Source: Vicinamibacterales bacterium (GTDB lineage: Bacteria > Acidobacteriota > Vicinamibacteria > Vicinamibacterales > UBA8438). Taken from it: a DNA stretch of 64,000 nucleotides. The translations under genes and the position numbers were made by a program. Under the pieces are notes generated by a model, which did no database searches, had not been told where the DNA came from, and saw nothing but the letters and a program-made list of their open reading frames with translations. The stretch is taken from the NCBI GenBank assembly GCA_965204675.1, contig OZ242003.1:3392375-3456374 (forward strand). The letters are read 5' to 3'. Of this stretch, positions 1 to 64,000 are shown in pieces. Each line of letters begins with the position of its first letter. The first letter of the stretch is position 1.

Positions 1-2
1 AG

Positions 3-1016
3 CGCGGGCTCGTCCGCAACACCATCGACGCGGGGACGTGCGACGTCATCTTCGGGGTTCCCGAGGGTCTCGACTTCGTCCTCTGGACGAAGCCGTACTA
101 CCGCTCGGCCTACGTCATGGCCTACCGCGCCGACCGGGGCTACGACTTCCGGTCGCTGGACGCGCCGGCGCTGAGCCGGCTTCGCATCGGCGTCCACGTC
201 AACACGCCGCCCGAGGAGAGCCTCGCGCGGCGCGGCCTGCTCGACAACGTCTCGACCTACTCGCTGTTCTTCGATCCGCGCGGCGACCGCGACCGGCCCC
301 GGAAGCTGCTCGACGACCTGGTGGCGGGTACGGTGGACGTCGCCGTCGCGTGGGGGCCCCTGGCGGGCTACGCCGCCACGACGTCGAGCGCGCCGCTCGA
401 GCTGGTCTCGCTGGAGGATGAACCGGGGGTGCCGCTGTCCTTCGACATCTCGATGGGCGTCGCGAAGGGCAACGAGGCGCTCAAGGTCCGGCTCGAGGCG
501 GCTATCGACCGGCGGCAGGCCGAGATCCTGGCGATTCTGGAGGAGTACGGCGTGCCGCTCGTCCCCGCCGGCGGGGGAGCCGGCGCCGCGAACCCGGACG
601 GGGTTCCGATTCAGGATATCGAGAGCGAGCCCGAGACGCCTGCCGGCGGCGGACCCGGTGCCGCGAACCCGGACGCCGACCCGCCGCCGCCGGCCGTGGC
701 GCCGGCGGCGGCACTGAAGCTGAACCCGTTCACGGGGAACGCGGACATGGCCGCGGAGGGCCGGACGCTGTACTTCCAGGTCGGCTGCCAGGGCTGTCAC
801 GGCGGCGGGGGCGGCGGCGGGATGGCCACCTCGGTGATCGACGACGCGTGGACGTTCGGCAGCGACGACGAGGTGCTGTTCAGGCTCATCAAGGGCGAGG
901 TTCCCGAGCAGACCATGCCGACCGTCTACAGCGTGCTCGAGGACGACGAGGTCTGGAAGATCCTGGCGTTCATCCGGTCGGTCTACGCCGGCGACCCCGG
1001 CCGGATCGACTGGTAG
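3..1016 (+). CDS. Periplasmic substrate-binding (MoxJ-like, quinoprotein-dehydrogenase-associated) domain fused to a C-terminal c-type cytochrome; 5' end outside window
   Basis: The frame is open from the window edge (RGLVRNTIDAGTCDVIFGVPEG...) into ORF 117..1016. It has an SBP-like body, a Pro/Ala/Gly linker and one CxxCH (CQGCH) with a downstream Met ligand region (EQTMPTVY). Confidence 0.7.
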   Translation, partial: RGLVRNTIDAGTCDVIFGVPEGLDFVLWTKPYYRSAYVMAYRADRGYDFRSLDAPALSRLRIGVHVNTPPEESLARRGLLDNVSTYSLFFDPRGDRDRPRKLLDDLVAGTVDVAVAWGPLAGYAATTSSAPLELVSLEDEPGVPLSFDISMGVAKGNEALKVRLEAAIDRRQAEILAILEEYGVPLVPAGGGAGAANPDGVPIQDIESEPETPAGGGPGAANPDADPPPPAVAPAAALKLNPFTGNADMAAEGRTLYFQVGCQGCHGGGGGGGMATSVIDDAWTFGSDDEVLFRLIKGEVPEQTMPTVYSVLEDDEVWKILAFIRSVYAGDPGRIDW

Positions 1017-1372
1017 CCGTTGCGCGCCGGGGCCGACCCGCCCGCGGCGCCCCGTCGGCCGATCCGGATCCCGCCGAGACTTCAACGTGGCTCCACCCCC
1101 GTGATCCGGGCGGGGGAAGTCATCGACTTCGAGCGCTTCGAGGAGTGACGGCTGCGGCCGCGCCATGATCGGCTCGGGAGGCAGGTGTCACGGGGCTTGC
1201 CCAGGGTCGCGGTCGATGTTCGCATCGGTACCCGTCGGGGCCAGGCCCGGGCCGGTTGGCGCCCGAGTCTTCAGAACGACAAGTGGCACGGCGTCGGCCC
1301 GGGACATCGAAGGCGCGGACGACCGAACGCCGCGAGGACGGCCGAAGGCCATTCCGGATTGTCGCAGACGCC

Positions 1373-1843
1373 ATGCCCGGCAGGAACTCCAGGAAGTCGA
1401 CGAAGGTCGCAGGGAAGGCCGGCGCCAAGCGGGGGAGCGCCGAGCCGGCGCTGCTCTCGGGCGGCAATCCGCAGATAGCCAAGGCCGACGGCGACGCCCC
1501 CGTGCAGGCCTACATCGCGGCCATGCCGGGCTGGAAGAGCGACGTCGGGCGCCGTCTCGACGAGCTCATCGTGAGGACCGTGCCGGGCGTGCGCAAGTGC
1601 GTGCGGTGGAACTCGCCCTTCTACGGCGTCGAGGGCAAGGGGTGGTTCGTGAGCTGCCACGTCTTCACCCGCTACGTGAAGGTGACCTTCTTCCGAGGCG
1701 CTTCGCTGCGGCCCGTCCCACCCGGCTCGGGGAAGGACAGGGACTCGCGCTGGGTCGACATCCGCGAGGGCGAGCTCGACGAGGCGCAGATGGCGGCCTG
1801 GATCCGGCAGGCGGCCGCCTTGCCCGGCTGGGACCTCACCTGA
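1373..1843 (+). CDS. DUF1801 (YdhG-like) domain protein
   Basis: ATG at 1373 lies inside ORF 1256..1843. Family-typical segments are GNPQIAKADGDAPVQAYIAAMPGWK and VRWNSPFYG...FTRYVKVTFFRG. Confidence 0.65.
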   Translation: MPGRNSRKSTKVAGKAGAKRGSAEPALLSGGNPQIAKADGDAPVQAYIAAMPGWKSDVGRRLDELIVRTVPGVRKCVRWNSPFYGVEGKGWFVSCHVFTRYVKVTFFRGASLRPVPPGSGKDRDSRWVDIREGELDEAQMAAWIRQAAALPGWDLT

Positions 1844-2123
1844 TGTCGTGTGCCAATCGTTCTCGACGTTCTGGCCGGTCCGTCCGCCAAGCGGAACGAG
1901 GAACGGGAGTCGTGGCTTTGGTACCTGGCGCAGCGCGCCTGGCGGACTGGCCCGGAGGCGACTCTGTGGCCCGCCGTCGACTCGCGTCGGCAACTGCTGC
2001 GAAGGCGCCACCCGCCATGGGCAGCTTCCTCCAGGGCGGTCCACTGGACGACCTGGAGTGACCGCGGCGGGTCGATGGGCAGAGCGTCCGGCAGGGCTCC
2101 GTCACGGCTCCGCGGGCGGAGGC

Positions 2124-2363
2124 ATGACCGACAGTACCGGTTGCTGCATCGTGGGAGGCGGTCCCGCGGGAATGGCCCACGCGGTTCATCCAGACCGTGC
2201 AGGCGCTCGTGCAGCGCCAGCTCGTGGCGCGGGCCCTGCGCGACGAGCCGTTCCGGCCGCCGTGGCCCGCCCGCGTCGTCCCCGCCCTGCCGTGCCCGCA
2301 TGGCTCGTCGGCTGGGGCATCCGGCCCGAGCGGGTTCGGCACGTTGCGGTTGATTCGCAGTGA
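2124..2363 (+). pseudogene. Remnant of an FAD-dependent monooxygenase/oxidoreductase (N-terminal dinucleotide motif joined to C-terminal tail, frameshifted)
   Basis: Frame 3 gives MTDSTGCCIVGGGPAGMA (GxGxxG). Frame 1 gives FIQTVQALVQRQLVARAL...PPWPARVV. Frame 3 again gives PAWLVGWGIRPERV followed by a stop. Only about 80 codons remain of a normally ~400-aa enzyme. Confidence 0.45.
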
Positions 2364-2542
2364 GGGGGGCGCGGTGTCCCGGGACGAGCGGCTCGATGGC
2401 CTGCCGCTCGCGGCCGGCCCGCGACGCGGGGCATCCGGAGCGGCGACGCGAGTCGTGGCGGCCCCGAGACGAGGGCGTCGGGATGCGGCCCTCGTTTCCC
2501 CGCCGTCTTGCGGGGGCGGCCGATGGGCGGTAAGGTAGGCTC

Positions 2543-3697
2543 GTGACGGTCACGCTGCTTCGATGCGGTCGTGTGGCGATCGCGGTGGTCCTGCTGGCGG
2601 CCTTCGCCCAAGCGGGCCTGTCGCAGCGCGCCGGGGTGGAGTCGCCGCGCGCGGCGGTCGAGACGCTGAGGATTCCCGAGGGCGGCCGCCTGCCGCGGGC
2701 CGTCGTCGACGGCGGGGGCGTGCTGCACGTCGTGTACGTCGCCGGGGACCCGAGCCGCGGCGACCTCTTCCACGTGACGCGCGAGCCCGGCGCGGCGGGC
2801 TGGTCCGAGCCGCGGCGCGTCAACAGCCGGGCGCTCTCGGTGACCGGCGTGGGCCCGATAGACGGCGCGCAGCTCGCGATCGGGCTCGACGGGCGGCTCC
2901 ACGTCGTCTGGCTGCAGGCCGACCCGCCGGCGTTCTTCTACACGCGGAGCCGCGCGGGCGGACCCGGCTTCGAGCCCCAGCGCGAGCTGCCGGCCGGCGA
3001 GGCGGGCACCCTCGAGGCGGGACCGGCCGTCGCGACCGACGACGGCGGCAACGTCTACGTCTTCTGGCATGCCGGCGCGTTCGACGACGCGCGGCGCAGC
3101 GTCTTCCTGACGGCGTCGCGCGACGGCGGGACGACGTTCGCGCCGCCTCGCCGCGTCAGCCCGGCGGCGGAGGGCGCGTGTGCCTGCTGCGGCCTCGCGG
3201 CCATGACCGATCCCGCCGGCGCTGTCCACGTGTCGTATCGCGGAGCCGGCGACAACGTGCACCGGGGGCACCGAATGCTGATCTCGACCGACCACGGCCG
3301 CACCTTCTCCGACCGGCTGGTCCAGCCGTGGGAGCTGGGGGCGTGTCCGGTGTCGACCACGAGCCTGTTCGCCGGCCCCGACGGCCTGACGGTGACGTGG
3401 GAGACACAGGGGCAGGTCTACTTCGCCGACCTCGACCGGCTCGACGCCATGCGCGCGCCGGCGGGGCAGGCGCGCTTCCGGCGCAAGAACCCCGTGGTGG
3501 CGGTGGCCCCCCGGGGTGAAACGCTGCTCGCGTGGGGCGACGGCCCCGGCTTCAGCTTCGGGGGCTCGCTGCACTGGCAGGTCTTCGACGCCGCCGGCCA
3601 CCCCGTGGGGGAGCCGGGCGGAGGGGCCGGGACGATCATCGATGGAAGCACGGTTGCCGCGGTCGTTCAGGACGGCCGGTTCCTCGTCGTCTTCTAG
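2543..3697 (+). CDS. Secreted beta-propeller-like protein (BNR/sialidase-like repeats)
   Basis: GTG start, signal-like N-terminus (VAIAVVLLAAFAQA). Repeated motifs of the type S.DGG.TF and hVhW (LHVVYV, LHVVWL, VYVFWH, SRDGGTTF, STDHGRTF). Confidence 0.6.
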   Translation: MTVTLLRCGRVAIAVVLLAAFAQAGLSQRAGVESPRAAVETLRIPEGGRLPRAVVDGGGVLHVVYVAGDPSRGDLFHVTREPGAAGWSEPRRVNSRALSVTGVGPIDGAQLAIGLDGRLHVVWLQADPPAFFYTRSRAGGPGFEPQRELPAGEAGTLEAGPAVATDDGGNVYVFWHAGAFDDARRSVFLTASRDGGTTFAPPRRVSPAAEGACACCGLAAMTDPAGAVHVSYRGAGDNVHRGHRMLISTDHGRTFSDRLVQPWELGACPVSTTSLFAGPDGLTVTWETQGQVYFADLDRLDAMRAPAGQARFRRKNPVVAVAPRGETLLAWGDGPGFSFGGSLHWQVFDAAGHPVGEPGGGAGTIIDGSTVAAVVQDGRFLVVF

Positions 3698-3709
3698 TTG
3701 GTGACCCTC

Positions 3710-4699
3710 ATGACGAACCTCGCGAAGCGCAACATCGACCGTGAATCGGAAGGAAGCGGGGCTGGATTCCCAGCCGTCCGCCGGGCGACGGCTGCCATGC
3801 TGTGCGCCGGCGCGCTCGCGGGAGCGTTCGTCCTCACCGCACGCGCCCAACCGTCGCGCACCGTGGCCGACGGGGTGTACACCTCCGGGCAGGCGGCGCG
3901 GGGCGCGGAGGTCTACCGGGCGCAGTGCGTGACCTGCCACGGCGAGGCGCTCGAGGGCAGCGTCGGCCCACCGCTGGCCGGAGACGGATTCCTGTCGGTC
4001 TGGAGCGCACTGCCGTTGGTGGAGCTCGTCGACAAGATCCACAACACCATGCCCCTCCAGGCGACGGCGCCGCTCTCGCGGCAGGAGTCGATCGACCTCA
4101 CCGCCTACGTCCTCGAGGCCGGCGCGTTTCCGGCCGGAGCCGCGGAGCTGTCCGACGCCGCGCTGGCCGACATTGCGCTCCCCACGGTGGCGACCGCTTC
4201 CGCGTCCGCCGGCGGCGGGGACCTCTCGGTCGCGCCCATCGCCAACCTCGCCCAGTTGATGCGGGCCATCGCCTTCCCCGCCTCGAACATCGTCTTCAAC
4301 GTGCAGATCAAGGACCCCGCGGACGACGTGCCGCCGCCGACGGCGGCCCGGTCCTTCGACTTCGTCGAGTGGGGGTCGACGGTCTATCCGGGCTGGGAGG
4401 CCATCGACCTCGCGGCGCTGGCCATCGCCGAGTCCGCGCCCCTCTTCCTCGTGCCGGGGCGCCGGTGCGAGAACGGCCGGCCGGTGCCCGTCGACCGGGC
4501 CGACTGGCGGGAGTACACCGAGGCGGTCGTCGAGGCGGGGCGGGTCGCCTACCGGGCGTCGCAGTCGAGGAGCGTCGACGCCGTCATCGCGGCCACCGAC
4601 CAGCTCAACGAGGCCTGCGCGAGCTGCCACGAGGTCTATCGCGACGTGGGCGCCGAGGGGCGCGGGGTGGGGGCCGACCGCTGCCGGCAGGAGCCCTGA
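3710..4699 (+). CDS. Di-heme c-type cytochrome (N-terminal class I domain, C-terminal cytochrome c'-like CxxCH)
   Basis: Signal peptide (AGALAGAFVLTARAQP), CVTCH near the N-terminus and CASCH 20 residues from the C-terminus. TTG 3698 and GTG 3701 are alternative starts. Confidence 0.7.
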   Translation: MTNLAKRNIDRESEGSGAGFPAVRRATAAMLCAGALAGAFVLTARAQPSRTVADGVYTSGQAARGAEVYRAQCVTCHGEALEGSVGPPLAGDGFLSVWSALPLVELVDKIHNTMPLQATAPLSRQESIDLTAYVLEAGAFPAGAAELSDAALADIALPTVATASASAGGGDLSVAPIANLAQLMRAIAFPASNIVFNVQIKDPADDVPPPTAARSFDFVEWGSTVYPGWEAIDLAALAIAESAPLFLVPGRRCENGRPVPVDRADWREYTEAVVEAGRVAYRASQSRSVDAVIAATDQLNEACASCHEVYRDVGAEGRGVGADRCRQEP

Positions 4700-4726
4700 G
4701 GAAGCAACTTCACGGGAGGAACGACC

Positions 4727-5389
4727 ATGCGCCTGATTACAGTGGTTGCGGCGGCTTCAGTCATGCTCGCGGCGGCGCCGGGGGCGGCGCAGGACTGGAC
4801 CGAGTTCGCCAGCCAGGAGGACCGGTTCACCTGCAACTTCCCCGGCGAGCCGGAGGTGACCGAGACCACGTGGGTCTCCGAAATGGGGGCCGAGGTGCCC
4901 GCGCGCGTCTACGCCGCCGAGAGGGGCCCGAGCCGCTTCACGGTGACGGTGGCCGACTACAGCCACGTCGAGCGCATCCTCACCGAGCGGGCCGGCGAGT
5001 GCCCGCCGGGGGCGGAGCGCTGCAGCGGCGGCGGGTCGACCGGCGAGGGGTACTGGCGACACGACGTGCGGGGCGCGATGCTCTACGCGACCTGGACGTT
5101 CATGCAGCGGGACGCCGAGGTGACGCACTTGGGCTACAACTCGCTCGATCGCGTCGAGGGGCACCAGATGCACCTGACCAACCCCGACCGGTCGCGCACG
5201 TTCGTGTCGATCTACATGCACGAGGACAAGCTCTACGTCGCGGAGGGCACGGTCCCGCGGGGCTACCCCGAGCCGGCGCTCTTCCAGCAGTCGCTGGGCT
5301 GGCTCGACGAGGAAGGGAACGGGCTGCGCTACGAGGGCCCCTATTCGAACGGGTTCCCGGCGCCGCCCCGCGTCCCGGCCGTGTTCTAG
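4727..5389 (+). CDS. Secreted hypothetical protein
   Basis: ATG start with a GGAGG-like site upstream, clear signal peptide (MRLITVVAAASVMLAAAPGAAQ) and non-shadow amino-acid composition. Confidence 0.55.
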   Translation: MRLITVVAAASVMLAAAPGAAQDWTEFASQEDRFTCNFPGEPEVTETTWVSEMGAEVPARVYAAERGPSRFTVTVADYSHVERILTERAGECPPGAERCSGGGSTGEGYWRHDVRGAMLYATWTFMQRDAEVTHLGYNSLDRVEGHQMHLTNPDRSRTFVSIYMHEDKLYVAEGTVPRGYPEPALFQQSLGWLDEEGNGLRYEGPYSNGFPAPPRVPAVF

Positions 5390-5396
5390 CGCGGCC

Positions 5397-5580
5397 CCGG
5401 CGGGTTCCGGCGCGACGGCGTTCCGGCGCGTGCCGGCGGCGTTTCGGCGCGTCCCGGCAGTATCCGGCGCGTTCCGGCGGTGTCTGGCGTCCCGGCAGTA
5501 TCCGGCGCGTTCCGGCGGTATCTGGCGTTCCGGCGGTGTCTGGCGCGTTCCGGAGGTGTCCGGCGCGTCCGGGCGGGTTC
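5397..5580. repeat. Intergenic degenerate tandem array (~10-20 nt units, core TTCCGGCG; two perfect 39-nt copies)
   Basis: tcccggcagtatccggcgcgttccggcggtgtctggcg occurs twice in tandem. It is flanked by many shorter G(T/C)TCCGGCG(C)G units. Confidence 0.8.
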
Positions 5581-5673
5581 GACCGCTTGCCGGTCGTGTG
5601 TTCCGGGTAAAGAGGGCAAATGGCCTCGCGCCGTCGTGATTCCGGACGGCGGAGGCCGGTCAGGAGGGTCATC

Positions 5674-6069
5674 ATGCGGTTCAAGCTTGGTCTCGCCGTC
5701 GTCTGCGCGGTCGCTTTCGTCCTGCCGGCCGGGGGGCACCATTCCCACGGCAACTACTCGGAGGAGTTCACCGACATCGAGGGGGTGGTCACCGAGCTCC
5801 ATCTGCTCGTCCCGCATTCCTGGCTCTACCTCGAGGTCGACGGCCCCGACGGCGAGCCGCAGATCTGGGCGCTGGAGGCCAGCGACCGCAACCACCTGGC
5901 CGAGAGCGGCATCACCCGCGGCTACCTCACGCCGGGCGACGCGGTCAAGGCGCGCTGCCACCCCGTCAGGGACGGCTCGCCGGGCTGCCTGCTCGGATTC
6001 CTGAAGGCCCCGGACGGCGACGTGAAGGACTGGGACGGCAACAACGCGCCGGCCCCCGCCGACTTCTAG
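5674..6069 (+). CDS. DUF6152-like secreted protein
   Basis: ATG at 5674 (MRFKLGLAVVCAVAFVLPAGGHHSHGNY...). A signal peptide followed by an HHSH motif and a small beta-rich body is typical of that family. Confidence 0.55.
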   Translation: MRFKLGLAVVCAVAFVLPAGGHHSHGNYSEEFTDIEGVVTELHLLVPHSWLYLEVDGPDGEPQIWALEASDRNHLAESGITRGYLTPGDAVKARCHPVRDGSPGCLLGFLKAPDGDVKDWDGNNAPAPADF

Positions 6070-6125
6070 CCGGCGGCGCCAGGCGGTGGCGCCAGCCTGA
6101 CGGGGCGGTTCGCTCCCGCCGGCCC

Positions 6126-6725
6126 TCAGCGCAGGTGCCAGGACGCCAGCGCGACGGCCCAGAGGGCGAATGCGGCGAGGCCGGGTGCCCTCGGCCGCGG
6201 GATGGCGAGGGGCGCGACCATGGCGAGGCCGCACGCCAGGAACAACGCGGGTGCGAGCCACGGCCATGACGGCGCCGGCCACAGCAGGTACGTGGACCAG
6301 AGCAGCGCCGCGGCCGGGGACGGGAGCCCGACGAAGCGCGAGTCGTCCGCTTCCACGTTGTAGAAGCCCAGCCGGGTGACGACCGCGCCCAGGTACGCGA
6401 ACGCGCTTGCCCACCAGATGGCCGCGGCCGGCCCGCCGGCCGGGGGCGACGCCGCCGCGGCCGCCGCCACCGGGGCCACGCCGAACGCGCAGACGTCGAC
6501 CAGGCTGTCGAGTTCGCGGCCCACCCGGCGCTGCCGCGGCGAGCGGTGGAAGCAGCGCGCGAACCGGCCGTCGAACGTGTCGAGCAGCGCGGCGAGGGCC
6601 AGCCAGCCGCCCGCGGCCGCCGCCGCGCCCGAGCCGAGCCCCGCCGCCACCGCCGCGAGCGCGGCCGCGAGCGAGCCGTAGGTGAGGAGGTTCGCGACGT
6701 GCAGGTCGTGGATCGGCGCCCTCAT
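6126..6725 (-). CDS. CDP-alcohol phosphatidyltransferase family protein (last gene of lipid operon)
   Basis: Signature D-x2-DG-x2-AR...G-x3-D-x3-D is present as DTFDGRFARCF...GRELDSLVD, and the protein is multi-TM. Its ATG (6725..6723) overlaps the upstream stop (ATGA). Confidence 0.8.
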   Translation of the reverse strand: MRAPIHDLHVANLLTYGSLAAALAAVAAGLGSGAAAAAGGWLALAALLDTFDGRFARCFHRSPRQRRVGRELDSLVDVCAFGVAPVAAAAAASPPAGGPAAAIWWASAFAYLGAVVTRLGFYNVEADDSRFVGLPSPAAALLWSTYLLWPAPSWPWLAPALFLACGLAMVAPLAIPRPRAPGLAAFALWAVALASWHLR

Positions 6726-9700
6726 GATCCGTTGCCTTCCCCGCGGTCCGCGGCAGGACCCGGCGTCGCGCCGGGGCCGGCGCATCGCGGGTCGAAGGCG
6801 GCGGAGTCTTCCGCCACGGGCGGCCAGGCCCCGAAGAGGTCGTGGAGCCGCCGCCACGTTCGCACGATTCGCGGCAGGAACCGCAGGGGCCGGACGCGGT
6901 CGATCATCGCGTAGAACATCAACCGGTTGACGAGCAGGTCCGCCAGCGCGGCGCCGAATCCCGCTCTCCAGGCGCAGGGGTCCAGCCGCGCGCCGCCGGC
7001 GGCGGCCAGCGCGGCCCGATGCCGCTCGACGTACCGGGCCGCCTCGCCCCGGCGCACGCCGGGGTCGAGGACGAAGCAGAGGAAGTGGGCGAGGTCGCAC
7101 TGCGGGGCCCCGACCGTCGCGAGCTCCCAGTCGTAGGCGCAGAGCCGCGCGGACGCTCCGGCGCCGCGAATGGCGGCGTTCCGCGGGCTGAAGTCGTTGT
7201 GGATGAGGGTGCGCGCCGCCGTTTCGAGGCGGGGCCACCACGTCCCGAGCGAGTCGACGAGGGCGCGGTGGGTCCGAACGAGGGCCGGGCCGGCCCATTC
7301 GGCGAGTCGGGGCGCGGCGTGATCGGCCAGCGCGCGCCACAGGGGCGTCATCTCCACCATGCTCCGGGACGTGGCGACGTGGCCGATCCAGGGCCGGTTC
7401 CGAAGGTTGTCCTCCCGCCCGAGCCAGACCGCGTGGATCTCGGCGAGGCCGTCGACGGCGGCGCCCACGCGGTCGAGCGTCCAAACCGTCGGGTCGTCCG
7501 TCGCGTCGAGGAGGACATCGCCGTCGAGCCGTTCCAGGACGAGGCCCCATTCCCGGCGGGCGTCGTCGCGCCACGTGCCGTAGCAGACGGGCGTGTGACG
7601 CCGCAGGCGCTCGTCCGGCTCGGCGTAGAGGGCCAGCTCGCGGAGATGGGCCCCGCGCAGCCCGATGCGCTCCCGGAAGCGGCGCACCGCGCGCCCCAGG
7701 CCGGCGTCGCAGGTGTCCGCCATCGCCTCGGCGACCTCGATCAGCTCGCGGTCGGCCGGCTTGACCTTGGTCACGACGTCGAGCGGCCGCACGCTGCCCC
7801 GGCCGGCGACGTCGAGGCGGTAGCGGGACAGGCCCGTGCGTCCCCGGCCGCGCCAGCCGCCGAGCTCGGCGATGACGCTGTGCTCGGCGCCGTGCGCGTA
7901 GCGGGTCGCCCCGGTCACCGCGAGCGAGTCGTCGCCGAAGTGCCGTCGCAGCATCGGCTCGAAGCGGGCGCGATCGGGGTCGGCCGGCGGCGCCGGCGGG
8001 CTTGCCGAGGGTCGACTGGACGCGGGCCGGTTTGCCACGGGTCGGTTGGCCGCGGGTCGTTTGGCCGATAGTGGGTTGGTTGCCGTTCGATTGGCCGCCG
8101 TTCGATGGGCCGCCGGACGGTTGGCCGCCGGCCGGGGGCCGCGCCGCGGAGGCGGGAGGAAGCCGGCCGCCACGTACTCGTCGAAGTAGCGCCCGAGCAG
8201 GCCGGCGTCGAGCCGGTGGAAATCGAGACCGGCTTCCGCCAGGAGCGCCTGCGTCCGCGTGCTTCGCGGCGCGCTGCTGCGCGCCTCCTGGTACAGCTCG
8301 GGCACGGCGGTCCCGTCCGGCCGGCGCCTCAGGAAGAACCCGCGCAACCGGTGCAGGGCGTGGTCGGGCCGCGCCGCGTCCCGCGCGAGCTGTTCGGCCC
8401 AGTGGTCGTAGGGCGCGAGACGCACGGGATAGCCGTAGAGGTTCATCCAGAGCACGCACTCGCGCCAACGACGCGCCTGCCGCGCGCTCTCGTGGAACGT
8501 GGCGACCCCGTGGGAGTCTGCGCGGTGGAACGGCGCGGACTCCTGGAGGGTTGGTTGGGCGCCCGGCGGAGGCGTCAGGCGACGATGGGCGGGCTGGGGC
8601 GCGGTCGCCGACAGGTGGACGATGGCCCGCGCCGCCTGGTCGACGGGGACCGCGTCGATCCGCCAGTCGAGGTCGGGCGCGGTGCCCATCCGGATGCATC
8701 CCTTGAAGAGCGAGGACACGAGATCGTCGTGCTTGGAGACGCCGCTGGCGGAGTCGCCGGTGAGCAGGGCCGGCCGGTGTATCGACGCGCGCAGCCCGCG
8801 CGCCCGCGCCTGGCGCACCAGGGCCTCGGCGACGCACTTGCTCTGCGCGTACCCGAGCGGCAGCCCCTCCAGGCGCCCGAAGAGGTCGTCGTCCTCGGCG
8901 ACGAGCCGCGGCCCGCCCACGGCGTGGCAGACCGAGAGGCTCGAGACGAAGTGGAAGGCCTTGGGCCGGCCCCGGCACGCCAGGCGGAGCAGCTCGCGCG
9001 TGGCGACGACGTTGGCGGCGCGCAGGGCGCCGTACGGCGAGACCCAGTTGACGTCGGCCGCAGCGTGGTAGACGGTGTCGACGGTCGATGCGATCGCCGC
9101 GCGCGCGCCGCCGGCGAGGCCGAGTCCCGGCTGCGACAGGTCCCCGGTCACGGTGCGGATGCGGCGGCCGAACGCGTCGTCCCAGAGGCGGTAGCGTTCG
9201 AGGCTCCGGCGCACGCGCCGCGACGCGACATCGGCGTCGTCGACGCGCACGACGTCGGCGTCGCCGGTCCGTACGAGACACAGGACCTCCGCGCCGGTCT
9301 CCGTCAGCAGCGCCCTGAGCAGGTGCGCGCCGAGAAAGCCCGTGGCGCCCGTGAGCAGGACGCGCTCGCGCGATGGCGCGGGCGCGGCTCCGGGACGGCG
9401 TCCGCTTCGACATGGGCCGGGCGGAAGGCGCTCGCGCGACTGAGCGGGCGCGGCCTCGGGACGGATGTCGGGCGGCAGCACGCCGTCGTTCCGCATCAGG
9501 TCGATGGCCCGGTCGTCGTCCCGGCGCCGCGCGGGTTGCTCGCCGCTCTCCAGTCGCCGGACCAGCGCGTCGACGCTCGGATGGTCGGTCAGGAGCTCGT
9601 CGGACAGCGGCCGGCGGAAGGCGTCCTCCAGCTCGACGCCGAGCTCGACCGAGCGCAGCGAGTCGAGACCGTAGAGCGCCAGCGGCTCGCGCGGGTCGAT

Positions 9701-9793
9701 CTCGGCCGGCGCGAGCCCGAGGCAGCCCGCGACGACCTCGGTCACGCGGTCGCGCACCCCTTGGGCCACGGGTGAGGTCGGGTTCAGGGACAT
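6722..9793 (-). CDS. Tri-domain protein: acyl carrier (PP-binding) - thioester reductase (NAD-binding) - APH/choline-kinase-like phosphotransferase
   Basis: - ACP: LYGLDSLRSVEL.
- Reductase: LLTGATGFLGAHLL and YAQSKCVAE.
- Linker: 7x pentapeptide (PAANR).
- Kinase: LIHNDFSPRNA and AYDWELA.
- ATG at 9793. Confidence 0.8.
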   Translation of the reverse strand: MSLNPTSPVAQGVRDRVTEVVAGCLGLAPAEIDPREPLALYGLDSLRSVELGVELEDAFRRPLSDELLTDHPSVDALVRRLESGEQPARRRDDDRAIDLMRNDGVLPPDIRPEAAPAQSRERLPPGPCRSGRRPGAAPAPSRERVLLTGATGFLGAHLLRALLTETGAEVLCLVRTGDADVVRVDDADVASRRVRRSLERYRLWDDAFGRRIRTVTGDLSQPGLGLAGGARAAIASTVDTVYHAAADVNWVSPYGALRAANVVATRELLRLACRGRPKAFHFVSSLSVCHAVGGPRLVAEDDDLFGRLEGLPLGYAQSKCVAEALVRQARARGLRASIHRPALLTGDSASGVSKHDDLVSSLFKGCIRMGTAPDLDWRIDAVPVDQAARAIVHLSATAPQPAHRRLTPPPGAQPTLQESAPFHRADSHGVATFHESARQARRWRECVLWMNLYGYPVRLAPYDHWAEQLARDAARPDHALHRLRGFFLRRRPDGTAVPELYQEARSSAPRSTRTQALLAEAGLDFHRLDAGLLGRYFDEYVAAGFLPPPRRGPRPAANRPAAHRTAANRTATNPLSAKRPAANRPVANRPASSRPSASPPAPPADPDRARFEPMLRRHFGDDSLAVTGATRYAHGAEHSVIAELGGWRGRGRTGLSRYRLDVAGRGSVRPLDVVTKVKPADRELIEVAEAMADTCDAGLGRAVRRFRERIGLRGAHLRELALYAEPDERLRRHTPVCYGTWRDDARREWGLVLERLDGDVLLDATDDPTVWTLDRVGAAVDGLAEIHAVWLGREDNLRNRPWIGHVATSRSMVEMTPLWRALADHAAPRLAEWAGPALVRTHRALVDSLGTWWPRLETAARTLIHNDFSPRNAAIRGAGASARLCAYDWELATVGAPQCDLAHFLCFVLDPGVRRGEAARYVERHRAALAAAGGARLDPCAWRAGFGAALADLLVNRLMFYAMIDRVRPLRFLPRIVRTWRRLHDLFGAWPPVAEDSAAFDPRCAGPGATPGPAADRGEGNGS
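8027..8131 (-). repeat. In-frame 15-nt tandem repeat x7 (PAANR-like pentapeptide linker between reductase and kinase domains)
   Basis: Units of the type GGTTGGCCGCNGGNN on the plus strand; translated as RPAANRPAAHRTAANRTATNPLSAKRPAANRPVANRP. Confidence 0.8.
8513..8596 (-). repeat. ~85-nt hairpin repeat element (family E) inserted in-frame in the reductase domain
   Basis: GGAGTCTGCGCGGTGGAACGGCGCGGACTCC...GGTTGGTTGGGCGCCCGGCGGAG...GACGATGGGCGGGC matches the copies at 50486, 50570, 51205 and 59591. It is translated as AHRRLTPPPGAQPTLQESAPFHRADSHG. Confidence 0.8.
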
Positions 9794-11721
9794 GCCGCCT
9801 CCTGTGCGCCCGATGCCGCGAGCCCGACCGGCGGCCCCGCCGCGGGGGCGGCGCGCGCCTCGTCGGCGGGTGGTCCCGCCGCTGGGGCGCGCGCCACGCC
9901 GGCGGGCGGCTGACGCCAGATCGCGATGGCCTCGAGGTTCCCCGCCAGCAGGGCGTCCCGACACGCGAAGCGCTTCACCTTGCCGCTGGTCGTCTTCTCG
10001 ACGCCGCCCGGCGGGACCAGCGTGACCGCGCTCAACTGGACCCCGTGGGCCTCGGTGACGCCGCTTCGAATGGCGTCGATCGCCGCCTGCGCGGCGGCCG
10101 GGGACCCGAGCTCGCGGGGGTCGACCTCCGCGACGAGGGCGATCCGGTCCCCCGAGACGCAGCGGTCCGCCGCGAACGCGGCCGCGCAACCGGGCCGCAC
10201 GGCGCGGTGCCGGCCCTCGGCGGTCCGCTCCAGGTCCTGGGGGTAGTGCTTCGCCCCCCGGACGATCAGCAGGTCCTTCAGGCGGCCCGTGACGCGCACG
10301 CCGTCGCCGTCGACGGCGCCGAGGTCTCCAGTCCGGAGGAAGGGGCCCCGGCCGTCGGCCGTGCGCGCCGCGAACGTGCGCGCCGACTGCGCGGGCCGGT
10401 TCCAGTAGCCGGCGGCGACGCCCGGGCCGCCGACCCAGAGCTCGCCGACCTCGCCGTCCGCGCGCCGGCGGCCGCTCCGGGGATCGACGGCGATGACCGT
10501 GGTCCCCGGGTCGGGGCGGCCGCAGGAGACGCCGGGCTCGTGACCCCCGCCGGGCTCGTGGCCGCCGCCGGGCTCGTGGCCGCCGCCGGGCTCGTGGCCG
10601 CTGCCGGGCTCGTGCGCTGGCGGTCGGGGCGCGCTTGCGCGGTAGCGGCCGCTCGTCACGAGCAGCGTCGCCTCGGCCAGCCCGTAGCACGGCCGGAACG
10701 CGCTCGGCGCGAAGCCGCTGTCCGCGAACGCGGCGGCGAACCGCTCGAGGGTGCTTCGCCGGACCGGCTCGGCGCCGTTGTAGGCGTCGCGCCAATTGCG
10801 GAGATCGAGGGCGGCGCGCTCGTCGACCGCGATACGCCGGACGCACAGGTCGTACGCGAAGTTCGGGCCGCCGCTACGGGTCGCCCGGTACCGGGTGATC
10901 GCCTTCAGCCACCGGACCGGCCTCTGCAGGAACGCGGTCGGCGACATCAGGTAGGCGGGACACCCGCTGAATACGGGTTGCAGCACCCCGTCGATCAGCC
11001 CCATGTCGTGGACGACGGGCAGCCACGACACCGACACCGTCGAGCTGTCGTTCCCGGCCTGGCGGAAGGCGCAGGCGAGGTTGTGCAGCAGGTTGGCGTG
11101 GGTGACCATCACGCCCCGCGGGGCCGCCGTCGAGCCGGAGGTGTACTGCAGAAAGGCGAGGGTGCGGCCGGCCGCCCCGGGGTCGCGCCAGGCCCGTGCG
11201 GCGGACGCGTCGAGGGCGTCGGTCGCCACCCAGGCCGCCGCCCCGTCCCGGGCACGCCGCCCGCCCGAGGGCCTCGAGAGGGCCGGCGCGGCCCCCGCCG
11301 CCACCGCCCGTGCCCAACGCTCGATGGTCCTGGTCGGGCCCAGCACGACTTCCGGCCGCGCGTCGTCCACCACCGCGACGGCCCGCGCGAGGTTGCGGTC
11401 GGGGGACCGCCACCGCGGCGGGAAGACGGGGACCGCCGCGACCCGCGCATACAGGCACCCGAAGAACGCCGCGACGAAATCGAGCCCCGGCGGGTACATC
11501 AGCAGCGCCCTCGCCCCCGGCCGTGCGCGGACCCGGAGGACCGCGGCGACCGTGCGGCTCCGGCGGTCGAGCTCGGCATAGGTGACCGCGTCGCTCTCGT
11601 GCTCGCCGTCGCGGAGGAAGACGAACGCGTCGTCGTTCGGCTGCACGCGCGCCCGGAACCGCAGGAGCTCGACGAGCGACCGGCCGCTGAAGGCGGTTCC
11701 GCGCGGCGTTTCGGAGGCCAT
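9784..11721 (-). CDS. Fatty acyl-AMP ligase (FAAL-type adenylating enzyme)
   Basis: Motifs: LQYTSGSTAAPRGVMVTH, YGLAEATL, TGDLG, LIVRGAKHYPQD and the terminal KTTSGKVKR. ATG at 11721. Confidence 0.85.
   Translation of the reverse strand: MASETPRGTAFSGRSLVELLRFRARVQPNDDAFVFLRDGEHESDAVTYAELDRRSRTVAAVLRVRARPGARALLMYPPGLDFVAAFFGCLYARVAAVPVFPPRWRSPDRNLARAVAVVDDARPEVVLGPTRTIERWARAVAAGAAPALSRPSGGRRARDGAAAWVATDALDASAARAWRDPGAAGRTLAFLQYTSGSTAAPRGVMVTHANLLHNLACAFRQAGNDSSTVSVSWLPVVHDMGLIDGVLQPVFSGCPAYLMSPTAFLQRPVRWLKAITRYRATRSGGPNFAYDLCVRRIAVDERAALDLRNWRDAYNGAEPVRRSTLERFAAAFADSGFAPSAFRPCYGLAEATLLVTSGRYRASAPRPPAHEPGSGHEPGGGHEPGGGHEPGGGHEPGVSCGRPDPGTTVIAVDPRSGRRRADGEVGELWVGGPGVAAGYWNRPAQSARTFAARTADGRGPFLRTGDLGAVDGDGVRVTGRLKDLLIVRGAKHYPQDLERTAEGRHRAVRPGCAAAFAADRCVSGDRIALVAEVDPRELGSPAAAQAAIDAIRSGVTEAHGVQLSAVTLVPPGGVEKTTSGKVKRFACRDALLAGNLEAIAIWRQPPAGVARAPAAGPPADEARAAPAAGPPVGLAASGAQEAACP
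10531..10614 (-). repeat. In-frame 18-nt tandem repeat (~4.7 copies) encoding (HEPGGG)n inside the FAAL
   Basis: gccgggctcgtggccgcc units; protein AHEPGSGHEPGGGHEPGGGHEPGGGHEPG. Confidence 0.85.
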
Positions 11722-11726
11722 GGGCG

Positions 11727-12569
11727 TCACCACCCCCGGGCTCCGTCGCCCACCGGCGCGGCCGCGCCGACGACGGTCGGGCGGGGCGCGGGCCGCTCGG
11801 GCCGCTCGCCGCGCCGCTCGCGGTGCCATTCGATGAACCTCCGGCGGACCGCCCGCGTGTTCGCGGCGAGATCGGCGAGCCGCCAGTCGGCGGTGTCGAT
11901 GGCCGGCATGACGTGGACCCGCACCGTGCCCGGCCGGGCGTCGTAGCCGCGGCCCGGATCGATCTCCGGGGGTATCTCGAGGTAGAGCGGCACGATTGGC
12001 GCCCCGAGGCTGGTGGCGAGGTGGAACGCGCCCTTGTTGAAGCGGCCGATGCCGCCGGACGTGATTCGGGCCCCCTCGGGACTCAGATAGACGGATTCGC
12101 CGGACCGGCGCAGGGCGCGGTCCGCCCGCTGGAAGATCCGGACCCGCTCGGCCGGCCGGGTCTGGGGCACGGTGAAGAAGGTGCCCATCAGTTGCGCGAT
12201 GAAGCCCAGGGGCAACAGCTTCCGGAGCTCCCCCGCCAGGAAGAAGCGGGTGTCGGGGAGGCCCAGCGCCACCAGGACGAACAGGTCGATCGTCGACGAG
12301 TGGTTCGAGACGTACACCGTCTGCGCGGCCGGGAACGGCCGGTCGCGGTGGACCACCACCCGCAGGCCCCACACGCGGAGCACCGCGCGCGCCGCGAGGG
12401 TCGCCGCGCGCGCGTAGAGGCGGCGCGCCCGGAACAGCGTCAGGCAGGCGACGAGCACGAGGGCGAGGGCGACCCCGCTCAGGAGCGCGGCGGTGACCGC
12501 CGCCAACGCCGCGAGACGTACCCGGCGGGGGCGCCTCGCCGGCAGGATGGTCCGCGCGGGATCGTTCAT
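11727..12569 (-). CDS. Lysophospholipid/glycerol-phosphate acyltransferase (PlsC family)
   Basis: N-terminal TM segment, NHSSTID (HX4D) and SPEGAR motifs. Its ATG overlaps the upstream stop (ATGA at 12566-12569). Confidence 0.8.
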   Translation of the reverse strand: MNDPARTILPARRPRRVRLAALAAVTAALLSGVALALVLVACLTLFRARRLYARAATLAARAVLRVWGLRVVVHRDRPFPAAQTVYVSNHSSTIDLFVLVALGLPDTRFFLAGELRKLLPLGFIAQLMGTFFTVPQTRPAERVRIFQRADRALRRSGESVYLSPEGARITSGGIGRFNKGAFHLATSLGAPIVPLYLEIPPEIDPGRGYDARPGTVRVHVMPAIDTADWRLADLAANTRAVRRRFIEWHRERRGERPERPAPRPTVVGAAAPVGDGARGW

Positions 12570-13576
12570 GGCCGCCTCCGGCAGACGACGGTCTGCATCG
12601 CGAGGTTGCATCGCCTGACCAGCGACAGCACCGGCTGCAGCATGAGCTGCCCGGCGAAGTACGGGTAGATGGCGCGGCGCATGTTCAGCCCGCGCCCCTT
12701 CAGCACGCGGAACGCGACGCCGCAGAACAGGTAGAAGTACGGCGGAAACGCGCCGTAGGGCAGGTAGTCGACGACCTCGAGATCGGCCCTCTCGACCATT
12801 CGCAGCAGGGCCGCCCGGTCGTAGAGCGCGGTGTGCTGGGGCGCCTGCAGGCCCGGCCACCGGTCCCCGAACAGGCGGAACGTCAGGCTGTCGAGCCGCG
12901 GCACCTCGATGACCAGCCGCCCCTCGTCCTTGAGGGCGCGGCGCGCGGAGATCAGCGACGGCAGGGGCGCGTAGTCGTGCTCGAGGAAGTGCCACATCGT
13001 GACGAGGTCGAACCGGCCGGCGCCCACGTCCTGCTCGTGGAACGGGCCGCAGTGGAACTCGACCCCGCGCAGCGCGGGGCGGTCGGCGAGGTCGACGAAG
13101 TCGACGCCGACCCCGGCCGCGCCGTGCCGGGCCCGGAGGCCGGCGAGGAACGTGCCGGCGCCGCAGCCCACGTCGAGCACCGTGCTCGACGCGTCGAGGG
13201 CCAGGTACCGGCGGCAGATCCGCAGCTTCTCGCGGTCGACGGCCCCCATCGCCCACCGGAACAGGGGAGCCATCCAGCCCCAGTCGGAGCCCGGCCGGTG
13301 GGCCAGGTAGTCCTCGTCGTAGTAGTCCTTGACGCGCTCGATGGTCAGCCGGGGCGTCTGGTACACGAGGCCGCAGGCCCGGCAGCACCGGAACGTGAAG
13401 CGGCCGGGGCGCCCCGTCAGGTCGTCCTCGGCGGTGATGAAGGGGTCCGACGCGGCGTGGCCGCAGCCGCAGCAGGCCACGGCCTCGAAGTCCCGACCGT
13501 CCCCGGGATCGTTGCCGACGCGCGGCCGGGGCCGCGCATCGACGGCGGAATCGATCGCGATCGTCGTGGAGTTCAT
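12566..13576 (-). CDS. Class I SAM-dependent methyltransferase with N-terminal Cys4 zinc-ribbon
   Basis: CCGCG...CCRACG followed by VLDVGCGAGTF (motif I) and LVIEVP. ATG at 13576 is preceded by GGAGAGCGGAG. Confidence 0.75.
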   Translation of the reverse strand: MNSTTIAIDSAVDARPRPRVGNDPGDGRDFEAVACCGCGHAASDPFITAEDDLTGRPGRFTFRCCRACGLVYQTPRLTIERVKDYYDEDYLAHRPGSDWGWMAPLFRWAMGAVDREKLRICRRYLALDASSTVLDVGCGAGTFLAGLRARHGAAGVGVDFVDLADRPALRGVEFHCGPFHEQDVGAGRFDLVTMWHFLEHDYAPLPSLISARRALKDEGRLVIEVPRLDSLTFRLFGDRWPGLQAPQHTALYDRAALLRMVERADLEVVDYLPYGAFPPYFYLFCGVAFRVLKGRGLNMRRAIYPYFAGQLMLQPVLSLVRRCNLAMQTVVCRRRP

Positions 13577-13740
13577 GGCAGTGCTCCGCTCTCCGTGCGG
13601 CGCCCATCGCCGGACGGGCGCGTTGGCTTCGTCGTGGAGTTCATGGCAGTGCTCCGCTCTCCGTGCGGCGTCCATCGGCGGACGGCGTGGGTTGGCGGCT
13701 CCGAGGTGTCGTTCGTGGCGGTGCTCCGCTCTCCGCAGGC
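13561..13740 (-). repeat. Tandem duplication (68 nt, 72 nt, ~2.5 copies) of the RBS + ATGA stop/start junction upstream of the methyltransferase
   Basis: ttcatggcagtgctccgctctccgtgcggcg occurs at 13572 and 13640, with a degenerate third copy at 13712. Confidence 0.85.
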
Positions 13741-14282
13741 CGGTTGTGATGCACCTCGTACCCGATCGCCGCCGCGTACATCACCGCCATCGCGAGGGCC
13801 AGCGGAGGCGTCCGCGGCGCACCGGCGGCCGCCGCGACGAGGGCGACGAAGACGGGATACTTGGCCAGCAGCACGCCGAAGCGCCAGAGGCGGTCGGACA
13901 CGCGGGCGCGCAGCCGGTAGGCCGCGAGGAAGGCCACGTCCAGAACGGCGAGTCCGGCCGCGGCGACCGCGGACCGCGCCGCCAGGACGACGAGGTTACC
14001 GACCCCGATGGCGACGAGCGCGCGCCGGAACGGCGCGGGCGGCACGACGACCAGAATCCGTTCGGGATGGGTCGCCCGGTCCCGGTCGCGATCTTCGAGG
14101 TCGTCCCAGAGCCGGAACTGCAGCAGGAGGAGGGCGGCGAGGCCGGCCGCCGCCGCGAGCCGTGCCGGCGTCGGCTCCGCGCCGGCCGCCCACAGCGCCA
14201 GCCCCACGTGCAGCGCAGTGGCGGGGGCGAACACGGCGGGGCGGAACCGCTGGGCGAGGTACGCGGCGAACCGGCCGGTCAT
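13641..14282 (-). CDS. Short polytopic membrane protein with UbiA-superfamily first Asp-rich motif
   Basis: About 6 predicted TM helices. DLEDRDRDRATHPER matches DxxDRxxDxxxxPxR. Its ATG overlaps the upstream stop (ATGA 14279-14282). The last ~30 codons are repeat-derived, so the true C-terminus is uncertain. Confidence 0.6.
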   Translation of the reverse strand: MTGRFAAYLAQRFRPAVFAPATALHVGLALWAAGAEPTPARLAAAAGLAALLLLQFRLWDDLEDRDRDRATHPERILVVVPPAPFRRALVAIGVGNLVVLAARSAVAAAGLAVLDVAFLAAYRLRARVSDRLWRFGVLLAKYPVFVALVAAAAGAPRTPPLALAMAVMYAAAIGYEVHHNRPAESGAPPRTTPRSRQPTPSADGRRTESGALP

Positions 14283-17035
14283 GCGGCGCCTCGCTCGTCC
14301 TCGGGCGCCGCGGCGCTCTCCGCCGTACCCGGGTCGATCGTGCAGACGCCGCGGTCGCCGTCCACGGTGACGCGCTGGCCGGACGCGATGCGGCCGGTCG
14401 CGTTCTCGACCCCGACGACGCAGGGCAGGCCGAACTCGCGCGCGACGATCGCCCCGTGCGAGAGCAGCCCGCCGCGCTCGATCACCAGCCCCGACACCAG
14501 GCCGAACACCGGCGCCCATCCGGGGTCGGTCTGGCGGGTCACCAGCACGTCGCCGCCGCGCAGGCGGGCGGCGTCGCGCACGTCGCCGAGCACCGCGGCG
14601 GGGCCCGACGCGGCGCCGCCGCACGCGCCCGTCCCGCGCAGCGTCGAGGGGCGGGGACACGGCTCGTCGCCCTGGTCCTCCCGTCCGCGCGGGATCGATC
14701 CGAAACCCGGGGCGAGGTACTCCCCCGCCGGCAGGGCGAGCGTCGCGGGGGGGCGCATGGCCCCCAGCGCCGCGTGCTCCCGCCGCCGTAGGGCGACGAG
14801 GTCGGGAACGCCGTACGGGAACATCGCGCGGCCCGCCCCGAGCGCCTCGATCTCCTGCCAGGTCAGCATGAAGACGTCGTCCGGCTTCGCGAGGCGCCCG
14901 TCGGCGGCCAGGCGCCGGCCGATGGCCAGCGCGACCCGCCGGAGGCGCGTGTAGAGCAGGGCCTGCTTCAGGCGGGCCCGCTCGCGGTAGGCGACGCTGG
15001 CCTGCGCCGCGCGCAGCAGCCAGCGCACCGCGAGGGCCAGGGCCGGGGACCGCCGGGCCAGGGTCCTCGTCACCCGGGACGTCTCCTCCACGCGCCCGGC
15101 CGCCTGCCGCGCCATCACCGCCGCCGGCGGCTCTCCGTCGCTGGCCGCGTACTGCCGGAGCAGCTCGATGACCGGGGCCGGGTCCTCCTGGAGGCTCGGC
15201 AAGGTCAGCATCAGCTCGGCCGACGAGCGGAACCCCCAGTCCTCCAGGAACCGGTCGAGCTCGCGCCGGAACCCCGCGAACCGGTCGTCGCCGCGGACCG
15301 CTTCCAGGATCGCCGGCGTCTCGCCGCTCGCGAACAGCCGGTCCAGCCGCGCGTCCGAGCGGATGAGGCGCGAGAGCGCCCAGAGGCGCAGGGGCGGCGT
15401 CGCCGACGGCACGCCGGGCAGCGCGCGCAGCAGCCGGTTGTGCAGCCCCCCGCGCGCGTCGACGCGCCGGAGCGCGCGCTGCAGCAGCGCGTAGCAGACC
15501 ATCGCCGCCGCGTCGGCGAGCGAGGCGTCCTTCCAGCCGTGGAAGCGGATGTCGAGAAACGACCGGAGATCGTCGAGCAGCCCGCTCGACGAGCGGCGGG
15601 CGAGCCGGTCGGGGTGGGTGCGCGCCGCGAAACGGTCGGCGCGATCCTCGAACGCTTCCAGCCGCCGTCGCAGGAACAGGTACTGCCGGATCGTGCAGGC
15701 CGCCACGCGCAGCAGCTCCGCCGCCTGGCCGACGCGGCCGCGGCCCTCGCCCCACCGCGTCGCGCCCGGGGGCGGCGGGGCGACGTCGTCCGCCCCCACG
15801 AACTGGTTGAACGCCCGCGCCAGCGGTTCTCCGCACGGCGCCATGCGCAGGACCGCGTGGATGCTCGTCAGGTTGTAGTACAGCCGCCCGCCGTGCACGC
15901 CCACGATCGCCGCCAGCGCCGGGTCCATGGCCGCGACCCGTCGGCGGGAGATGCCGAACGCCAGGGCGAGGTTTCGGAAGTAGTGGTAGTAGCCCGGGGC
16001 CACGAACGAGTAGAGCAGCGGGCAGATCGGGGCCGGGAAGTTCTCGTTGACGTTGGCGTTCGACCAGAGCACGGTGGGCCCGGCGGCGCCGGGCGCGTCA
16101 CCCGTCGCGGTGATCGGCCTCGACTGGAGAATCCAGAGCCGCCCGTCGTCGTCGAAGCTCCACTCGACGTCCTGGGGCGCGCCGAGCTCTCGTTCGAGGC
16201 GGAGGGCCGCGCCGGTCAGGGCGCGGACATCGGCCGCGGACAGGAGACCGCCGGGCGCCGGGGCCGACCCGGCCGGCGTCCGACCGGCGCGCGACACGAC
16301 CAGGCGCTCGGGCTCGACGCGCCCCGAGACGAGCCCGTCCGCCAGGCCGCGGCAGCACTCGATCAGGAGATCGTCACCCGACGCGCCGCCCGCGCTGGCC
16401 GGCGCGCGGGTGAAGAGCACGCCCGACACGCGGGCGGACACCTGCCGCTGGATGATGACGGCCATTCCGCCGAGCCCGGCTCGGCGCGCGGCGCGGTAGT
16501 GGAGCGACCGCTCGGACCAGTACGACGCCCAGCAGGCCCGCACCGCGCGCCGCAACGCTTCCTCCCCGGCGACGTGCAGCACCGAGTCGAACTGGCCCGC
16601 GAACGAGGCCGCGGCGCCGTCCTCTCCGACGGCGGAGCTGCGCACCGCCAACGCCCCCGCGGGCAGCTCTCGCGCGGCCGCGTCGAGCGCCTCGGCGACG
16701 GCGGCCGGCAGCGGGCGGCCCATGACCTGGGCGAGGACGGCCTCGGCGATCTCCCGGCGCCCGGCCGCGTCCGTCGGGTCGGGCCGGCGCTCGAGGGCGG
16801 CCGCGCGGGCGCCGAGCCCGTCCGCGGCCAGGAACCGGCGGAACGCCTCGCAGGTCAGGACGCGGCCCGCCGGCACCGGGAACCCGAGCCCGATCAGCTT
16901 CGCCAGGCTCGACGCCTTGCCGCCCGCCTGCCGCGGGTCGAGGGCCTGCCCGAGCGGGACCATCACGGGAGGTCCCGCGGGTCGGTCCGCCGGCGGGCGG
17001 ACCCGGACGGGCTCGAGCGCCGCCGCCCCCGTCAC
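14279..17035 (-). CDS. PEP-utilising/pyruvate-water-dikinase-like phosphotransferase (N-terminal ATP-grasp PPDK_N, C-terminal swivelling phospho-His domain)
   Basis: GGKASSLAKL, VRSSAVGEDG..SFAGQ and DVEWSFDDDGRLWILQSRPIT at the N-terminus. C-terminal DVLVTRQTDPGWAPVF...GGLLSHGAIVAREFGLP. GTG start. Confidence 0.8.
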   Translation of the reverse strand: MTGAAALEPVRVRPPADRPAGPPVMVPLGQALDPRQAGGKASSLAKLIGLGFPVPAGRVLTCEAFRRFLAADGLGARAAALERRPDPTDAAGRREIAEAVLAQVMGRPLPAAVAEALDAAARELPAGALAVRSSAVGEDGAAASFAGQFDSVLHVAGEEALRRAVRACWASYWSERSLHYRAARRAGLGGMAVIIQRQVSARVSGVLFTRAPASAGGASGDDLLIECCRGLADGLVSGRVEPERLVVSRAGRTPAGSAPAPGGLLSAADVRALTGAALRLERELGAPQDVEWSFDDDGRLWILQSRPITATGDAPGAAGPTVLWSNANVNENFPAPICPLLYSFVAPGYYHYFRNLALAFGISRRRVAAMDPALAAIVGVHGGRLYYNLTSIHAVLRMAPCGEPLARAFNQFVGADDVAPPPPGATRWGEGRGRVGQAAELLRVAACTIRQYLFLRRRLEAFEDRADRFAARTHPDRLARRSSSGLLDDLRSFLDIRFHGWKDASLADAAAMVCYALLQRALRRVDARGGLHNRLLRALPGVPSATPPLRLWALSRLIRSDARLDRLFASGETPAILEAVRGDDRFAGFRRELDRFLEDWGFRSSAELMLTLPSLQEDPAPVIELLRQYAASDGEPPAAVMARQAAGRVEETSRVTRTLARRSPALALAVRWLLRAAQASVAYRERARLKQALLYTRLRRVALAIGRRLAADGRLAKPDDVFMLTWQEIEALGAGRAMFPYGVPDLVALRRREHAALGAMRPPATLALPAGEYLAPGFGSIPRGREDQGDEPCPRPSTLRGTGACGGAASGPAAVLGDVRDAARLRGGDVLVTRQTDPGWAPVFGLVSGLVIERGGLLSHGAIVAREFGLPCVVGVENATGRIASGQRVTVDGDRGVCTIDPGTAESAAAPEDERGAA

Positions 17036-17257
17036 GCCGCCCTCGCTTTCACCCGGAGAAGGAACAGGGCGGCGCTGAACCCCGCGTGCACCAGGGGTTC
17101 GGCGAGCAGGACGAAGAGGCAGACCCGCCAGGACATCGGCACCCCCGTCATGCCGCCCTCGCCTTCACCCGGAGAAGGAACAGGGCGGCGCTGAACCCCG
17201 CGTGCACCAGGGGTCCGGCGAGCAGGACGAAGAGGCAGACCTGCCAGGAGACCGGCA
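17026..17257 (-). repeat. Tandem duplication (2 x 116 nt) of the CarS-like 3' end / dikinase-like start junction
   Basis: Copies at 17026-17141 and 17142-17257 are ~93% identical. One carries GTGACGGGGG and the other ATGACGGGGG. Confidence 0.9.
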
Positions 17258-17741
17258 CCGCCAGCGCCAGCGCCAGCAGCATCCCGGCGGTCGAGTCGAA
17301 CCGGTCCGCGACGAGGAAGACGGCCCGGAGGCGCCGCCCCGCCGCCGCCTCGCCGGGCGCGACGCCGAGCCGGCGCTTGACGAACGAGTTGGGGAGCTCG
17401 CCCGCCATGAAGCCCAGGGCCGCCCAGGCGCCGAGCAGGCCGTACGACGCCGGCGCGAGCGGCCAGAGCCCGGCGGCCGCGAGCCCCGGCCGCGCCGACA
17501 CGAGGGCCGCGAGGGCGGTGAAGCTGACGCCGGTGGCGGGCACCATCACCAGGAAACCGCGGACCGTCTTGTGCGCGCCCAGGATCGGCCGGCCGCCGAG
17601 GGCGCGGCCGCCGTCGAGGGGGACCGCGAAGCGCCGCGAGAGGGGCGCGGCCAGCCACGCGGTGTGCGCGAGGCCGGACAGGGTGAAGCCCGTCACCAGG
17701 AACAGGCCGCACGCCACGGGATCGAGGGCAGGCGCGGTCAT
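17148..17741 (-). CDS. CarS-like (CDP-archaeol synthase family, DUF46) cytidylyltransferase membrane protein
   Basis: GAHKTVRGF and GELPNSFVKRRLGVAPG...ADRFDS match the family motifs (KT.rG; GDl..SFiKRRlG; D.lD). Five TM segments; ATGA overlap at 17738-17741. Confidence 0.7.
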   Translation of the reverse strand: MTAPALDPVACGLFLVTGFTLSGLAHTAWLAAPLSRRFAVPLDGGRALGGRPILGAHKTVRGFLVMVPATGVSFTALAALVSARPGLAAAGLWPLAPASYGLLGAWAALGFMAGELPNSFVKRRLGVAPGEAAAGRRLRAVFLVADRFDSTAGMLLALALAVPVSWQVCLFVLLAGPLVHAGFSAALFLLRVKARAA

Positions 17742-18697
17742 ACGTCGAACCCCGACCGGTCGCGGTTCTGGAACAGGAACACCTCGCCGGGGACCGCGCG
17801 CGCGGCCGGCACCCACGTCGTCCAGCTCACCTCGTTCCGTACCGGGCGCCGGACCTCCGGCAGCCGGTACCCCGGCACCGCGGGATACAGGTGGTGCAGC
17901 TCGTGGGCGTCGAAGTGCAGGAGCATCCTCGACAGCCACCCCGGCAACCGGAGCGACCGCGTGAAGGGGCCCTGGGCCGGCGCGGCGTACGGCTCCACGT
18001 CCCGGCCGCGGCTGAGGTGCATCGGCATGTGGGTGTGCTGGCTGAGGAGGAGGACGTCCTGGACCACGAGGGTCAGGAGCAGCGCCGGCCCCGCGGCGCG
18101 GACGAACGCGGCCGGGCCGAGGGCGACGGCCGCGGCGGCCCAGACCGCGGCCACCGCCGCGGCGTCGACGACGATCGCGCGGGCCTCGGCCGGCTTCGGA
18201 CCGATCAACCGGAACAGCCGGGCCAGGTTCCAGTAGTTGCCCGTCCGGTAGAGGACCGAGAAGATCGGGATCCAGCACCGCCAGCAGACGTTGACGGCGA
18301 GCCGTTCGAAGCGGCCCAGGGGTCGCGGCACGAGGGCCGCGGTGGTCGGGTCGAGGTCCTGCCACCCCGTCCACTTGTGGTGGCGCGCGTGGATCGGCTT
18401 CCAGCAGCGGAACGGGATCAGCGCGAAGAACCCCGCCACCGGGCCGACGGCGTCGTTCAGCCGCCGCGTCCGGAAGAGGGTCCCGTGCCCGCACTCGTGA
18501 AGCAACGCGAACCACTGGAGGAACGCCGCCGCGAGGACCAACTGCCCGGCCGCCCAGGGCAGGGCCGGCTCGCGGGTCGCGAGCCATCCACCGGCGGCGG
18601 TCGCCGCCGCCGCCCAGCCGGTGAACGCCAGGCCCGTCCCGTCGGCGGGGCGGAAGTCCGGAACCGGCGCCGGCTTCTCGATGACCTCGCTGCGCAT
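17738..18697 (-). CDS. Membrane fatty-acid desaturase family protein (first gene of lipid operon)
   Basis: Three His boxes: HECGH, HARHH, HELHH. ATG at 18697; an in-frame TTG at 18706 is also possible. Confidence 0.8.
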   Translation of the reverse strand: MRSEVIEKPAPVPDFRPADGTGLAFTGWAAAATAAGGWLATREPALPWAAGQLVLAAAFLQWFALLHECGHGTLFRTRRLNDAVGPVAGFFALIPFRCWKPIHARHHKWTGWQDLDPTTAALVPRPLGRFERLAVNVCWRCWIPIFSVLYRTGNYWNLARLFRLIGPKPAEARAIVVDAAAVAAVWAAAAVALGPAAFVRAAGPALLLTLVVQDVLLLSQHTHMPMHLSRGRDVEPYAAPAQGPFTRSLRLPGWLSRMLLHFDAHELHHLYPAVPGYRLPEVRRPVRNEVSWTTWVPAARAVPGEVFLFQNRDRSGFDV

Positions 18698-18787
18698 GTT
18701 TCTCAAGATAGAAGGCGGCCGCCGCGCAAGTCCTGACGAAACCGTGAAGTTGGGGTGAAGAAAGGCTGAGTGCTACGATTCCGCGCC

Positions 18788-20695
18788 ATGGCCCGGCAGG
18801 AGGGGTCGTACCGGTTCGGCGACTTCAGGGTCGATCCCACCGCCTACACCTTGCGGCGCGCCGGCGAGCCGGTGCCCCTGTCCCCCCGGCCGTTCGACCT
18901 GCTCGTCCATCTGCTGCGGAACCCGGGGCGGCTCGTCACCAAGGACGAGCTGCTGGACGCGCTCTGGCCGGGGGTCGCGGTCACCGAGAACACCCTGACG
19001 CGGGCCGTTTCCGAGCTGCGGCGGGCCCTCGGCGACACGCCGGGGGCGCCGCGGTGCATCGAGACGGTGCCCCGGCGGGGCTACCGGTGGATCGCCGCGA
19101 CGGGGTTGGATGCCCCCGCCGGCGGGTCCGACGCCCCGCGTCCGCCGGGGCGCGCCGTCGCCGTCGTCGACTTCGCGAACCTCACCGGCGACGACGCGCT
19201 CGCGTGGCTGGCCCCCGGCATCGCCGAGACCGTGACCAACGACCTGAGGACCCTCGACGGACTGCGGGTGATCGACCGCTGGCGGGTCGTTGAGGCGGCG
19301 GTCGAGGCCGGACCGGCGCCGGCCGGCATCGCGGCGGCGGTCGAGGCCGATCTCGTCGTGGCGGGAAGCTACCAGCGGATGGGGGACCGCCTGCGGGTCA
19401 CCGCCCGCATGCTCGAGGCGGGGACCGGCGACACCGTCGCGGACGCGAAGGCGGACGGACGGCTGGATGCGATCTTCGAGCTCGAGGACCAGATCGTCCG
19501 GCAGTTCTCGGCGGGCCTCGGACTCGACGGTGGGGCCGGGCCCCGCGCCCCGCGGGAGACGTCGAGCCTCGACGCCTACCGGGCCGCGATCGAGGGCTAC
19601 GTGCAGTTGCAGTCGCTCGACGCGCGGCTCCTGCCGGCCGCGGTCGAGTCCTTCGAGCGGGCCGTCGCCCTCGACCGCAGCTATGCGCCGGCCTACGCGG
19701 GGCTCGCCAACGCCGAGCACGCGCTCTACGAGCTGACGCGCGCCGCGAACCGGCCCGACCGGGCGCGCCTCGAGTCGGCGCTGCTCCATGCCCACCGCGC
19801 CGTCGAGCTGAACGCGCGCCTCGCGGGCGCGCACGCCACGCTCGGCTTCCTGCTCGTGAGCGCGGGGCGGCGGTCGGAGGCCCTGGCCGCGGCGCGGCGC
19901 GCCGTCGACCTCGATCCCCACGACTGGATGCACCTGTTCATCCTCGGCCACGCGTCGTGGGGCGGCGAGCGCCTGCGCGCCCAGGCGCGGTCCATCGCGC
20001 ACTACGCCGAGTTCGCGTTCGCCCACTTCAGCATGGCGATGGTGCACGTGGCGCGGAACGACCTGCCGGCGGCCGAGCGGGTGCTCAGGGAGGGAACGGC
20101 GATCCAGGACCGTCAGCTCGGGCGCCGCCAGCGACTGCCCTCGAGCGGGCTGCACTGGCTGCTGGGCTGCACCCGGTTCAGGCAGGGCGATGCCGACGAG
20201 GCGCTCCGCGAGTTCGACCTCGAGATGGACCACGCGCGCAACGACTACCTGTACGCGCAGGAGTACACCGAGGCTTCGCAACTGGGCCGCGGCTTCGCCT
20301 TCGCCGGCCGGGGGCGGCGCGACGCGGCCCGGGACAGCTTCGACGCGGTGCTCCGGGCGCATCCGGACCAGGCGCGCGCGCATCTGGGGCTGGCCCTGCT
20401 GGCGCGGACCGAGGGGCGGGACCGCGAGATGGAGGCCGCCCTGGCGCGGGCCGAGGCGGCGATGGCCGAGCTCGACAGGGGCGGGCGGATCGCCGAGGCC
20501 GCGGTGGCGCGCGCGGGCGCGCTCGCCCTGCGCGGCCGAAAGGATGAAGCGGTCGCGCAACTCGACCGACTGCTGAACGAGCCCCCGATCGCCTTCGCGG
20601 GGTGGACGATTCCCGTCGAGCCGCTCCTCGAACCCCTGTCTCGGACCGACGGGTTCGACCGGGTCCTGGCTCGGCTCGCGGACCGCGCCCGGTGA
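18788..20695 (+). CDS. Winged-helix (OmpR/CadC-type trans_reg_C) transcriptional regulator with TolB-like and TPR C-terminal region
   Basis: FGDFRVDPTAYTLRRAGEPVPLSPRPFDLLVHLL...LVTKDELLDALWPG...RRGYRW, followed by TPR-like helical repeats. It is divergent from the lipid operon. Confidence 0.8.
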   Translation: MARQEGSYRFGDFRVDPTAYTLRRAGEPVPLSPRPFDLLVHLLRNPGRLVTKDELLDALWPGVAVTENTLTRAVSELRRALGDTPGAPRCIETVPRRGYRWIAATGLDAPAGGSDAPRPPGRAVAVVDFANLTGDDALAWLAPGIAETVTNDLRTLDGLRVIDRWRVVEAAVEAGPAPAGIAAAVEADLVVAGSYQRMGDRLRVTARMLEAGTGDTVADAKADGRLDAIFELEDQIVRQFSAGLGLDGGAGPRAPRETSSLDAYRAAIEGYVQLQSLDARLLPAAVESFERAVALDRSYAPAYAGLANAEHALYELTRAANRPDRARLESALLHAHRAVELNARLAGAHATLGFLLVSAGRRSEALAAARRAVDLDPHDWMHLFILGHASWGGERLRAQARSIAHYAEFAFAHFSMAMVHVARNDLPAAERVLREGTAIQDRQLGRRQRLPSSGLHWLLGCTRFRQGDADEALREFDLEMDHARNDYLYAQEYTEASQLGRGFAFAGRGRRDAARDSFDAVLRAHPDQARAHLGLALLARTEGRDREMEAALARAEAAMAELDRGGRIAEAAVARAGALALRGRKDEAVAQLDRLLNEPPIAFAGWTIPVEPLLEPLSRTDGFDRVLARLADRAR

Positions 20696-20972
20696 CCGGA
20701 CCGAGTCGCGGCGGGCCCTGACGGCGGGCCAGGCCGGCTCCGCAGAACGGCGCGGACGCCTGGAAGGCCGGTTGGGCACCAAGCGGAGGCCGTAGCGCTA
20801 CCTTGCGGTCGCGTTCGGCGACGATTGGGGGCCGGTTCCGGCGCCCGGTGCCGGCCGCGCTCTAGCCTAGTGGTGCGTCACGTTCCAATCTTCGGACACG
20901 GACATGGGTTTACAGCGCGTAATCGTTGACGAATCACATCACCATGCCCGAACATTCAGCCGTGACGCAGCA

Positions 20973-22727
20973 CTAGTCGGGCAAGGCGAAGACGAACAGG
21001 TTGTTGCCCATGCTCGGGCGCAGCTCGGGCGTCAGGGGCGCGAAGTACACCAGGGTGCGCGAGCTGCCGGTGCTGACCGCGACGTACTGCCGGCCGTCGG
21101 CGGCGAACGTGATCGGAAACCCGGTGATGGGCGAGCCCAGGTTCACCTCCCACAGCACGTCCCCGGTCTCCGCGTCGAGGGCGCGGAACCGGCCGTTGAG
21201 GTCGCCGCCGAACACGAGCCCGCCGGCCGTCGCGACGAGCGACGTGGTGGCGGCCCGCTGCTCGTAGGTCCACATCAGCTCGCCGGTCTCCGGGGAGATC
21301 GCCTGCACGGTGCCGAGCTGGTCGGTGCCGGGCGCGAGCTCGCTCCGCACGACGAGCGCATAGAGCGACGTGGCGACGCTGTCGCCGCCGGCCGTGGCCA
21401 TCATCCGCGCGCAGGCGTTGCGCAACGGGAAGTACATCAGCCCCGTCTGCGGGCTGTAGGCTCCCGCCTCCCAGTCCTTGCCGCCCACCAGCGTCGGGCA
21501 GGCCAGCACCGTCTGGCCGTCGCCGGTGAAGACGACCTCCGAATTCTCCGTGACCGCGCCGGTGGCGCCGTCGATGTCGCTGATCACGTTCTGGGTGACC
21601 GTGGGCGTCGCCCACAGGAACTCGCCGGTCTCGCGGTCGAGGGTATAGACGATGCCGGTCTTGCCGGGAATTCCGGTCACGACCTTGCGGACCTCGCCGT
21701 GCCGCAGCCGCGGGTTGATCCAGGGCACGGTCGCCGGGTCCGGTGCGACGGCGGTGTCGAGCAGCAGGCGCTCGAACGGGTGATCGAGGTCCCAGTGGTC
21801 GTTCAGGTGCTGGTAGTACCAGACGATCTCGCCGGTGTCGGCGTCGAGGGCCAGCGTGGAGTTGTGGTACAGGTGCTTCTTGTCGGTCCCGCCGAGCATG
21901 AACTTCGGGGCGGGCGACGTCACCGACGTGCCGATGTAGACGAGGTTCAGGGCCGGGTCGAAGCTGGGCACCATCCACGCGCCCACGTGCTTGCGCTCCT
22001 CGTAGGGCACGTCGCCCCAGCTCTCGTCCCCCGGTTCGCCGGGCGCGGGGATGGTGCGCGTGCGCCACAGCTCCTCGCCGGTCCTGGCATCGTGGGCGGT
22101 GATGACGCACGCCTCGGGACCGCCCGCCGGGGTGCAGCTCCGCCCCGAGATGATCTTGCCGCCGGCGATGATGGGGCCGGAGGTCTGATTGGCGGGGTGC
22201 GTCCGGTAGTCGAGGATCTGCGTCTCCCAGGCCAGCCGGCCCGTCGCGGCATTGAGGGCGAAGACGTAGTCGTCGACGCTGGTGTCGATGATGAGGTCGT
22301 CGTAGATGGCGAGGTTGCGGTTGACCTCGGCGAGGACGGTGATGAGGTACTCGTCCACGTCGTCGGGGAGCGACCGCCGGTATTCCCACAGGAGATCGCC
22401 GCTCGCGCCGTCGAGGGCCTGGATGACGTCCCGCGGGTTGGGCATGTACAGGACGCCGTCGTGGACGAGCGGTGTTCCCTGCTGGAGACCCGGCCCGAGG
22501 GCCCGGGTCCAGACCATCCGCAACTCGCCCACGTTGTCGCGATCGATCTGGTCGAGCGGACTGTAGCCCCAGCCGTCGAGCGTCCGCCGCCACATGAGCC
22601 AGTCGGCGGGGTCGGGATCCTGCAGCACCTCGTCCGTCACCGGGACGAAGGGACTGTTCGACTGGGCCAGCGCCTGGCCCGCGCTCATCACGAGACACAC
22701 CACCAACGCCCAACGGATCGCAGACAT
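20973..22727 (-). CDS. PQQ-dependent dehydrogenase (quinoprotein, no heme domain)
   Basis: Signal peptide (MSAIRWALVVCLVMSAGQALAQ), then [31 protein letters not shown], and W-motif propeller repeats through to the C-terminus. Confidence 0.85.
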   Translation of the reverse strand: MSAIRWALVVCLVMSAGQALAQSNSPFVPVTDEVLQDPDPADWLMWRRTLDGWGYSPLDQIDRDNVGELRMVWTRALGPGLQQGTPLVHDGVLYMPNPRDVIQALDGASGDLLWEYRRSLPDDVDEYLITVLAEVNRNLAIYDDLIIDTSVDDYVFALNAATGRLAWETQILDYRTHPANQTSGPIIAGGKIISGRSCTPAGGPEACVITAHDARTGEELWRTRTIPAPGEPGDESWGDVPYEERKHVGAWMVPSFDPALNLVYIGTSVTSPAPKFMLGGTDKKHLYHNSTLALDADTGEIVWYYQHLNDHWDLDHPFERLLLDTAVAPDPATVPWINPRLRHGEVRKVVTGIPGKTGIVYTLDRETGEFLWATPTVTQNVISDIDGATGAVTENSEVVFTGDGQTVLACPTLVGGKDWEAGAYSPQTGLMYFPLRNACARMMATAGGDSVATSLYALVVRSELAPGTDQLGTVQAISPETGELMWTYEQRAATTSLVATAGGLVFGGDLNGRFRALDAETGDVLWEVNLGSPITGFPITFAADGRQYVAVSTGSSRTLVYFAPLTPELRPSMGNNLFVFALPD

Positions 22728-22859
22728 ACGCCCTCCAAGCGCTACTCTACACGCGTGCTTGCGGATGGGTAAAGCGGCCTCGCTCCTCCATCGGGCGGCT
22801 TGCCGCGAGGCACGAACGGCGCGGCTGGACGATGGCCGCGACCGTCGAGGCGTCACCGG

Positions 22860-22940
22860 CCGGGCAGCAGACGGGGTCGTGGAACGCCGCGGGCTGCCGG
22901 AGGGCTGGCTGGGCGGCGAGCGGAGCCGCAAGGCGACGCT
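22860..22940. repeat. Diverged intergenic copy of the ~85-nt element (family E)
   Basis: GGGCAGC...GTCGTGGAACGCCGCGGGCTGCCGGAGGGCTGGCTGGGCGGCGAGCGGAGCCGCAAGGCGACG aligns with the reverse complement of the imuB copies. Confidence 0.55.
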
Positions 22941-22946
22941 TCCGGG

Positions 22947-23834
22947 TCACGAGATGCCGGTGATGGCCCCCGGCGTGGCGCGCGCGTCGCGCGGCCTCCA
23001 TGCGCCGGCCGCGACCCGGCTCAGGAAGTCGGCGATGAACGCGTTCACGAGGTCGGGCTCCTCGAGGTTCAGCGTGTGGCCCGACTTCGGCAGGACGGCC
23101 AGGCCGCTCCGGGGAATCGTGCGCTTCAGCCACAAGCTGGTCTCGATACAGCCGTCGTCCTCGTCTCCCGCGAGAACGAGCACCGGCGCCTCGATCGCGG
23201 ACAGCTTCGCCTCCAGCGAGTACAACGACGGCCGCTGCCGCTGCACCCCGAGCATCGTGCGCACGGCGCCGTCCGCGGAGTGCTCCCCCAGCTCGCGCAC
23301 GAGCTGCTCCCACCCCCGAGGGTCCTTGTCCTGGAACTGCACCCGCGCCGGCCCCGACAGGTAGCGGCGGGCGAAGGGCTCCATCCCCGACTCCCGAATC
23401 AGCCGGGCGATGGCCTCGCACTCGTCGCGGAAGCGCTGCGCTTCCGCGGGACGCGCGCCGTAGCCGGTGCCCAGGACGACCAGGGAGCGGACGCGCGCGG
23501 GGTGCTGCATCGCCAGGTGCAGTCCCGCGAAGCCGCCCATGGAGATGCCGACCACGTCGGCCGCCTCGACGCCGAGCCCGTCCAGAACCGCGACCGCGTC
23601 GTCGACCGCGTGTTGCTGCGAGTAGGCGTCGGCATCGGCCGGCACCTGCGATGGTGGATAGCCCCGGGCCGCGTAGGTGATGCAGCGGTGACTTCGGGAG
23701 AATCGCCGCACCTGGGGCTCCCAGCTCCGATGGTCGCCGGCGTACTCGTGAACGAAGAGGATGGCGTCGCCGCTTCCCGTGGATTCGGTGTGGAGCTCCA
23801 CGCCGTCCGGCGTGACGACTGTCTGTGCCGGCAT
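22947..23834 (-). CDS. Alpha/beta hydrolase
   Basis: ILFVHEYAGD, nucleophile elbow GISMGG, and a C-terminal SGH. Confidence 0.8.
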   Translation of the reverse strand: MPAQTVVTPDGVELHTESTGSGDAILFVHEYAGDHRSWEPQVRRFSRSHRCITYAARGYPPSQVPADADAYSQQHAVDDAVAVLDGLGVEAADVVGISMGGFAGLHLAMQHPARVRSLVVLGTGYGARPAEAQRFRDECEAIARLIRESGMEPFARRYLSGPARVQFQDKDPRGWEQLVRELGEHSADGAVRTMLGVQRQRPSLYSLEAKLSAIEAPVLVLAGDEDDGCIETSLWLKRTIPRSGLAVLPKSGHTLNLEEPDLVNAFIADFLSRVAAGAWRPRDARATPGAITGIS

Positions 23835-23845
23835 GATCCCCTCGC

Positions 23846-24088
23846 TCAGTGCTCCGCCAGGCGGAAGTTGAAGTAGTGGACGTGGAGCGGCGCCACGAGG
23901 CTGGGGGCCACCAGGGCGCCGCAGGCGGTGTCGGTGGTCGCGGTCGCGTCCTCCATCGAGGTGGAGGCGAGCAGGATCCCGGTGACGCGCATTTCAGCTG
24001 TGGTCAAGTCATCGAGCGGGTGGTCGGGCGCCAGCGTGGCCGCGAGCGCGAAGCCGGCGAACGCGGTTGCGAGACGGATTGCGGTCAT
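23846..24088 (-). CDS. Small hypothetical exported protein
   Basis: Signal-like N-terminus (MTAIRLATAFAGFALAATLA), 11 nt upstream of the hydrolase gene. No recognisable motif. Confidence 0.3.
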   Translation of the reverse strand: MTAIRLATAFAGFALAATLAPDHPLDDLTTAEMRVTGILLASTSMEDATATTDTACGALVAPSLVAPLHVHYFNFRLAEH

Positions 24089-24491
24089 GGAGGTCTCCGA
24101 TCGAGCCTCGTTCCGTGAATTGCCGCCTCATCTTAACGACTCGGCGCGTTCGTACCGCCCTGTCGGTGGATAGCGGTGGACCGCGGGGCAGGTGCGGCGC
24201 GGCCCGACATGGGTCGGACAAGGGGGAACGACAACTATTCTTGCCGGTTGCCGACGCGGCGATGGACCGGTCGCAGGGGCGGCCGCGAGGCGTGTGACAC
24301 TGCCCGTTTCCTCGCGGAGGGCGGGTTGGTCAAGGAGCGCAGGTCGACCCGACGAGCCGTCTCGTCGTCGCGTCTATCCTCGCCGGAGGACTGCTGTTCC
24401 GAGTGCTCAGGGGGTCCCTTTGCATCCGGCGGGTGGGCGAATTGACGTTGACACGTGGTATCGTATTCGCCTAACTTGTTTAGGAGAAAAC

Positions 24492-24833
24492 ATGCCTCCT
24501 CGCGTCACGTTGCTGCCCGGAACCCTGGACGTCCTGGTTCTCAAGGCCGTTTCCCTCGGCCCCCTCCATGGGTACGGCGTGCTGCTGCGCATCGAGCAGA
24601 TCACGCGAGGCGCGCTCCTCGTCGAGCAGGGCGCGCTGTACCCCGCGCTCTTTCGCCTCGAGCAGCAAGGACTGCTTGCCACCGCGTGGGGTGTGTCGGA
24701 CAACAACCGGCGGGCGAAGTTCTACCGGCTGACACCGGCGGGCCGGCGGCGATTGCGGATAAAGCGCGCGAACTGGCAGCAACTGGCCGATGCGATGGCG
24801 GCCGCGCTCGGCACCCGGCCAGGTGAGGTGTGA
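24492..24833 (+). CDS. PadR family transcriptional regulator
   Basis: AGGAG RBS at 24482. LDVLVLKAVSLGPLHGYGV...GALYPALFRLEQQGLL...KFYRLTPAGR. Confidence 0.85.
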   Translation: MPPRVTLLPGTLDVLVLKAVSLGPLHGYGVLLRIEQITRGALLVEQGALYPALFRLEQQGLLATAWGVSDNNRRAKFYRLTPAGRRRLRIKRANWQQLADAMAAALGTRPGEV

Positions 24834-24837
24834 CGAC

Positions 24838-27579
24838 ATGTGGACTCGCCTGCGGCTCTGGTTCGCCGCCCTTTCTCGGCGCACGCGATTCGAGCACCAG
24901 TTGGACGACGAGCTGGCGTTTCACATGCAGTCGCGCGCCGAGGAGTGGGAACGCCGAGGACTGTCGGCGGCGGCGGCGCGGCGGCGGGCACGGATCGAGT
25001 TCGGCAACGTCGAGCGCATCAAGGAAGAGACGCGGGACGTGCGGCTCGGTGCGTGGCTCGAGCTGCTCAGCCAGGATCTCCGGTACGGATTCCGCGTGCT
25101 GCGCTCCCATCCCGGCATGACGGCCGTCGGTGTCGCGTCGCTGGCCTTCGGCATGGCTGTCTGCATCTATTTCTTCTTGCGGCTCGATGCCGGGGTCCTG
25201 CGACCCCTCCCGGGAGCCCGCGATCCAGGTTCGCTGGTTGCCATCGACGCACGGTTGTCGTATCCGGCCTTCGAGCGCGTCAGGGAGGTGGACGATGTCG
25301 TCGAAGCGGTGACGGCCTACCTCGGGCCGGCGCCGTTGACCGTCGCCGTCGACCGCGAGTCGGGCGGCGGCGAACGCGTCTTCGGTCATCTCGTCTCGTC
25401 GGACTACTTCGAGGCGCTGGGCGTTGCCCCGGCCGCCGGCCGCCTCTTCACTCCCGGGACGGAACGGGTCGGCTCGGAGCCGGTGGTCGTCGTCAGCGAG
25501 CGCTTCTGGAGACGCCGGCTCGACGCCGATCCGGGCGCCGTGGGGCGGACCCTGCGGGTGAACGGCCAGAGCGTGACGCTGGCCGGCATAGCCGCGAACG
25601 GATTCCAAGGCGTGTTTCCGGTGAGTCCGGTGGAGATCTTCGTGCCCGTGACTGCGGGCGCCGAGCTGTTGCCGGAACTGGAAGGCGATGTCCTGTCGGA
25701 CCCCACCGCCCGGCGTTTCGAGGTGGTCGCACGGCTGGCGGGCGGGGTGTCGATGCAGACGGCCGAAGCGGCACTCGACACGGCGGTCCGTGCGCAGGAG
25801 CCGCGGCTCGACGTCGACGAGAGCCGCCGTGAGGGCCCGCGGGTGCGGCTGCTTCCGGCGGGCCGCGCGGCTCGGGTGCCACCGGCGGAGCTACGACTCA
25901 TGCTCGGCGTCAACGGGCTGCTCGTCGGACTCGTGCTCTCGCTGGCCTGCGCGAACCTGGCCGGGCTGCTGTTGGCGCGCGCCGGGAAGCGGCGGCGGGA
26001 GATGGCCGTTCGCTTCGCGCTGGGCGCCAGCCGCCGGCGGCTGGTCCGGCAATTGCTGACCGAGAGCGTGCTGCTGGCGCTGGGCGGCGCCGCGGCCGGG
26101 CTCGTCTTCTCCTACTGGCTCAATTCCGTCGTCGAGTCGGTGGGTGCGGCGGCCCCGTTCCCGATCGAGACCGATCTGCGCGCCGGCCCGACGTTGTGGC
26201 TCTTCGTGATGTCGCTGGCCGTACTGACCGGGACAGGGCTCGGACTGGCGCCGGCCCTCGCGGCGACCCGCGGGGCGCGCGACGGCGTCACCCGATCCTT
26301 GCAGGGGGGACCACCGTCAGCGTTGGTCCGCTATCGCCGGTTCGGTGTCAGGAACCTGTTCGTCGCGTATCAGGTAGCCGTGGCCGTCTTGCTTCTGCTC
26401 ACCATCGGCCAGTTGGCCGTCGGCTACCAGCGGTTCAGCGGCATCGACGCCGGGTTCGACACCGCCGACCTGACGCTGTTCACCGTGGATCCGGGGCGCG
26501 ACGGCTATACGCCCGCGCAGTCGGCGGCGCTGCTCGACAGGTTGTCGGGCCAGCTCGCGGCTCTTCCCGAAGTGCGGTCCGCGGCGTTGGCCGAGCGCGC
26601 CCCGGTGGGGGCCGCGGTAGGTCTCGGCGTGTCATCCGACGTCCGCGTATCGACATCGACCGCACAGGCCGACGCGCCGCGCACGTATCATTCCATCGCG
26701 TTGGAACACGTCGGCGTGCGCTACTTCGAAACACTGGGCGTTCCCGTCGTCCGCGGCCGGGCGTTCACGGAGCGCGACCTTGCCGCCGGCGCCCTCGGCG
26801 GGGGCGCGCGTGCCGCGGAGACGGCTGTTGTCATCAATCGGACGGCCGAGCAGCAGATCTTCGGGCCCGACGAGGCGATTGGACGCAGGCTGCGGACGGA
26901 CGACGATGACGGAGACTACGTCGTGGTCGGTGTCGTACGCGACATCAGGCCCGCTTTTCTCGCCGCGAACGCGGTGGCGACGGCGTTCGCGCCCATCTCG
27001 GCGGCAGGCGGCCGCGCCTCGAGCCCAGAGACGACGGTGCTGGTCCGTGGCATGTCCGGTGGCGGCGCGATGGCCGCCGTCCGCGGCGATCTGACGCGGA
27101 CTCATCCGCGGCTCACCATCTTCGACGCCCGCACGATGGACGAGCACCTGGAGCGGTTCGAACGCTTGATCCGGATGGGTGTCGGCCAGCTCGCGGGGCT
27201 GAGCCTGTTCGGCCTCGTCCTCGCCGCGATCGGCCTGGCCGGCGTGACATCCTACGCCGTCACCCGCCGGCGCACCGAGATCGGCATCCGATTGGCGCTC
27301 GGCGCGCGGCGGTCCCACGTGCTGTGGCTCGTCCTCAGGGAGAGTACGTTCCTGGTAGTCGCCGGCGCGCTTCTCGGCGCGACGGGGGCGTTTGCGCTGT
27401 CTCGTGTGCTCTCGGCTCTTGCCGCCGATCTCGCGCAGATCCTGGCTACCGTCATCGGGGATCCGGTGATGACCATCGGTGGGCCGATGTTGCTCGCCGC
27501 GGCAGCGTTGGTCGCGAGCGCGGTGCCCGCCTGGCGGTCGGTACGGATCGACCCGACGTCGACCTTGCGGGCGGAGTAG
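24838..27579 (+). CDS. Duplicated FtsX/MacB-type permease (ADOP family)
   Basis: N-terminal leader MWTRLRLWF...FEHQLDDELAFHMQ...GNVERIKEETRDVR, then two MacB_PCD/FtsX halves. It starts 5 nt after padR. Confidence 0.85.
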   Translation: MWTRLRLWFAALSRRTRFEHQLDDELAFHMQSRAEEWERRGLSAAAARRRARIEFGNVERIKEETRDVRLGAWLELLSQDLRYGFRVLRSHPGMTAVGVASLAFGMAVCIYFFLRLDAGVLRPLPGARDPGSLVAIDARLSYPAFERVREVDDVVEAVTAYLGPAPLTVAVDRESGGGERVFGHLVSSDYFEALGVAPAAGRLFTPGTERVGSEPVVVVSERFWRRRLDADPGAVGRTLRVNGQSVTLAGIAANGFQGVFPVSPVEIFVPVTAGAELLPELEGDVLSDPTARRFEVVARLAGGVSMQTAEAALDTAVRAQEPRLDVDESRREGPRVRLLPAGRAARVPPAELRLMLGVNGLLVGLVLSLACANLAGLLLARAGKRRREMAVRFALGASRRRLVRQLLTESVLLALGGAAAGLVFSYWLNSVVESVGAAAPFPIETDLRAGPTLWLFVMSLAVLTGTGLGLAPALAATRGARDGVTRSLQGGPPSALVRYRRFGVRNLFVAYQVAVAVLLLLTIGQLAVGYQRFSGIDAGFDTADLTLFTVDPGRDGYTPAQSAALLDRLSGQLAALPEVRSAALAERAPVGAAVGLGVSSDVRVSTSTAQADAPRTYHSIALEHVGVRYFETLGVPVVRGRAFTERDLAAGALGGGARAAETAVVINRTAEQQIFGPDEAIGRRLRTDDDDGDYVVVGVVRDIRPAFLAANAVATAFAPISAAGGRASSPETTVLVRGMSGGGAMAAVRGDLTRTHPRLTIFDARTMDEHLERFERLIRMGVGQLAGLSLFGLVLAAIGLAGVTSYAVTRRRTEIGIRLALGARRSHVLWLVLRESTFLVVAGALLGATGAFALSRVLSALAADLAQILATVIGDPVMTIGGPMLLAAAALVASAVPAWRSVRIDPTSTLRAE

Positions 27580-27833
27580 CCGGCGGGCAGCCACCGTGAG
27601 CCGGGCACGATCGACATCACGGTCGGTGGAGATCCGGTCAACCTCCAGCGGTTTGAGGTCGCGGTTCGGGGAATCGTCCACTTCGCCACACTTCGCCTCG
27701 GGATCGCTGCTGTCGTCGCGGACGGCTTCGCGTCGGTCGGAGGAACGCCATGAGGCATGGATCACTGGTCGGGAGACACAGAGAAATCCAGAAACCAGGG
27801 CCTCATGAACTCCGTTGACGACGGGAGACGCAG

Positions 27834-29471
27834 ATGCGCATTGGACGACTGCTCGTGACGATGCCCATGACCCTCGCACTGATGGGCGCGCACGCTCCCG
27901 GGCGCGCCCAACCACGGGCCCTGCCGCCCGCTCTGGCTTTGGCCCCGCCCCGGGCCGCCACAGCGACGGTTGGCGTCATCCTGCCTCAGGCGGACCTGCA
28001 GCCGCCCCGCCCGTCGCGCCGCCTGACCGTCGACGAGGCGGTGACGCTGGCCCTCGAGCAGAACCTCGACCTGCGCGTCGAGCGCATCGACCCGCTGATT
28101 CAGGACACGCTCGTTGCCGACGCGCGGTCGGTGTACGCCCCCACCCTCTTCACGAACATCATGGGCGACGACCGGGACAGCCCCGCCGGTACCATCTTCG
28201 ACGGCGGCGACGTGGTGACCGACCGCTTCCTGCGGGACAGCGCGGGCGTGGTGCAGCAGGTGCCCTGGCTGGGGGGGCAGTACTCGGCGCAGTGGAGCGG
28301 CCAGCGATTCGCCACGACGAACATCTACTCGACGTTCAACCCCCGTCTGACCTCCGACCTGAGCTTGAGCTACACCCAGCCGCTGGTGCGCGACTTCGGC
28401 ATCGACGCCTTCCGCCATCAGATCGCCGTCAGCCGTGCCAACCGCGACCTCTCCGACATCGACCTCCGGCGCGCCGTCGTCTCGACCGAGCGCACCGTCC
28501 GCAACGCCTACTGGCAACTCGTGTTCGCCCGCTCGTTCCTCGACGTGCAGCGTCAGTCGCTGGCCCTCGCAGAGGAGTCCCTGCGCAACAACCGCAGACG
28601 GGTCGAGGTCGGCACCATGGCCCCGATCGACATCGTCGAGGCCGAGAACGAGGTCGCGCGGAACATCGAGGCGGTGATCCGGGCCGAGGCGGACCTCGAG
28701 CGCGCCGAGGACCAGTTGCGGACCCTGGTGTTCGACCCCGACACCCCCGACTTCTGGTCGATGAGCCTCCAGCCCACCGACAGCCCGGTGCTCGAGGCGC
28801 GGGAGATCGACGTCGACGCCGCCGTCCGCCATGCCCTCCTGAACCGGACCGACCTCGACACCCTCGACAAGAACCTGGAGAGGGCCGACACGGACATCCG
28901 GTACTTCCGCAACCAGCAACTGCCCGACGTGAACCTGCAGGTCGACTACGGGCTCACGGGCCAGGCCGGGGAGCGGCTGCTCCGGACCGACGGGCTCCTC
29001 GGCACCGTCGTGGGCCGGGAGCAGAGGTCGTTTGGCAACGCCCTCGGCGACATCTTCGCGAACGAGTTCCCGAACTGGACGGTGCAGGTCAATGTCTCCT
29101 ACACGCTCGGCACCAGCACGGCCGACGCCAACCTCGAGCGCTCCCGGCTCGAGCGGTCGCGGAGCGAGGCGAGTCGCCGCAGTCTCGAGCTGCGCATCGC
29201 CACCGAGGTGCGGGACGCGGCCCGGAGCGTGCGCACCAATCTGCAGCGGGTCGAGGCGACTCGCGCCTCGCGGGAGCTCGCGGAGCGCCGCCTCGCGGCC
29301 GAGCAGCGCAAGTTCGAGGTGGGCCTGTCCACCAACTTCCTTGTGTTCCAGGCCCAGCGGGATCTCGCGACGGCGCGCAACACCGAGCAGCAGGCCATTC
29401 TCGACTACATCCGGTCGCTGGTGGACTTCGACGCGGTGCAGGAGATTCCCCTCGGCGGGGTGATTCCGTAG
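27834..29471 (+). CDS. TolC-family outer-membrane efflux protein
   Basis: Signal peptide, LTVDEAVTLALEQNLDL, and two repeated coiled-coil/beta halves (VEVGTMAPIDIVEAE; FEVGLSTNFLVFQAQRDL). Confidence 0.85.
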   Translation: MRIGRLLVTMPMTLALMGAHAPGRAQPRALPPALALAPPRAATATVGVILPQADLQPPRPSRRLTVDEAVTLALEQNLDLRVERIDPLIQDTLVADARSVYAPTLFTNIMGDDRDSPAGTIFDGGDVVTDRFLRDSAGVVQQVPWLGGQYSAQWSGQRFATTNIYSTFNPRLTSDLSLSYTQPLVRDFGIDAFRHQIAVSRANRDLSDIDLRRAVVSTERTVRNAYWQLVFARSFLDVQRQSLALAEESLRNNRRRVEVGTMAPIDIVEAENEVARNIEAVIRAEADLERAEDQLRTLVFDPDTPDFWSMSLQPTDSPVLEAREIDVDAAVRHALLNRTDLDTLDKNLERADTDIRYFRNQQLPDVNLQVDYGLTGQAGERLLRTDGLLGTVVGREQRSFGNALGDIFANEFPNWTVQVNVSYTLGTSTADANLERSRLERSRSEASRRSLELRIATEVRDAARSVRTNLQRVEATRASRELAERRLAAEQRKFEVGLSTNFLVFQAQRDLATARNTEQQAILDYIRSLVDFDAVQEIPLGGVIP

Positions 29472-29609
29472 TCGAAGCTCCACGACGGACGGCGGACACG
29501 GTGACGGTCGCCGAGATCGAGCGTATCCTGATCTGAACGGGGGCCGCCCGCCGCACGGGCGGCCCCGCGGTCTGCGGGCGCCCTCGGACGGCGCCGGGGA
29601 GTTGCGATC

Positions 29610-31772
29610 ATGTCGAGGGGAGCTCGAGTCGGCGCCGCGGCGGCGGGGATCCGAGTGGCGGTGGCCGGGCTGATCGTGGCCGGCGGCTCCTTCGGCGAAC
29701 CGGGTATCCGGTCGGTGAGCGTGGTTGAGGCGATGCAGGCCCCGGGCGCGGAGGGTTCCTTCACAGCGGAGCAGGCCGCCGCCGGGTGGACAGTGTACGC
29801 GCGGCAGTGCGGCGAGTGCCACGGGGAGGGGCTGGACGGGGCGGAGGCGCCGGCCCTGCGCGGGGTCGACTTCCTGAACGGCTGGGCCGGGCAGACGACG
29901 GACGAGCTGTTCGCGTACGTGCGCGACGAGATGCCCCCCGGCCTCGGGGGATCGCTCAGCAGCCAGGTCTACCTGGACCTGGTCGCGTACATCCTCGACG
30001 CGAACGGCGCCCAGCCCGGCGATGCGCCGCTGACCGCCGACGCTGCGATAGCGATAGGCGATGCGGCCAACGTCGACGAGGCGCGGCGCGCGGCCGAGGC
30101 CGGCGAGGCGCCGCGGCGACGGCCGACTCGGTTCGTCAACCGGGAGGTGCCCCGCGATTTGACCCCGGTCACCGACGCGCTGCTCGCGGACCCGCCGCCC
30201 GGCGACTGGCTGAGCTGGCGGCGGACGCGCGACAGCCACGGCTACAGCCCCCTCGACCGGATCACGCGCGACAACGTCGACGAGCTGCGGCTGGCCTGGG
30301 TGCTCGCGATCCGCGAGGGCAACAACCAGACGACGCCGCTGGTGCACGACGGGGTGATGTTCCTCGCGAGTCCGGGGAACGTCGTGCAGGCGATAGACGC
30401 GGTCACCGGCGACGTCATCTGGCAGTATCGATGGCCGCTGCCGGACGATGCGCCCCAGCGGGCGGCGACCCGCACCCTCGCCCTCTATGGCGACAAGGTC
30501 TACCTCGCCACCCACGACGCGGCCCTCGTCGCCCTCGACGCGCGCACCGGTGCCGAGGCGTGGCGCGCCGTGAAGGCCGACTACACGCAGGGCTTCCGCC
30601 AGAACTCCGGCCCCGTCATCGCCGAGGGCGTCGTCATCAGCGGCATGAACGGGTGCAATCGCTACAAGGAGCAGACCTGCTTCATCACCGGGCACGATCC
30701 CGACACCGGCGAAGAGCTGTGGCGGACGTCGACCATCGCGCTGCCCGGCGACCCGAACGACGCGTCGTGGGGCGACACGCCGCCGTACCTGCGCGCGGGC
30801 GGCGACTCGTGGATCCCGGGCAGCTACGACCCGGGCCTCGGTCTCTTCTACATCGGCACCGCCCAGGCCAAGCCGTGGGTGGCGGCGAGCCGCGGCATGA
30901 CCACCCGGCAGGACGCGCTCTACACCAACTCGACGCTGGCCCTGAACCCGCGGACCGGGCAGGTCGAGTGGTACTTCCAACACGCGCCGGGCGAGACCCT
31001 CGACCTCGACATCGTGTACGAGCGGGTGCTCGTCGACGCCGACGGCGAGCGGTGGCTGTTCACGATCGGCAAGGACGGCATCCTCTGGAAGCTCGACCGG
31101 CGGACGGGGGCGCTGGTCGACCTGCGGGAGACGGTCTACCAGGACGTCTTCGAGTCGATCGACCGGACCACCGGCGAGCTGACCTACCGGCCGGACATCC
31201 GTAATGCCGACGTCGGCGACCGGGTGCCCGCCTGCCCCAGCCTGCTCGGGGGGCACAACTGGCAGGCGTCGGCGTACCACCCCGGGGCCGGCGCCCTCGT
31301 GATTCCCCTCCACCAGGCGTGTATGTACCTGACCGGCCGGCAGGTGGACTTCGTGGAGGGCGGCGGGGGACCGGCGGGCCGGTCCGAGTTCCGCGAGATG
31401 CCCGGGTCGAACGGGAACGTGGGGAAGCTGGCGGCCTACGACGTGCGGACGATGGAGGAGCGGTGGAGCCGCGAGCAGCGGGCCCCGTTCCTGACGTCGA
31501 CGCTGACGACGGCGGGGGGCCTGGTCTTCGCGGGCGACGCCGACCGCTACTACCGGGCGTTCGACGTCGAGACGGGGGAGGTCCTCTGGGAGACCCGCCT
31601 CGGCGCCGCCGCCCATGGCTATCCGATCACCTACGAGGCGGGCGGGCGTCAGTTCCTCGCCGTCCCCGCCTCGCTGGGGGGCGCGTTCCGGGGCCTCACC
31701 GCGCAGCTCACGCCGGAGCTCTTCCAGCCGGAGGGGGGCAACGCGCTCTACGTCTTCGCCCTGCCGGAGTGA
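29610..31772 (+). CDS. Quinohemoprotein-like PQQ dehydrogenase with N-terminal cytochrome c domain
   Basis: CGECH at residue ~68, then a linker, then [20 protein letters not shown] and [11 protein letters not shown] with the propeller running to the C-terminus. Confidence 0.8.
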
Positions 31773-31808
31773 CGGGGCGCACGACGTCGGCGGGGTGCGC
31801 CTCTCCCT

Positions 31809-32054
31809 TCAGTCCGCGAAGAACGCGCGCCGCAGCTCGACGGACGGCGCCAGACGCATGGCCTTCCGATAGATGGCGTGCAGGGTGCCAGTCGCGAGGC
31901 TCCTGTGCAGGGGAACGACCAGGACCTGCCGCTCGCCGCCGGGAGCGATTCGCACCAGCTTGGCATGGCTGCCCTTCTGTCCAGAGACGGCGAAGCCGAA
32001 CCGGTGGAGGATGCGCAGCACTTCGCCGGACGAGAGCCGCCGCAGACGCGGCAT
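31809..32054 (-). CDS. hicA: HicA-family mRNA interferase toxin
   Basis: SSGEVLRILHRFGF...QKGSHAKL...VVPLHRSLATGTLHAIYRKA. The start overlaps the hicB stop. Confidence 0.8.
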   Translation of the reverse strand: MPRLRRLSSGEVLRILHRFGFAVSGQKGSHAKLVRIAPGGERQVLVVPLHRSLATGTLHAIYRKAMRLAPSVELRRAFFAD

Positions 32055-32629
32055 CACGTTCCGAGGAGAGCCGTTTCGTAGCTCACCGACAGCCGCGGCG
32101 CGGGCGACAGGCCCAGCCGTGCGGGGTCCTCGCCCTCCATGTGCAGCGCCAGCGCCTCGCGAAGGTTCTCGAGCAACTCATCGAACGATCGTGCCTGGGT
32201 GACTACGGCGAGTTCCAGGCACTCTGCGACGTACCATCCCTCGCTCTCCGTCACCACCGCATGCACGGCTTCGCGAGTCTCGACTTCCTGTGCACCGTAG
32301 GCGGACGCGGTCTCCGCAACCCGGGAAACGGCGGAGCGTTGCGCGCGGGCGGAACGGATGGTGGCCGACGCCGCCGGGCGCTCGCGGAACGCGGGCTCGA
32401 TCTCGTAGAGGCCGCGGGCCACGCGGCGGAAGTACGGCCACCGCCGGGCATGATGCTCGGGCGCATTCACGCAGCATCGCCCGGTGACTTCCGTTCGCAC
32501 GGTAGCCTCGTTCACACCGGGCAACGACCGTACGATCTCCGCGGGCGTGAACGTCCAGTCGTCCCTGGTTTCGCAGAGACCCTGCGCAGCGGCGAGCACC
32601 TGCTTCTGGACCGAGTGCTTCTGCGTCAT
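32054..32629 (-). CDS. hicB: HicB-like antitoxin with ~95-aa N-terminal extra domain
   Basis: The C-terminal half (HAVVTESEGWYVAECLELAVVTQARSFDELLENLREALALHME) is HicB/UPF0150-like. The N-terminal half has no motif I recognise. Confidence 0.65.
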   Translation of the reverse strand: MTQKHSVQKQVLAAAQGLCETRDDWTFTPAEIVRSLPGVNEATVRTEVTGRCCVNAPEHHARRWPYFRRVARGLYEIEPAFRERPAASATIRSARAQRSAVSRVAETASAYGAQEVETREAVHAVVTESEGWYVAECLELAVVTQARSFDELLENLREALALHMEGEDPARLGLSPAPRLSVSYETALLGT

Positions 32630-32654
32630 GGCTTCTTCTGCGCCTCGACAACCG

Positions 32655-32686
32655 CTATTTTCACTTGGTAAATATAATTGTCAAGT
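32655..32686 (-). promoter_or_regulatory. Candidate hicBA promoter and inverted-repeat operator
   Basis: AT-rich island. On the minus strand: TTGACA (32683-32678), a 17-nt spacer, then AAAATA (32660-32655). Inverted repeat CACTTG-N14-CAAGTG spans 32661-32686. Confidence 0.4.
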
Positions 32687-32798
32687 GTAAATCGAGCCCG
32701 ACGGCGCGACGGGATGCTCTTGCGGACATGGCCAGCCGGAACCCGTCTTCCGCGTAGGGCCGAACTGGGTCACTGCACGGTGAGGGGCCTGCACACTG

Positions 32799-33818
32799 AT
32801 GACGCCCATACTGACGTTCTTCAACAACAGGAGCGGCGTGGGGAAGACGTCGCTGGTCTACCACGCGGCATGGATGCTGTCGGAGCTGGAACGGACGGTG
32901 CTGGTCGTCGATCTCGATCCGCAGGCCAATCTCACGGCCGCGTTCCTCGACGAGGACACGCTCGCCGAACTCTGGAACGACCAGGCGTCCTCCTCCGGCA
33001 GGACGATCCACCGATGCGTAGCGCCGCTCACCCGGGTCGGGGAAGTGAGAGATCCGGAGTTGCGACGACCCTCGGACCGGCTCTACCTGCTGCCCGGCGA
33101 CCTGGCGCTGTTCGGCTTCGAGGAACTGCTGTCCACGGAATGGCCCAACTGCCTGGGAAGCAGGAATCGGCACCGCGCGTTTCGCGTGACTACCGCGTTC
33201 TGGCAGGTCATGCGGAAGGGCGCCGCGAAGTCCGGCGCAGACATCGTGCTCGTCGACGTCGGACCCAGCCTGGGAGCCATCAACCGTTCAGCCCTGATAG
33301 CCACGGACTTCGTCGCAGTGCCGCTGGCCGCTGACCTGCCTTCCTGGCGGGGATTGCGCAGCCTGGGTCCGACCTTGCGCCGATGGCGGATCGAATGGAA
33401 GCAGCGGCACGATCACTGGGCCGAGCCCGATTTCGACCTGCCGGCCGGCAACATGCAGCCAATTGGCTACCTGATTCAGCGGCATGGAGTCCGACTGAGC
33501 CGTCCGGTGGAGGCCGAGGACCGGTGGGCAAGGCAGGTACCGGCCGAGTACTCCCGCAACGTGCTGGACGACGAGACTTCCGCAGTTGCGCTGGATCCGC
33601 AAGCCGACGAGCATTGCGTCGCCACCATGAAGCGCTACCGCGGCGTCGTTCACCTCGCACGGGACGCGCGCAAGCCGATCTTCTCTCTGTCCGCAGGAGA
33701 CGGCGCCCTCGGCAGTCATGCTGTCGCCGCTCGCGACGCGTTCCGCGACTACAGGACGCTCGTCGAGAACCTGCTTCTGCGGACGCACGCCGCGTCGGCT
33801 GCGGTGGAACCGAGTTGA
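32799..33818 (+). CDS. ParA/MinD-like P-loop ATPase (orphan)
   Basis: ILTFFNNRSGVGKTSL (deviant Walker A lacking the signature Lys), VLVVDLDPQANLT and IVLVDVGPSLG. Confidence 0.7.
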   Translation: MTPILTFFNNRSGVGKTSLVYHAAWMLSELERTVLVVDLDPQANLTAAFLDEDTLAELWNDQASSSGRTIHRCVAPLTRVGEVRDPELRRPSDRLYLLPGDLALFGFEELLSTEWPNCLGSRNRHRAFRVTTAFWQVMRKGAAKSGADIVLVDVGPSLGAINRSALIATDFVAVPLAADLPSWRGLRSLGPTLRRWRIEWKQRHDHWAEPDFDLPAGNMQPIGYLIQRHGVRLSRPVEAEDRWARQVPAEYSRNVLDDETSAVALDPQADEHCVATMKRYRGVVHLARDARKPIFSLSAGDGALGSHAVAARDAFRDYRTLVENLLLRTHAASAAVEPS

Positions 33819-33920
33819 TGAGACCGGGCCGGCGGATGTCCCGCCCGCGGCCTTCGGTGTGCCGCAATTGGACCCGGTCCCGGACGGGCGTTTGCGCCGT
33901 CCGGGACCCGGGCGTATCGA

Positions 33921-34997
33921 CTACTGCTCGCGCAGGACGTACTTCACGAGCTGCCGCGGGCCGACCTCGGCGCCGTAGACGTTGCCCTCGGCGTCCACCG
34001 CCACGCCCTCGGCCGCGGTGGTGCCCCGCGGAACGGGGTCGGGGTCGGGGATGAAGAACCGGACGTGGCCGGTCGCCGCGTTCCCGATGCGGATGCCGCG
34101 CCGCCAGCCCGGGTTCGACGTGGGGCTCGACTCCGAGTCGGCGCCGTAGATGTTGTCGTCGGCGTCGATGTAGATGCCGCTGAGGCGGCTGAACTGCTTC
34201 CACTGGTCGATGTAGTTGCCGTCCTGGTCGAAGATCTGGATGCGCACGTTGCCGCGGTCGGCGACGTAGAGGCGGCCGCGCGAGTCCATGGCGAGGCCGT
34301 GCGGAGTGCGGAACTGTCCCGGCGCGGTGCCGATGCCGCCCCACGACTTGATGAAGTTGCCCTGACGGTCGAACTTGACGACGCGGGCGACGGTGTCCCA
34401 GGTCGCCCCCGCGCCCTGGCCGCTGTGGCCCTCGGCGACGAAGATGTCGCCGTTCGGGGCGACGTGCACATCGTTCGGCTCGTTGAGGAGCGGCCCCGCC
34501 CCGTCGCCGCCGACGCCGGGCCGGCCCAGGGTCATGAGGAGCTCGCCGTCGGGACTGAACTTGAACACGGCGTGCCCCTTGCCCTCGTAGGCGGGGCCGC
34601 GCCCGCGGGGGCCCTGCGCGTCGGTCAGCCAGACGTTGCCCTGCCGGTCGACGTGGATGCCGTGGGGGAAGATGAACATCCCGCCCCCGAAGCTCTTCAC
34701 CAGGTTGCCGTCCTTGTCGAACTTGAGGATGGGGTCGAGGTCCGACTCGGCGCAACTGTTCGTCCCGCACCGCTCGCCGACCCAGATCGACGTGCCGTCG
34801 ATGTCGATGTCGACGGCGCTGGTCGAGCCCCAGGTGCGCCCCTCGGGCAGATTGAAGTGGTCGTTGATGGTCTCGTAGGGGTTGGGGTGGTCGTTGGTCG
34901 GTCCGGTGACCGGTTGCGCGGGGGCTTGCCCCGCCGCCGAGAGAATCGCCGCCGCGACCACCGCCAACGCCGTGCGCATGCCTGCTCGGTACTTCAT
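33921..34997 (-). CDS. Secreted NHL-repeat beta-propeller (peptidylglycine amidating-lyase-like)
   Basis: Signal peptide. Repeated motifs: PHGIHVDRQGNVWLTD, PNDVHVAPNGDIFVAEG, PHGLAMDSRGRLYVADRGN.RIQIFD. Confidence 0.75.
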   Translation of the reverse strand: MKYRAGMRTALAVVAAAILSAAGQAPAQPVTGPTNDHPNPYETINDHFNLPEGRTWGSTSAVDIDIDGTSIWVGERCGTNSCAESDLDPILKFDKDGNLVKSFGGGMFIFPHGIHVDRQGNVWLTDAQGPRGRGPAYEGKGHAVFKFSPDGELLMTLGRPGVGGDGAGPLLNEPNDVHVAPNGDIFVAEGHSGQGAGATWDTVARVVKFDRQGNFIKSWGGIGTAPGQFRTPHGLAMDSRGRLYVADRGNVRIQIFDQDGNYIDQWKQFSRLSGIYIDADDNIYGADSESSPTSNPGWRRGIRIGNAATGHVRFFIPDPDPVPRGTTAAEGVAVDAEGNVYGAEVGPRQLVKYVLREQ

Positions 34998-35027
34998 CTG
35001 AAGGTTCCTTCCTGTGTGTGCGTGTCT

Positions 35028-36122
35028 TCAGCGATCGTCCTTCGCCGTCAGCGCCAGCACCGCGTAGGCGGTTGCGGCGTCGCGCATGAAGCGGCCCCGG
35101 TCCGACGCCGGGTCGTGCTCGCGGTTGAGCGACGACGCGGGCCACGACCCGTCGGGGGCCTGGTTCCGGACGAGCCAGTCGAGGCCGCCCGCGACCGCCT
35201 CGTGGTCCCGCGCGAGCCCCGCCTGCTGCAGGGCGAGGGTGACGAGCCCCGTCGCGTAGCCGTCGCTGCCGGTGTCGATCGGCGTGCCGTCCCGCCGTTC
35301 CCACGCGCCCAGCGACGACAGGCTCCACCCGCCGTCCTGGCGCCGCAACCCGGTGACCTCGTCGACGAGGGCCTGCCGCTGCGCGGCCGCCAGCAGGTCC
35401 GGCAGCCCGCCCGAGGCCCAGAGGGCCATGACGCGGTTGAAGGGCGGCTGGGCGTCGAGCCCGCGCCGGAGATAGTCGCCGAGCCGTGCGACGTTGTCCC
35501 GGACGTCGGGGCGGGCGCGGTAGCCGTCCGGCGCGAGGCCCACCGCGACCGCGGCCAGCGCCGCCCCGTGGTACGGCCCCTCGTCCGATTCCCACGGCGC
35601 CAGATTGAAGTGCAGCCACGGCCATGCACCCTCGTCGGCTTCGCCCGTCCCCTGCAGCGCCCAGAGGTTGTCGAACGCCCGGAGCGTGCGGTCGCCGAGC
35701 GTGCCCGCCCGCTCGTCGTGCCGGGCGAGGACGAGGGCGTTGAGTATCGCCTCCGTTCCCCGCGACTGGCTGGTCTTGGGCGCACCGTAGCGCTCGTCGT
35801 TGTAGAAGGGGCCTACATCGTCCCAATGAGCGACGCGGGTCGTCACACTCTCGAGCAGCGCCTGCTCGACCCGCGCCGCCCCGCCCGCGGGCCGCAGCAT
35901 CGGGCGCGCGAGGCCGTACGGGCCGGTCGTGTGACAGGAGACGCAGAACGTCCCGCGCTCGTGCGCCGCCGTCTCCCAGCCCGACCACCAGTCCACCCGC
36001 TGGTCGAGGTAGGCGGCGGCCGCCTGCCGGCCCCAAGGGCCGGGACCGCCGCTCTGCGCGTGAACCGTGGAGGCGCCCAGCAGCAGGCCCGCCGCGAGCA
36101 TCGCGATCGTCGGTTTGGTCAT
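35028..36122 (-). CDS. Secreted alpha/alpha-toroid (prenyltransferase/squalene-oxidase-repeat-like) protein with a CxxCH heme motif
   Basis: Signal peptide, CVSCH at residue ~60, and DGGWS / DGSWP repeat motifs. Confidence 0.6.
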   Translation of the reverse strand: MTKPTIAMLAAGLLLGASTVHAQSGGPGPWGRQAAAAYLDQRVDWWSGWETAAHERGTFCVSCHTTGPYGLARPMLRPAGGAARVEQALLESVTTRVAHWDDVGPFYNDERYGAPKTSQSRGTEAILNALVLARHDERAGTLGDRTLRAFDNLWALQGTGEADEGAWPWLHFNLAPWESDEGPYHGAALAAVAVGLAPDGYRARPDVRDNVARLGDYLRRGLDAQPPFNRVMALWASGGLPDLLAAAQRQALVDEVTGLRRQDGGWSLSSLGAWERRDGTPIDTGSDGYATGLVTLALQQAGLARDHEAVAGGLDWLVRNQAPDGSWPASSLNREHDPASDRGRFMRDAATAYAVLALTAKDDR

Positions 36123-36249
36123 GTCGAAGTCCAGCGGCTCATCTTCTCACATCGGAGCCCGGCCCCGGCGGACTTGACAACGCGGTCCGGCCGCCCACAA
36201 TGGAGATTCTGGATCGAGAGGCCGGTCCGGACATGAAGGGGACGAACTC

Positions 36250-38094
36250 ATGACGACTCGACACCACCGTGCCGCGGCGGCCGCGGCCGTGCTCGCGCTC
36301 TGCTTCACCGGCGGCGCCCTGACGGCGGACGCGCAGACCTGGGAGCCGGGGCCGGCCGAATGGCGGGGCGACCTGACCCCGATCGCCGAGGCGGACTGGA
36401 GCTTCGACCGCGCCGAGCACCTGCTGGGCCGCGCCGGCTTCAGCGGCACCCCCGAGGACATCCGCAGGCTGGCCGACATGACCCCCGAGCAGGCGGTCCG
36501 CTCCCTCGTGGACTACGACGACATCCCGAACGACCACCTGTCGCCGTTCGAGCACTCGGGGTTCTGGGACGAGGGCCTGCTGAACTTCCCGCCTAGCCGC
36601 CCCGCCGCCACCGAGCTGGGGATGAGGAACGGCGAGAGCATGGGGGTTCGGGTCAAGCCCGACCACGTCAACCGGCACGGACAGCCCATCTCCGACCGCT
36701 TCTTCTACTGGCTGCGCGCGACGGGGCTGGAGACCCGCCGCGTCGGCTACTGGTGGGCCGAGCGGATGCTCGACACGAACCGGCCGCTCCAGGAGAAGAT
36801 GGCCCTCTTCTGGCACGGGCACTTCGCCACCGCCCAGAACAAGGTGCGCGACTACCGCAAGATGATCGTGCAGATCGAGACGTTCGAGCGGCACGCGACG
36901 GGCAACTTCGGCGAGCTGCTGGTGGCGGTGGCGCAGGACCCGGGGATGCTCTACTACCTCGACGCCGGGGTGAACGTGAAGGGCGCCGCCAACGAGAACT
37001 TCGCCCGCGAGGTGATGGAGCTGTTCACGATGGGGGTGGGCAACTACACCGAGATGGACGTCCGCGAGGCGGCGCGAGCCTTCACCGGCTGGAACTTCGA
37101 GAACCTCGACTTCGTGGTCAACATCGGGCAGCACGACGACGGGGAGAAGACCTTCCTCGGCCGCACCGGCGACTTCGACGGCGTCGACGTGCTCCACATC
37201 ATCCTCGAGCAGCCGATCACCGCGGAGTACATCGCGTCGAAGATCTACCGCTTCTTCGTGCGCGAAGACCCGTCGCCGGCCCTCCAGGCCGAGCTCGGCG
37301 CCGTCTTCCGCGACGCCGGTTACGAGCTGAAGCCGCTGATGCGGACCATCTTCCTGTCGCGCGACTTCTACAGCGAGGCGAGCTACGGCGCCCACATCAA
37401 GGGACCGGTCGAGCACGTCGTCACGATGCTCAAGCACCTCGGGGCCGAGGACGTGCCGGGGGTGCCCGACTTCAACAGCACCACCATCGCGCTCGGCCAG
37501 CACCTGCTGAACCCGCCGTCGGTGGCGGGCTGGGCGCAGGGCCGGGCCTGGATCACGCCGGCGCTGCTGCAGGAGCGGGGCAACGTCGCCTTCGACTACC
37601 TGTTTCCCGACATCGTCAACTTCCGCGACCCCAACTTCCTCTCCTACAGCGGGGACGGGGTGGTGGGCGACCGCCTGCGCCGGGGCTTCGACTTCGGCGC
37701 CGCCATCGCCTTCGACGATGACCCCGCCAACATGTCGGCGTTCGACCTCGCCGCCCTCGAGCGGGACGAGCTGTTCAACACCCGCGTCTCCGGCTACGTC
37801 GCGGCGGCCCGGGCCATGCAGAAGCTGATTCCGACCCCGCGCGGCGCGGCCCGGGTGGACATGACGCGGATGGTCATGGACAGCGGGGCGGCGACCACCG
37901 GCGAGGCCGTCGACTACCTGCTGGCGCGCTTCCTGCGGATGCCGGTGTCGGCGGGCATGCGCGACGCCCTGGTGACGCTCCTCGACGCCGAGCTCGGCAC
38001 CTCGGACCTCGCCCGCGCCGAGACCTACCTGGAGGACCCGTTGCGCATGGCGGCCCACCTCATCATGAGCACGCCGGAGTACCAGATCGACTGA
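36250..38094 (+). CDS. DUF1800 family protein
   Basis: LQEKMALFWHGHFAT, NENFAREVMELFTMG, FTGW and a signal peptide. Confidence 0.8.
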   Translation: MTTRHHRAAAAAAVLALCFTGGALTADAQTWEPGPAEWRGDLTPIAEADWSFDRAEHLLGRAGFSGTPEDIRRLADMTPEQAVRSLVDYDDIPNDHLSPFEHSGFWDEGLLNFPPSRPAATELGMRNGESMGVRVKPDHVNRHGQPISDRFFYWLRATGLETRRVGYWWAERMLDTNRPLQEKMALFWHGHFATAQNKVRDYRKMIVQIETFERHATGNFGELLVAVAQDPGMLYYLDAGVNVKGAANENFAREVMELFTMGVGNYTEMDVREAARAFTGWNFENLDFVVNIGQHDDGEKTFLGRTGDFDGVDVLHIILEQPITAEYIASKIYRFFVREDPSPALQAELGAVFRDAGYELKPLMRTIFLSRDFYSEASYGAHIKGPVEHVVTMLKHLGAEDVPGVPDFNSTTIALGQHLLNPPSVAGWAQGRAWITPALLQERGNVAFDYLFPDIVNFRDPNFLSYSGDGVVGDRLRRGFDFGAAIAFDDDPANMSAFDLAALERDELFNTRVSGYVAAARAMQKLIPTPRGAARVDMTRMVMDSGAATTGEAVDYLLARFLRMPVSAGMRDALVTLLDAELGTSDLARAETYLEDPLRMAAHLIMSTPEYQID

Positions 38095-38170
38095 GGAGTC
38101 CGACTTCGATACGAGACCAAACGTCATCAGGATTGCATTTGGTAGCACCATATGCTATCCGTGGTGACAT

Positions 38171-39316
38171 ATGGTTCGACGCAGCCACTGGATCGAGGTC
38201 ATCGAGCGCTTGTGGCGGGAGAAGTCGGTGGTGTGGCTCTCCGGGGTCCGCCGGGCCGGCAAGACCTTCCTGTGCCGCTCCCTGCCCGACGTCGACTACT
38301 TCGATTGCGAGCTGCCCAGCACTCGGCGCGCCCTGGAGGATCCCGAGCGGTTTCTCCGAGACGCGGCCGGACGGCGGATCGTCGTCGACGAGATCCAGCG
38401 CCTGCGCAATCCGTCCGAGCTGCTCAAGATCGCCGCTGACTACCACCCGGAGACGCGCGTCATCGCGACCGGGTCGTCGTTCCTCGGCGCCTCCCGGCGG
38501 TTCCGCGACACCCTCACCGACCGCAAGCGCGACCTCCGGCTGACGCCGATGATCCGGCAGGACGAGGAGGAGTTCGGCCCCCGCGGCATCGATCACCGGT
38601 TCCGGCACGGTGGGCTGCCACCGTTCTTCCTCGCCGACGCGCTGCCCGCGCACGGATTCCAGGAGTGGCTGGACTCCTACTGGGCCCGGGACATCCAGGA
38701 GCTCTTCCGCCTGGAGCGCCGCTGGTCGTTCCTGCGGTTCGTCGAGCTGGTGCTCGCGCAGAGCGGCGGCCTCTTCGAGGCCACGCGGTTCGCCCGTCCA
38801 TGCGAAGTGAGCCGGACCACCGTCGCCAACTACCTGCGGGTCCTCGAGGACACGCTCGTCGTGCAGGTCGTCAGGCCCTACAGCACGCGTCGCGCCTCGG
38901 AGATCGTGGCGGCGCCGAAGGTCTACGGGTTCGATACCGGGTTCATGTGCCTGTTCAAGGGGTGGGACCGGCTGCGGGACGAGGATCGCGGCCTGCTGTG
39001 GGAGCACTACGTGCTCAACGAGTATCTCGCCGGGGTCCGGCACCCCCGCGTGCGGTACTGGCGGGACAAGCGGGGACACGAGATCGATTTCGTCCTCGGC
39101 GGCAGGGGCGGCTCGCCCGTGGCCATCGAGTGCAAGTGGCGTGCCGCCGGCTTCGACGCACGAAATTTGAGGGCCTTTCGGGCCCGCTATCCCGACGGCG
39201 ACAACTTCGTCGTGACCGACGACACCGTGACCTCGTACGTCCGCGACTACCGCGGGGTCGCCGTCCGGTTCGTCAACCTGCCCGATCTGATCCGGCGCGT
39301 GGCGGCCGGCGCGTAG
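38171..39316 (+). CDS. AAA-family ATPase with DUF4143 C-terminal domain
   Basis: Walker A LSGVRRAGKTF, Walker B IVVDEIQ, and a C-terminal nuclease-like segment (YWRDKRGHEIDFVL). Confidence 0.75.
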   Translation: MVRRSHWIEVIERLWREKSVVWLSGVRRAGKTFLCRSLPDVDYFDCELPSTRRALEDPERFLRDAAGRRIVVDEIQRLRNPSELLKIAADYHPETRVIATGSSFLGASRRFRDTLTDRKRDLRLTPMIRQDEEEFGPRGIDHRFRHGGLPPFFLADALPAHGFQEWLDSYWARDIQELFRLERRWSFLRFVELVLAQSGGLFEATRFARPCEVSRTTVANYLRVLEDTLVVQVVRPYSTRRASEIVAAPKVYGFDTGFMCLFKGWDRLRDEDRGLLWEHYVLNEYLAGVRHPRVRYWRDKRGHEIDFVLGGRGGSPVAIECKWRAAGFDARNLRAFRARYPDGDNFVVTDDTVTSYVRDYRGVAVRFVNLPDLIRRVAAGA

Positions 39317-39442
39317 CGGACCGGGGCGTCCGGTCCTCTCGGGGCGTGGCTGCCGCGTACTCCCGGTGCCTCTTCATGCTCGCGGGGCCATCCTCCCCCG
39401 GCCTCGTTCGTCGTGCGAACAGCGGCGCAAGGTTGGCGAGCT

Positions 39443-39919
39443 TCACGTCGACCGGTGCCGTCCGAAGATTCGGTCGGCAAGGGTCTGCCGGGACAGACGC
39501 TCGACAGCATCCTCGATCAGTCTCTTGATCTCCCTGTCACTGCTCTCGGCTGTTTGGGCCATCGTCCTTCGGATGTCCTTCAGCTCGGACCCGAGGTCGT
39601 CGACGACCGCGAGCTTCGCGCCAATCCGACCGACCTCTGTCTCGATGCGTGCGAGTGATTCCCTCACAGCCGCCGGGTCCGACCGCCGAATCACCTCGAT
39701 GGCGTCTCGGAACGCGAGCAGGGTCTCATGCAGCGCGTCGACCGCCTTTCTGGTTGCATCCGCAACACTCTGGACGTTGGTGTTCGCTTTCTTGAGCCCT
39801 TGTTGGGCGCTCCCAAGGGTCCGCTGTATCGACTCCAGTTGTTCGAGATGCGAGACAACCTCGCCGGCCCGTCGCTCAGTCTCGTTGAGCCGTTCGTGGA
39901 CATCGTCCATCATGTTCAT
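39443..39919 (-). CDS. Coiled-coil hypothetical protein
   Basis: ATG lies 1 nt after the helicase stop. The sequence has heptad-rich helical character throughout. Confidence 0.5.
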   Translation of the reverse strand: MNMMDDVHERLNETERRAGEVVSHLEQLESIQRTLGSAQQGLKKANTNVQSVADATRKAVDALHETLLAFRDAIEVIRRSDPAAVRESLARIETEVGRIGAKLAVVDDLGSELKDIRRTMAQTAESSDREIKRLIEDAVERLSRQTLADRIFGRHRST

Positions 39920-39920
39920 G

Positions 39921-42900
39921 TCAGGCTCCCAACGCCTCCGTTATCTCGCGCGCCTCGTACTCCCGAACCAAGCGTCCCGCCACGCGTTCCAGACGGTCAA
40001 CGACGTTCCGAATTCGTCGCGTGGCCACGATGGCGCGCACGCGAGGGTCGTCGAGCAGAACGGCACGGCGGGAGGTCGGCGGCCCGAGAGAAGCGCAGTC
40101 AGGTCTTTCGTCGGCTAGGTCCAGCAGCGCGATCGTGAGCGCCGGGCCGAGGTCACGCGCGCGCCCCGCTGCGAGGTCGAACAGGCTGTCGATGCTCGAT
40201 TCGATGTCCGCCGGGGGTATCTCATACTTGTAGACGGCGGCGCCGATTGCGGCGTCGATGCCCTTGCGACTGACGGCCTCATCGTGATCCGAGCACATCG
40301 TCTCGGCGACAGCGCGTGTCAGCAGAAGTCCTGGATGATCCGGCTGGGACTCGAGCGCGCGGATGCAGAGACCCCGCAGTTCACCGGCGTCCATCTCGGT
40401 CTGCACCTTGCCGACGAGTTCCCACCACGCCGACAACTCGACCTTCTCGCTCTCCAGCAACTGCTCGATGCGTTCGGCGCCAAGGCCCTCCTGGAGGTAA
40501 TCGAGCAACCGCCTGCGAATGTCCGAATCGCTCACCGCGTGGCGGGCGAGCTGCACCGCCTCCATGATCGCCCGCCGTCTCGAACGCTCGATCTCGTCGT
40601 ACGTGAATTCCACGAGCATTCTGGTCAGAGCGAGCGCCGCTGCGCGCGCCCCGTGCGGGTCGATCGCGTTCGTTCGCCGCACGAATGCCCCCACCTTGCC
40701 GGGCGTCGCTGCGCGCACGTACTCGACCAACCGCTCTCTGCATCGATCGAGGTCGAAAACACCGGCGTGAGTGATGAACTTCTTCCCGCCGAAGTCAACC
40801 TCGTAATCGTGAACGACGCCAAGCTTGAGCAGTTGGTAGATGGCCTTTTCCTTGCGTCTCTTGTCGTCGTCGCCGTCGTACGGGATCTCCCTTCGCAAGC
40901 TCGACGAAAGATCGCCGATCAGGTCGAGCAGCTCTTCGACCGCGCCGACCTCCCGGCTCGCCCCGCTGAACGCCTGCAGGTGGAACCAGAGGGCGCGTGT
41001 CACGTCATCCCCGGTCTTGCGGTCTCCATCGACTTCCTCGAACCGCTCACGGAGTTCATCGAGGGCGAGGTCCGGGTCGGTCAACCGGTCGGAACGGATC
41101 CTGTCGTACTCGGAGAACACGACGATCGACCGCGCGGGCTTGCCGTCCCGGCCGGCGCGGCCGGCTTCCTGGTAGAAGCTCTCGAGCGACATTGGCATGC
41201 CGAAGTGCACCGTGTAGCGAATGTTCGGCTTGTCGATGCCCATGCCGAATGCCTTGGTCGCCACGAGGACGGGAACACGGTTGGTCTTGAAGGCGGCGGC
41301 GTTCCGGCGCTTCTCTTCGTTCCAGCTCCGAGAGCCGTCGCCGCTGTCGGGGGAGGGTGAGGAGCCGCTGTAGACGGTGACCTCCGAACCGGTCGCATTC
41401 TGAACGATGCCGCGGGCATCACGCACACTGTACGTCCGCGCCTTCACCGTCGGCACGAACACGATTCCAGATGCGGTGTCCCGGCCGGCAGCGCGGAAAA
41501 ACTCCGTCCGGGGCAATCCGAACTTCCCCGGCAAGGCGTTCAGCACGCCGCGGAGTGCGGCCCGAGGGTCCTCTTTGGGCGACGTGTGCGCGATCTCGAA
41601 GTGGAGCTCGGGCCGGTCGAACGAATGAGGGCGGACCAGCGCCTCCGAGCGCCCCCGGTCGATGCCGAGATCGGTGAGCATGTCCCGAAGCACTGCGCGC
41701 GAGGCGGTTCCCGTGAGCGCGAGCAGTGGCGGCGGACTCTGCGCCCCGCCTGCGCCGAAACGGCGCAGGTTGTTCCCGAGGTTCAGGTACGCCGGGCGGA
41801 AGTCGTGTCCCCACTCCGAGACGCAATGAGCTTCGTCGATGACGGCGAGATTGACGAGCGAGCACTCTGCAAGCGCCCTCAGGGCCGAGCGGAACTGTGG
41901 CGATTGTAGTCGCTCGGGCGAGTGGAGCACGAACAGGTACTCGCCACGCTCGACCCGCCGCAGCAGGTGTTCGCGTTCGACGCGGTCGATGTCTCCCGTG
42001 AGCGCGACCGCGCGGTCCATTCCGTAGGCGTGCAGGCCCTCGACTTGATCTTCGATGAGCGCGTTGATCGGATCGACGACCAGCGTCAGGCCAGGCATGA
42101 GGAGTCCCGCAAGTTGGTAGATTATGCTCTTCCCGGCGCCGGTCGGCAGCAGGACCACGCAGTCGTTCCGGCGGAGCGCGTTGAAGATTGCCTCGCCCTG
42201 AAAGGGGCGAAAGTCGCGCTTGCGAAACACGTTGCGGAGGAACATCGTGAGCGGCGCACTCGCTTCCCGATAGGTCTGCGGAGCGACGGACCGTCGATGG
42301 TGGTCGAACGACTGCTCGGTCGCCAGCGGTACCGGGACAAACGCCGGACGAATAACGAAATCGGTCCGGCTGTCGTCGGAGAGCGCGTGAAACGGACTCG
42401 ACCGGGGTTCGATGGCGATGTGCACGCGGTCGGCTCCCTGGTCGGCGCCCGCCCTGGAACTGGTCGTCACCGTCCACTCGCCGTACTCGTTGTCCGTGTG
42501 CACCCAAGTGACGGGGGGCTGGTCACCCGCGCGGACAGTGCATGCGGCGGGAATGGAGCACGTGCCGTAGAGCGTGTCGAAGCCGGCGAGTAACACGAGT
42601 GTGTCCAGTACGCCGGCCGTGGCGGGAGCTCCCATGCCGCTGATGTCGATCTCCCAATCCGTACCGGCCGTCAGCCATCCGTACTCGACGGCGCGGGCGA
42701 CGGCGAACTGCACCTTGGCGGCGGCGGCGCAGTCGATGGCGAGCGAGGCGGCGGCCCGGTCATCGTCGGCGACGGGACGGAAGGCGGCGAGCGCCTCGTG
42801 GCACCGAGCGCGGACCCGGTCGAGTGCGGGTCCGTGACCACGCAGGACCTCGGCGTTCGTCACACGAAGGACCTCGATCCCGACGGAGCGCAATAATTCG

Positions 42901-43994
42901 TCCCGCGCCTCGTCGGCCACTGCATCGTGTTCCGGGCCATCGACCTCGATCACGAACGGCGGACCGCCGGGGTGGTTGAAGAGGAAGTCGCAGCGGCGCG
43001 CCCCGCTGCCGTCTCCCAGGCCGCCGGACTCGATCAGTCTGTCCAGCGGGGCCTGCGGCGTGAACCAGTGGCCGGCGGCGGGCTCGAGAGCGGATGGCGC
43101 CCACGCCTTCAGGAACGAAGCCTCGGCATCGCTGCCCAGGAGCGACTCGTCGGCGGAGTCGACGTCGAAGGCGGCATCGAGAACGAAGGGCTCCCGCTCG
43201 ACGGCCATCGACAGGACCGACTCGGGCTTCACACGCAGTCGCGCGGGCAGGCCATCGGAGTCCCAGCCGACTTCGGGGTTGTCCGCGCCGAGTTCGTTCA
43301 CGTGGTCCGCGAAGCCGCGGACGCGCAAGGCCGCGCGTTCGACATCGAGCGTTGCAAGGGGCGCTCGGCCTCTGCGCAGGATCTTGAGGAGAAGGGCGCT
43401 CGTGAAGCGGGAATCCGCCGTGCTGTCACGCACGCGGCCACGGCGGGACAGCAGCAGGCACTGGCTGAGAACTTGCCCCAATCGCGTATCGCGGCGCAGG
43501 AGCTCGTGGAGGACTCCGGGAAGCGCCCCGACGGACACGTACTCGGGCACGAAACCGGGACGCGGCGCAGCGATACCGTCGGTCCATTCAACGGGCAACT
43601 CACGGGATCTTCGTGACGGCTGGCCCGGACGGTCACCGCCATCCTGAGTCAGGGGTCTCGTGACGTCGATGACATCGCCGGGATGGTCCCCGACATCTCG
43701 GGTGCCGCGACAGTCAGGGAACTTCGTGCAACCCCAGAACTTGCCCCCGGCGTTCCGGCCGATTCTGGCCGTGCGCAGCGCCATCGGAGCGCCACACCTG
43801 GGACATGACGGCACACTTGGGACATGACGGCGACTCGGTACGGTGTTCGTTGCCTGCACGGGAGTCGAGCCTCCATCGCTCCGGCGGGTGACTCTCCGCA
43901 CGAGAACGGAGGGGTCATTGAGACGCCGTGGCGGGGCTGCGTTGGCACCCCCGCCCGTTGGGCAGATCGCCCGCAAGGACCCCGTTCGCCTCAC
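39921..43994 (-). CDS. Zinc-ribbon / Vsr(DUF559)-like endonuclease / RecQ-family helicase fusion with long helical C-terminal extension
   Basis: - Zinc ribbon: CPRCGAPM...FWGCTKFPDC (topoisomerase-type C4).
- Endonuclease-like: CDFLF...FVIEVDGPEHD...DELLRSVGIEVLRV.
- Helicase: LLPTGAGKS, DEAHCVSEWGHDFRPAY, LTGTAS, ATKAFGMGIDKPNIRYTVHFGMP.SLESFYQEAGRAGRDG.
- The start codon (GTG 43994) is uncertain. Confidence 0.75.
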   Translation of the reverse strand: MRRTGSLRAICPTGGGANAAPPRRLNDPSVLVRRVTRRSDGGSTPVQATNTVPSRRHVPSVPSCPRCGAPMALRTARIGRNAGGKFWGCTKFPDCRGTRDVGDHPGDVIDVTRPLTQDGGDRPGQPSRRSRELPVEWTDGIAAPRPGFVPEYVSVGALPGVLHELLRRDTRLGQVLSQCLLLSRRGRVRDSTADSRFTSALLLKILRRGRAPLATLDVERAALRVRGFADHVNELGADNPEVGWDSDGLPARLRVKPESVLSMAVEREPFVLDAAFDVDSADESLLGSDAEASFLKAWAPSALEPAAGHWFTPQAPLDRLIESGGLGDGSGARRCDFLFNHPGGPPFVIEVDGPEHDAVADEARDELLRSVGIEVLRVTNAEVLRGHGPALDRVRARCHEALAAFRPVADDDRAAASLAIDCAAAAKVQFAVARAVEYGWLTAGTDWEIDISGMGAPATAGVLDTLVLLAGFDTLYGTCSIPAACTVRAGDQPPVTWVHTDNEYGEWTVTTSSRAGADQGADRVHIAIEPRSSPFHALSDDSRTDFVIRPAFVPVPLATEQSFDHHRRSVAPQTYREASAPLTMFLRNVFRKRDFRPFQGEAIFNALRRNDCVVLLPTGAGKSIIYQLAGLLMPGLTLVVDPINALIEDQVEGLHAYGMDRAVALTGDIDRVEREHLLRRVERGEYLFVLHSPERLQSPQFRSALRALAECSLVNLAVIDEAHCVSEWGHDFRPAYLNLGNNLRRFGAGGAQSPPPLLALTGTASRAVLRDMLTDLGIDRGRSEALVRPHSFDRPELHFEIAHTSPKEDPRAALRGVLNALPGKFGLPRTEFFRAAGRDTASGIVFVPTVKARTYSVRDARGIVQNATGSEVTVYSGSSPSPDSGDGSRSWNEEKRRNAAAFKTNRVPVLVATKAFGMGIDKPNIRYTVHFGMPMSLESFYQEAGRAGRDGKPARSIVVFSEYDRIRSDRLTDPDLALDELRERFEEVDGDRKTGDDVTRALWFHLQAFSGASREVGAVEELLDLIGDLSSSLRREIPYDGDDDKRRKEKAIYQLLKLGVVHDYEVDFGGKKFITHAGVFDLDRCRERLVEYVRAATPGKVGAFVRRTNAIDPHGARAAALALTRMLVEFTYDEIERSRRRAIMEAVQLARHAVSDSDIRRRLLDYLQEGLGAERIEQLLESEKVELSAWWELVGKVQTEMDAGELRGLCIRALESQPDHPGLLLTRAVAETMCSDHDEAVSRKGIDAAIGAAVYKYEIPPADIESSIDSLFDLAAGRARDLGPALTIALLDLADERPDCASLGPPTSRRAVLLDDPRVRAIVATRRIRNVVDRLERVAGRLVREYEAREITEALGA

Positions 43995-44189
43995 GTGAGC
44001 ATCGACAGGAAGGCCGCTCGGCGCAGGATGACCACGGGCTCGCCGAACGTGCGGCCGCGGGTCGGGCCGCAGACGCCGGGCCGCCCGTCAGGCAGTCGCG
44101 ATGGGAAGCCGCGACTCAGCAGACGAATCGCCCTCGTGCCGGTGCTCGCGTGCGTAGCGTGGCACACCGCCGGGGCCGCCACGCGGGAG

Positions 44190-44320
44190 TTCGATCTCGC
44201 CGCCTTGAGCGACGAACTGTTCAACGTCCCGCTCCGGCTACACCGCGGCGGCCGGGCCATGCAGAAGCTGATTCCGACCTCGCGCGGCGCGGCTCGCGTG
44301 GAGATGGCCGAAGCCGTGGG
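44190..44320 (+). pseudogene. Duplicated fragment of the DUF1800 gene 3' region (direct repeat of 37741-37870)
   Basis: ~80% nucleotide identity to 37741-37870. It encodes FDLAALSDELFN...GRAMQKLIPTSRGAARVEM, compared with FDLAALERDELFN...ARAMQKLIPTPRGAARVDM in the intact gene. Confidence 0.75.
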
Positions 44321-44329
44321 TGACGCGCC

Positions 44330-44614
44330 TCAGTCGGACGTTTCCGCCGCGCGCAGCCGGCCCTCGACGTACCGATGCAGCACGCTGGCAATCAGGGTCT
44401 GGTAGGGAATGCCTTCCGACAGGGCCCGTTTCTTCAGGGCATCGAGGTCCCGGCTGGAAATCCTCACGTTCACGCGGCGGTCCTTTCGGAACGTGGCCGC
44501 CGCGTACTCCCGGTGTTGCTTCATCACCTCGGCCTTGTTCCGGGGCGACCGCAGTTCGTTGCGTTCGAACGCATCCACGATCTCCTGTTCCTCCCTAGTC
44601 AGCCGGGCCATCAT
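44330..44614 (-). CDS. brnA: BrnA/CopG-like type II antitoxin
   Basis: RVNVRISSRDLDALKKRALSEGIPYQTLIASVLHRYVEG. Its start overlaps the toxin stop (ATGA-type overlap at 44611-44614). Confidence 0.75.
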   Translation of the reverse strand: MMARLTREEQEIVDAFERNELRSPRNKAEVMKQHREYAAATFRKDRRVNVRISSRDLDALKKRALSEGIPYQTLIASVLHRYVEGRLRAAETSD

Positions 44615-44810
44615 CGTGAGTCTCTCAGATACCGCCGGGTCGCCGCCCGGTTCGGGATGATCGTCTTCAGGAACACCTCGGTCTCGGATTCGACAAACGG
44701 CACCAGGTACGCGTAGTCGTCGACCATGACCACGGAGATCTTCTGCCCCGGGTACCGGTCCTGGTTCGGATGGTCGAAGATGTCGACCTCGTCGCCGTTC
44801 TCGATGTGAA
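44611..44810 (-). pseudogene. brnT: BrnT-like toxin gene, C-terminal part (split by IS21)
   Basis: The minus-strand frame reads ...IENGDEVDIFDHPNQDRYPGQKISVVMVDDYAYLVPFVESETEVFLKTIIPNRAATRRYLRDSR then stop, with no start codon of its own. Confidence 0.75.
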
Positions 44811-44957
44811 TGGTAGCGGCAACATGAAAAGGGACCCCATGGCCACTTGAAAAGGGACCCCCTGAGCACTCGGAAACAGCGGCCCCTGGCGATGATCGAC
44901 GGGGCGAGACACGGTCGTCTCGTCGACCGAGCCAGGAGGGACGCGGAGGTGATCAGG

Positions 44958-46430
44958 ATGACCCAGTGGGCCGAGGTCCGCCACCTGCATCTGGTGGAGG
45001 GTGTGCCGAAGAAGGAGATCGCCCGGCGATTGAAGCTCGACGTCAAGACGGTGCGGCGGGCCATCGGCCGGTCGACGCCACCGGTGCGGGTGTCGCCGCC
45101 GCGGCCCAGCATCCTGGATCCGTGGCGGGAGCGGATCAGGCAGTGGCTGGGCGAGGAGCCGCGGTTGACGGCGAAGCGGATTCGCCGGCTGCTGTTGCCG
45201 TTGGCCGGACCCGTCCCGGCGCGCACGGTGCGCCGCTACGTCGCGGTGCTGCGGGCAGCCACCACGAGGCAGGAGGCCTTCGTGCACCGTAGCGTGCGCC
45301 CCGGGACCACCCTGGAGGTCGACTTCGGCGAGTCGTGGGTCGACATCGCGGGCGTGCCGTGCAAGGTGAAGTACCTGGTGGCGACGCTGCCGTTCTCCAA
45401 CGCGTACTTCGCCAAGGCGTACCCGGTCGAGCGGCTCGAGTCGCTGCTCGACGGCATCGAGTCGGCGTTCCGCTACTACGGGGGCGTGGTGGAGCGCGTC
45501 ATCCTCGATAACACCTCGCTGGCGGTCAAGGACGTGTTGACCGGTCGGGACCGGGTGCAGACCGAGGCGTTCGAGGCGTTCCGGGGCGGATATCCGTTCC
45601 GGGCCGAGTTCTGCGCGCCGGCCAAAGGCTGGGAGAAGGGTTCCGTCGAGTGCGGTGTGAAATACGTCCGGAACCTGGTGTTCCGGCCGCGGCTCGCGGT
45701 CGAGAGCTGGGCGGCCCTCAACGCGGCGATCATCACCGAGCTGGAGGCCGACCTGCCGACGCGCCAGCTCGAGGATGGGCGCCCGGTCGAGGAAGCGTTG
45801 GCGGAGGAGCGCCGGCGCCTGCGGGCGATGCCCGCCCACCTGCCCACCACCTGCCGCGTCGTCGCGCGGGTGGCCGACAAGTTCGGGCACGTCCGCGTGG
45901 ACCGGGTGACGTACTCGGTGCCGATCCGCCATGCCTACCGGCCGGTGTGGGCGAAGCTGTATCACGACCGGGTAGCGATCGCGGTCGGCGCCGAGGTGGT
46001 CGCCGAGCATCGCCGGGCGTTCGTCCGGGGCGCGAAGGTCCTCGATGCGCTTCACGTGCTGCCGTTGCTCGAGCGCAAGCACCGGGCCGTGGCCGAGGCG
46101 ACGGCTCTCCTCGACTGGCGGCTGGCGCCGGTGTGGCAGCAGGCGCGGGCGGAGCTGGCGAAGCACACCCGCAAGCCCGATCAGGAGTGGGTCCGGATGC
46201 TGCGGTTGATGGAGTCGCACCCGGCCACGGCCGTCGAGCGCGCAGTGAGGACCGCGATCGAGCGCCATTCCCCGCGTCTGGAGACGGTGCGGCTCATCCT
46301 CCGACAGCAGGAGGCCGGCCCGCCGCCGGTGTGCCCGCCGGTCTCGGGCGTGCGTCCGGAGCTGGCGCGGATCGCGGTGCCCGCGCCGAGGCTGTCGGCG
46401 TATGACGCGCTGGTGGAGGGCTCCCGCTGA
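44958..46430 (+). CDS. istA: IS21 transposase IstA
   Basis: HTH segment MTQWAEVRHLHLVEGVPKKEIARRLKLDVKTVRRA, a DDE core (LEVDFGE...ILDNTS...KGWEKGSVE) and a GGAGG RBS. Confidence 0.85.
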   Translation: MTQWAEVRHLHLVEGVPKKEIARRLKLDVKTVRRAIGRSTPPVRVSPPRPSILDPWRERIRQWLGEEPRLTAKRIRRLLLPLAGPVPARTVRRYVAVLRAATTRQEAFVHRSVRPGTTLEVDFGESWVDIAGVPCKVKYLVATLPFSNAYFAKAYPVERLESLLDGIESAFRYYGGVVERVILDNTSLAVKDVLTGRDRVQTEAFEAFRGGYPFRAEFCAPAKGWEKGSVECGVKYVRNLVFRPRLAVESWAALNAAIITELEADLPTRQLEDGRPVEEALAEERRRLRAMPAHLPTTCRVVARVADKFGHVRVDRVTYSVPIRHAYRPVWAKLYHDRVAIAVGAEVVAEHRRAFVRGAKVLDALHVLPLLERKHRAVAEATALLDWRLAPVWQQARAELAKHTRKPDQEWVRMLRLMESHPATAVERAVRTAIERHSPRLETVRLILRQQEAGPPPVCPPVSGVRPELARIAVPAPRLSAYDALVEGSR

Positions 46431-47215
46431 TGGCTGCCACGATCACCGAGCCCCCGCATCTGGCCGCGGACCTGAAGGCGCTGTACCTGTCGACGGTCGC
46501 GTCTCAGTGGCGGCCCCTGGCCGAGCAGGCCGTCCGCCAGCGTCAGGCGCCGGCCGACTACTTGGCGCAGTTGGTGCACTTGGAGGTGACCGCACGGCGG
46601 GAGCGCCGCATCCAACGCCGCATCCAGGACGCCCGCTTCCCGACACTGAAGACGCTGGACGCCTTCTCGTTCGAGGCGCAGCCGGACCTCGACCGCGACG
46701 CGGTCCTGCAGGTTTTCGACTGCCGCTTCGTCGCCGAGGCCGCCAACGTCGTGTTCGTCGGCGGGGTCGGCACGGGGAAGACGCATCTGTCCATCGCCTT
46801 GGGGATGGCCTGCTGTCAGCACGACTACCGGGTGCGGTTCGTGACCGCGGCCGAGCTGGTCACCATGCTCGTCGAGGCGCAGCAGCAGGGCCGGCTGGCC
46901 CGCAAGCTCGCCCAGCTTGCCCGCTACGACGCGGTCCACGTCGACGAGCTGGGGTACGTCCCGCTCGACAAGACCGGCGCCGACCTGCTGTTCGGGTTCA
47001 TCAGCGAGCGGTACGAGCGCCGGAGCCTGGTGGTGACGACGAATCTGCCGTTCGCGCGCTGGTCCGAGGTCTTCCTCGACCCGACGGCGGCCGCCGCGGT
47101 CATCGACCGGGTCGTGCACCACGCGACGGTACTGCAGACCACGGGCGGCAGCTTCAGGCTTCAGGCCGCCAAGCGGAACCGGTCGCCGGGCGCCGGCCGG
47201 CGGGGGGGCCGTTGA
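46430..47215 (+). CDS. istB: IS21 helper ATPase IstB
   Basis: Walker A VFVGGVGTGKTHL, Walker B VHVDELGY, and VVTTNLPFARW. The TGATG overlaps istA. Confidence 0.9.
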   Translation: MAATITEPPHLAADLKALYLSTVASQWRPLAEQAVRQRQAPADYLAQLVHLEVTARRERRIQRRIQDARFPTLKTLDAFSFEAQPDLDRDAVLQVFDCRFVAEAANVVFVGGVGTGKTHLSIALGMACCQHDYRVRFVTAAELVTMLVEAQQQGRLARKLAQLARYDAVHVDELGYVPLDKTGADLLFGFISERYERRSLVVTTNLPFARWSEVFLDPTAAAAVIDRVVHHATVLQTTGGSFRLQAAKRNRSPGAGRRGGR

Positions 47216-47532
47216 TGTCTCCGGGGCGCGCGCCTGCTCGACGGCGACTATCTTGCCGGTCGCCGCGGTGGCGACGGGCCGGTCGCGGGAGCATCCGCGG
47301 ATCGGTTGACACCGCCCGTTTCCCCACCGGGGACGGGTTGGTCACGGATGCGCAGGTCGGCGATTTGCGCGGGAAGCGGACGGCGCCGTCCGCGCTACCC
47401 GCCGAGCGCTCTACACGTACACGGCGACCGACGCGGGCCGGGCGACGGCGGGCCCGCCGTCGCCCGGCGTCGTGAACGTCCGGGCGCCGAGCCGCCCGTC
47501 ACCGGTCCGTTACGTAACGGTGCGGAGTGGTC

Positions 47533-47823
47533 ATGGCCTTGACGAACGCGGAGCGGCAGGCGCGTTACCGAGAGCGGCGGCAGGCCGGCGAGTCCCGGGT
47601 CCGGTACCGCCGGCCGGCGGACCGGCGGTCGCGGCCACAGCGGTGGGACGACGCGGTGCGGTCGCTCCTGGCGCTGCAGGACCAGTACCGGGCGTGGCGG
47701 GACGCGTTGCCGGCATCGCTTGCCGGGTCCGCGACCGCGGAGTTGCTCGAGCAGGTCTGCGAGCTGGACCTGTCGGTGCTGGAGGCCGTCGAGCTGCCCA
47801 GGGGCTTCGGGCGTGACGGCTAG
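47533..47823 (+). CDS. Hypothetical passenger protein inside the IS
   Basis: MALTNAERQARYRERRQAG...PQRWDDAVRSLLALQDQYRAWRDALP...ELPRGFGRD, located between istB and the right IS end. Confidence 0.5.
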   Translation: MALTNAERQARYRERRQAGESRVRYRRPADRRSRPQRWDDAVRSLLALQDQYRAWRDALPASLAGSATAELLEQVCELDLSVLEAVELPRGFGRDG

Positions 47824-48152
47824 ACCGCCGGCGACAGCTTCCCCTTGGTGGCCACGAAGCGGAGCCGGCGCCGGCATCCGGGAAGAACGGAGGCCGTCGA
47901 TGATGCTGACCCGGGCTGTCGGGCCCATCAGCATGACCGTGTGCTCGCCGGCGTCAAGGCGCGTCGCTTCGCTCCGCCCCCGCTTCGCGGGGCTGACGGC
48001 CTTGACGCCGGCTGCGCGCACGGTCCCGGGCGAGCCCGCCGACAGCCCGGGAACGCTCAGACAGGGAGGGCCCAGAATCTGATGCGTTGACGGATACTTG
48101 GGGGTCCCTTTTCACGTGGCCACGGGGGTCCCTTTTTCAGTTGCCATTTCCA

Positions 48153-48238
48153 ATGTGAAAGACCACCTCTTCGAACGAGATGCCCCGCTCCCGCTTCAAC
48201 CGGACGTTCTTGGCCGGATCCCAGTTGAAGCGCCGCAC
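48153..48238 (-). pseudogene. brnT: BrnT-like toxin gene, N-terminal part
   Basis: GTG at 48238. VRRFNWDPAKNVRLKRERGISFEEVVFH runs straight into the IS end. Removing the IS and one TSD copy restores one 93-codon frame. Confidence 0.75.
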
Positions 48239-48363
48239 CGCTACAGTCTAGACGAATGGATGCCTGATGTCATCGCTCAATGGCCGCGCCGCAATCGGTC
48301 ACACGGGGCGCCCATTCCCGGCGGGGTCCCGCTGGAGGGGAGAACCGCGAGGGGTTGATCGTC

Positions 48364-48381
48364 GTGATACAAATGTATTAC
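48364..48381 (+). promoter_or_regulatory. Candidate LexA operator (imperfect palindrome GTGATAC-N4-GTATTAC)
   Basis: This is the only AT-rich palindrome in the 150 nt upstream of lexA. It ends 11 nt before the ATG, and the arms match 6 of 7. Confidence 0.4.
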
Positions 48382-48392
48382 ATTCTCCAGCC

Positions 48393-49001
48393 ATGAGCCA
48401 GACACGGGCGGGGCGGACCCGCGACCGGGTGTTCCGGTTCGTTCGCGACCGGCTGCTCGCCGGCGACCCGCCGACGGTGCGCGAGGTGCAGCAGGTGTTC
48501 GGCTTTCGCACGCCGCACACGGCGCGGTACCACCTGGAGAAGCTCGTGGCCGAGCGGAAGCTGTCGGCGGCCCGCGGCAAGGCCCGGGGCTATCGCCTGC
48601 CGATGGGCGGCGAGCCGGCGGCGCCGGTGGGCTGGGTGCCGCTGCTGGGGCGGGTCGAGGCGGGGCGTCCGGCCGAGGCGGTCGAGGACGTCGAAGGCTA
48701 CGTGCCGGTGCCGGCCGACCGGGCGGGGGCGGGGCTGTTCGCGCTGCGGGTGCAGGGGCGCAGCATGGTGGGGGCGGGCATCCTGCCCGGCGACCTCGTG
48801 ATCGTGCGGCGCCAGCCGACCGCCGACCCGGGGGCGCTGGTGGTGGCCCTGGTCGACGGCGAGGCGACGGTCAAGCGGCTGCGCCGGCGGGACGGCCGGG
48901 TGGAGTTGCACCCGGAGAACCCCGAGTTCGCGCCCATCCGGTCCGACCGGGAGATCACCCTGCTCGGCAAGGTCGTCGAGGTGCGCCGCACCGTAGGTTG
49001 A
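48393..49001 (+). CDS. lexA: LexA repressor
   Basis: N-terminal wHTH (PTVREVQQVFGFRTPHTARYHLEKL). Cleavage and catalytic segments VEAGRP, VQGRSMV, GDLVIV and DGEATVKRL. Confidence 0.9.
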   Translation: MSQTRAGRTRDRVFRFVRDRLLAGDPPTVREVQQVFGFRTPHTARYHLEKLVAERKLSAARGKARGYRLPMGGEPAAPVGWVPLLGRVEAGRPAEAVEDVEGYVPVPADRAGAGLFALRVQGRSMVGAGILPGDLVIVRRQPTADPGALVVALVDGEATVKRLRRRDGRVELHPENPEFAPIRSDREITLLGKVVEVRRTVG

Positions 49002-49013
49002 TGGGAATGCGCG

Positions 49014-49712
49014 ATGGCCCGCGCCGCGCTGAAGCTTCCCCCGCGATTGACGGGGCGCCTGGACGCGACCCTGCGACGGGGTGCGCCTGCCTCTCCGGGG
49101 CCCACCGGCGGGCCGCTCCGGTCGTGGCGTCTGGCCGCCCTCGCCGGGCGCCTCGCCGAGCTGTCGAGCCGGGAGGGCGCGGCGGGGCTGACCCTGGCGT
49201 TCTCGCTGGTGCTCGACGCTCAGCGGGCCGGCGAGCCGGTGGGCTGGCTGACGGCTGACGCGAGCGCCTTCTTTCCCCCCGACGTGGCGCGCGGCGGCGT
49301 CGACCTCGACGCCCTGGTCGTCGTCCGGCTGCCGGCGGTCGGGCAGCTTCCGCGCGCGGCCGAGCACCTGGCGCGCTCGGGCGCCTTCGGCCTCCTCGTG
49401 CTCGACCTCGGCGAGGCCGCCCGGGTGCCGGTCCCGATGCAGATGCGCCTGCTCGGCCTGGCCAGAGAGCACGAGTCGGCGGTGCTGTTCCTGACCCGGA
49501 AGGGGGGCGGTGACGTGTCGCTCGGCTCCCTCGTGTCGCTCAGGGCCGAGGCGCGGCAGGAGCCGGCCGTGCGCCAGGAGGTGGTGGGGGTGGGCGCCCG
49601 CCGCGCCGGGGTCACCGACTTCACGTGCACTGCTCAAGTGCTCAAGGACAAGCGGGGCGGACCCGGGTGGAGTCACGTCGAAGTGTGTCGTGGACCGGAT
49701 GGGCTGTGTTGA
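49014..49712 (+). CDS. imuA: ImuA (RecA/SulA-like SOS mutagenesis protein)
   Basis: Sits between lexA and imuB. LAELS...GLTLAFSLVLDAQRAGEPVGWL...FGLLVLDLGE, with the C-terminus KDKRGGPGW...GPDGL. Confidence 0.75.
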   Translation: MARAALKLPPRLTGRLDATLRRGAPASPGPTGGPLRSWRLAALAGRLAELSSREGAAGLTLAFSLVLDAQRAGEPVGWLTADASAFFPPDVARGGVDLDALVVVRLPAVGQLPRAAEHLARSGAFGLLVLDLGEAARVPVPMQMRLLGLAREHESAVLFLTRKGGGDVSLGSLVSLRAEARQEPAVRQEVVGVGARRAGVTDFTCTAQVLKDKRGGPGWSHVEVCRGPDGLC

Positions 49713-49925
49713 CGGGCCGGCGCTGCCGCGCCCGGGTGTTCAAGACGAGCAGGGCGGACCGGGTGGAGTCACGTCGAGGTGTGTCGTGGACCGGATGGAC
49801 GTGTTGACGTGCCGGCGCTGCCGTGCCCGGGTGCTCGAGGACAAGCGGGGCGGGCCCGGGTGGAGTCACGTCGAGGTGTGTCGTGGACCGGATGGCCTGT
49901 GTTGACGTGCCGGCGCTGCCGCTCC
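49638..49925 (+). repeat. Tandem triplication (~96-97 nt units) of the imuA-stop / imuB-start junction
   Basis: Units begin near 49638, 49736 and 49831. Each contains GGACCGGATGG.CTGTGTTGACG.GCCGGCGCTGCCG, with ATGs at 49699, 49795 and 49892. Confidence 0.9.
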
Positions 49926-51871
49926 AGTTGCTGATGCGCCGGCAGCCCGGGTGGGCGGCGCAGCCGGCGGCGGTGGTCGACCGCGATCGGCCGCAGGGGG
50001 TCGTCGAGTGGGTGAACGAGCCGGCCCGCCGGGCCGGGGTGCTGCCCGGCATGTCGTACGCGGCGGGGCTGTCGCTGGCCGATGGGCTGCGCGCGGCCGA
50101 GGTGTCTCCCGGCGACGTCGAGGCCGGCGTCGCCGCGATCGCCGGCCTGCTGCGGCGGTTCACGCCCGGCGTCGAGCCGTCGCGCGCCCGTTCCGGGGTG
50201 TTCTGGCTCGACGCCTCGGGGCTGCAGCCGCTGTTCGCCTCCCTCGTGGACTGGGCGCGCGGGGTGCGGGTTCAGCTTCGGGCGGTGGGGTTCCGGGCAT
50301 GGGTGGTGGTGGGGTTCACCCGGTTCGGCACCTATGCGCTGGCGCGGGCCGGGGGGGAAGCCGCCCGCCGAAGGCCGGATTCCCGCGTCACGGTGCTCGA
50401 CGACGCCGAGCATGCGCGGGCGCGGGCCGGAGGGGAGGCGGCCCGCCGGGGACCGGACGGTTGCGTGGTTGGCGCGACTCGGGGGCCTGGCCCGCCCATC
50501 GTCGCCTTCGGCTCCGCCGGGCGCCCAACCAACCCTGCCAGGAGTCTGCACCGTTCTACGGCGCAGACTCCTGGCCCGCCCATCGTCGCCTTCGGCTCCG
50601 CTGGGCGCCCAACCAACCCTGCCAGGAGTCTGCACCGTTCTACGGCGCAGACTCCTGGCGCAGGCGAAGCGGTGGAAGCGGATCGTCGGCGGGCGGACGG
50701 CGGGGTAACGGTGCTCGAGGACGCCGCGGCCGAGCGGCGGGCGGCCCGCCGCGTCCCGCTGCGCCGGCTCGACGTCGACCCCGCGCTGCGCGACGCCCTC
50801 GACAAGCTCGGGGTCCGCACCGTGGGGGCGTTCCTGCGGCTGCCGGCCGCCGGCGTCCGGCGGCGTTTCGGCCGCGAGGCGCATCGGCTGCACCGCGAGG
50901 CGGCGGGGGACCTGGTGGTCCCTTTCCAGCCCGCGCCGGCGGTCGAGCCGCTCGCGCGCCGCCTCGATCTCGATGAGCCGGAGACCGGGGTCGAGGGCCT
51001 GCTGTTCCTGGTCAAGCAGGCCCTCGACCCGCTGCTCGGGGTGATGGCGTCGCGGCAGGAGGCGTTGGCCGGCCTCGAGCTCCGCCTGCGGCTGGACGCG
51101 CCGGCCGCGGCGCCGCGGGTCGAGCGGGTCGAGAGCATTCGCCCCGCCGCCCCGACCCTCGACATCCGGCAGGTCCTGAACCTCGTGCGTCTGCGCGTCG
51201 AGGGCCTGGCCCGCCAATCGTCGCCTGACGGCTCCGCTGGGCGCCCGACCGACCCGCCGGGAGCCCGCGCCGTTCCACGGCGCAGACTCCCGACCCTGTC
51301 CGCCGGGGTGATCGAGATCGCCCTGGCGGTGACGCCGGCGCGGGCGACCCGCGAGCAGTTGCGGCTCTTTCAGGAGGGGGGGCGGCGTGACCTCCGGGCC
51401 GCGGACCGCGCGGTGGCCCGCATCAGGGCCGAGTTCGGGGACGGTGCGGTGGTGCGGGCGGCGCTCGCCGACGGGCATCTGCCCGAGGCGGCCTTCGCCT
51501 GGCTGCCGCTGGATCACGTCGTGCGCCCGGTCCCCGCCCCGACCGGCGCCCTCTCGCTGGTGCGGCGTCTCTTCGTCGCGCCGCGCCGGGTGCCGTCCCG
51601 GCGGCGGCGCGAGCTGGACGGCCGGGTGTCGGGCGGCGCCGGCCACGATTCCGCGCCGGCCGCGGCGGACCGGGACGCCCATGGTCCGCCGGCAACGGCT
51701 GCAACCGGCCGGGCCGCCGGAATGCGCGGGCCCTACGTGGTGTCGGGCGGCTGGTGGAGAACTCCGGTCCACCGGGAGTACTACTTCGCCAGCGCCGGCG
51801 GGCGCACTTGGCGGTGGATCTACTACGACCGCCGCCGCCGGGCCTGGTTCGAGCAGGGCGCGGTGGAATGA
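49892..51871 (+). CDS. imuB: ImuB (Y-family polymerase-like SOS mutagenesis protein)
   Basis: MACVDVPALPLQLL..., VVEWVNEPARRAGVLPGM, position in the cassette, and the third-copy ATG. It contains three in-frame repeat-element insertions. Confidence 0.85.
   Translation: MACVDVPALPLQLLMRRQPGWAAQPAAVVDRDRPQGVVEWVNEPARRAGVLPGMSYAAGLSLADGLRAAEVSPGDVEAGVAAIAGLLRRFTPGVEPSRARSGVFWLDASGLQPLFASLVDWARGVRVQLRAVGFRAWVVVGFTRFGTYALARAGGEAARRRPDSRVTVLDDAEHARARAGGEAARRGPDGCVVGATRGPGPPIVAFGSAGRPTNPARSLHRSTAQTPGPPIVAFGSAGRPTNPARSLHRSTAQTPGAGEAVEADRRRADGGVTVLEDAAAERRAARRVPLRRLDVDPALRDALDKLGVRTVGAFLRLPAAGVRRRFGREAHRLHREAAGDLVVPFQPAPAVEPLARRLDLDEPETGVEGLLFLVKQALDPLLGVMASRQEALAGLELRLRLDAPAAAPRVERVESIRPAAPTLDIRQVLNLVRLRVEGLARQSSPDGSAGRPTDPPGARAVPRRRLPTLSAGVIEIALAVTPARATREQLRLFQEGGRRDLRAADRAVARIRAEFGDGAVVRAALADGHLPEAAFAWLPLDHVVRPVPAPTGALSLVRRLFVAPRRVPSRRRRELDGRVSGGAGHDSAPAAADRDAHGPPATAATGRAAGMRGPYVVSGGWWRTPVHREYYFASAGGRTWRWIYYDRRRRAWFEQGAVE
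50486..50653 (+). repeat. Two tandem 84-nt copies of element E, in frame within imuB
   Basis: CCTGGCCCGCCCATCGTCGCCTTCGGCTCCGC.GGGCGCCCAACCAACCCTGCCAGGAGTCTGCACCGTTCTACGGCGCAGACT occurs twice. It encodes PGPPIVAFGSAGRPTNPARSLHRSTAQT twice. The hairpin is GGAGTCTGC-N13-GCAGACTCC. Confidence 0.9.
51205..51290 (+). repeat. Third, diverged copy of element E in imuB
   Basis: CCTGGCCCGCCAATCGTCGCCTGACGGCTCCGCTGGGCGCCCGACCGACCCGCCGGGAGCCCGCGCCGTTCCACGGCGCAGACTCC, translated as LARQSSPDGSAGRPTDPPGARAVPRRRLP. Confidence 0.8.
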
Positions 51872-52045
51872 AACCGCGGCGGAACGAGCCGATCAGGATC
51901 TGCCATGGCCGCGCTGCCGGGGCTGGTCGAGCAGGGCGCGGTGGAATGAAACCGCGGTGGAACGAGCCGCGGTGATGCCGAGCCGCGGTGGTGGAACGAG
52001 CTGCGGCGGAACCGCGGTGGAAAACGAGCCGGGTGGAAGCGGGCC
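51844..52045 (+). repeat. 78-nt tandem duplication of the imuB stop junction plus ~5 copies of a CCGCGGTGGAACGAGC motif upstream of dnaE2
   Basis: GAGCAGGGCGCGGTGGAATGAAACCGCGG.GGAACGAGCC occurs at 51851 and 51929. Motif copies lie near 51873, 51952, 51983 and 52012. Confidence 0.85.
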
Positions 52046-52048
52046 GAG

Positions 52049-55000
52049 GTGGAGACGTACGCGCCGCTCTGGTGCAAGAGCAACTACTCGTTTCTGGAAG
52101 GCGCCTCCCATCCCGAGGAGCTGGTCGAGCAGGCCCACGCCCTGGGCCTGCCCGGCCTCGCGCTGACCGACCGGGACGGCGTGTACGGCATCGTGCGCGC
52201 CCACGTGCGGGCCCGCGAGCTCGGCGTGCACCTGATGTGCGGGGCCGAGCTGTCGCTGGACGGCGGGGCGAAGCTGGTGCTGCTGGCCACCGATCGCGCC
52301 GGCTACGCCAACCTCTGCCGGCTCGTCACCCGCGGCCGACGCCGGCACGCCAAGGGCGAGTGCAGCGTCACCGTGGACGAGGTCTGCGGGCACGCCGCCG
52401 GGCTGCTGGCCCTCTGGCCCGGCGCCCACTGGGCGGCCGAGGCCGACGCCGCCCGCGACCGCCCGGCTCTGGCCGCGCTCCGCGACGCCTTCGGCGACCG
52501 GGCTTGCGGGCTGCTGGCGCGCCACCGCCTCGCCGCCGAGGCCCCGCGGGAAGGGTGGCTGCGGGCGCAGGCCCAAGAGATAGGTCTGCCCCTGGCGGCG
52601 GCGACGGAGGTGCTCTACCACGACCCGGCCCGCCGTGACCTCCAGGACGTGCTGACCTGCATCCGGCACGGCGTCAGCCTCGCCCGGGCGGGGCGCCGCA
52701 TCCGCGCCAACGCCGAGCATGGCCTGAAGGCGCCGGCCGCCTTCGCCGAGCTGTTCCGCGACGACCCCGGCGCGGTGGCGCGCACGGTCGAGATCGCGGC
52801 CCGGTGCCGCTTCTCGCTCGCCGAGATCCGCTACCGCTATCCGTCCGAGCGCCTGCCCGACGGCGACACCTCGTCGAGCTGGCTCCGCCGGCTCGCCGAG
52901 GAGGGGGCGCGGCGGCGCTTCGGGGGCCGCGTCCCCGCCGCGGTGCGGACGCAGATTGCGAAGGAGCTGGCCCTCATCGACGAGCTCGACTACTGCGGCT
53001 ACTTCCTCACCATGTGGGAGATCGTCGAGTTCTGCCGCCGCCACGGCATCCTCTGCCAGGGGCGGGGGTCGGCCGCCAACTCGGCCGTCTGCTACTGCCT
53101 CGGCATCACCGCCGTCGACCCCACGCGGGTCGATCTGCTGTTCGAGCGCTTCCTGTCGCGCGAGCGGGCCGAGCCGCCCGACATCGACCTCGACATCATG
53201 CACGAGCGGCGGGAAGAGGTGATTCAGTTCGTCTACGAGAAGTACGGGCGCGACCGGGCGGCGATGGTCGCCAACGTCGTCCGCTACCGCGCCCGCTCGG
53301 CCGTGCGCGAGGTGGGGAAGGCGCTGGGGCTGCCCGAGACCGCGGTCGACCGGCTCGCCAGGCGGCTGTCCCACCACGATGCCGTCGACGGGGACACGGT
53401 GCGGCAGGTGCTCGACGGCGAAGGACCGGCGGCGGCGCACCTCGTGCGACTCGCCGGCGAGATCCGGGACTTTCCCCGCCACCTGTCCATCCACCCCGGC
53501 GGCTTCCTGCTGGGCCACGAGCCGGTGCACGACCTGGTGCCGATCGAGAACGCGGCGATGCCCGGACGCACCGTCATTCAATGGGACAAGGACGACCTGG
53601 AGGACCTCGGGCTGTTCAAGGTCGACCTGCTGGGGCTGGGGGCGCTGACCCAGCTCGACCTGTCGTTCGGGCTGCTGGCGCGGCACTACGGCCGCACCCT
53701 GTCGATGGCCGCGATTCCGGAGGGGGACGAGGCCACCTACGACATGATCTGCCGCGGCGACACCGTCGGCGTCTTCCAGATCGAGAGCCGGGCGCAGATG
53801 GCGATGCTGCCGCGGCTCAGGCCGCGCAGCTACTACGACCTCGTCATCGAGGTGTCCATCGTCCGGCCGGGGCCCATCACCGGCGGGATGGTGCACCCGT
53901 ACCTGCGGCGGCGCAACGGGGAGGAGGCGGTGGCCTACCCCCACCCGTGCCTCGAGCCGGTGCTCGCGAAGACGCTGGGGGTGCCGCTGTTCCAGGAGCA
54001 GGTGATGCAGCTCGCGATGGTCGCGGCCGACTACACCCCCGGCGAGGCCGACCAGTTGCGGCGCGACATGGCGGCGTGGCGGCGCAGCGGGCGCATCGAG
54101 CGCCACCACGACCGGCTCGTCGGCCGGATGACGGCCAAGGGCATCGCCCCCGAGTTCGCCGAGCGGGTGTTCGGCCAGATTCGCGGCTTCGGGGAGTACG
54201 GGTTCCCCGAGAGCCACGCGGCCAGCTTCGCCCTCATCGCCTACGCCACGTCCTGGCTGCGGTGCCACTATCCCGACGTCTTCACCTGTGCGCTGCTCAA
54301 CGCGCAGCCGATGGGGTTCTACGCGCCGGCCACCATCGTCGACGACGCCCGGCGGCACGGCGTCGACGTGCGCCCGGTCGACGTCACCTGCAGCGGCTGG
54401 GACTGCACCCTGGAGCCGGCCGGGACGCCGTCTTCTCCGGCCCCGGGGGCGGGCGGGTCGGCGGGGCCGGTGAGGCCGGGGCGGACCAGCGCCGCCTCAC
54501 CACCGCGACGCTCGTCACCCGACGCGCGTCATTCCGACCGCCGGCAGCGCGTTGACGCTAGCGCCGCCTCACCACCGCGACGCTCGTCACCCGACCGACC
54601 CGCCGGAAGCCCGCGCCATCTCCGGGGACGGCGCGGTTCCGAGGAGCGGAAGCCCGGGTTCGCGGTGCGGATGGGCCTGCGGTACGTCAAGGGGCTGTCC
54701 GAATCGCGCGACTGGGCCCGCATCGAGGCCGCCCGCGGGCGAGCGCCGTTCGGCTCGGTCGCCGACTTCGTGGCCCGGACCGGCCTCGACGAGAAGATGG
54801 CGGGCCGGCTCGCCGAGGCGGGGGCGCTGGCCGGTCTCGAGCGGCGGCGCCGCGACGCGCTCTGGCAGGTCCGCGGCCTCGTCCGTGCGCTCGCGCCGGT
54901 CCTGCCGCCCGGGGCCGCGCGGGACGAGACCCCGGGGTTCGACGACCTCGATCCGGGCGAGACCATCGCGTGGGACTACCGCACCAGCGCGCACAGCCCG

Positions 55001-55369
55001 CGCGGCCATCCCCTCGCCGCCCTGCGGGCGCAGCTCGGGGCCCGGGGCCTCCCCGACGCCCGCACCGTCTCGGCGATGCGCGACGGGCGGAAGACGCGCT
55101 ACGCCGGGCTCGTCATCTGCCGCCAGCGTCCCGGCACCGCGGGCGGGGTCGTGTTCATGACCCTCGAGGACGAGACCGGGTTCGTGAACCTGGTGGTCTG
55201 GAGCCGGGTGTTCGACGAGCATGCCCTGGTCGCCCGGACCGCGTCGTTCCTCGGCGTGACCGGCAGGATCCAGCGGGCGGGCGGCGTCGTCCACCTCGTC
55301 GCCGACACGCTGTGGCGCCCCGAGCTCGACACGGGGCCGAACGCGGTCGGCAGCCGGGACTTCCACTAG
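52049..55369 (+). CDS. dnaE2: Error-prone DNA polymerase DnaE2 (ImuC)
   Basis: PHP domain ([17 protein letters not shown]; [11 protein letters not shown]), the pol III alpha core ([19 protein letters not shown]) and an OB fold at the C-terminus. GTG is the first canonical in-frame start after the stop at 51947. Confidence 0.9.
54488..54640 (+). repeat. Direct repeat (2 x 36 nt, 72-nt offset) plus right half of element E, in frame in dnaE2
   Basis: AGCGCCGCCTCACCACCGCGACGCTCGTCACCCGAC occurs at 54488 and 54560. It is followed by CGACCGACCCGCCGGAAGCCCGCGCC, as in the 51205 copy. It encodes [11 protein letters not shown] twice. Confidence 0.75.
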
Positions 55370-55429
55370 GAGCCCTGCACCGTGTTGTCCTTCAACCCTT
55401 TTAAAACAAACACTTTAAGATGATCTGGA

Positions 55430-55458
55430 TTGACTTGAATCGGTTCGTTGCCTATCAT
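55430..55458 (+). promoter_or_regulatory. Sigma-70-like promoter
   Basis: TTGACT (55430-55435), a 17-nt spacer, then TATCAT (55453-55458), in an AT-rich gap 45 nt upstream of the 55503 ATG. Confidence 0.5.
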
Positions 55459-55502
55459 GGGCCGTTTCCCAGATTCACCCTCGTTCCAGGAGATCAACTT
55501 CC

Positions 55503-56543
55503 ATGAAAGACTGTGTTCGAAGCGCGTGGGTCGTGGCCGGATGCGTCACGGCGATGCTGTTGGCGGCTCCGCCGGTCGGCGCGCAAGATCTCGAAGACTG
55601 GCAGGAAGACGAGCTGCGTACCTTGGTCGCGGCCGTGGACGAGGCCCTGCGGGGGGCGCGCGCCCCCGACGAAGGCGCCATCACCTATCTGCCCAGCTAC
55701 CTCAAGGGCGCCGAGGACGTCACCTATGTCCCGTTCACGCTGCTGATCGATCCCGCGGCGGTGAGCGATGCGGACAACGACGTCCAGGACAACATCGTCG
55801 CGTACGTGGCCATGGCCGAGGCGGGCTCGACGGACCTGGACTTCGAGAACGGCTTCTACGTCGAGTCCGACGAGCGGGAGGCCGGTCGGGTGCGCGTCGC
55901 CGGCAACCTGCAGGCCGAGGGCGGCGACTACGATCTCTACATCGCCATCCGCTACAGCTTCGACGGCGAGGCGCCGGTGGAGGCGACCATCGACGCCTTC
56001 GGGCGGCAAAGCCGGCAGACGCTCGTGCCGCCGATCACCCTCCTGCGCGAGCGGGTCACGATTCCCGACCTGTGGAACGACGATCTGCAGACCAGCAGCA
56101 TCCTCCTGACCGAGGACGTGCAGCCGTTGCAGCAGGCCCCGACCCCGGAAGAGCTCGCGGAGTTCCCCTACATGGTCGGCCCGACCCGGGTCATCCCCCG
56201 GCTGAGCGGCGACTTCGGCAGGCAGGACGTGCTGGGCTTCGTGTTCGTCATCTACAACACCGGACACGACGGCGGCATGCCCGACGTCACCGTCGACTAC
56301 GACTTCTACACGCGGAACGACGGCGGCGAGGACTTCTTCAACCGCACCGCGCCGCAGGCGCTCGGCCCGCAGACGCTGCCGCCGGGCTTCGACGTGCGGC
56401 AGGGGATGCAGCTCGTGACCGGGCAGAACATTCCCCTCGGCGGATTCCCGGCCGGCTCCTATCGCCTCGAGATCAAGGTCACCGACAACGAAGAGGACGA
56501 AGAGTTGACGCAGGACCTCTTCTTCTCGGTCGCCGACAACTAG
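55503..56543 (+). CDS. Secreted hypothetical protein
   Basis: Signal peptide (VVAGCVTAMLLAAPPVGAQ) and acidic, beta-rich composition. No motif recognised. Confidence 0.6.
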   Translation: MKDCVRSAWVVAGCVTAMLLAAPPVGAQDLEDWQEDELRTLVAAVDEALRGARAPDEGAITYLPSYLKGAEDVTYVPFTLLIDPAAVSDADNDVQDNIVAYVAMAEAGSTDLDFENGFYVESDEREAGRVRVAGNLQAEGGDYDLYIAIRYSFDGEAPVEATIDAFGRQSRQTLVPPITLLRERVTIPDLWNDDLQTSSILLTEDVQPLQQAPTPEELAEFPYMVGPTRVIPRLSGDFGRQDVLGFVFVIYNTGHDGGMPDVTVDYDFYTRNDGGEDFFNRTAPQALGPQTLPPGFDVRQGMQLVTGQNIPLGGFPAGSYRLEIKVTDNEEDEELTQDLFFSVADN

Positions 56544-56606
56544 GACTCTCGCCAGCGGCGCCGCTCTCGCCAGCGGCGCCGCTCTCGCCCCCCTGGAAGA
56601 CCTCCG

Positions 56607-57713
56607 TCAAGGGGCGCCGCCCACCACGATGGTCATGTCGCCGCTGAAGGTCGACAGCTCCAGGCGGGCGCCGCCGTCGCCGACGGTACCCTCCAGCTCG
56701 CGACTGCCGTTGCGGTTCATGCCCCACTGGATCAACGGCGCAGCGGCTTCGAGGGTCGGGTTGTCCGGGTCGGTAACGTCCACCGCGAACGAGTCCGCCC
56801 TCACGGCCGGTCCGGCGGCCACGCCGACGGATTCGCCCCGGCGAAGCGTGATGACGGCGTTCGAGCTGAGCGAGCCGCTGAAGGACTCCGCCTCGAGATC
56901 GAATCCCGTTCCGGGAGGCACCGTCACCCGGATGCTGCCCGAGTGCGACTCGAGCTCGTAGCGGCCCTCGGTGTCGAGGGAGCCGTCGAAGCTCACGGGT
57001 CCCGACACCGTCGCCACCTCGACCCGCCGGGCCTCGACGCGGGTCAGCACGATGGTCGCGCTGACCGCCTCCACGTCGACCCGCGGCGCCCGGACTCCGT
57101 CGATGGTGATCCGCCCGCTCACCGCCTGGGCGGACAGATCGTCTTCGTTGCCGACATCGCTCATCAGCAGGTCGCCCGACACCATCTCGACCTCGGCGAG
57201 CCGCGGCAGCGATGAGAGCCGCACGTCGCCGCTGACCGTCTCGATGCTCGTCTCCCCGTCGACGTTCTCGACGGTGACGCTGCCCGAAACGGACTCGATC
57301 GCGACTCCGACGCCGGGGGGGACGGTCACGACGTAGTCCACCGCCACCGCCATTCGCCCGCCCCGGAACAGGTCGGCGAGGCGGCCGGCGAGGCCGCGGC
57401 GCGGATACTCGGCCTCGACCGCGACCCGACCGCCCCGCTCGCGGATCTCGATCTCCACACGGTCGAGCGCTTCGCGGGCCACCGTCTCGCCGACCGCCCC
57501 GGGATCGACGAGCCGTTTAGTCGCGCGCAGCGTCAACACCGTGTCGTCGGCGCCGGTCACCGTGATGTCGCCAGAGATGTTGGTGAGCGTGAACTGCCCG
57601 CCGGGCGCCATGGGAATGGTCCGGACGAGCTCTTCGGTCTGGCCGCTGGCGGTCCCGGCCGCCCCGATCACCAGGGCGACGATGCTCGCCCGCCACAGGA
57701 ACCGTCTGGTCAT
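56607..57713 (-). CDS. DUF4097-like beta-helical repeat protein (putative adhesin fold)
   Basis: Signal peptide. Repeated SG.I.V / VSGDV / SGSIRV strands of the type seen downstream of ECF/anti-sigma pairs. Confidence 0.7.
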   Translation of the reverse strand: MTRRFLWRASIVALVIGAAGTASGQTEELVRTIPMAPGGQFTLTNISGDITVTGADDTVLTLRATKRLVDPGAVGETVAREALDRVEIEIRERGGRVAVEAEYPRRGLAGRLADLFRGGRMAVAVDYVVTVPPGVGVAIESVSGSVTVENVDGETSIETVSGDVRLSSLPRLAEVEMVSGDLLMSDVGNEDDLSAQAVSGRITIDGVRAPRVDVEAVSATIVLTRVEARRVEVATVSGPVSFDGSLDTEGRYELESHSGSIRVTVPPGTGFDLEAESFSGSLSSNAVITLRRGESVGVAAGPAVRADSFAVDVTDPDNPTLEAAAPLIQWGMNRNGSRELEGTVGDGGARLELSTFSGDMTIVVGGAP

Positions 57714-57950
57714 GGTCTCTCTCCGTTGTCGAGTTGGTCACCCGGGCTGCCTCGAAGGCAGGTTGCCCGCCGGGCCGGGGCCACACCGCGGGCGGTGTCC
57801 GCCGCCGTGGCGACTCACTCCGCCACGTCACTGCCTCGAGGGGCCGCCGCCGGTCTCTCGCTCAGGCGCTGGCCGCTCGCCGCTGCGGCGCGCACGCTCG
57901 CCGCTCTTCGATCCGCCGGGCTGCGGCGTCGGCAACTCGCGCCCGCCGGG

Positions 57951-58631
57951 TCAGCCGCCATCCAGTTCCAGGGCGGCCATCGTCCGAAGCAGGGTGAGCT
58001 TCCGGGCCAGGCCTGCGTGCAGCCGCTCGCGTGCGATGGCGGCGTCCGGGTCGGCTTCGACGGCGGACCGGCTCTCCGCGATTGCCTCGTCGACGAGGGC
58101 CAGGTTGCTCGTCAGCACGTCACGGGCGGGGATCGGGGCGCCGGTCCCGATGCGCTGCTCGACCTCCCGGATCGCGGCGGCGTGCGACCCCTCGATCTCC
58201 TCCAGCGCCGCGGCGGCGGCCCGGCTCGCGTGATCGGGCGTATCGCTCGCCGGCGGCAGGGCGAGGTCGGCCGGTTCGATGAAGAGGATGGCTGCCACGA
58301 TCGCGGCGGCGCCGGCGACGGCCGTGCCGCCGAGCGGCCACCAGCCCGGCCATCCGACTCTGGGCCCGAGCGGCCGGTCCTCGGCCGCGGTCCGCCGCCG
58401 GACATCGTGCCAGACCCGGGCCGGCGGCTCGATCCGCTCGAGGGTCGCGGCGAGTGACCGGATCTCGCGCAGGTCCGCCAGGAGATCGCGGCACGCCGCG
58501 CAGCCGGCGAGATGCTCGTCGAGCGGCCCGCGGTCGCGCGGGTCGAGGGCGTCGTCGACCAGGGCCGCGAGCGCGTCGGCGTGGCGTTCGCACGCCGGTC
58601 CCGACACCGGTGCGTGGTCGTTCCTGCTCAT
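57951..58631 (-). CDS. Anti-sigma factor (zf-HC2)
   Basis: H-x3-C-x2-C motif (HLAGCAACRDL), one TM segment, and an ATGA overlap with the sigma gene. Confidence 0.8.
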   Translation of the reverse strand: MSRNDHAPVSGPACERHADALAALVDDALDPRDRGPLDEHLAGCAACRDLLADLREIRSLAATLERIEPPARVWHDVRRRTAAEDRPLGPRVGWPGWWPLGGTAVAGAAAIVAAILFIEPADLALPPASDTPDHASRAAAAALEEIEGSHAAAIREVEQRIGTGAPIPARDVLTSNLALVDEAIAESRSAVEADPDAAIARERLHAGLARKLTLLRTMAALELDGG

Positions 58632-59167
58632 GGTCGCCTCAACAGACGGCGGAGCCGCAGCCGCGCCTTGTGCACCTGCGACTTGGAGGTGCCGGTGGCG
58701 ATGCCGAGCCGATCGGCGACCTCCCGGTGCCCGTACCCCTCGACGTCGTGCAGCACGAAGGCCAGGCGGCATCCGTCCGGAAGCTGCGCGATGGCGCGCT
58801 CGAGGTCGAGATGCGTGATCGGGCCGGCGTCGGCGTGCGCCGGCGGTGGTGTCTCCGCGTTCAGCGGCTCGGTCGCCGCATCCTGGCGCGCCGCCCGGCT
58901 CCGCACGTGGTCGAGACAGCGGTTGACGGCGAGCCGGTGCAACCACGTCGACAGCGCCGCCTCGTGCCGAAAGCTGTCCAGCTTCCGGTGGGCCAGCAGG
59001 AAGATGTCCTGCAGCAGCTCCTCCGCGTCGGCCGCATTGCCCGCGAAGCGGTACGCCAGCGAGTAGATCCGCTTGGCGTGCGTGCGATAGAGTGATTCGA
59101 GCGTCGCGCCCTCGTCGGTCGTCTCGACCGGTACCAGGCCCTCGACCGCCCGCGTCTCGATCATCAC
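58628..59167 (-). CDS. ECF (RpoE-like) sigma-70 family factor
   Basis: Region 2 (EELLQDIFLLAHRKLDSFR...STWLHRLAVNRCLD) and region 4 (EVADRLGIATGTSKSQVHKAR). Confidence 0.9.
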   Translation of the reverse strand: MMIETRAVEGLVPVETTDEGATLESLYRTHAKRIYSLAYRFAGNAADAEELLQDIFLLAHRKLDSFRHEAALSTWLHRLAVNRCLDHVRSRAARQDAATEPLNAETPPPAHADAGPITHLDLERAIAQLPDGCRLAFVLHDVEGYGHREVADRLGIATGTSKSQVHKARLRLRRLLRRP

Positions 59168-59260
59168 TGGCTATAGACGGGGCCGGCGGGGAAGGGGTTG
59201 CCGGATCACGTGTGATAATCGCCTTGTGGTGCCGTGAACGGCGGGAGACAGCGACCAGCC

Positions 59261-59542
59261 ATGAATGCCGTTGCCTTTGACACACACGCTGCGGTTCGGA
59301 AGCTACGCGAGGCCGACATCAGCGAACAGCAAGCCGAGGCATTGGTCGAAGTGTTCAGCCACGCCATCGGCGAGCCGGCGACCAGAGACGACATCAAGGA
59401 CTTGGCTACCAAGGCGGAGCTGAAGACCGAGCTCGTCGCCCTCGAGGCGCGCCTGACGTGGCGCTTCGCCGGCGCGATGCTCGCCCAGACGCTCGCGATC
59501 CTCGGCGGCGTCCTCGGCATTCTGCGTTTGCTGACCAACTGA
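59261..59542 (+). CDS. DUF1640/CCDC90-like coiled-coil membrane-anchored protein
   Basis: FDTHAAVRKLREADISEQQAEALVEV...KDLATKAELKTELVALEARL, followed by a C-terminal TM segment. Confidence 0.65.
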   Translation: MNAVAFDTHAAVRKLREADISEQQAEALVEVFSHAIGEPATRDDIKDLATKAELKTELVALEARLTWRFAGAMLAQTLAILGGVLGILRLLTN

Positions 59543-59590
59543 CGGTCCGTCGACCCGGACGCAGCGCATCTGCATCCTGCGGCGCAGCCT

Positions 59591-59679
59591 CCTGGCCCGC
59601 CAATCGTCACCTTCGGCTCGGCTGGCGCCCAACCAACCCTCCACGAGTCCACGCCGTTCTACCGCGCAGACTCCTGGCC
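59591..59679 (+). repeat. Copy of element E overlapping the 3' end of the symporter gene
   Basis: CCTGGCCCGCCAATCGTCACCTTCGGCTCGGCTGGCGCCCAACCAACCCTCCACGAGTCCACGCCGTTCTACCGCGCAGACTCCTGGCC. The reverse strand supplies codons G-Q-E-S-A-R and the stop. Confidence 0.85.
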
Positions 59680-61236
59680 ACGGTCCGACTCGACGGCGAC
59701 CGCCTTGCGTCCCGACACCACGTCGTAGAAGTCTCCGCCGGCCTCGTCGTCGGCGGTCACCAGCGACACGATGGGGACGACCGCGAGGGGCACGAAGAAG
59801 GTGAAGTACGACGGGTCGACGCCCTCGCCGCCAACCGTGAGCGCCTCGACGAGGAGGCGCAGGACGGGTCCCGCCGACTCGGGGGCGGTGAGCCCGGCCG
59901 CCAGCGCGATCTTGATCGCCGCGAACCAGGCGAGCCCGGCCCCGTAGCCGACCGCCATCCCCCACCAGGCGCCCTGCTCGGTGGTGCGCCGCCAGTAGAT
60001 GAGATAGCCGAGGGCCACCGCCGGCGGCACCACCATGGCGAAGCCGAACAGCAGCAGGTCGAGGATGGAGATCGAGGTGCGGGTGGCGACGTACCAGGCC
60101 GCGACCGCCGCCAGGAAGGCGTAGACGGTGGTGGTGACGCGGTACGCCTTGAGCCGTTGCTCTGACGTCCGGCGGCGGGCCGCGGGCAGCCAGTCGTCGA
60201 CCACCATGGTGGCGCTCGAGAGCAGGATCGGGCCGCCGGAGGAGATGACCGCGGCGAGCACCGCGGCGAGGGCGACCCCGCCGACCACGGGGTCGATCTC
60301 CGAGGCCAGGGTCGTGAGGTTGCGGTAGCCGCCGAGCCCGGCGTCGAAGCCGTAGCGGGCGGTGGTGAGGATGCCGATCAGCCCGGCCAGCACCGACATC
60401 GCGGCCGCTATCAGGCCCCCGAGCAGGAACGCCGGCGCGATCTGCCGCTCGGTCCGGGCCGCCGTCGAGTAGTTCGTGTACACCGAGGCGGCCGGCGTGT
60501 GCACCGACGCCGCGAAGAACATCCCGATGACGGGGAGCCACCCCGCCCCCGCGAAACCCCACCAGGCCGTCTCGCTCCGGGAGGCCGCATCGAGCTGGCC
60601 GCCGACGGCCGCGGTGACCTCGGCCCAGCCGCCGAGCTGCTCGATGCCGGCCAGGCCCACCCACAGGAGGCCGACGAGCACCACCGAGCAGTGGATGAGG
60701 TTGGTGACGGCGGTGCCCCACAGCCCGCCGAGGGAGACGTAGGTGGAGAAGATGACGGCGGCCACCATCACCCCGCCGAACATCGACAGGGGCGTGAGGG
60801 TGCTCAGGATGACCCCGATGACGTAGGCCTCGATGAGGTTGACGACGACGTACTCGGTCTGCACGCACAGGCTCGTGAGCCACTGGCAGCGCCGGGTGCC
60901 GAAACGGATGGTGAACAGCTCGCCGACCGTGTGGAGCCGGAACCGCCGGTAGTAGACGCCGAAGAAGATGCCGACGATGGCGAGGGCGAGGAACGTGTTG
61001 ATGCCGTACCACCACAGGTTCCAGACGCCGCCGGTGATGACGTCGCCGGCCACCCCGTAGGTGCCGGCGCCCCCGATGCGGGTGCCGGCGACCCCGAACG
61101 CCACCATCGCGGTCGACATGCCGCCGCCGGCCACCGCCCAGCCCGCCGAGCTGCCGGCGCGCCGGGCCATGAGGCTGCCGACGGCGGTGGCCGCCACCAG
61201 GTAGACGACGATGGTCGCGGGCGCGATGGCGTCCAT
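59659..61236 (-). CDS. Sodium:solute symporter family (SSF) transporter
   Basis: About 13 TM segments; N-terminus MDAIAPATIVVYLVAATAVG...; GGLWGTAVTNLIH. Confidence 0.8.
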   Translation of the reverse strand: MDAIAPATIVVYLVAATAVGSLMARRAGSSAGWAVAGGGMSTAMVAFGVAGTRIGGAGTYGVAGDVITGGVWNLWWYGINTFLALAIVGIFFGVYYRRFRLHTVGELFTIRFGTRRCQWLTSLCVQTEYVVVNLIEAYVIGVILSTLTPLSMFGGVMVAAVIFSTYVSLGGLWGTAVTNLIHCSVVLVGLLWVGLAGIEQLGGWAEVTAAVGGQLDAASRSETAWWGFAGAGWLPVIGMFFAASVHTPAASVYTNYSTAARTERQIAPAFLLGGLIAAAMSVLAGLIGILTTARYGFDAGLGGYRNLTTLASEIDPVVGGVALAAVLAAVISSGGPILLSSATMVVDDWLPAARRRTSEQRLKAYRVTTTVYAFLAAVAAWYVATRTSISILDLLLFGFAMVVPPAVALGYLIYWRRTTEQGAWWGMAVGYGAGLAWFAAIKIALAAGLTAPESAGPVLRLLVEALTVGGEGVDPSYFTFFVPLAVVPIVSLVTADDEAGGDFYDVVSGRKAVAVESDRGQESAR

Positions 61237-61282
61237 TCGCGGGCTCCTCTCCGGCTCGGCCGGGCGGCGCGCCCGGCCTGCG

Positions 61283-61834
61283 TCACGCCGGGGCGGTCAG
61301 CGCCGCGAGGATGTCGTCGATCGCGTCGCGCGCCTTCGCCCGCATCTCGTCGTCGGTGGCGTCCTGTATCGGATGCGGCACGAACACCGAGCCGCTCGCG
61401 ATCGCGGGCATGCCCAGGGCCTCCGCCTGCATCCGGGCGGGGCGGACGAACTCGCTCGACGCCACCATGACGGCGGGGATGCCGCGGGCCTCGTAGTCGA
61501 CCAGGTCGTGCACACTGCACGACGTGCAGGACCCTCAATCGGCGAGGGCCTGGATGACGGCCCGGCACCGCGCCCCCACCTCCTCCCGGAGGTCGTCCGG
61601 GGCGGGCTTGGTGTAGGTCGGCTTGCGGAGGCGGATGACGTCCAGCGAGGGGAAGCGCTCGCGGACGAGCCGCTCGACCTCGTCGCAGAAGACGTCGCCC
61701 CGCGCCTTCGCGATGTCGATGATGCCCAGCGCGCCCTCGAGGCGGGCGGAACGGGCCGCGGGCTGCCGCCCCATGGGGGCGCGTTCGTCGGTGGGGTCGA
61801 GAATGACGGGGGATTCGTTGTCCATGGCGTTCAC
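61283..61834 (-). CDS. UGSC-motif (seleno)protein candidate; in-frame TGA (61537-61535) read as Sec
   Basis: ORFs 61535..61834 and 61283..61513 are in the same frame, separated only by a TGA. The join reads AVIQALAD-U-GSCTSCSVHDLVDYE, with a SECIS-like hairpin 11 nt downstream. Confidence 0.65.
61505..61523 (-). promoter_or_regulatory. SECIS-like stem-loop
   Basis: RNA GUCGUGCA-GUG-UGCACGAC: a perfect 8-bp stem. Loop G and U fall at positions 23 and 24 counted from the U of UGA. Confidence 0.55.
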
Positions 61835-61989
61835 CCTCAGGCCGGTGATGCTACGGATCGACCGGCTTCAATGCAGCAAGGCCGGGGGTTACTTCACGAG
61901 AAGGCGGCAGGGCGTGACTCGCGTCGCCATTCTCGCCCTGCTACCTGGTCCGATTCCGCGAATGCCCCGTCTACCGGTGGGCTCCATCA

Positions 61990-63633
61990 TTATCCCGTGA
62001 TCTCCCGCGTCACCGCCGTCGAGCCGGCCGCGCCGCTCGCCCAGCCGCCGACCACCGCCGAGAACTTCCCGGCGGTGCCGCCGGCCACCACGATCAGGAT
62101 GTCGTCGTCGCGGCGGAACTTCGGCAGCGGCGTGTCCAGCGCCTCCGGCGTCGGCCGGCCGTCCGGCCCGAGGAGCTCAGGCGGCAGGGCGCCGGGGACC
62201 ATGCCCTTCCGGCACTCGTCGTCGGGCAGCAGCTCGCGCAGTGGCCTCGCCGTCACCTCCTGGATGCGGGCCCGCAGGTCCGCCTTGGTGTAGCCGTCGC
62301 GCGCGAACGTCCTCGCGTGCTCGGGGCTCACCACCAGCAGCACCTCGCCCATGCGGTGCAGCCGGGGATGGGCCACCGTCTCCATGCACCAGCCCATGCT
62401 GGCCCCGAGCGACCGCGCCGTCCGCGAGAGCTGGTCGCGGATGGCCCGCGGCCCCTCGCCCGCGAAGACGGTGACGGTGCTCGCCTCGGCCGGGAACCCA
62501 CGCTCGACGTGCAGCGGCTCCCAGCCGCTGACCTCCTCGTGCTCGCCGATGCAGCAGGTGAACTTGCCCGGCTGCCCGAGGGTCGACATGTCGACCTCGC
62601 CGGGCCGTCCTCCCCCGACGTTGCGCACCAGGAGCTGCAGCGCCCGTCCGATGGTGGCGTTGGCCCGGAACCCCTGGCCGAAGACGTTGCCGCCGCAGTT
62701 CAGGCCGATGCGCTGGCGGATCGGACCGTTGACGACGATGACCGGGGTCGCGAAGTAGGTGGTGGCCAGAACGCCGTGCAGGTTGAACGTGTCGGTGCAC
62801 GCGGCCTCGGCGGCGGCGATGACCACCGGCAGGTACTCGGGCCGGCAGCCGGCCATGACCGCGTTGATGGCGACCTTCTCGACCGTGGCGGGGGCGAGGT
62901 TCGGGGGCACGTGGGCGACGACGTCGGACGCCGGCCGGCTCGTGCCCTCGAGCATCCGCAGCACCCGGTCCTCGGTCGGGGGCACCACCGGCAGCCCGTC
63001 GCCGAGCCCCTGCGCCGCCATGAACTCGAACGGATCGTCGTCGACGGGGATGCGCACCCGCCTCGCCCCGAGCGTCGCCGCGCCCCGTCGCACCGCGAGG
63101 CGCCGGGCCACCTCGGGGTCGTGGATCTTCGACCCGCACCCCGGGCGATGATCAGGCAGGCCGTCCTCGTCGCGGACGATCTCGGGCGCGTCGACCCCGC
63201 AGGCTTGCGCCGCCTCGCCTATCAGCGCGAGCAGGTCCTGCTTGGCGAACCCCTCGAAGCTGCGGCGGACCCGGCGGGCCCCGCCGGCCAGCACCAGGGC
63301 CGGCACCGCGTCGAACCCGTAGTCGGCCGACACCGCGAGGTCGGCGTCGAGGGCGACGTCGAAGCTCAGGCCGTGCCGCTCCACGAAGCCGGCGGTGTCG
63401 GCGTCGGGGTCCTGCGACACCCCCGCGACCCGCAGGCCGTGCGGTCCGAGGGCGCGGTGGATCCGTTCGACGAGCGGCGCCGTCAGCTCGCACGTCGCGC
63501 AGTCGTGCTTGAAGAAGAAGAGCAGGGTGGCCCCGGGCGCGTCGCCGTCGCCGTCGAACGCGAGAGGGCCGCCCTGCCGGTCGGTCAGCGAGAACGCCGG
63601 CGCCTCGGCGCCGGCCGCGGGCAGGTCGGACAT
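61990..63633 (-). CDS. Thioredoxin-fold (AhpC/TSA-like, CxxC) domain fused to a large uncharacterised C-terminal domain
   Basis: APAFSLTD...LLFFFKHDCATCE, then ~400 aa of conserved-looking sequence (GLGDGLPVVPPTEDRV, NAVMAGCRPEYLPV, VVNGPIR). ATG at 63633. Confidence 0.65.
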   Translation of the reverse strand: MSDLPAAGAEAPAFSLTDRQGGPLAFDGDGDAPGATLLFFFKHDCATCELTAPLVERIHRALGPHGLRVAGVSQDPDADTAGFVERHGLSFDVALDADLAVSADYGFDAVPALVLAGGARRVRRSFEGFAKQDLLALIGEAAQACGVDAPEIVRDEDGLPDHRPGCGSKIHDPEVARRLAVRRGAATLGARRVRIPVDDDPFEFMAAQGLGDGLPVVPPTEDRVLRMLEGTSRPASDVVAHVPPNLAPATVEKVAINAVMAGCRPEYLPVVIAAAEAACTDTFNLHGVLATTYFATPVIVVNGPIRQRIGLNCGGNVFGQGFRANATIGRALQLLVRNVGGGRPGEVDMSTLGQPGKFTCCIGEHEEVSGWEPLHVERGFPAEASTVTVFAGEGPRAIRDQLSRTARSLGASMGWCMETVAHPRLHRMGEVLLVVSPEHARTFARDGYTKADLRARIQEVTARPLRELLPDDECRKGMVPGALPPELLGPDGRPTPEALDTPLPKFRRDDDILIVVAGGTAGKFSAVVGGWASGAAGSTAVTREITG

Positions 63634-63777
63634 GGCGGAGAGTTTACCCCGATGCGGCGCTCGCGGCCCCGGCGGCGTCCGCGGGGCGCCTCCGCGGCCG
63701 GCTGGAGTACCATGTTCGCGCTGGTCGGACGGTGCGTTCAGGGTGGGAGGGTTCCCGCCCACCGCCGCAGGGGAAGC

Positions 63778-64000
63778 ATGAGCCGAGACGTCTTGCTGTC
63801 GATGATGCTGGTGGCCGCGACGGGCCTGATGGTGGGGTGCGGCTCCGTCGGCTCCCTCAATCCCTTCTCGCCCGACGAGGAGGACCTGCAGCCGTCGTTC
63901 GCGGAGTTCGTTTCCGACCAGACGTGGACGGTCGGCGTCGCCATCCACATGTCGCTGCCCGCCGCGACCGGCGGGAACCCGCCCCTGACCTACCGCCTCT
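63778..64000 (+). CDS. Lipoprotein, 3' end outside window (Ig/cadherin-like GG.PPLTY motif)
   Basis: ATG at 63778, lipobox LMVGC, and the frame stays open to the window end. Confidence 0.55.
   Translation, partial: MSRDVLLSMMLVAATGLMVGCGSVGSLNPFSPDEEDLQPSFAEFVSDQTWTVGVAIHMSLPAATGGNPPLTYRL

Follow-up and report, generated by a model that had tools for sequence, protein, structure and literature searches.

The question raised by this locus, which lies within a 64,000-nucleotide window (the whole stretch of DNA that was analysed), is what product a minus-strand operon of nine lipid-type genes would make. As read from the sequence, the operon probably converts a fatty acid, by way of a phosphorylated fatty alcohol, into an unusual and possibly ether-linked membrane phospholipid. 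It is conserved, and apparently it has never been studied so far. The genes (g1 to g9) and the features beside them are:

17738..18706, minus strand: g1, membrane His-box desaturase or hydroxylase (322 aa; PF00487)
17148..17741, minus strand: g2, CarS-like (DUF46) membrane cytidylyltransferase (197 aa; PF01864)
14279..17035, minus strand: g3, His-swivel phosphotransferase of the rifampin-phosphotransferase (RPH) / PigC / RedH type (918 aa; PPDK_N and PEP-utilizers)
13641..14282, minus strand: g4, predicted short UbiA-superfamily membrane protein (213 aa; family matches and structure model)
12566..13576, minus strand: g5, class I SAM methyltransferase with N-terminal Zn ribbon (336 aa; PF13489)
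11727..12569, minus strand: g6, PlsC-type (AGPAT) membrane acyltransferase (280 aa; PF01553)
9784..11721, minus strand: g7, fatty acyl-AMP ligase, FAAL (645 aa; AMP-binding and DIP2-like C-terminus)
6722..9793, minus strand: g8, ACP, thioester reductase and kinase (1023 aa; PP-binding, NAD_binding_4, EcKL)
6126..6725, minus strand: g9, CDP-alcohol phosphatidyltransferase, PssA / archaetidylserine-synthase-like (199 aa; PF01066)
17026..17259: 116-nt tandem duplication at the g2/g3 junction (TRF)
13561..13735: 68-nt tandem duplication at the g4/g5 junction (TRF)
18770..20695, plus strand: winged-helix (Trans_reg_C) / TolB_N / TPR regulator (Pfam)

Analysis of GC3 by frame showed that the minus strand codes without a break between 6126 and 18706, and the nine genes were found to be real, tightly packed and complete in their catalytic motifs. 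Their order matched that of the preliminary description, whose view of a single unit was borne out as one compact operon. Its nine domain calls also hold, eight of them passing Pfam thresholds, but the UbiA-like call for g4 is sub-threshold and holds solely at family and fold level. Of five ATGA overlaps claimed, those at 17738, 14279, 12566 and 6722 are real, as is the 10-nt overlap of g7 and g8 at 9784-9793, but that at 13641 was misread. The ATG at 13644 was rejected as the start of g5 as it is out of frame with that gene; it opens a 23-codon mini-ORF (13573-13644, minus strand) ending in a second ATGA, where the true g5 start is found at 13576. This mini-ORF arises from the tandem duplication at the g4/g5 junction (period 68, 2.5 copies, 85% matches). 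The genes g2 and g3 do not overlap, and the 39-codon mini-ORF between them (17032-17151, minus strand), which duplicates the C-terminus of g2, is due to the second tandem duplication (period 116, 2.0 copies, 94% matches; copies 93% identical). It is coupled to the g2 stop through ATGA and to the g3 start through GTGA. The g6/g7 junction is either a GTGA overlap (GTG start at 11730) or a 5-nt gap (ATG at 11721), and g1 starts at TTG 18706 or alternatively at ATG 18697. The divergently transcribed gene at 18770..20695, 88% identical to its copy in locus L013, is the only recurrent neighbour, kept beside the cluster in 12 Vicinamibacterales loci, and is a candidate regulator of the operon.

The entry of the chain would be specified by g7 and g8. 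The g7 protein contains an AMP-binding domain (Pfam, 4e-61) and a DIP2-like C-terminus, and its best single-enzyme NCBIfam matches were FAAL models (PRK05850 with 403 bits, FadD21 and FadD32), under their cutoffs; the gene carries an in-frame 18-nt repeat of 4.7 copies at 10530-10614. In g8 an ACP (nt 9551-9751) and a thioester reductase (nt 8600-9361) are joined by a repetitive linker (8004-8143) to a kinase of the APH/choline-kinase fold (nt 6794-7969). Pfam matches were to PP-binding, NAD_binding_4 (1e-59) and EcKL (22.2 bits), and the motifs are GLDSL42, TGATGFLG148, YAQSK315, HNDFSPRN865 and YDWE887. The protein scored 278 bits against TIGR01746, over the cutoff of 213, and the best PDB match of its reductase domain was MxaA (4u7w, 4e-64), an alcohol-forming terminal reductase. 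Homologous kinase domains are assigned to PF01636 or PF02958. Foldseek comparison of its AF2 model (pLDDT 87) returned the APH-fold hydroxyl kinases TvaE, LicA, 25-hydroxysteroid kinase and homoserine kinase with E about 1e-6; among its top structural neighbours TvaE, LxmK and 25-hydroxysteroid kinase phosphorylate a hydroxyl to give a leaving group.

The g3 protein matched PPDK_N (2.6e-56) and PEP-utilizers (8e-26) in Pfam and Listeria RPH (5fbs/5hv1) over its full length (2e-64). Its three parts are an ATP-grasp domain, a substrate domain in the centre and a mobile domain that bears the swivel His (motif GGLLSHGAIVAR at 855), and its homologues carry PF27448 (Rph_4th). NCBIfam scores were 508 bits for PEPS-like, 357 for RedH, 295 for PigC and 287 for RPH, every one under cutoff. 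The g5 protein, a Methyltransf_23 member (PF13489, 1.9e-22) with CCGC35 and CRAC65 as an N-terminal CxxC...CxxC pair and VLDVGCGAG133, is encoded by the most conserved gene of the cluster (median identity 58% over 49 loci).

Assignment of g4 required its family. The window protein gave no Pfam match at E<=0.01 and 14 bits against PF01040, while 19 of 28 family members match that model, the best at 7e-9 and none reaching the Pfam UbiA gathering score; long homologues of about 280 aa cover positions 5-228 of 250. A core of about 190 of the 213 aa forms six helices, and the protein has the family-invariant block QFRLWDDLEDRxxDxxxHPxR, which fits the [ND]DxxDxxxD motif, together with the invariant residues KYP141-143, E176 and H179. 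The best Foldseek matches of the AF2 model (pLDDT 90.5) were DGGGPS (6m31/7bpu, TMq 0.62-0.63), the membrane phosphoribosyltransferase (PRTase) 8j8j/8j8k and ApUbiA (4od4). Because of the family matches and the confident structure model, g4 is assigned as a truncated UbiA-superfamily protein, with six helices rather than nine and with only E176/H179 in place of the canonical second DxxxD motif.

The remaining genes resemble standard phospholipid enzymes and a desaturase. The g2 protein scored 27.8 bits against PF01864 (gathering score 22), so that the earlier CarS-like call passes in Pfam, and 55 bits (8e-15) against the NCBIfam CDP-archaeol synthase model, under its cutoff of 148; in alignment with ApCarS (5GUF) the KTVRG, SFVKRRLG and DRFD blocks are conserved. 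The acyltransferase g6 (PF01553, 3e-18) has an N-terminal hydrophobic helix at 28-46 and the motifs HSSTID90 (HX4D) and PEG164. The g9 protein (CDP-OH_P_transf, PF01066, 3e-12), with DTFDGRFAR...GRELDSLVD at residue 49, scored 58 bits as archaetidylserine synthase and 57 bits as pssA, both under cutoffs. The desaturase g1 (PF00487, 1.2e-28) has the His boxes HECGH70, HARHH106 and HELHH268, and its nearest NCBIfam model, the Delta5 acyl-lipid desaturase DesA, gave 58 bits, far under cutoff.

The distribution of the cluster was examined with g4 as the signature gene, in a collection of one genome for each of 185,579 species. At least 78 loci were recovered, a lower bound as a single exact peptide pattern was used. 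A six-gene core (desaturase, CarS-like, RPH-like, UbiA-like, methyltransferase and PlsC) is collinear in 49 of the 78, between unrelated flanks and in about ten phyla, including Acidobacteriota, Planctomycetota, Nitrospirota, Gemmatimonadota and Proteobacteria. This recurrence, which the preliminary description had proposed to check, indicates that the cluster is more than a chance assembly. The reductase-kinase fusion occurs in 49 loci, and FAAL, ACP, reductase and kinase form a single ORF in four (L058, L066, L068, L083). In L049 a full HMG-CoA_red domain (342 bits), a four-electron thioester reductase of a different kind, is fused to the same kinase, and P0119 is a fragment of such a fusion. 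L022 has a DAGK_cat lipid kinase where other loci have the APH-fold kinase, both L022 and L049 have a CdsA-type CTP_transf_1 instead of CarS, and the UbiA-like protein is fused to the methyltransferase in L057, L072 and L073. The RPH-like and UbiA-like genes are same-strand neighbours in every variant that has both, including the distant L085. A g9 homologue was detected in 28 of 49 complete loci, lying upstream of the desaturase in Planctomycetota. Neither the literature nor curated families yielded a description of the cluster, in line with the earlier remark that no pathway of this composition was known.

The core chemistry of the preliminary description, a thioester reduced to a primary alcohol and then converted to a phosphate ester, gains support from comparative evidence that it did not have: the reductase-kinase fusions, the HMG-CoA-reductase domain fused to the kinase in L049, the DAGK_cat and CdsA-type replacements in L022 and L049, and the constant adjacency of the RPH-like and UbiA-like genes. 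The UbiA-like-methyltransferase fusions also support the scheme. We propose, at somewhat under even confidence, that the operon provides a complete route to a non-canonical membrane phospholipid, the characteristic chain of which would be brought in as a phosphorylated fatty alcohol. The FAAL would adenylate a long-chain fatty acid and load it on the g8 ACP, and the reductase domain would carry out a four-electron reduction to the primary alcohol, although its sequence is also compatible with a stop at the aldehyde. The fused kinase would then give an alkyl phosphate, to which g3 may add a second phosphoryl, yielding an alkyl diphosphate or equivalent activated ester, a step suggested by gene adjacency. 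With its Asp-rich motif and Mg2+ holding the (di)phosphate, g4 could then pass the alkyl chain to an acceptor of the glycerol-phosphate type and so create an ether bond, as DGGGPS does in archaea, but from a fatty alkyl donor. PlsC, CarS-like and PssA-like enzymes perform standard acylation, CDP-activation and head-group steps; here g6 would acylate the free hydroxyl, g2 would form the CDP-activated lipid, and g9, or housekeeping enzymes where it is missing, would add the head group. The desaturase and the methyltransferase, the latter physically coupled to g4, may tailor the lipid, candidate roles being the introduction of a double bond, as a vinyl ether or in the chain, and a methylation. 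The invariant first Asp-rich motif and the closeness of the g4 model to DGGGPS and other UbiA enzymes favour this pathway. Against it, UbiA enzymes usually take allylic (or PRPP) diphosphates, and no member of the family is known to perform displacement at a saturated primary carbon. The six helices of g4, its lack of a canonical second motif and the sub-threshold UbiA scores of its family also count against it. The pathway also leaves the best conserved gene, g5, without a defined role, and three Planctomycetota loci (L042, L043, L067) carry the core with no reductase-kinase found within 10 kb.

The most secure intermediate, given the reductase-kinase fusion, is the alkyl phosphate, and it could serve other ends. 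It might be converted with CTP by CarS into a CDP-alkanol, the CDP-alcohol transferase coupling serine or another alcohol and PlsC acylating the head group, to give glycerol-free alkyl-phosphodiesters. CarS and CdsA-type enzymes do act on lipid phosphomonoesters, and a dedicated cytidylyltransferase is present in every g4-retrieved cluster whose contig spans its position. This route is nevertheless unlikely: it would place the invariably paired RPH-like and UbiA-like proteins in some other step and leaves them without a role, the distant L085 and L086 retain kinase and UbiA-like genes without a cytidylyltransferase, and g9 is missing in 21 of the 49 complete clusters, so that housekeeping enzymes expecting a substrate like CDP-diacylglycerol must often finish the lipid. 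Quite unlikely is a role for the alkyl phosphate as carrier lipid or acceptor, on which g4, like the mycobacterial decaprenyl-phosphate phosphoribosyltransferase (Rv3806c), would place a phosphoribosyl or other diphosphate-activated group for an envelope glyco- or phospholipid. Both membrane PRTase structures are among the top four matches of g4 (TMq 0.56-0.62), and MMPL exporters are found with the module in both L085 and L086, in the latter beside kinase, reductase and UbiA-like genes. No variant contains a sugar- or PRPP-related gene, however; the RPH-like partner is unexplained, and PlsC, CarS and PssA-like enzymes indicate glycerophospholipid assembly.

Ether formation could instead follow the Myxococcus ElbD pathway, through FAAL-ACP-reductase and acyltransferase chemistry, with the kinases, UbiA-like and CarS-like proteins confined to head-group addition or remodelling at a later stage. 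The cluster does contain the domain set of ElbD, and elb-like clusters have been reported from Acidobacteriota subdivision 6 (preprint 10.64898/2026.06.23.733905). We consider this rather unlikely, as many proteobacterial versions dispense with FAAL and ACP and the reductase is joined to a kinase, not to an AGPAT; its replacement by an HMG-CoA-reductase-type domain, with the kinase kept, argues that free alcohol is the product handed over. A phosphorylated lipid signal or antibiotic from an NRPS-like secondary-metabolite cluster, rather than a bulk membrane lipid, is very unlikely. FAAL and ACP-reductase are typical of such clusters, relatives of PigC/RedH and RPH are known from natural-product and resistance settings, and the family is rare in the collection searched. 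A membrane lipid is favoured by the strictly kept gene order across phyla, by the lack of further tailoring or resistance genes in the cluster loci and by the presence of four integral-membrane enzymes of phospholipid type.

The proposed alkyl-phosphate pathway shares parts with several known systems. With Myxococcus xanthus elbB-elbE, likened by domain content, it has in common FAAL, ACP, NAD_binding_4 thioester reductase and PlsC/AGPAT, so that the label Elb-like holds for the domain set but not for the architecture, in which AGPAT has its own gene, upstream of that for FAAL, and an APH-fold kinase is the fusion partner of the reductase. Beyond this set the operon has genes of RPH-like, UbiA-like, CarS-like, methyltransferase and desaturase type, which the elb literature found does not mention. 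The label archaeal-type, referring to the route from DGGGPS through CarS to archaetidylserine synthase, stands for g2, a true CarS-family homologue with conserved motifs, but g9 resembles bacterial PssA equally well and g4 resembles DGGGPS at fold level only, with weak E-values, a truncated sequence and no canonical second Asp motif. GGGPS, G1P dehydrogenase and prenyl-diphosphate synthase are absent from the operon, the chain would come from a fatty acid via FAAL and reductase, and the presence of an acyltransferase makes a mixed alkyl/acyl lipid more likely than a diether. The three-part architecture of g3, without a PEP/pyruvate barrel, is that of RPH and the prodiginine condensing enzymes PigC and RedH, whereas its genomic context is lipid synthesis.

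The eukaryotic/myxobacterial ether route through FAR, GNPAT and AGPS, after which a plasmanyl desaturase acts, likewise employs an NAD_binding_4 reductase that forms alcohols, an acyltransferase of the PlsC family and a di-iron desaturase in the membrane. The operon lacks the AGPS flavoenzyme (mentioned in PMC13159169), and its alcohol would be activated by phosphorylation rather than by displacing the acyl group from acyl-DHAP.

Plant and cyanobacterial phytol salvage follows the order of steps proposed here, from lipid alcohol to monophosphate to a diphosphate serving as UbiA-family donor, with the CTP-dependent kinase VTE5, the phytyl-phosphate kinase VTE6 and then UbiA-type transferases, one of the kinases belonging to the CdsA/CarS-related CTP-transferase superfamily. 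It differs in its kinase families, its allylic isoprenoid donor and the absence of a phospholipid assembly module.

The extent of the operon was examined using third-position GC and Pfam profile searches. The G+C content of the window is 70–77% and long open reading frames are therefore found in every frame; third-position GC gave unbroken minus-strand coding from 6126 to 18706. This interval contained nine genes, g1 to g9, in the minus-strand order given in the preliminary description, bounded by a convergent gene on one side and a divergent gene on the other.

Genes of the operon and the two bounding genes, with Pfam matches
18770–20695, plus strand: divergent regulator gene, Trans_reg_C, TolB_N and TPR domains, bounds the operon on one side
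17738–18706, minus strand: g1, desaturase, FA_desaturase
17148–17741, minus strand: g2, CarS-like, 27.8 bits (gathering score 22)
14279–17035, minus strand: g3, phosphotransferase resembling rifampin phosphotransferase (RPH), PPDK_N and PEP-utilizers
13641–14282, minus strand: g4, short UbiA-like protein, no Pfam match at E ≤ 0.01
12566–13576, minus strand: g5, methyltransferase, Methyltransf_23
11727–12569, minus strand: g6, PlsC, Acyltransferase
9784–11721, minus strand: g7, probable FAAL, AMP-binding with a DIP2-like C-terminus
6722–9793, minus strand: g8, ACP-reductase-kinase, PP-binding, NAD_binding_4 and EcKL
6126–6725, minus strand: g9, CDP-alcohol transferase, CDP-OH_P_transf
5620–6069, plus strand: convergent DUF6152 gene, bounds the operon on the other side

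The domains originally proposed were supported for eight of the nine products, which scored above the Pfam gathering scores, leaving g4 as the exception. All expected catalytic motifs were intact in g1 to g9, including the three His boxes of g1, the SAM motif and two CxxC pairs of g5 and the HX4D motif of g6. A promoter and terminator scan of window positions 5500–19500 (~75% GC) found nothing useful.

The predicted ATGA overlaps at 17738, 14279, 12566 and 6722 were confirmed, as was the 10-nt overlap at 9784–9793. The proposed start of the methyltransferase at the ATG at 13644 was rejected, as this ATG is out of frame and opens a 23-codon mini-ORF; the true start is a second ATGA copy at 13576, and a 68-nt tandem duplication at 13561–13735 repeats the g4/g5 junction. 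A second tandem duplication of 116 nt (17026–17259, copies 93–94% identical) repeats the final 38 codons of g2, leaving a mini-ORF of 39 codons, coupled to the g2 stop by ATGA and to the g3 start by GTGA. Both the window and the Vicinamibacterales loci most closely related to it (homologous loci L006, at 6896–7126, 9917–10042, 11509–11637 and 12447–12641, and L013, at 14525–14646) show tandem duplications of 45–125 nt lying exactly on operon gene junctions; these copy a gene end with its ATGA overlap and create short coupled mini-ORFs. More distant loci had no junction duplications. The g4 homologues P0007 and P0013 showed the same duplication pattern at their N-termini. Because the closest relatives carry duplications of their own, these are real features of the lineage and not assembly artefacts.

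A search with the g4 signature, using one genome per species, retrieved at least 78 homologous loci. These comprised 23 loci from Planctomycetota, including one Kuenenia MAG; 13 from Vicinamibacterales (Acidobacteriota subdivision 6), the closest, with up to 76% g4 identity; 12 from other Acidobacteriota; 12 from Burkholderiales/Betaproteobacteria, including the isolate Massilia glaciei B448-2 (locus L061, NZ_PXWF02000269.1); six from other Proteobacteria; four from Myxococcota, Bdellovibrionota and 'delta' lineages; three from Nitrospiria; two from Gemmatimonadota; and one each from Nitrospinota, Binatia and Verrucomicrobiota. Recurrence of the gene set in other genomes, which had been proposed as a check, was found across about ten phyla: the desaturase, CarS-like, RPH-like, UbiA-like, methyltransferase and PlsC genes were collinear within 9 kb in 49 of the 78 loci, and most of the others were interrupted by contig ends. 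These 49 complete loci also contained the reductase and kinase (44/49), FAAL (29/49) and CDP-alcohol transferase (28/49).

Neighbouring genes were compared by all-against-all clustering of six-frame ORFs, with the operon masked owing to shadow ORFs. The flanks were unrelated between lineages and the sole recurrent neighbour was the divergent regulator, present in 12 Vicinamibacterales loci. A Vicinamibacterales genome is therefore the most probable source of the window. The regulator at 18770–20695 was 88% identical to the L013 copy, making it better conserved than most of the adjoining enzymes. Only ~65 nt separate the start codons of regulator and operon, so their promoters must overlap.

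Elsewhere in the window, the operon is surrounded by genes for two c-type cytochromes and two PQQ-dependent dehydrogenases, of which one has a cytochrome c domain fused to it (20973–22931, minus strand; 29610–31772, 117–1016 and 3698–4699, plus strand), with MacB/FtsX and an outer-membrane efflux protein at 24790–29471; these genes are an ordinary context for a Gram-negative soil bacterium. The region at 38171–46430, possibly a mobile element or defence island, has a lower GC (0.66–0.68 against ~0.72). Its products are a DEAD-helicase protein of 1357 aa that carries DUF559 and a Zn ribbon, an AAA_14/DUF4143 ATPase, and a protein whose C-terminal domain is of the Mu-transposase type. A 1106-aa DNA polymerase III alpha-type protein with PHP, DNA_pol3_alpha, finger, HHH and OB domains is encoded at 52049–55369 (plus strand), preceded by several short same-strand ORFs at 48405–51871; together these genes could form a mutagenesis cassette of the imuA-imuB-dnaE2 type.

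The g7 product gave its top single-enzyme NCBIfam matches exclusively to FAAL models, all below their cutoffs (PRK05850, 403 bits; FadD21, 361; FadD32, 341), while acyl-CoA ligase models scored far lower. The reductase of g8 scored 278 bits with TIGR01746 (cutoff 213), and its closest relative in the PDB was the myxalamid terminal reductase MxaA (4e-64), which forms a primary alcohol. The motifs GLDSL, TGxxGxxG and YxxxK were intact in g8, and its kinase domain contained HNDFSPRN865 and YDWE887, corresponding to HxDxxxxN and DxE. This C-terminal domain (~400 residues) matched EcKL at 22.2 bits against a threshold of 22. No PDB sequence matched it, and its homologues carried APH or EcKL domains, with PF01636 in most. 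The confident model of the domain (pLDDT 87) matched APH-fold hydroxyl kinases: Foldseek gave E ~1e-6 for APH, LicA (a choline kinase), 25-hydroxysteroid kinase and homoserine kinase, and the lanthipeptide kinases TvaE and LxmK were also matched. The g8 product is ~120 residues longer than its homologues. Two in-frame repeats, one of 15 nt x 9.4 (ANRPx, 8004–8143) in its reductase-kinase linker and one of 18 nt x 4.7 (HEPGGG, 10530–10614) in a loop of the FAAL, together explain much of this. PDB sequence searches with g5 and g1 gave no match, and assignment of g5 as a CFA/mycolate-type lipid C-methyltransferase was rejected, the CMAS match being sub-threshold at 16 bits.

The g3 product contains PPDK_N at residues 37–251 and PEP-utilizers at 827–896, with no Pfam match to PEP-utilizers_C. 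Its architecture consists of an ATP-grasp N-domain, a central domain and a C-terminal swivel His domain, with the swivel His (H860) intact in GGLLSHGA. Assignment as PEP synthase or PPDK was excluded by the missing PEP/pyruvate TIM barrel and the RPH-like architecture. The protein aligned over its full length with Listeria rifampin phosphotransferase (5fbs/5hv1, 2e-64) and its homologues carry the Rph_4th domain. The best NCBIfam score was 508 bits against a cutoff of 883, RPH itself scored 287 against 999, and none of the cutoffs for RPH, PigC, RedH and PEP synthase was reached. After RPH, the next-best named relatives were the prodiginine condensing enzymes RedH and PigC.

The g4 product matched the UbiA family PF01040 at 14.1 bits (E 0.029), below the gathering score of 34.2 bits. 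Within the g4 family 19 of 28 members matched at E ≤ 0.1, all sub-threshold (best 6.9e-9), and the long homologue P0203 reached 28.4 bits. A search of the PDB with the g4-family profile gave chance matches only. The AF2 model (pLDDT 90.5) was closest in Foldseek to DGGGPS (6m31/7bpu, TMq 0.62–0.63), followed by a membrane phosphoribosyltransferase (8j8j, 0.62) and ApUbiA (4od4, 0.58), with probabilities of 0.97–1.0 yet E-values of only 0.04–1. As modelled, g4 has the UbiA membrane fold. The first Asp-rich motif, [ND]DxxDxxxD, is present as DDLEDRDRD at residue 60, with D60, D61, D64 and D68 invariant in 28/28 sequences within the signature QFRLWDDLEDRxxDxxxHPxR. In place of the second Asp-rich motif (DxxxD, after helix 6) the short forms show only YE176xxH179[DN], where long forms have ExxLDD or ExxLHD; this may at best be a degenerate second motif. 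Six long helices make up the 190 aa of the window protein, compared to eight to nine transmembrane helices in UbiA, and the Vicinamibacterales form (six helices, ~190 aa) is equivalent to the first two-thirds of UbiA. In other phyla, homologues of 270–300 aa have extra C-terminal helices and span the whole UbiA domain. In a set of 1.84 billion proteins the family comprises ~900 clusters at 50% identity; no exact copy of the window protein was found in the contig index.

The g2 product and its homologues in five other loci (L001–L005) matched PF01864, and the g2 blocks KTVRG58, SFVKRRLG119 and DRFD146 aligned with the ApCarS structure 5GUF. The score with the archaeal CarS equivalog NF003114 (NCBIfam) was 55 bits (E 8e-15), below the cutoff of 148 bits, and by this criterion g2 is therefore not an archaeal CarS orthologue. 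Judged by sequence, g2 is genuinely homologous to CarS but belongs to a divergent bacterial branch, and is a candidate for the CTP-dependent activation of an ether-lipid phosphomonoester. The g9 product scored 47.5 bits with PF01066 against 22, with the motif DxxDGxxAR...GxxxDxxxD intact at residue 49. Bacterial PssA and archaetidylserine synthase gave near-equal scores, neither reaching its NCBIfam equivalog cutoff.

Gene fusions and replacements were found among the homologous loci. Reductase and kinase are joined in a single ORF at 49 loci, and four loci encode FAAL-ACP-reductase-kinase in one ORF. The UbiA-like protein is fused to the methyltransferase in L057, L072 and L073, and Massilia has a reductase-kinase without ACP and no FAAL. 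In the Nitrospiria locus L022 the place of the APH-fold kinase is taken by a DAGK_cat lipid kinase, and that of the CarS-like gene by a CTP_transf_1 gene of CdsA type. In L049 the APH-fold kinase is fused to a full domain (342 bits) of HMG-CoA reductase, a different four-electron thioester reductase, adjoining CTP_transf_1, RPH-like and UbiA-like genes; two further HMG-CoA-reductase-kinase proteins (P0119, P0093) are on contigs under 2 kb, and the gene context of this variant was seen in L049. Two distant loci were found via the kinase: in L085 an RPH-like gene adjoins a g4-like gene, with MMPL, AMP-binding, DUF3419 and kinase genes, and L086 contains AMP-binding, reductase, kinase, MMPL and UbiA-like genes. 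The MMPL lipid exporter lies with the kinase and UbiA-like relatives at 5489–9173 in L085 and 6919–12219 in L086, and the DUF3419 protein is BtaA-like and SAM-dependent. These two loci suggest that envelope lipid clusters based on alkyl phosphate form a larger family. From the fusions, replacements and distant loci, the recurrent module is therefore a thioester reductase, a hydroxyl kinase, an RPH-type phosphotransferase and a g4-family protein. The window type is this module with a phospholipid assembly set of PlsC, cytidylyltransferase and an optional head-group transferase.

In the best-supported reading of the pathway a fatty acid would be converted via acyl-ACP to fatty alcohol and alkyl phosphate, g3 would add a second phosphoryl activation, and g4 would transfer the alkyl group to a glycerol-phosphate-type acceptor to form the ether bond. 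Acylation, CDP activation and head-group addition would follow, with the desaturase and methyltransferase as tailoring enzymes. The alcohol-to-phosphate step is fairly secure by inference from the fusions and two independent replacements, as is the existence of a lipid-phosphate cytidylyltransferase step from the CarS/CdsA swap. The second phosphorylation and alkyl transfer are suggested by adjacency and fold. The main chemical objection to alkyl transfer by g4 is that we know of no UbiA enzyme that transfers saturated alkyl groups, and in rival, less probable readings the products are CDP-alkanol lipids, alkyl phosphate is itself the acceptor, the ether bond arises by Elb-type chemistry, or the product is a secondary metabolite. 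It is possible, if rather doubtful, that the operon encodes an unrecognised ether-lipid route spread over many bacterial phyla, in which APH-fold and then RPH/PigC-type enzymes produce a fatty alkyl diphosphate by double phosphorylation, followed by divergent UbiA-type transfer to glycerol phosphate and CarS-type activation. If so, bacterial CarS- and DGGGPS-like chemistry would apply archaeal logic to non-isoprenoid fatty chains, with a bearing on the 'lipid divide', UbiA chemistry would for the first time extend to saturated alkyl donors, and RPH/PigC-type phosphotransferases and APH-fold kinases would have physiological lipid substrates.

Soils and sediments widely contain branched tetraethers and non-isoprenoid alkyl glycerol ethers, which serve as climate proxies; to our knowledge their bacterial producers and the aerobic enzymes forming their ether bonds are largely unknown. 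Carriers of the cluster are found in abundant, poorly cultured soil and water lineages (among them Vicinamibacterales, Pirellulaceae, Nitrospiria and Gemmatimonadota) and include one cultured strain, M. glaciei B448-2. Whatever the product, a six- to nine-gene lipid operon of no known function across about ten phyla merits characterisation. Source annotations of the homologues were generic ('SDR family oxidoreductase', 'phosphotransferase family protein'), and no equivalog in the June 2026 release of NCBIfam claimed any of the nine proteins. The full-text literature search found no paper describing this gene set, in agreement with the initial view, in which no described pathway of this composition was known. 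The cluster is best classed as a bacterial special-lipid or ether-lipid biosynthetic operon, and could be categorically new if the proposed chemistry were confirmed.

Known routes to the ether bond are the elb cluster, AGPS, PlsA/PlsR and Ger (PMC13159169). The cluster is a compact candidate for a further route. Its description as archaeal-type holds for the DGGGPS-CarS-serine synthase logic but not for the archaeal isoprenoid supply, which is not shared. Likeness to Elb is similarly partial: the FAAL, ACP, reductase and AGPAT domain set is common to ElbD, but comparison of domain architecture showed that ElbD carries FAAL-ACP-reductase-AGPAT in one polypeptide, whereas the window has three genes, in the order PlsC, FAAL and ACP-reductase-kinase. 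Where fusion occurs the order is FAAL-ACP-reductase-kinase, unlike the AGPAT-ended polypeptide of ElbD.

Follow-up and report, generated by a model that had tools for sequence, protein, structure and literature searches.

The tri-domain gene of Vicinamibacterales contig OZ242003.1, found in the window of 64,000 nucleotides analysed here, encodes an acyl carrier protein (ACP) domain, a thioester reductase (R) domain and an APH-fold kinase domain in a single protein that is likely to form alkyl phosphates. It is fairly probable that this protein supplies the alkyl phosphate of a dedicated lipid pathway with the downstream steps proposed below; the pathway is possibly ether-lipid-making, with the tri-domain protein as its entry step. 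The host is a sponge-symbiont acidobacterium, and the gene is part of a nine-gene operon, unmentioned in the sequence-only reading, that gives the protein its meaning (Table 1). No description of the fusion or the operon was found in the literature searched, which left most subscription journals outside.

Table 1. Features of the tri-domain gene and its operon (window coordinates)
Feature	Position	Strand	Remarks
Membrane fatty acid desaturase	17738..18697	minus	PF00487; first gene of the operon
CarS-like (CDP-archaeol synthase family) protein	17148..17741	minus	above Pfam cut-off
RPH/PEP-synthase-like dikinase	14279..17035	minus	catalytic SHG motif
UbiA-like membrane protein, short	13641..14282	minus	first Asp-rich motif RLWDDLED conserved; Pfam match weak, clearer in homologs
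SAM-dependent methyltransferase	12566..13576	minus	alternative start 13675
PlsC-type acyltransferase	11727..12569	minus	PF01553
Fatty acyl-AMP ligase (FAAL)	9784..11721	minus	overlaps start of tri-domain gene
Tri-domain gene, ACP–thioester reductase–APH-fold kinase	6722-9793	minus	1023 aa
ACP domain	9551..9751	minus	residues 15-81; phosphopantetheine Ser45 in GLDSL, invariant
Thioester reductase domain	8144..9361	minus	residues about 145-550; GxxGxxG 149-155, Ser284, Tyr315, Lys319
84-bp genome-wide repeat element, 3' hairpin	8510-8593	minus	in frame, residues 401-428; lineage-specific
PAANR-like linker, degenerate 15-bp tandem repeat	7997..8134	minus	lineage-specific expansion
APH/choline-kinase-fold domain	6824..7996	minus	residues 600-990
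PssA/archaetidylserine-synthase-like CDP-alcohol phosphatidyltransferase	6126..6725	minus	ATGA-coupled to tri-domain gene

Architecture of the tri-domain protein

The sequence-only reading of this DNA had placed the ACP, thioester reductase and APH-like kinase in one protein, and profiles, motifs and fold agree with this assignment. The ORF has an ATG start with an AGGAGG ribosome site and a GC3 of 0.91. A longer protein of 1374 aa from a GTG start was rejected because the codon pattern of the upstream in-frame extension of 351 codons is wrong (GC3 0.63) and because the extension runs into the FAAL gene, which is read in a different frame. The gene is spanned by contigs from four independent studies, and outside the 84-bp repeat, where contigs from other copies of the repeat pile up, they contain no frameshifting indel. 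These contigs, together with more than 100 full-length homologs, rule out an assembly artefact or chimera. In databases the architecture recurs in several phyla and is not a one-off, and no role assigned to it was found in the literature searched.

Across 105 homologs, conservation of the catalytic residues is 99-100% in each of the three domains. The PP-binding profile matches residues 15-81 with 48 bits (cut-off 20.8). Within the reductase, the NAD_binding_4 profile covers residues 147-391 with 202 bits and the TIGR01746 thioester reductase model scores 278 bits against a curated cut-off of 213; Gly149, Gly152, Gly155, Ser284, Tyr315 and Lys319 are all invariant among homologs. The nearest solved structure is the R domain of MxaA (E 3.8e-65), and carboxylic acid reductase is matched at E 7e-23, with the carboxylic acid reductase model NF041592 reaching 97 bits against its cut-off of 1300. 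Both MxaA and the carboxylic acid reductases share the release of an acyl thioester by an ACP–reductase unit, but neither has a C-terminal kinase. The likeness to MxaA and the interchange with FcrA described below suggest a four-electron release, which would yield an alcohol and not an aldehyde.

The reductase is joined to the kinase by a proline-rich linker that had been read as seven PAANR pentapeptides; a repeat linker is present, but it comprises about 8-9 degenerate 15-bp units and only two are exactly PAANR. It is 66 aa long against a family median of 26, and the PAANR-like form is restricted to this protein and two relatives, one 97% identical and the other, with a shorter version, at 89%. 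Lack of conservation in the family rules the linker out as a functional element. The in-frame repeat insertion noted in the reductase was confirmed as an 84-bp element that matches 366 sites across the host genome, 259 of them at least 70 nt long (reversed control, 0), and that is present in 2 of 106 full-length proteins, this one and its 97% relative. At 70-77% GC, shadow ORFs deprive counts of repeat copies inside long ORFs of meaning. Both linker and insert are real, but lineage-specific and incidental.

The kinase domain and its predicted docking

The HNDFSPRN and DWE motifs named in the sequence-only reading are found at residues 865-872 and 888-890. The catalytic Lys (Lys676), helix-C Glu (Glu719), HxDxxxxN motif (His865, Asp867, Asn872) and DxE metal motif (Asp888, Glu890) are all present, and the catalytic set is completed by Lys678, Arg871 (within His865-x-Asp867-x-x-x-Arg871-Asn872), the Trp of Asp888-Trp-Glu, and Asp900. 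These residues, the loss of which had been named as a ground against the sequence-only reading, are intact and invariant or nearly so in the 105 homologs, and are retained in both fusion types (reductase-fused and HMG-CoA-reductase (HMGR)-fold-fused). The domain is modelled as a bilobal fold (pLDDT 93) that superposes on 8agy with a Z score of 19.0 and an rmsd of 3.9 over 287 aligned residues. The EcKL profile gave a weak match to residues 812-929 (E 1e-4), the NCBIfam search of the domain gave no match, and the protein-atlas search returned generic EcKL/APH clusters only. None of the solved structures listed is more than 17% identical to the kinase, characterised aminoglycoside-resistance APH enzymes included (at most 17%, which is not close kinship), and the solved structures searched contained no long-chain alcohol kinase of APH fold. 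As no structure exceeds 17% identity and no member is biochemically characterised, the substrate cannot be read from homologs.

The best PDB sequence match is the kinase domain of ACAD11 (profile E 4.8e-6), which acts on hydroxyacyl-CoA, and 25-hydroxysteroid kinase and TvaE are among the top three Foldseek matches. Such relatives would fit a kinase that makes a leaving group on a hydroxyacyl thioester or hydroxy-alcohol for elimination to an alkene or vinyl product, as in ACAD10/11, LvaA, 25-hydroxysteroid kinase and TvaE/LxmK. This role is very unlikely, as the ACAD11 match is limited to about 80 residues of the generic HxD...DWE core, the loci hold no conserved lyase, dehydrogenase or hydroxylase partner, and a desaturase is present in R-type loci only (37, against 0 HMGR-type loci). 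The protein itself contains no ACAD domain of the kind joined to the kinase in ACAD10/11.

A complex between the reductase and kinase was predicted with an interface score of 0.75 (best control 0.51), partner pLDDT of at least 87 and contacts agreeing by at least 91% between runs; in a benchmark, 58 of 80 solved complexes attained the mark for this score, as did 2 of 110 mismatched pairs. The two domains are thereby predicted to be in contact, with the kinase docked on the C-terminal subdomain of the reductase. At the interface, R-type kinases conserve Trp647 and Arg966, both of which are replaced in HMGR-type kinases. The predicted docking argues against a kinase that targets another intermediate (the glycerol acceptor, a monoalkylglycerol or a head-group alcohol) in a fusion that merely co-localises enzymes. 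That possibility would suit the equally good fold matches to homoserine, choline, ethanolamine and methylthioribose kinases (Z 17-19), as well as the existence of RPH-domain-fused kinases and of stand-alone kinases without a reductase in the retrieved DNA (loci L100, L102, L104 and L115). It is nevertheless decidedly unlikely, given that the kinase is fused to two alcohol-producing reductases unrelated to each other and has a prenol-kinase-like protein as its substitute, both of which point to a long-chain alcohol.

Module swaps across loci

The survey of 80 genome loci contained 53 R–kinase and 23 HMGR-fold–kinase fusions, so that a single kinase family occurs joined to two thioester reductases that are not homologous to each other. 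The fusions form two groups on the kinase tree (SH-aLRT 100), in which their order of origin cannot be read because the tree was built by a quick method and midpoint-rooted. One protein has the arrangement FAAL–ACP–HMGR-fold–kinase and lies inside the same operon type. The HMGR-fold partners keep the catalytic Glu/Lys/Asp/His and exhibit an acidic residue at Ser684 in 19 of 19 scored and Phe at Leu862 in 22 of 22 scored, based on a scan of 23 HMGR–kinase proteins, some truncated or unscored, that reports a match to the FcrA signature and not a clade placement. FcrA has been shown by experiment to reduce fatty acyl-CoA to the alcohol, and it leaves HMG-CoA unreduced (PMC11948995). A mevalonate-kinase reading of these relatives is disfavoured by the FcrA signature and by HMG-CoA synthase not being found in 4 of 5 HMGR–kinase genomes. 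FcrA corresponds in function to the R domain and, in the sister operon, is joined to this kinase family. Its fold is unrelated, and the main text of PMC11948995 does not mention a kinase or phosphotransferase.

Since this interchangeable reductase makes alcohols, it is extremely unlikely that the R domain stops at the aldehyde and that a PigC/RedH-like dikinase activates the aldehyde for condensation into a small-molecule metabolite. The dikinase of the operon does score 357 bits against RedH and 295 against PigC, though both far under cut-off, and a patchy operon is in keeping with specialised metabolism; however, the remaining operon genes encode membrane-lipid enzymes, and the kinase would have no substrate.

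Where the cluster lacks the APH kinase, a membrane protein bearing RKxxH and further prenol-kinase-like motifs takes its place. This protein is present in 5 loci, the APH kinase in 121 and both in 0, counts that are not independent events because the loci are related. The protein has no Pfam, NCBIfam or PDB match, its model (pLDDT 49) is too poor for a structure search, and a metagenome scan with the copy from locus L096 found nothing; judged by its motifs, it is designated prenol-kinase-like. Locus L110 encodes neither kinase nor reductase and, like the stand-alone kinases without a reductase in the retrieved DNA, counts against a coupling of the two activities. The sequence-only reading had the released fatty alcohol channelled straight to phosphorylation. 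This reading gains support in part: its succession of alcohol release and phosphorylation has comparative evidence, strongest in the module swaps, from the two unrelated reductase fusions, the exclusivity of the prenol-kinase-like protein and the predicted contact. Direct channelling may occur as well.

The operon, its proposed route and known systems

The nine genes are ordered desaturase, CarS-like, RPH-like dikinase, UbiA-like, methyltransferase, acyltransferase, FAAL, tri-domain and PssA-like, and the operon with this tri-domain architecture recurs in several phyla. Its distribution is patchy. We infer every substrate and product of the following route, including its final product. From FAAL/ACP biochemistry, the FAAL would adenylate a fatty acid and load it onto Ser45 of the ACP. 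The reductase would then use NADPH to release a primary fatty alcohol, as MxaA and FcrA suggest, and the docked kinase would likely convert it with ATP to an alkyl monophosphate. The steps that follow, from the RPH-like dikinase to the head group, form a joint scheme that is tentative. The RPH-like dikinase would produce an alkyl diphosphate, the UbiA-like protein would form the ether by alkylating a hydroxyl of glycerol(-phosphate), the acyltransferase would add an ester chain, and the CarS-like enzyme would yield a CDP-lipid to which the PssA-like enzyme would add a head group, which the methyltransferase may modify.

The UbiA-like protein is 213 aa here and is without the second motif, and among solved structures its family has a single relative, the ether-forming DGGGP synthase of archaea (E 1.4e-4). 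The UbiA-like, CarS-like and CDP-alcohol transferase proteins are distant homologs of the archaeal-pathway enzymes; the CarS-like one passes its Pfam cut-off, and the other two fall below family-specific cut-offs. Known UbiA enzymes ionise allylic diphosphates, and a saturated alkyl diphosphate as UbiA donor is, to our knowledge, without precedent; if this step is true, alkyl transfer from a non-prenyl diphosphate would be new chemistry for the family. Such chemistry is sidestepped if the alkyl phosphate never becomes an ether, with the CarS-like enzyme forming a CDP-alkanol, the PssA-like enzyme adding a head group to give an alkylphosphoserine- or -choline-type lipid, and the UbiA-like and RPH-like proteins acting on the acceptor. 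The CarS-like, CDP-alcohol transferase and methyltransferase genes are all in the operon and a phosphatidylserine decarboxylase gene is elsewhere in the host genome, as this course would have it. It is nonetheless unlikely: the kinase has UbiA-like and RPH-like companions in all 34 long R-type loci and in 11 of 12 long loci of the HMGR type, and these genes track it closer than CarS/CDP-transferase (68 loci), which is swapped for BtaA-like DUF3419 in 25 loci and never found together with it. Known enzymes of the CarS/CDP-transferase and BtaA types both act on a diradyl-glycerol backbone, in line with the ether route.

The ether route resembles phytol/prenol salvage (VTE5/FOLK kinase, VTE6 phosphate kinase and a UbiA-family transferase) and the archaeal pathway (DGGGP synthase, CarS and archaetidylserine synthase), in which an alcohol passes through monophosphate, diphosphate, UbiA transfer and CDP activation to the head group. 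It differs from them in its fatty-acid-derived chain, soluble APH-fold first kinase and RPH-like second kinase. GGGP synthase (PF01884) had no match in the host genome (97.6% complete; controls detected), and HMG-CoA reductase had none there either. The operon may, though this is more doubtful than the joint scheme, represent an undescribed ether-glycerolipid route that applies archaeal/prenyl logic to fatty acids, with an APH-fold long-chain alcohol kinase docked on a reductase, an RPH-like diphosphate step, UbiA-family O-alkylation and modules interchangeable across many phyla.

SwfB from the swf clusters of sponge symbionts (PMC3908369) likewise joins a reductase to a C-terminal group transferase with the putative role of capping the released alcohol. 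SwfB is a thioester reductase–sulfotransferase beside a type I PKS, whereas the tri-domain protein has an APH-fold kinase, its own ACP, a FAAL feed and phospholipid-type neighbours, in an operon without a PKS. In the available passages on the ether-lipid enzyme ElbD of Myxococcus xanthus and on the elb-like clusters of sponges (PMC9426513; bioRxiv 10.64898/2026.06.23.733905), adenylation, carrier, reductase and acyltransferase functions likewise share one locus and the hosts include Acidobacteriota, and the tri-domain operon does not appear. As described there, ElbD has a FarA-type reductase with fused adenylation and acyltransferase and no kinase; here the protein reads ACP–R–kinase, the FAAL and the acyltransferase are encoded by genes of their own, and the kinase, dikinase, UbiA-like and CarS-like proteins are added.

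Which bacteria make the ether lipids of sponges, and by which routes, is described as elusive in bioRxiv 10.64898/2026.06.23.733905, and many FcrA genes are without a known downstream use (PMC11948995). The tri-domain protein joins these two problems and offers a soluble, readily assayed entry point; if the ether reading is true, the operon might be the source of some of the monoalkyl glycerol ethers in sponge holobionts. Cultured carriers of the HMGR-type sister operon are found in Thalassolituus and Alkalimarinus, which allow lipidomic tests.

Architecture and conservation of the tri-domain protein

The tri-domain gene has a ribosome site at its start (9793), which overlaps the stop codon of the fatty acyl-AMP ligase (FAAL) gene, and its own stop codon overlaps the ATG of the next gene. 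The succession of ACP, thioester reductase and phosphotransferase proposed in the sequence-only reading was matched by Pfam and NCBIfam, weakly for the kinase, whose AlphaFold2 fold also agrees. The closest relatives are from Vicinamibacterales. DNA of the window turned up in sponge and marine metagenomes sequenced by several studies, and contigs from four of the studies span the gene with no frameshift. The protein is real, conserved and uncharacterised: a database search for the architecture found the fusion to be recurrent in several phyla, and the literature searched gave no role for it and no description of it or its operon. Among enzymes of reductive release the fusion is a new variant, and it offers the easiest way into a lipid pathway that has not been described.

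In an alignment of 106 full-length proteins, kinase residues Lys676, Glu719, His865, Asp867, Arg871, Asn872 and Asp900 are invariant, as are the ACP serine and reductase Ser284/Tyr315/Lys319, and Asp888-Trp-Glu is kept in 105. The earlier reading turned partly on the kinase retaining its catalytic residues; all are kept, and the domain looks active from its sequence. The AlphaFold2 kinase model (pLDDT 93) has an APH/choline-kinase fold. Many kinases are tied with its best structural match (Z 19.0, rmsd 3.9, 287 aligned) and none of the matches exceeds 17% identity, therefore the fold leaves the substrate unnamed. A kinase that phosphorylates another intermediate, or one that activates its substrate for elimination, would be rivals to alcohol phosphorylation here.

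The linker, read as 7x PAANR, is indeed a repeat linker, but its 15-bp tandem units are degenerate, and two of them rather than seven read exactly PAANR; it spans 66 aa here versus a median of 26 in the alignment. The in-frame insertion in the reductase was borne out as an 84-bp element, of which the 6.77-Mb genome holds at least 259 near-full copies and other genus members many. The insert is present in 2 of the 106 proteins. Linker and insert are nearly private to the host lineage and are tolerated additions outside the mechanism. The element is REP-like and genus-wide, and other repeats also occur in the window.

Features of the tri-domain gene, the window and related loci (L, loci outside the window, with coordinates within each locus)
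Feature	Position	Strand	Remarks
Tri-domain gene	6722-9793	-	1023 codons
ACP domain	residues 15-81		Pfam/NCBIfam
Thioester reductase domain	from about residue 145		TIGR01746, 278 bits vs cut-off 213
EcKL/APH match	residues 812-929		weak
84-bp element in reductase	8510-8593		
Further 84-bp copies	50486-50659, 51209-51291, 59595-59674, 22879-22938, 20745-20790		two in tandem
ACP–reductase linker extension	9398-9442		short, in-frame, lineage-specific
18-bp repeat in FAAL	10530-10614		in-frame, lineage-specific, GGGHEP-type
68-bp tandem repeat	13561-13735		UbiA-like/methyltransferase junction; gives alternative methyltransferase starts
116-bp tandem duplication of CarS-like gene end	17026-17259		between CarS-like and dikinase genes; second copy provides GTG start
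97-bp tandem repeat in about three copies; several repeats of 19-24 bp	49638-49922 and 43793-48146		
Putative PQQ-dehydrogenase-like ORF	20973-22931	-	from translation
Putative cytochrome-c-like ORFs	3-1016, 3698-4699	+	from translations
Four-domain protein	L047, L054, L057: about 6400-11230		Marinacidobacterales
Reduced cluster	L099:8190-12499		
HMGR-fold–kinase fusion	L095:8455-11331		Streptomyces plasmid
ACP–AMP-binding–acyltransferase protein	L182:3978-6986		host genome

Module swaps and predicted reductase–kinase contact

Module swaps are the main evidence for alcohol release followed by phosphorylation. In 23 of the 80 genome loci, kinases of this family have a class I HMG-CoA-reductase (HMGR) fold as their fusion partner, and one protein, a FAAL–ACP–HMGR-fold–kinase, sits in the same operon. 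[quoted passage not shown] HMG-CoA synthase had no match in four of the five genomes with an HMGR-fold–kinase. Five loci, each with a kinase-less reductase, encode a membrane protein that has RKxxH and related motifs; none of the 121 kinase loci does. In prenol kinases RKxxH has been described as the phosphate clamp (10.1101/2023.07.17.549440), but profile and structure searches did not confirm the protein as a member of that family. Across loci, CarS/CDP-transferase and BtaA-like DUF3419 are mutually exclusive, as are acyltransferase and GNAT-like proteins. The ligase, reductase, putative alcohol kinase, RPH-like dikinase and UbiA-like protein form a constant core. Because the loci share ancestry, these counts show a pattern and do not amount to a statistical test.

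Folded as separate chains, reductase and kinase scored 0.75 versus 0.51 for the best control, with run-to-run agreement of at least 91% and partner pLDDT of at least 87; of 80 solved complexes 58 attained that mark, whereas of 110 mismatched pairs 2 did. The predicted interface involves the conserved WRECVLW segment of the reductase C-terminal subdomain (442-459) and kinase helices 640-648 and 686-697 with residues 966-968. Trp647 and Arg966 are kept in kinases fused to the thioester reductase (R-type) and replaced in HMGR-type kinases. The proposal that the released alcohol is then phosphorylated draws comparative support from the swaps; direct channelling would go further than the modelled docking, which supports contact alone. 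Stand-alone kinases occur in clusters with no nearby reductase, so fusion is not obligatory.

Operon distribution and the proposed lipid pathway

The kinase-region search returned 211 proteins, nearly all of those listed being ACP–reductase–kinase proteins of about 900 aa, and a kinase profile matched 507 clusters at E <1e-30. The R-type gene belongs to a single operon whose order hardly varies (desaturase, CarS-like, RPH-like dikinase, UbiA-like, methyltransferase, acyltransferase, FAAL, ACP–R–kinase, CDP-alcohol transferase) and which occurs in Acidobacteriota, Planctomycetota, Gemmatimonadota, Nitrospinota and Pseudomonadota. Within the genus, 3 of 19 genomes carry it, host included, and in a sample of 400 from the phylum 4 do, a patchy distribution that suggests an accessory lipid rather than housekeeping membrane.

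In the most likely route, which we consider probable, the FAAL would load the ACP, the reductase would release a fatty alcohol and the kinase would convert it to an alkyl phosphate; condensation of an aldehyde is a rival fate. Nearest to the RPH-like dikinase, whose catalytic His motif is intact, is rifampin phosphotransferase. In the UbiA-like family the first Asp-rich motif is retained; the one relative with a solved structure is DGGGP synthase. More tentatively, at rather less than even confidence, an alkyl diphosphate would form and O-alkylate a glycerol backbone, with acylation, CDP activation and head-group transfer to follow. The weak point of this ether route is the chemistry of the UbiA donor, because known UbiA donors are allylic; the rival here is an alkyl-phospho-headgroup lipid lacking the ether.

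The pathway is not the archaeal isoprenoid one, since GGGP synthase and HMG-CoA reductase had no match in the host genome. The protein resembles SwfB, a thioester reductase–sulfotransferase of sponge symbionts, in joining a reductase to a capping transferase, and the system works like phytol salvage, but it belongs to neither. The operon shares parts with ElbD, a Myxococcus xanthus ether-lipid enzyme, but the tri-domain protein does not qualify as an ElbD.

Several related loci differ in arrangement. In Marinacidobacterales, a four-domain protein about 1450 aa long joins FAAL to ACP–reductase–kinase. The kinase of the reduced cluster is fused to an Rph_4th domain beside separate PPDK_N and CarS-like genes, and a PEP-utilizer domain is absent from its domain listing. 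The Streptomyces plasmid fusion has a FAAL near it, lacks UbiA-like and dikinase genes, and was possibly recruited into specialised metabolism. The ACP–AMP-binding–acyltransferase protein resembles a split ElbD-like gene.

Follow-up and report, generated by a model that had tools for sequence, protein, structure and literature searches.

A three-unit tandem array derived from the imuA/imuB junction of a Vicinamibacterales mutasome operon

The mutasome operon and the array at its imuA/imuB junction

The 64,000-nt stretch of DNA analysed here (the window) has a G+C content of 72%. Its closest relatives are metagenome-assembled Vicinamibacterales (Acidobacteriota), and the sequencing runs containing window sequence were sponge, coral and marine metagenomes. 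Four genes on the forward strand follow the order lexA-imuA-imuB-dnaE2, that of the SOS mutagenesis operon or mutasome cassette (PMC10421592, PMC11002988, PMC6511836). The operon is headed by lexA (48393-49001), whose 202-residue product matched TIGR00498 with 158.6 bits and carries Peptidase_S24 and LexA_DNA_bind domains; its ATG start at 48393 agrees with a 202-aa gene call in a related scaffold, L081. An AT-rich near-palindrome, GATACAAATGTATTAC, lies at 48366-48381 immediately 5' of lexA and represents a candidate SOS box.

The second gene (49014-49712) encodes a 232-residue, RecA-fold, ImuA-like protein. Residues 44-139 matched the RecA core (E 1e-5), and the match to the ImuA model NF033429 was weak (23.8 bits, far under the cut-off of 150). 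Homologues of this protein are called 'recombinase A' in public sources, and its exact sequence is absent from the gene index; synteny is consistent with its identity as ImuA. More than 40 homologues, as far as Deferrisoma, share the C-terminus ...VLKDKRGGPGWxHVEVCRGPDGL[CR]. The third gene, imuB (49892-51871), encodes 659 residues, of which 4-143 matched Pfam IMS with 28.8 bits (cut-off 23.2). The profile search returned no match to an ImuB-specific model and a PDB sequence search of ImuB found no relative, while position and synteny fit ImuB, and the N-terminus, MACVDVPALPLQLL, is common to the window and its single-copy relatives. A dispersed element of 84 nt is inserted in imuB three times, each time in frame. 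The last gene, dnaE2 (52049-55369), encodes an error-prone C-family polymerase of 1106 residues that matched NF004225 over its full length with 1355.6 bits (cut-off 939).

A tandem array occupies the junction between imuA and imuB. TRF reported a single array at 49638-49922 with a period of 97, 2.9 copies, 87% matches and a score of 461, and anchor positions together with alignment placed its full extent at 49638-49927, comprising three tandem units of 98, 95 and 97 nt. Each unit holds the 3' end of imuA, a stop codon and an overlapping imuB start, as the original prediction had described. Unit 1 (49638-49735, 98 nt) contains the native imuA 3' end and stop together with a first pseudo-start (ATG 49699); unit 2 (49736-49830, 95 nt) is a decayed copy bearing a second pseudo-start (ATG 49795); and unit 3 (49831-49927, 97 nt) contains an imuA-like end (VLEDKRGG...GLC followed by a stop) and then the true imuB start. 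Units 1 and 2 are 89.8% identical, units 1 and 3 91.8%, and units 2 and 3 86.9%. Unit 2 had been described as 1 nt shorter; it is indeed shorter, but rather than a simple loss of 1 nt, its alignment to unit 1 shows three separate deletions of 1 nt each, which are also present in the related scaffolds L081 and L082. BLAST of the unit against the 64-kb window found just the three array copies (E 1e-29 to 1e-48) and no further copy such as a dispersed family would provide, the next best match having an E of 0.04. The repeat is far above chance, and its unit is local rather than a dispersed element. With head-to-tail copies of one unit and a copy number that differs between populations, the array has the properties of a VNTR or minisatellite.

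Because more than 40 ImuA homologues share the same C-terminus, the native imuA stop is that of unit 1, namely the TGA at 49710-49712, in agreement with the predicted position of 49712. ATG 49699 opens a 68-codon ORF (49699-49905) that reads MGCVDGPALPRPGVQDEQ...VLEDKRGGPGWSHVEVCRGPDGLC before its stop, and its C-terminal end is like that of ImuA. The TGA of this ORF (49903-49905) overlaps the true imuB ATG at 49892, again as predicted. The two pseudo-starts, 49699 (68 codons) and 49795 (36 codons), share one frame, both ending at 49905. The longest ORF in the imuB frame opens at GTG 49823, 69 nt 5' of the true start, and gene callers may misplace the imuB start (ATG or GTG) in such arrays. 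No internal promoter or terminator was predicted in the array in a scan of the + strand over 47800-52300. A metatranscriptome contig from run X23 spans 49777-49933 with no mismatch, indicating that the array is probably transcribed, with DNA carry-over a possible source of this contig.

Copy number in metagenomes and history of the junction

The three-unit form was present in contigs of runs X1, X2, X4, X5, X8, X11, X12 and X17. The array was found in at least 6 independent metagenome assemblies or runs, and the contigs that cross it without gaps come from at least 4 studies. In X1 and X2 (both from sample S1) and in X4, words specific to all three units occurred at the depth of the flanks, and in X2 a 40-mer common to units 2 and 3 occurred at twice the flanking depth. 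A SNP at 49771 breaks this 40-mer in X5, X8 and X12, runs from three other studies in which the entire array is crossed gap-free by single contigs. Three units were likewise present in the independent ENA metagenome scaffolds L081, L082 and L083, whose ImuA proteins are 95%, 90% and 90% identical, respectively, to that of the window. Runs X20, X27 and X28, which are strain mixtures with uneven depth across the unit joins, were kept outside the copy-number count. The original prediction had named single-unit reads as the outcome that would speak against it; the reads do not support a single unit.

One run departed from the three-unit form. X3, which carries the same organism label and comes from sample S2, yielded a 1284-nt contig at a depth of 150 that omits exactly 97 nt, and the depth of words bridging unit 2 and unit 3 was zero. 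X3 is a 2-unit allele. In X3, ATG 49699 shares the imuB frame, and the resulting ORF of 691 codons extends ImuB by 32 residues at its N-terminus. The three-unit allele was uniform in most samples examined. The copy-number heterogeneity anticipated by the original prediction was thus found, both in this 2-unit allele and among related species, which have 1, 2, 3 or ~4 units.

We surveyed the junction at 80 loci from representative genomes, and the closest ~24 Vicinamibacterales genomes were compared in detail. The usual arrangement among the 80 loci was a single junction in which the imuB ATG lies 11 nt before the imuA stop, giving a 14-nt overlap (ATGGCCTGTGTTGA). This overlap was present in all single-copy Vicinamibacterales relatives, and the same overlap architecture was found in several other phyla. 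These comparisons of sequence show that the ancestral state was a single 14-nt imuA/imuB overlap.

In 12 of the closest ~24 genomes the imuA/imuB junction was rearranged. A 97-nt type of unit was present twice in L002, three times in the window, L081, L082, L083 and L013, and ~4 times in L001, where one unit is internally deleted. A 101-nt type was present in L016, L031 and L012 (the last with an extra internal duplication), and its end points differ from those of the 97-nt type, including less imuA and more imuB. L005 has a partial, 85-nt copy at the junction. L015 contains an insertion of ~1.17 kb with two ORFs, bordered by a duplicated junction core of ~35 nt, and its first ATG is changed to ACG. 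In a neighbour-joining tree of imuA plus imuB, genomes with the 97-nt type formed one clade, with the single-copy L007 as its sister; the 101-nt type, L015 and the single-copy L014 formed another clade, and L005 fell within a single-copy clade. A single origin of the 97-nt type is supported by an A>G change, producing VLEDKRGG, that is common to its units other than the first. Taken together, these relationships show at least three independent duplications at the junction (97-nt, 101-nt and partial), followed by expansion, contraction and decay.

The relay frame and the imuB initiation region

The original prediction suggested that expression of the mutasome subunits may depend on a relay, in which ribosomes would pass from imuA to the unit-1 ATG, through the 68-codon ORF and onto imuB, so that imuB and dnaE2 output would depend on the chain and be tuned by the number of units. 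The geometry of the window would permit such a hand-over, in that both pseudo-starts read the frame that stops at 49903-49905 across ATG 49892. Conservation of the 14-nt stop/start overlap extends across phyla, so that translational coupling between imuA and imuB is probably important. That a short ORF may hand ribosomes on to a coupled gene is moreover a recognised idea, as for MIRUs, and coupling declines steeply with the distance between stop and start (PMC12548453), so that a relay would restore it.

Comparison with relatives supported this view in part. The merged 68-codon relay ORF is common to the window and its two nearest relatives, L081 and L082, and L002 has a perfect 36-codon relay ORF (MACVDAPALPPRVLEDKRGGPGWRRVEVCRGPDGLC followed by a stop); in these four the unit ORF overlaps the flanking stop and start. 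In most of the other arrays, however, the relay frame was lost. In L083 the ORF ends at a TAA ~50 nt short of the true ATG, and its unit-2 stop is mutated; in L005 the relay ORF terminates early; in L016, L031 and L012 the pseudo-ORF passes the true ATG out of frame; and in L015, with its inserted 1.17 kb, the pseudo-ATG is absent (ACG). None of these six loci, nor the X3 allele, which joins the pseudo-start to imuB as a natural fusion, retains a unit ORF with such an overlap, and in L013 and L001 a relay would require GTG restarts. The frame was kept in ~2 of 8 lineages or alleles, compared to a chance expectation of 1 in 3; judged by these frames, relay survival is at the level of chance. 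Furthermore, the in-frame property follows automatically from a clean 97-nt unit, which gives an in-frame mini-ORF of 97 + 14 = 111 nt. Throughout these changes imuB remained intact and open in all rearranged lineages and alleles.

The last codons of imuA provided a second line of evidence. At 50 loci from several phyla, rare synonymous codons were used almost invariably at this position: CGT accounted for 43 of 45 Arg codons (background 0.11), GGA for 47 of 50 codons (background 0.13) and GAT for 38 of 50 (background 0.26), while GAG was used in 50 of 50 (background 0.80) and GGC in 49 of 50. This codon usage shows constraint at the nucleotide level on an element, GAGGTNTGYCGTGGACCGGATGG, that terminates in the imuB start codon, and which we infer to be the imuB translation-initiation region. 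Every unit of the array contains a complete copy (GAGGTGTGTCGTGGACCGGATGG), at 49680-49702, 49776-49798 and 49873-49895 on the + strand. Copy 3 serves the true imuB ATG 49892, as judged from the synonymous-site conservation over the 50 loci, copy 2 reads GAGGTGTGTCGTGGACCGGATGG, and copy 1 has GAAGTG... in place of the otherwise universal GAG. The unit-1 change from GAG to GAA is consistent with a now dispensable start that is under relaxed constraint or is selected against. All surviving rearrangements retain the initiation stretch directly 5' of the true imuB ATG, the shortest retained copy being that of L015, which begins at GAGG.

Because each unit has a complete conserved initiation region, the true imuB start would have its own signal. 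The original prediction had named an independent start signal as evidence against the relay, and the initiation region of unit 3 is evidence of that kind. Together with the loss of the relay frame in most related arrays and with the X3 fusion, it argues against dependence of imuB on relay translation, which we therefore regard as possible but unlikely. We instead favour, with a probability of roughly 70%, the view that the array is a near-neutral, locally derived junction VNTR or minisatellite, in which a relay may operate but is not required for imuB.

Duplicated junctions, a proposed origin and known systems

Tandem duplication was not confined to the imuA/imuB junction. The lexA/imuA junction is tandemly duplicated in L001, L005, L011, L012, L013, L015, L031 and L082, with 2-3 copies of 95-101-nt units that, where inspected, consist of the lexA end (VVEVRRTVG followed by a stop), the spacer and the imuA start; variation at this junction was also seen in metatranscriptome contigs. 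At the imuB/dnaE2 junction of the window, a tandem duplication of the imuB end (51816-51969, + strand, 80-nt offset) encodes AWFEQGAVE and its stop twice, 5' of dnaE2. A similar array is present in L002, and arrays lie at or near this junction in L007 (4.7 copies) and L031. Elsewhere in the window, a gene end and its ATGA-overlapping start are duplicated at 17026-17259, and an SD-like motif plus ATG is triplicated just 5' of a gene start at 13561-13735. Arrays at these other junctions have their own units, unrelated to that of imuA/imuB. Within the window, 5 of the 9 local direct-repeat arrays fall inside the 6.4-kb operon, which makes up 10% of the sequence. Over 18 loci, which are not phylogenetically independent, we counted 35 arrays in the operon part compared to 2 in the 2.4 kb upstream.

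Recurrence of arrays at all three operon junctions in many relatives, together with their enrichment in the operon, raises the question of whether they represent a contingency locus, that is, selected copy-number switches that set the level of the mutasome. Adding or removing a unit, whose length is not divisible by 3, would switch the pseudo-starts between a relay, an N-terminal fusion and an overrun, and the natural 3- and 2-unit alleles correspond to a relay and to a 32-aa N-terminal extension of ImuB, respectively. The ~10-fold repeat enrichment in the operon is likewise not obviously predicted by pure neutral survivorship. On the other hand, unrelated junctions of the window are duplicated too, which suggests a genome-wide mutational habit; the arrays decay in the manner of neutral DNA, by point mutation and indels; and most of the samples examined show the same 3-unit allele. 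We consider selected switches of this kind quite improbable. The related idea that, in sponge-associated Vicinamibacterales, the three mutasome junctions might act as a heritable, reversible dial on the error-prone polymerase complex is also improbable.

We likewise questioned whether the 68-codon ORF might encode a functional small protein, or the array a structured regulatory RNA. L081 and L082 retain the ORF, and divergence of the spacer is low: from the imuA stop to the true ATG, 2 of 179 nt (1.1%) differ among the window, L081 and L082, compared to ~7% at four-fold sites of the flanking genes. The low-divergence block, however, extends over ~49378-49917 and reaches 330 nt upstream into the fast-evolving, variable linker of imuA, such that purifying selection on the spacer could not be attributed to the array. 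Low spacer divergence could mean constraint on the array, and a recent recombination tract would explain it equally well. As to a protein, the central part of the ORF reads imuA-derived sequence out of frame, the best family match was sub-threshold at 17.8 bits, other arrays of the 97-nt type do not conserve the ORF, and of the 3 substitutions that separate the window, L081 and L082, 2 alter the encoded residue in its frame. As to an RNA, a search of Rfam over 47000-56000 (E<=1) returned no match, and folding of the array was less stable than that of shuffled sequence (z = +3.0; single units +1.35, +0.07 and +0.8); a structured RNA was therefore rejected, and a function of either sort is very improbable. 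Considered together, low spacer divergence and repeat enrichment would be compatible with a hot spot or with selection on coupling.

Finally, mis-assembly is a well-known hazard of tandem repeats and the shorter form came from one run (X3), but an artefact masking a truly single-unit genome was ruled out by unit-specific words of all three units at flank-level depth in X1, X2 and X4, by single contigs that cross the whole array in X5, X8 and X12, by three independent scaffolds with three units and by an X3 form that still has two units rather than one.

A near-neutral junction VNTR accommodates these findings through the following proposed course of events. In the ancestor, the imuB initiation region would have been written into the last ~8 codons of imuA, with the 14-nt overlap, and slippage or unequal exchange would then have copied ~97 nt across the junction. 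Microhomology at the unit boundaries (CCGC-CCGGGTGCT against CCGCTCCAGTTGCT) amounts to 11 of 14 positions with a gap, and without a gap it is not clearly above background. Because this match is weak, slippage is something that we infer and no more, and microhomology was not adopted as its established cause. After duplication, the first copy would complete imuA and the last would provide the imuB initiation region and N-terminus, leaving the material between them spare and free to decay. The 97-nt array arose once, at the base of a subclade, with 2 units that expanded to 3-4, and units continue to be gained and lost. With an initiation region and an ATG kept in each unit, the pseudo-starts probably fire. 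Termination-reinitiation onto imuB would be physically possible in the window genome, where the stop that ends the frame of both pseudo-starts overlaps the true ATG, and what is known of reinitiation makes such a ribosome hand-over plausible (PMC12548453). The relay geometry would nevertheless be a by-product of the unit length and of later indels, rather than a maintained requirement.

Genomes of this group would often make tandem duplications of ~70-120 nt. Those inside genes would usually be harmful, whereas those spanning a boundary may be kept because they leave both genes whole, after which they would drift in copy number and decay. The same process could account for the arrays at the other two operon junctions and at other gene junctions of the window. 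The host is a sponge-associated Vicinamibacterales bacterium (Acidobacteriota), and the array is most likely a tolerated by-product of frequent tandem duplication whose copy number varies.

If the array is near-neutral, it would show that overlapping, coupled genes can be separated without damage, and that the only duplications to survive are those copying the upstream tail together with the downstream initiation region. Because survival is limited to duplications that include this region, the surviving duplicates would in effect map it, and they agree with a stretch of ~23 nt in which synonymous sites hardly vary across phyla. The clade constitutes a natural allelic series of 1, 2, 3 and ~4 units that covers relay, fusion and overrun, and which could serve to test the importance of ImuA-ImuB coupling for the mutasome. 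If the array is instead selected, it would be a contingency locus of a new kind, with mutagenesis capacity as its target.

We found no report in the literature linking imuA/imuB, or the imuA-imuB-dnaE2 cassette, with junction duplication. With respect to the known mutasome cassette, the window operon is alike in having LexA, an ImuA-like protein with a RecA fold, a putative Y-family ImuB and a C-family DnaE2 in matching order. It differs in its ImuA, at 23.8 bits against the NCBIfam cut-off of 150, and in the three in-frame 84-nt insertions of its imuB. With respect to coupling through overlapping stop and start codons, the ancestral 14-nt overlap is typical, in that the upstream gene contains the initiation region of the downstream one, and it is conserved across phyla; in contrast, in this clade the overlap has been separated by 72-216 nt (~1.16 kb in L015) with both genes kept. 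By analogy, the closest known counterpart of the imuA/imuB array is the mycobacterial MIRU-VNTR, which consists of tandem 46-101-bp units between operon genes, with small ORFs coupled to the flanking genes (PMC12548453). Both have tandem units of ~100 nt between co-transcribed genes and a copy number that varies between strains, and in MIRUs, as in the arrays of the window, L081, L082 and L002, the stop of the short unit ORF overlaps the next start, such that ribosomes could pass downstream (PMC12548453). MIRUs, however, are dispersed and insert at many start codons, whereas the imuA/imuB unit is made from local gene ends, and its coupling frame is not maintained across relatives.

Conserved and duplicated junctions of the operon

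We examined the end of imuA, whose last nine codons (49680-49712) show extreme conservation of synonymous sites across phyla in loci from other genomes and scaffolds (L001-L080). The conserved codons in this stretch, CGT GGA CCG GAT GGC, run counter to codon bias. Conservation at synonymous sites implies that the imuA end holds a putative nucleotide-level signal for imuB initiation. When the window was compared with its two nearest relatives (L081 & L082), a block of ~540 nt (49378-49917) displayed about 1% divergence, versus 5-6% on both of its sides. This block spans the fast-evolving linker of imuA together with the entire array of three imuA/imuB junction units, and may represent a recent recombination tract. 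In another relative (L015), a 1.17-kb insertion (3780-4935 of that locus) precisely separates the stop of imuA from the start of imuB. It contains two ORFs and has a duplicated core of the junction (about 35 nt) at its flanks; judged by eye, its second ORF resembles a putative nucleotidyltransferase-type toxin or antitoxin partner.

The lexA/imuA junction is likewise tandemly duplicated in L001, L005, L011, L012, L013, L015, L031 and L082, with 2-3 copies of 95-101-nt units at locus coordinates of about 2760-3060 (479-756 in L082). In all 4 arrays inspected, the unit comprised the lexA end, a 12-nt spacer and the imuA start. The window's own lexA/imuA junction is single (48990-49030). Directly upstream of the lexA ATG is an AT-rich near-palindrome, GATACAAATGTATTAC (48366-48381), in a genome of 72% G+C; it is a candidate SOS operator. 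Further upstream is a direct repeat of 24 nt x2 (GGGGGTCCCTTTTCA..., 48100-48146).

At the imuB/dnaE2 junction, the imuB end is duplicated (51816-51969), such that AWFEQGAVE* is encoded twice at an 80-nt offset, and short 16-nt repeats (CGCGGTGGAACGAGCC-like) are also present (51937-52040). Together these repeats lengthen the imuB/dnaE2 spacer to 178 nt, compared to apparently only about 15-30 nt in L011 and L013.

Repeats within operon genes and elsewhere in the window

Direct repeats were also found inside dnaE2 (54488-54595; 72-nt offset, with a 12-residue stretch encoded twice) and imuB (50334-50448; 78-nt offset). Counting these, the operon holds 5 of the 9 local repeat arrays of the window. 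Beyond the operon, a further junction duplication (116 nt x2, 95% identical) is located at 17026-17259 among minus-strand genes, and carries one gene's end (...LLRVKARAA*) together with the start of the following gene, which overlaps it as ATGA/GTGA. A 68-nt repeat present in 2.5 copies (13561-13735, minus strand) carries an SD-like GGAGAG and an ATG (MNSTT...), the latter decayed to ACG in the first copy.

A dispersed 84-nt element in imuB

The imuB interior contains three copies of an 84-nt dispersed element (50486-50569, 50570-50653 and 51205-51290), each in frame (28 codons) and bearing the hairpin end AGTCTGC.CCGT...ACGG.GCAGACT. Other copies lie at 8515-8594 (minus strand) and 59591-59672, with partial copies at 22901-22938 and 20737-20792. 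Its depth in metagenome DNA runs was 50-100x that of its flanks, it occurs in both orientations in imuB of relatives, and one metatranscriptome contig precisely lacks it at 51208-51291. The element has no match in Rfam. Rickettsia palindromic elements insert into coding genes, and the 84-nt element is similar to these.
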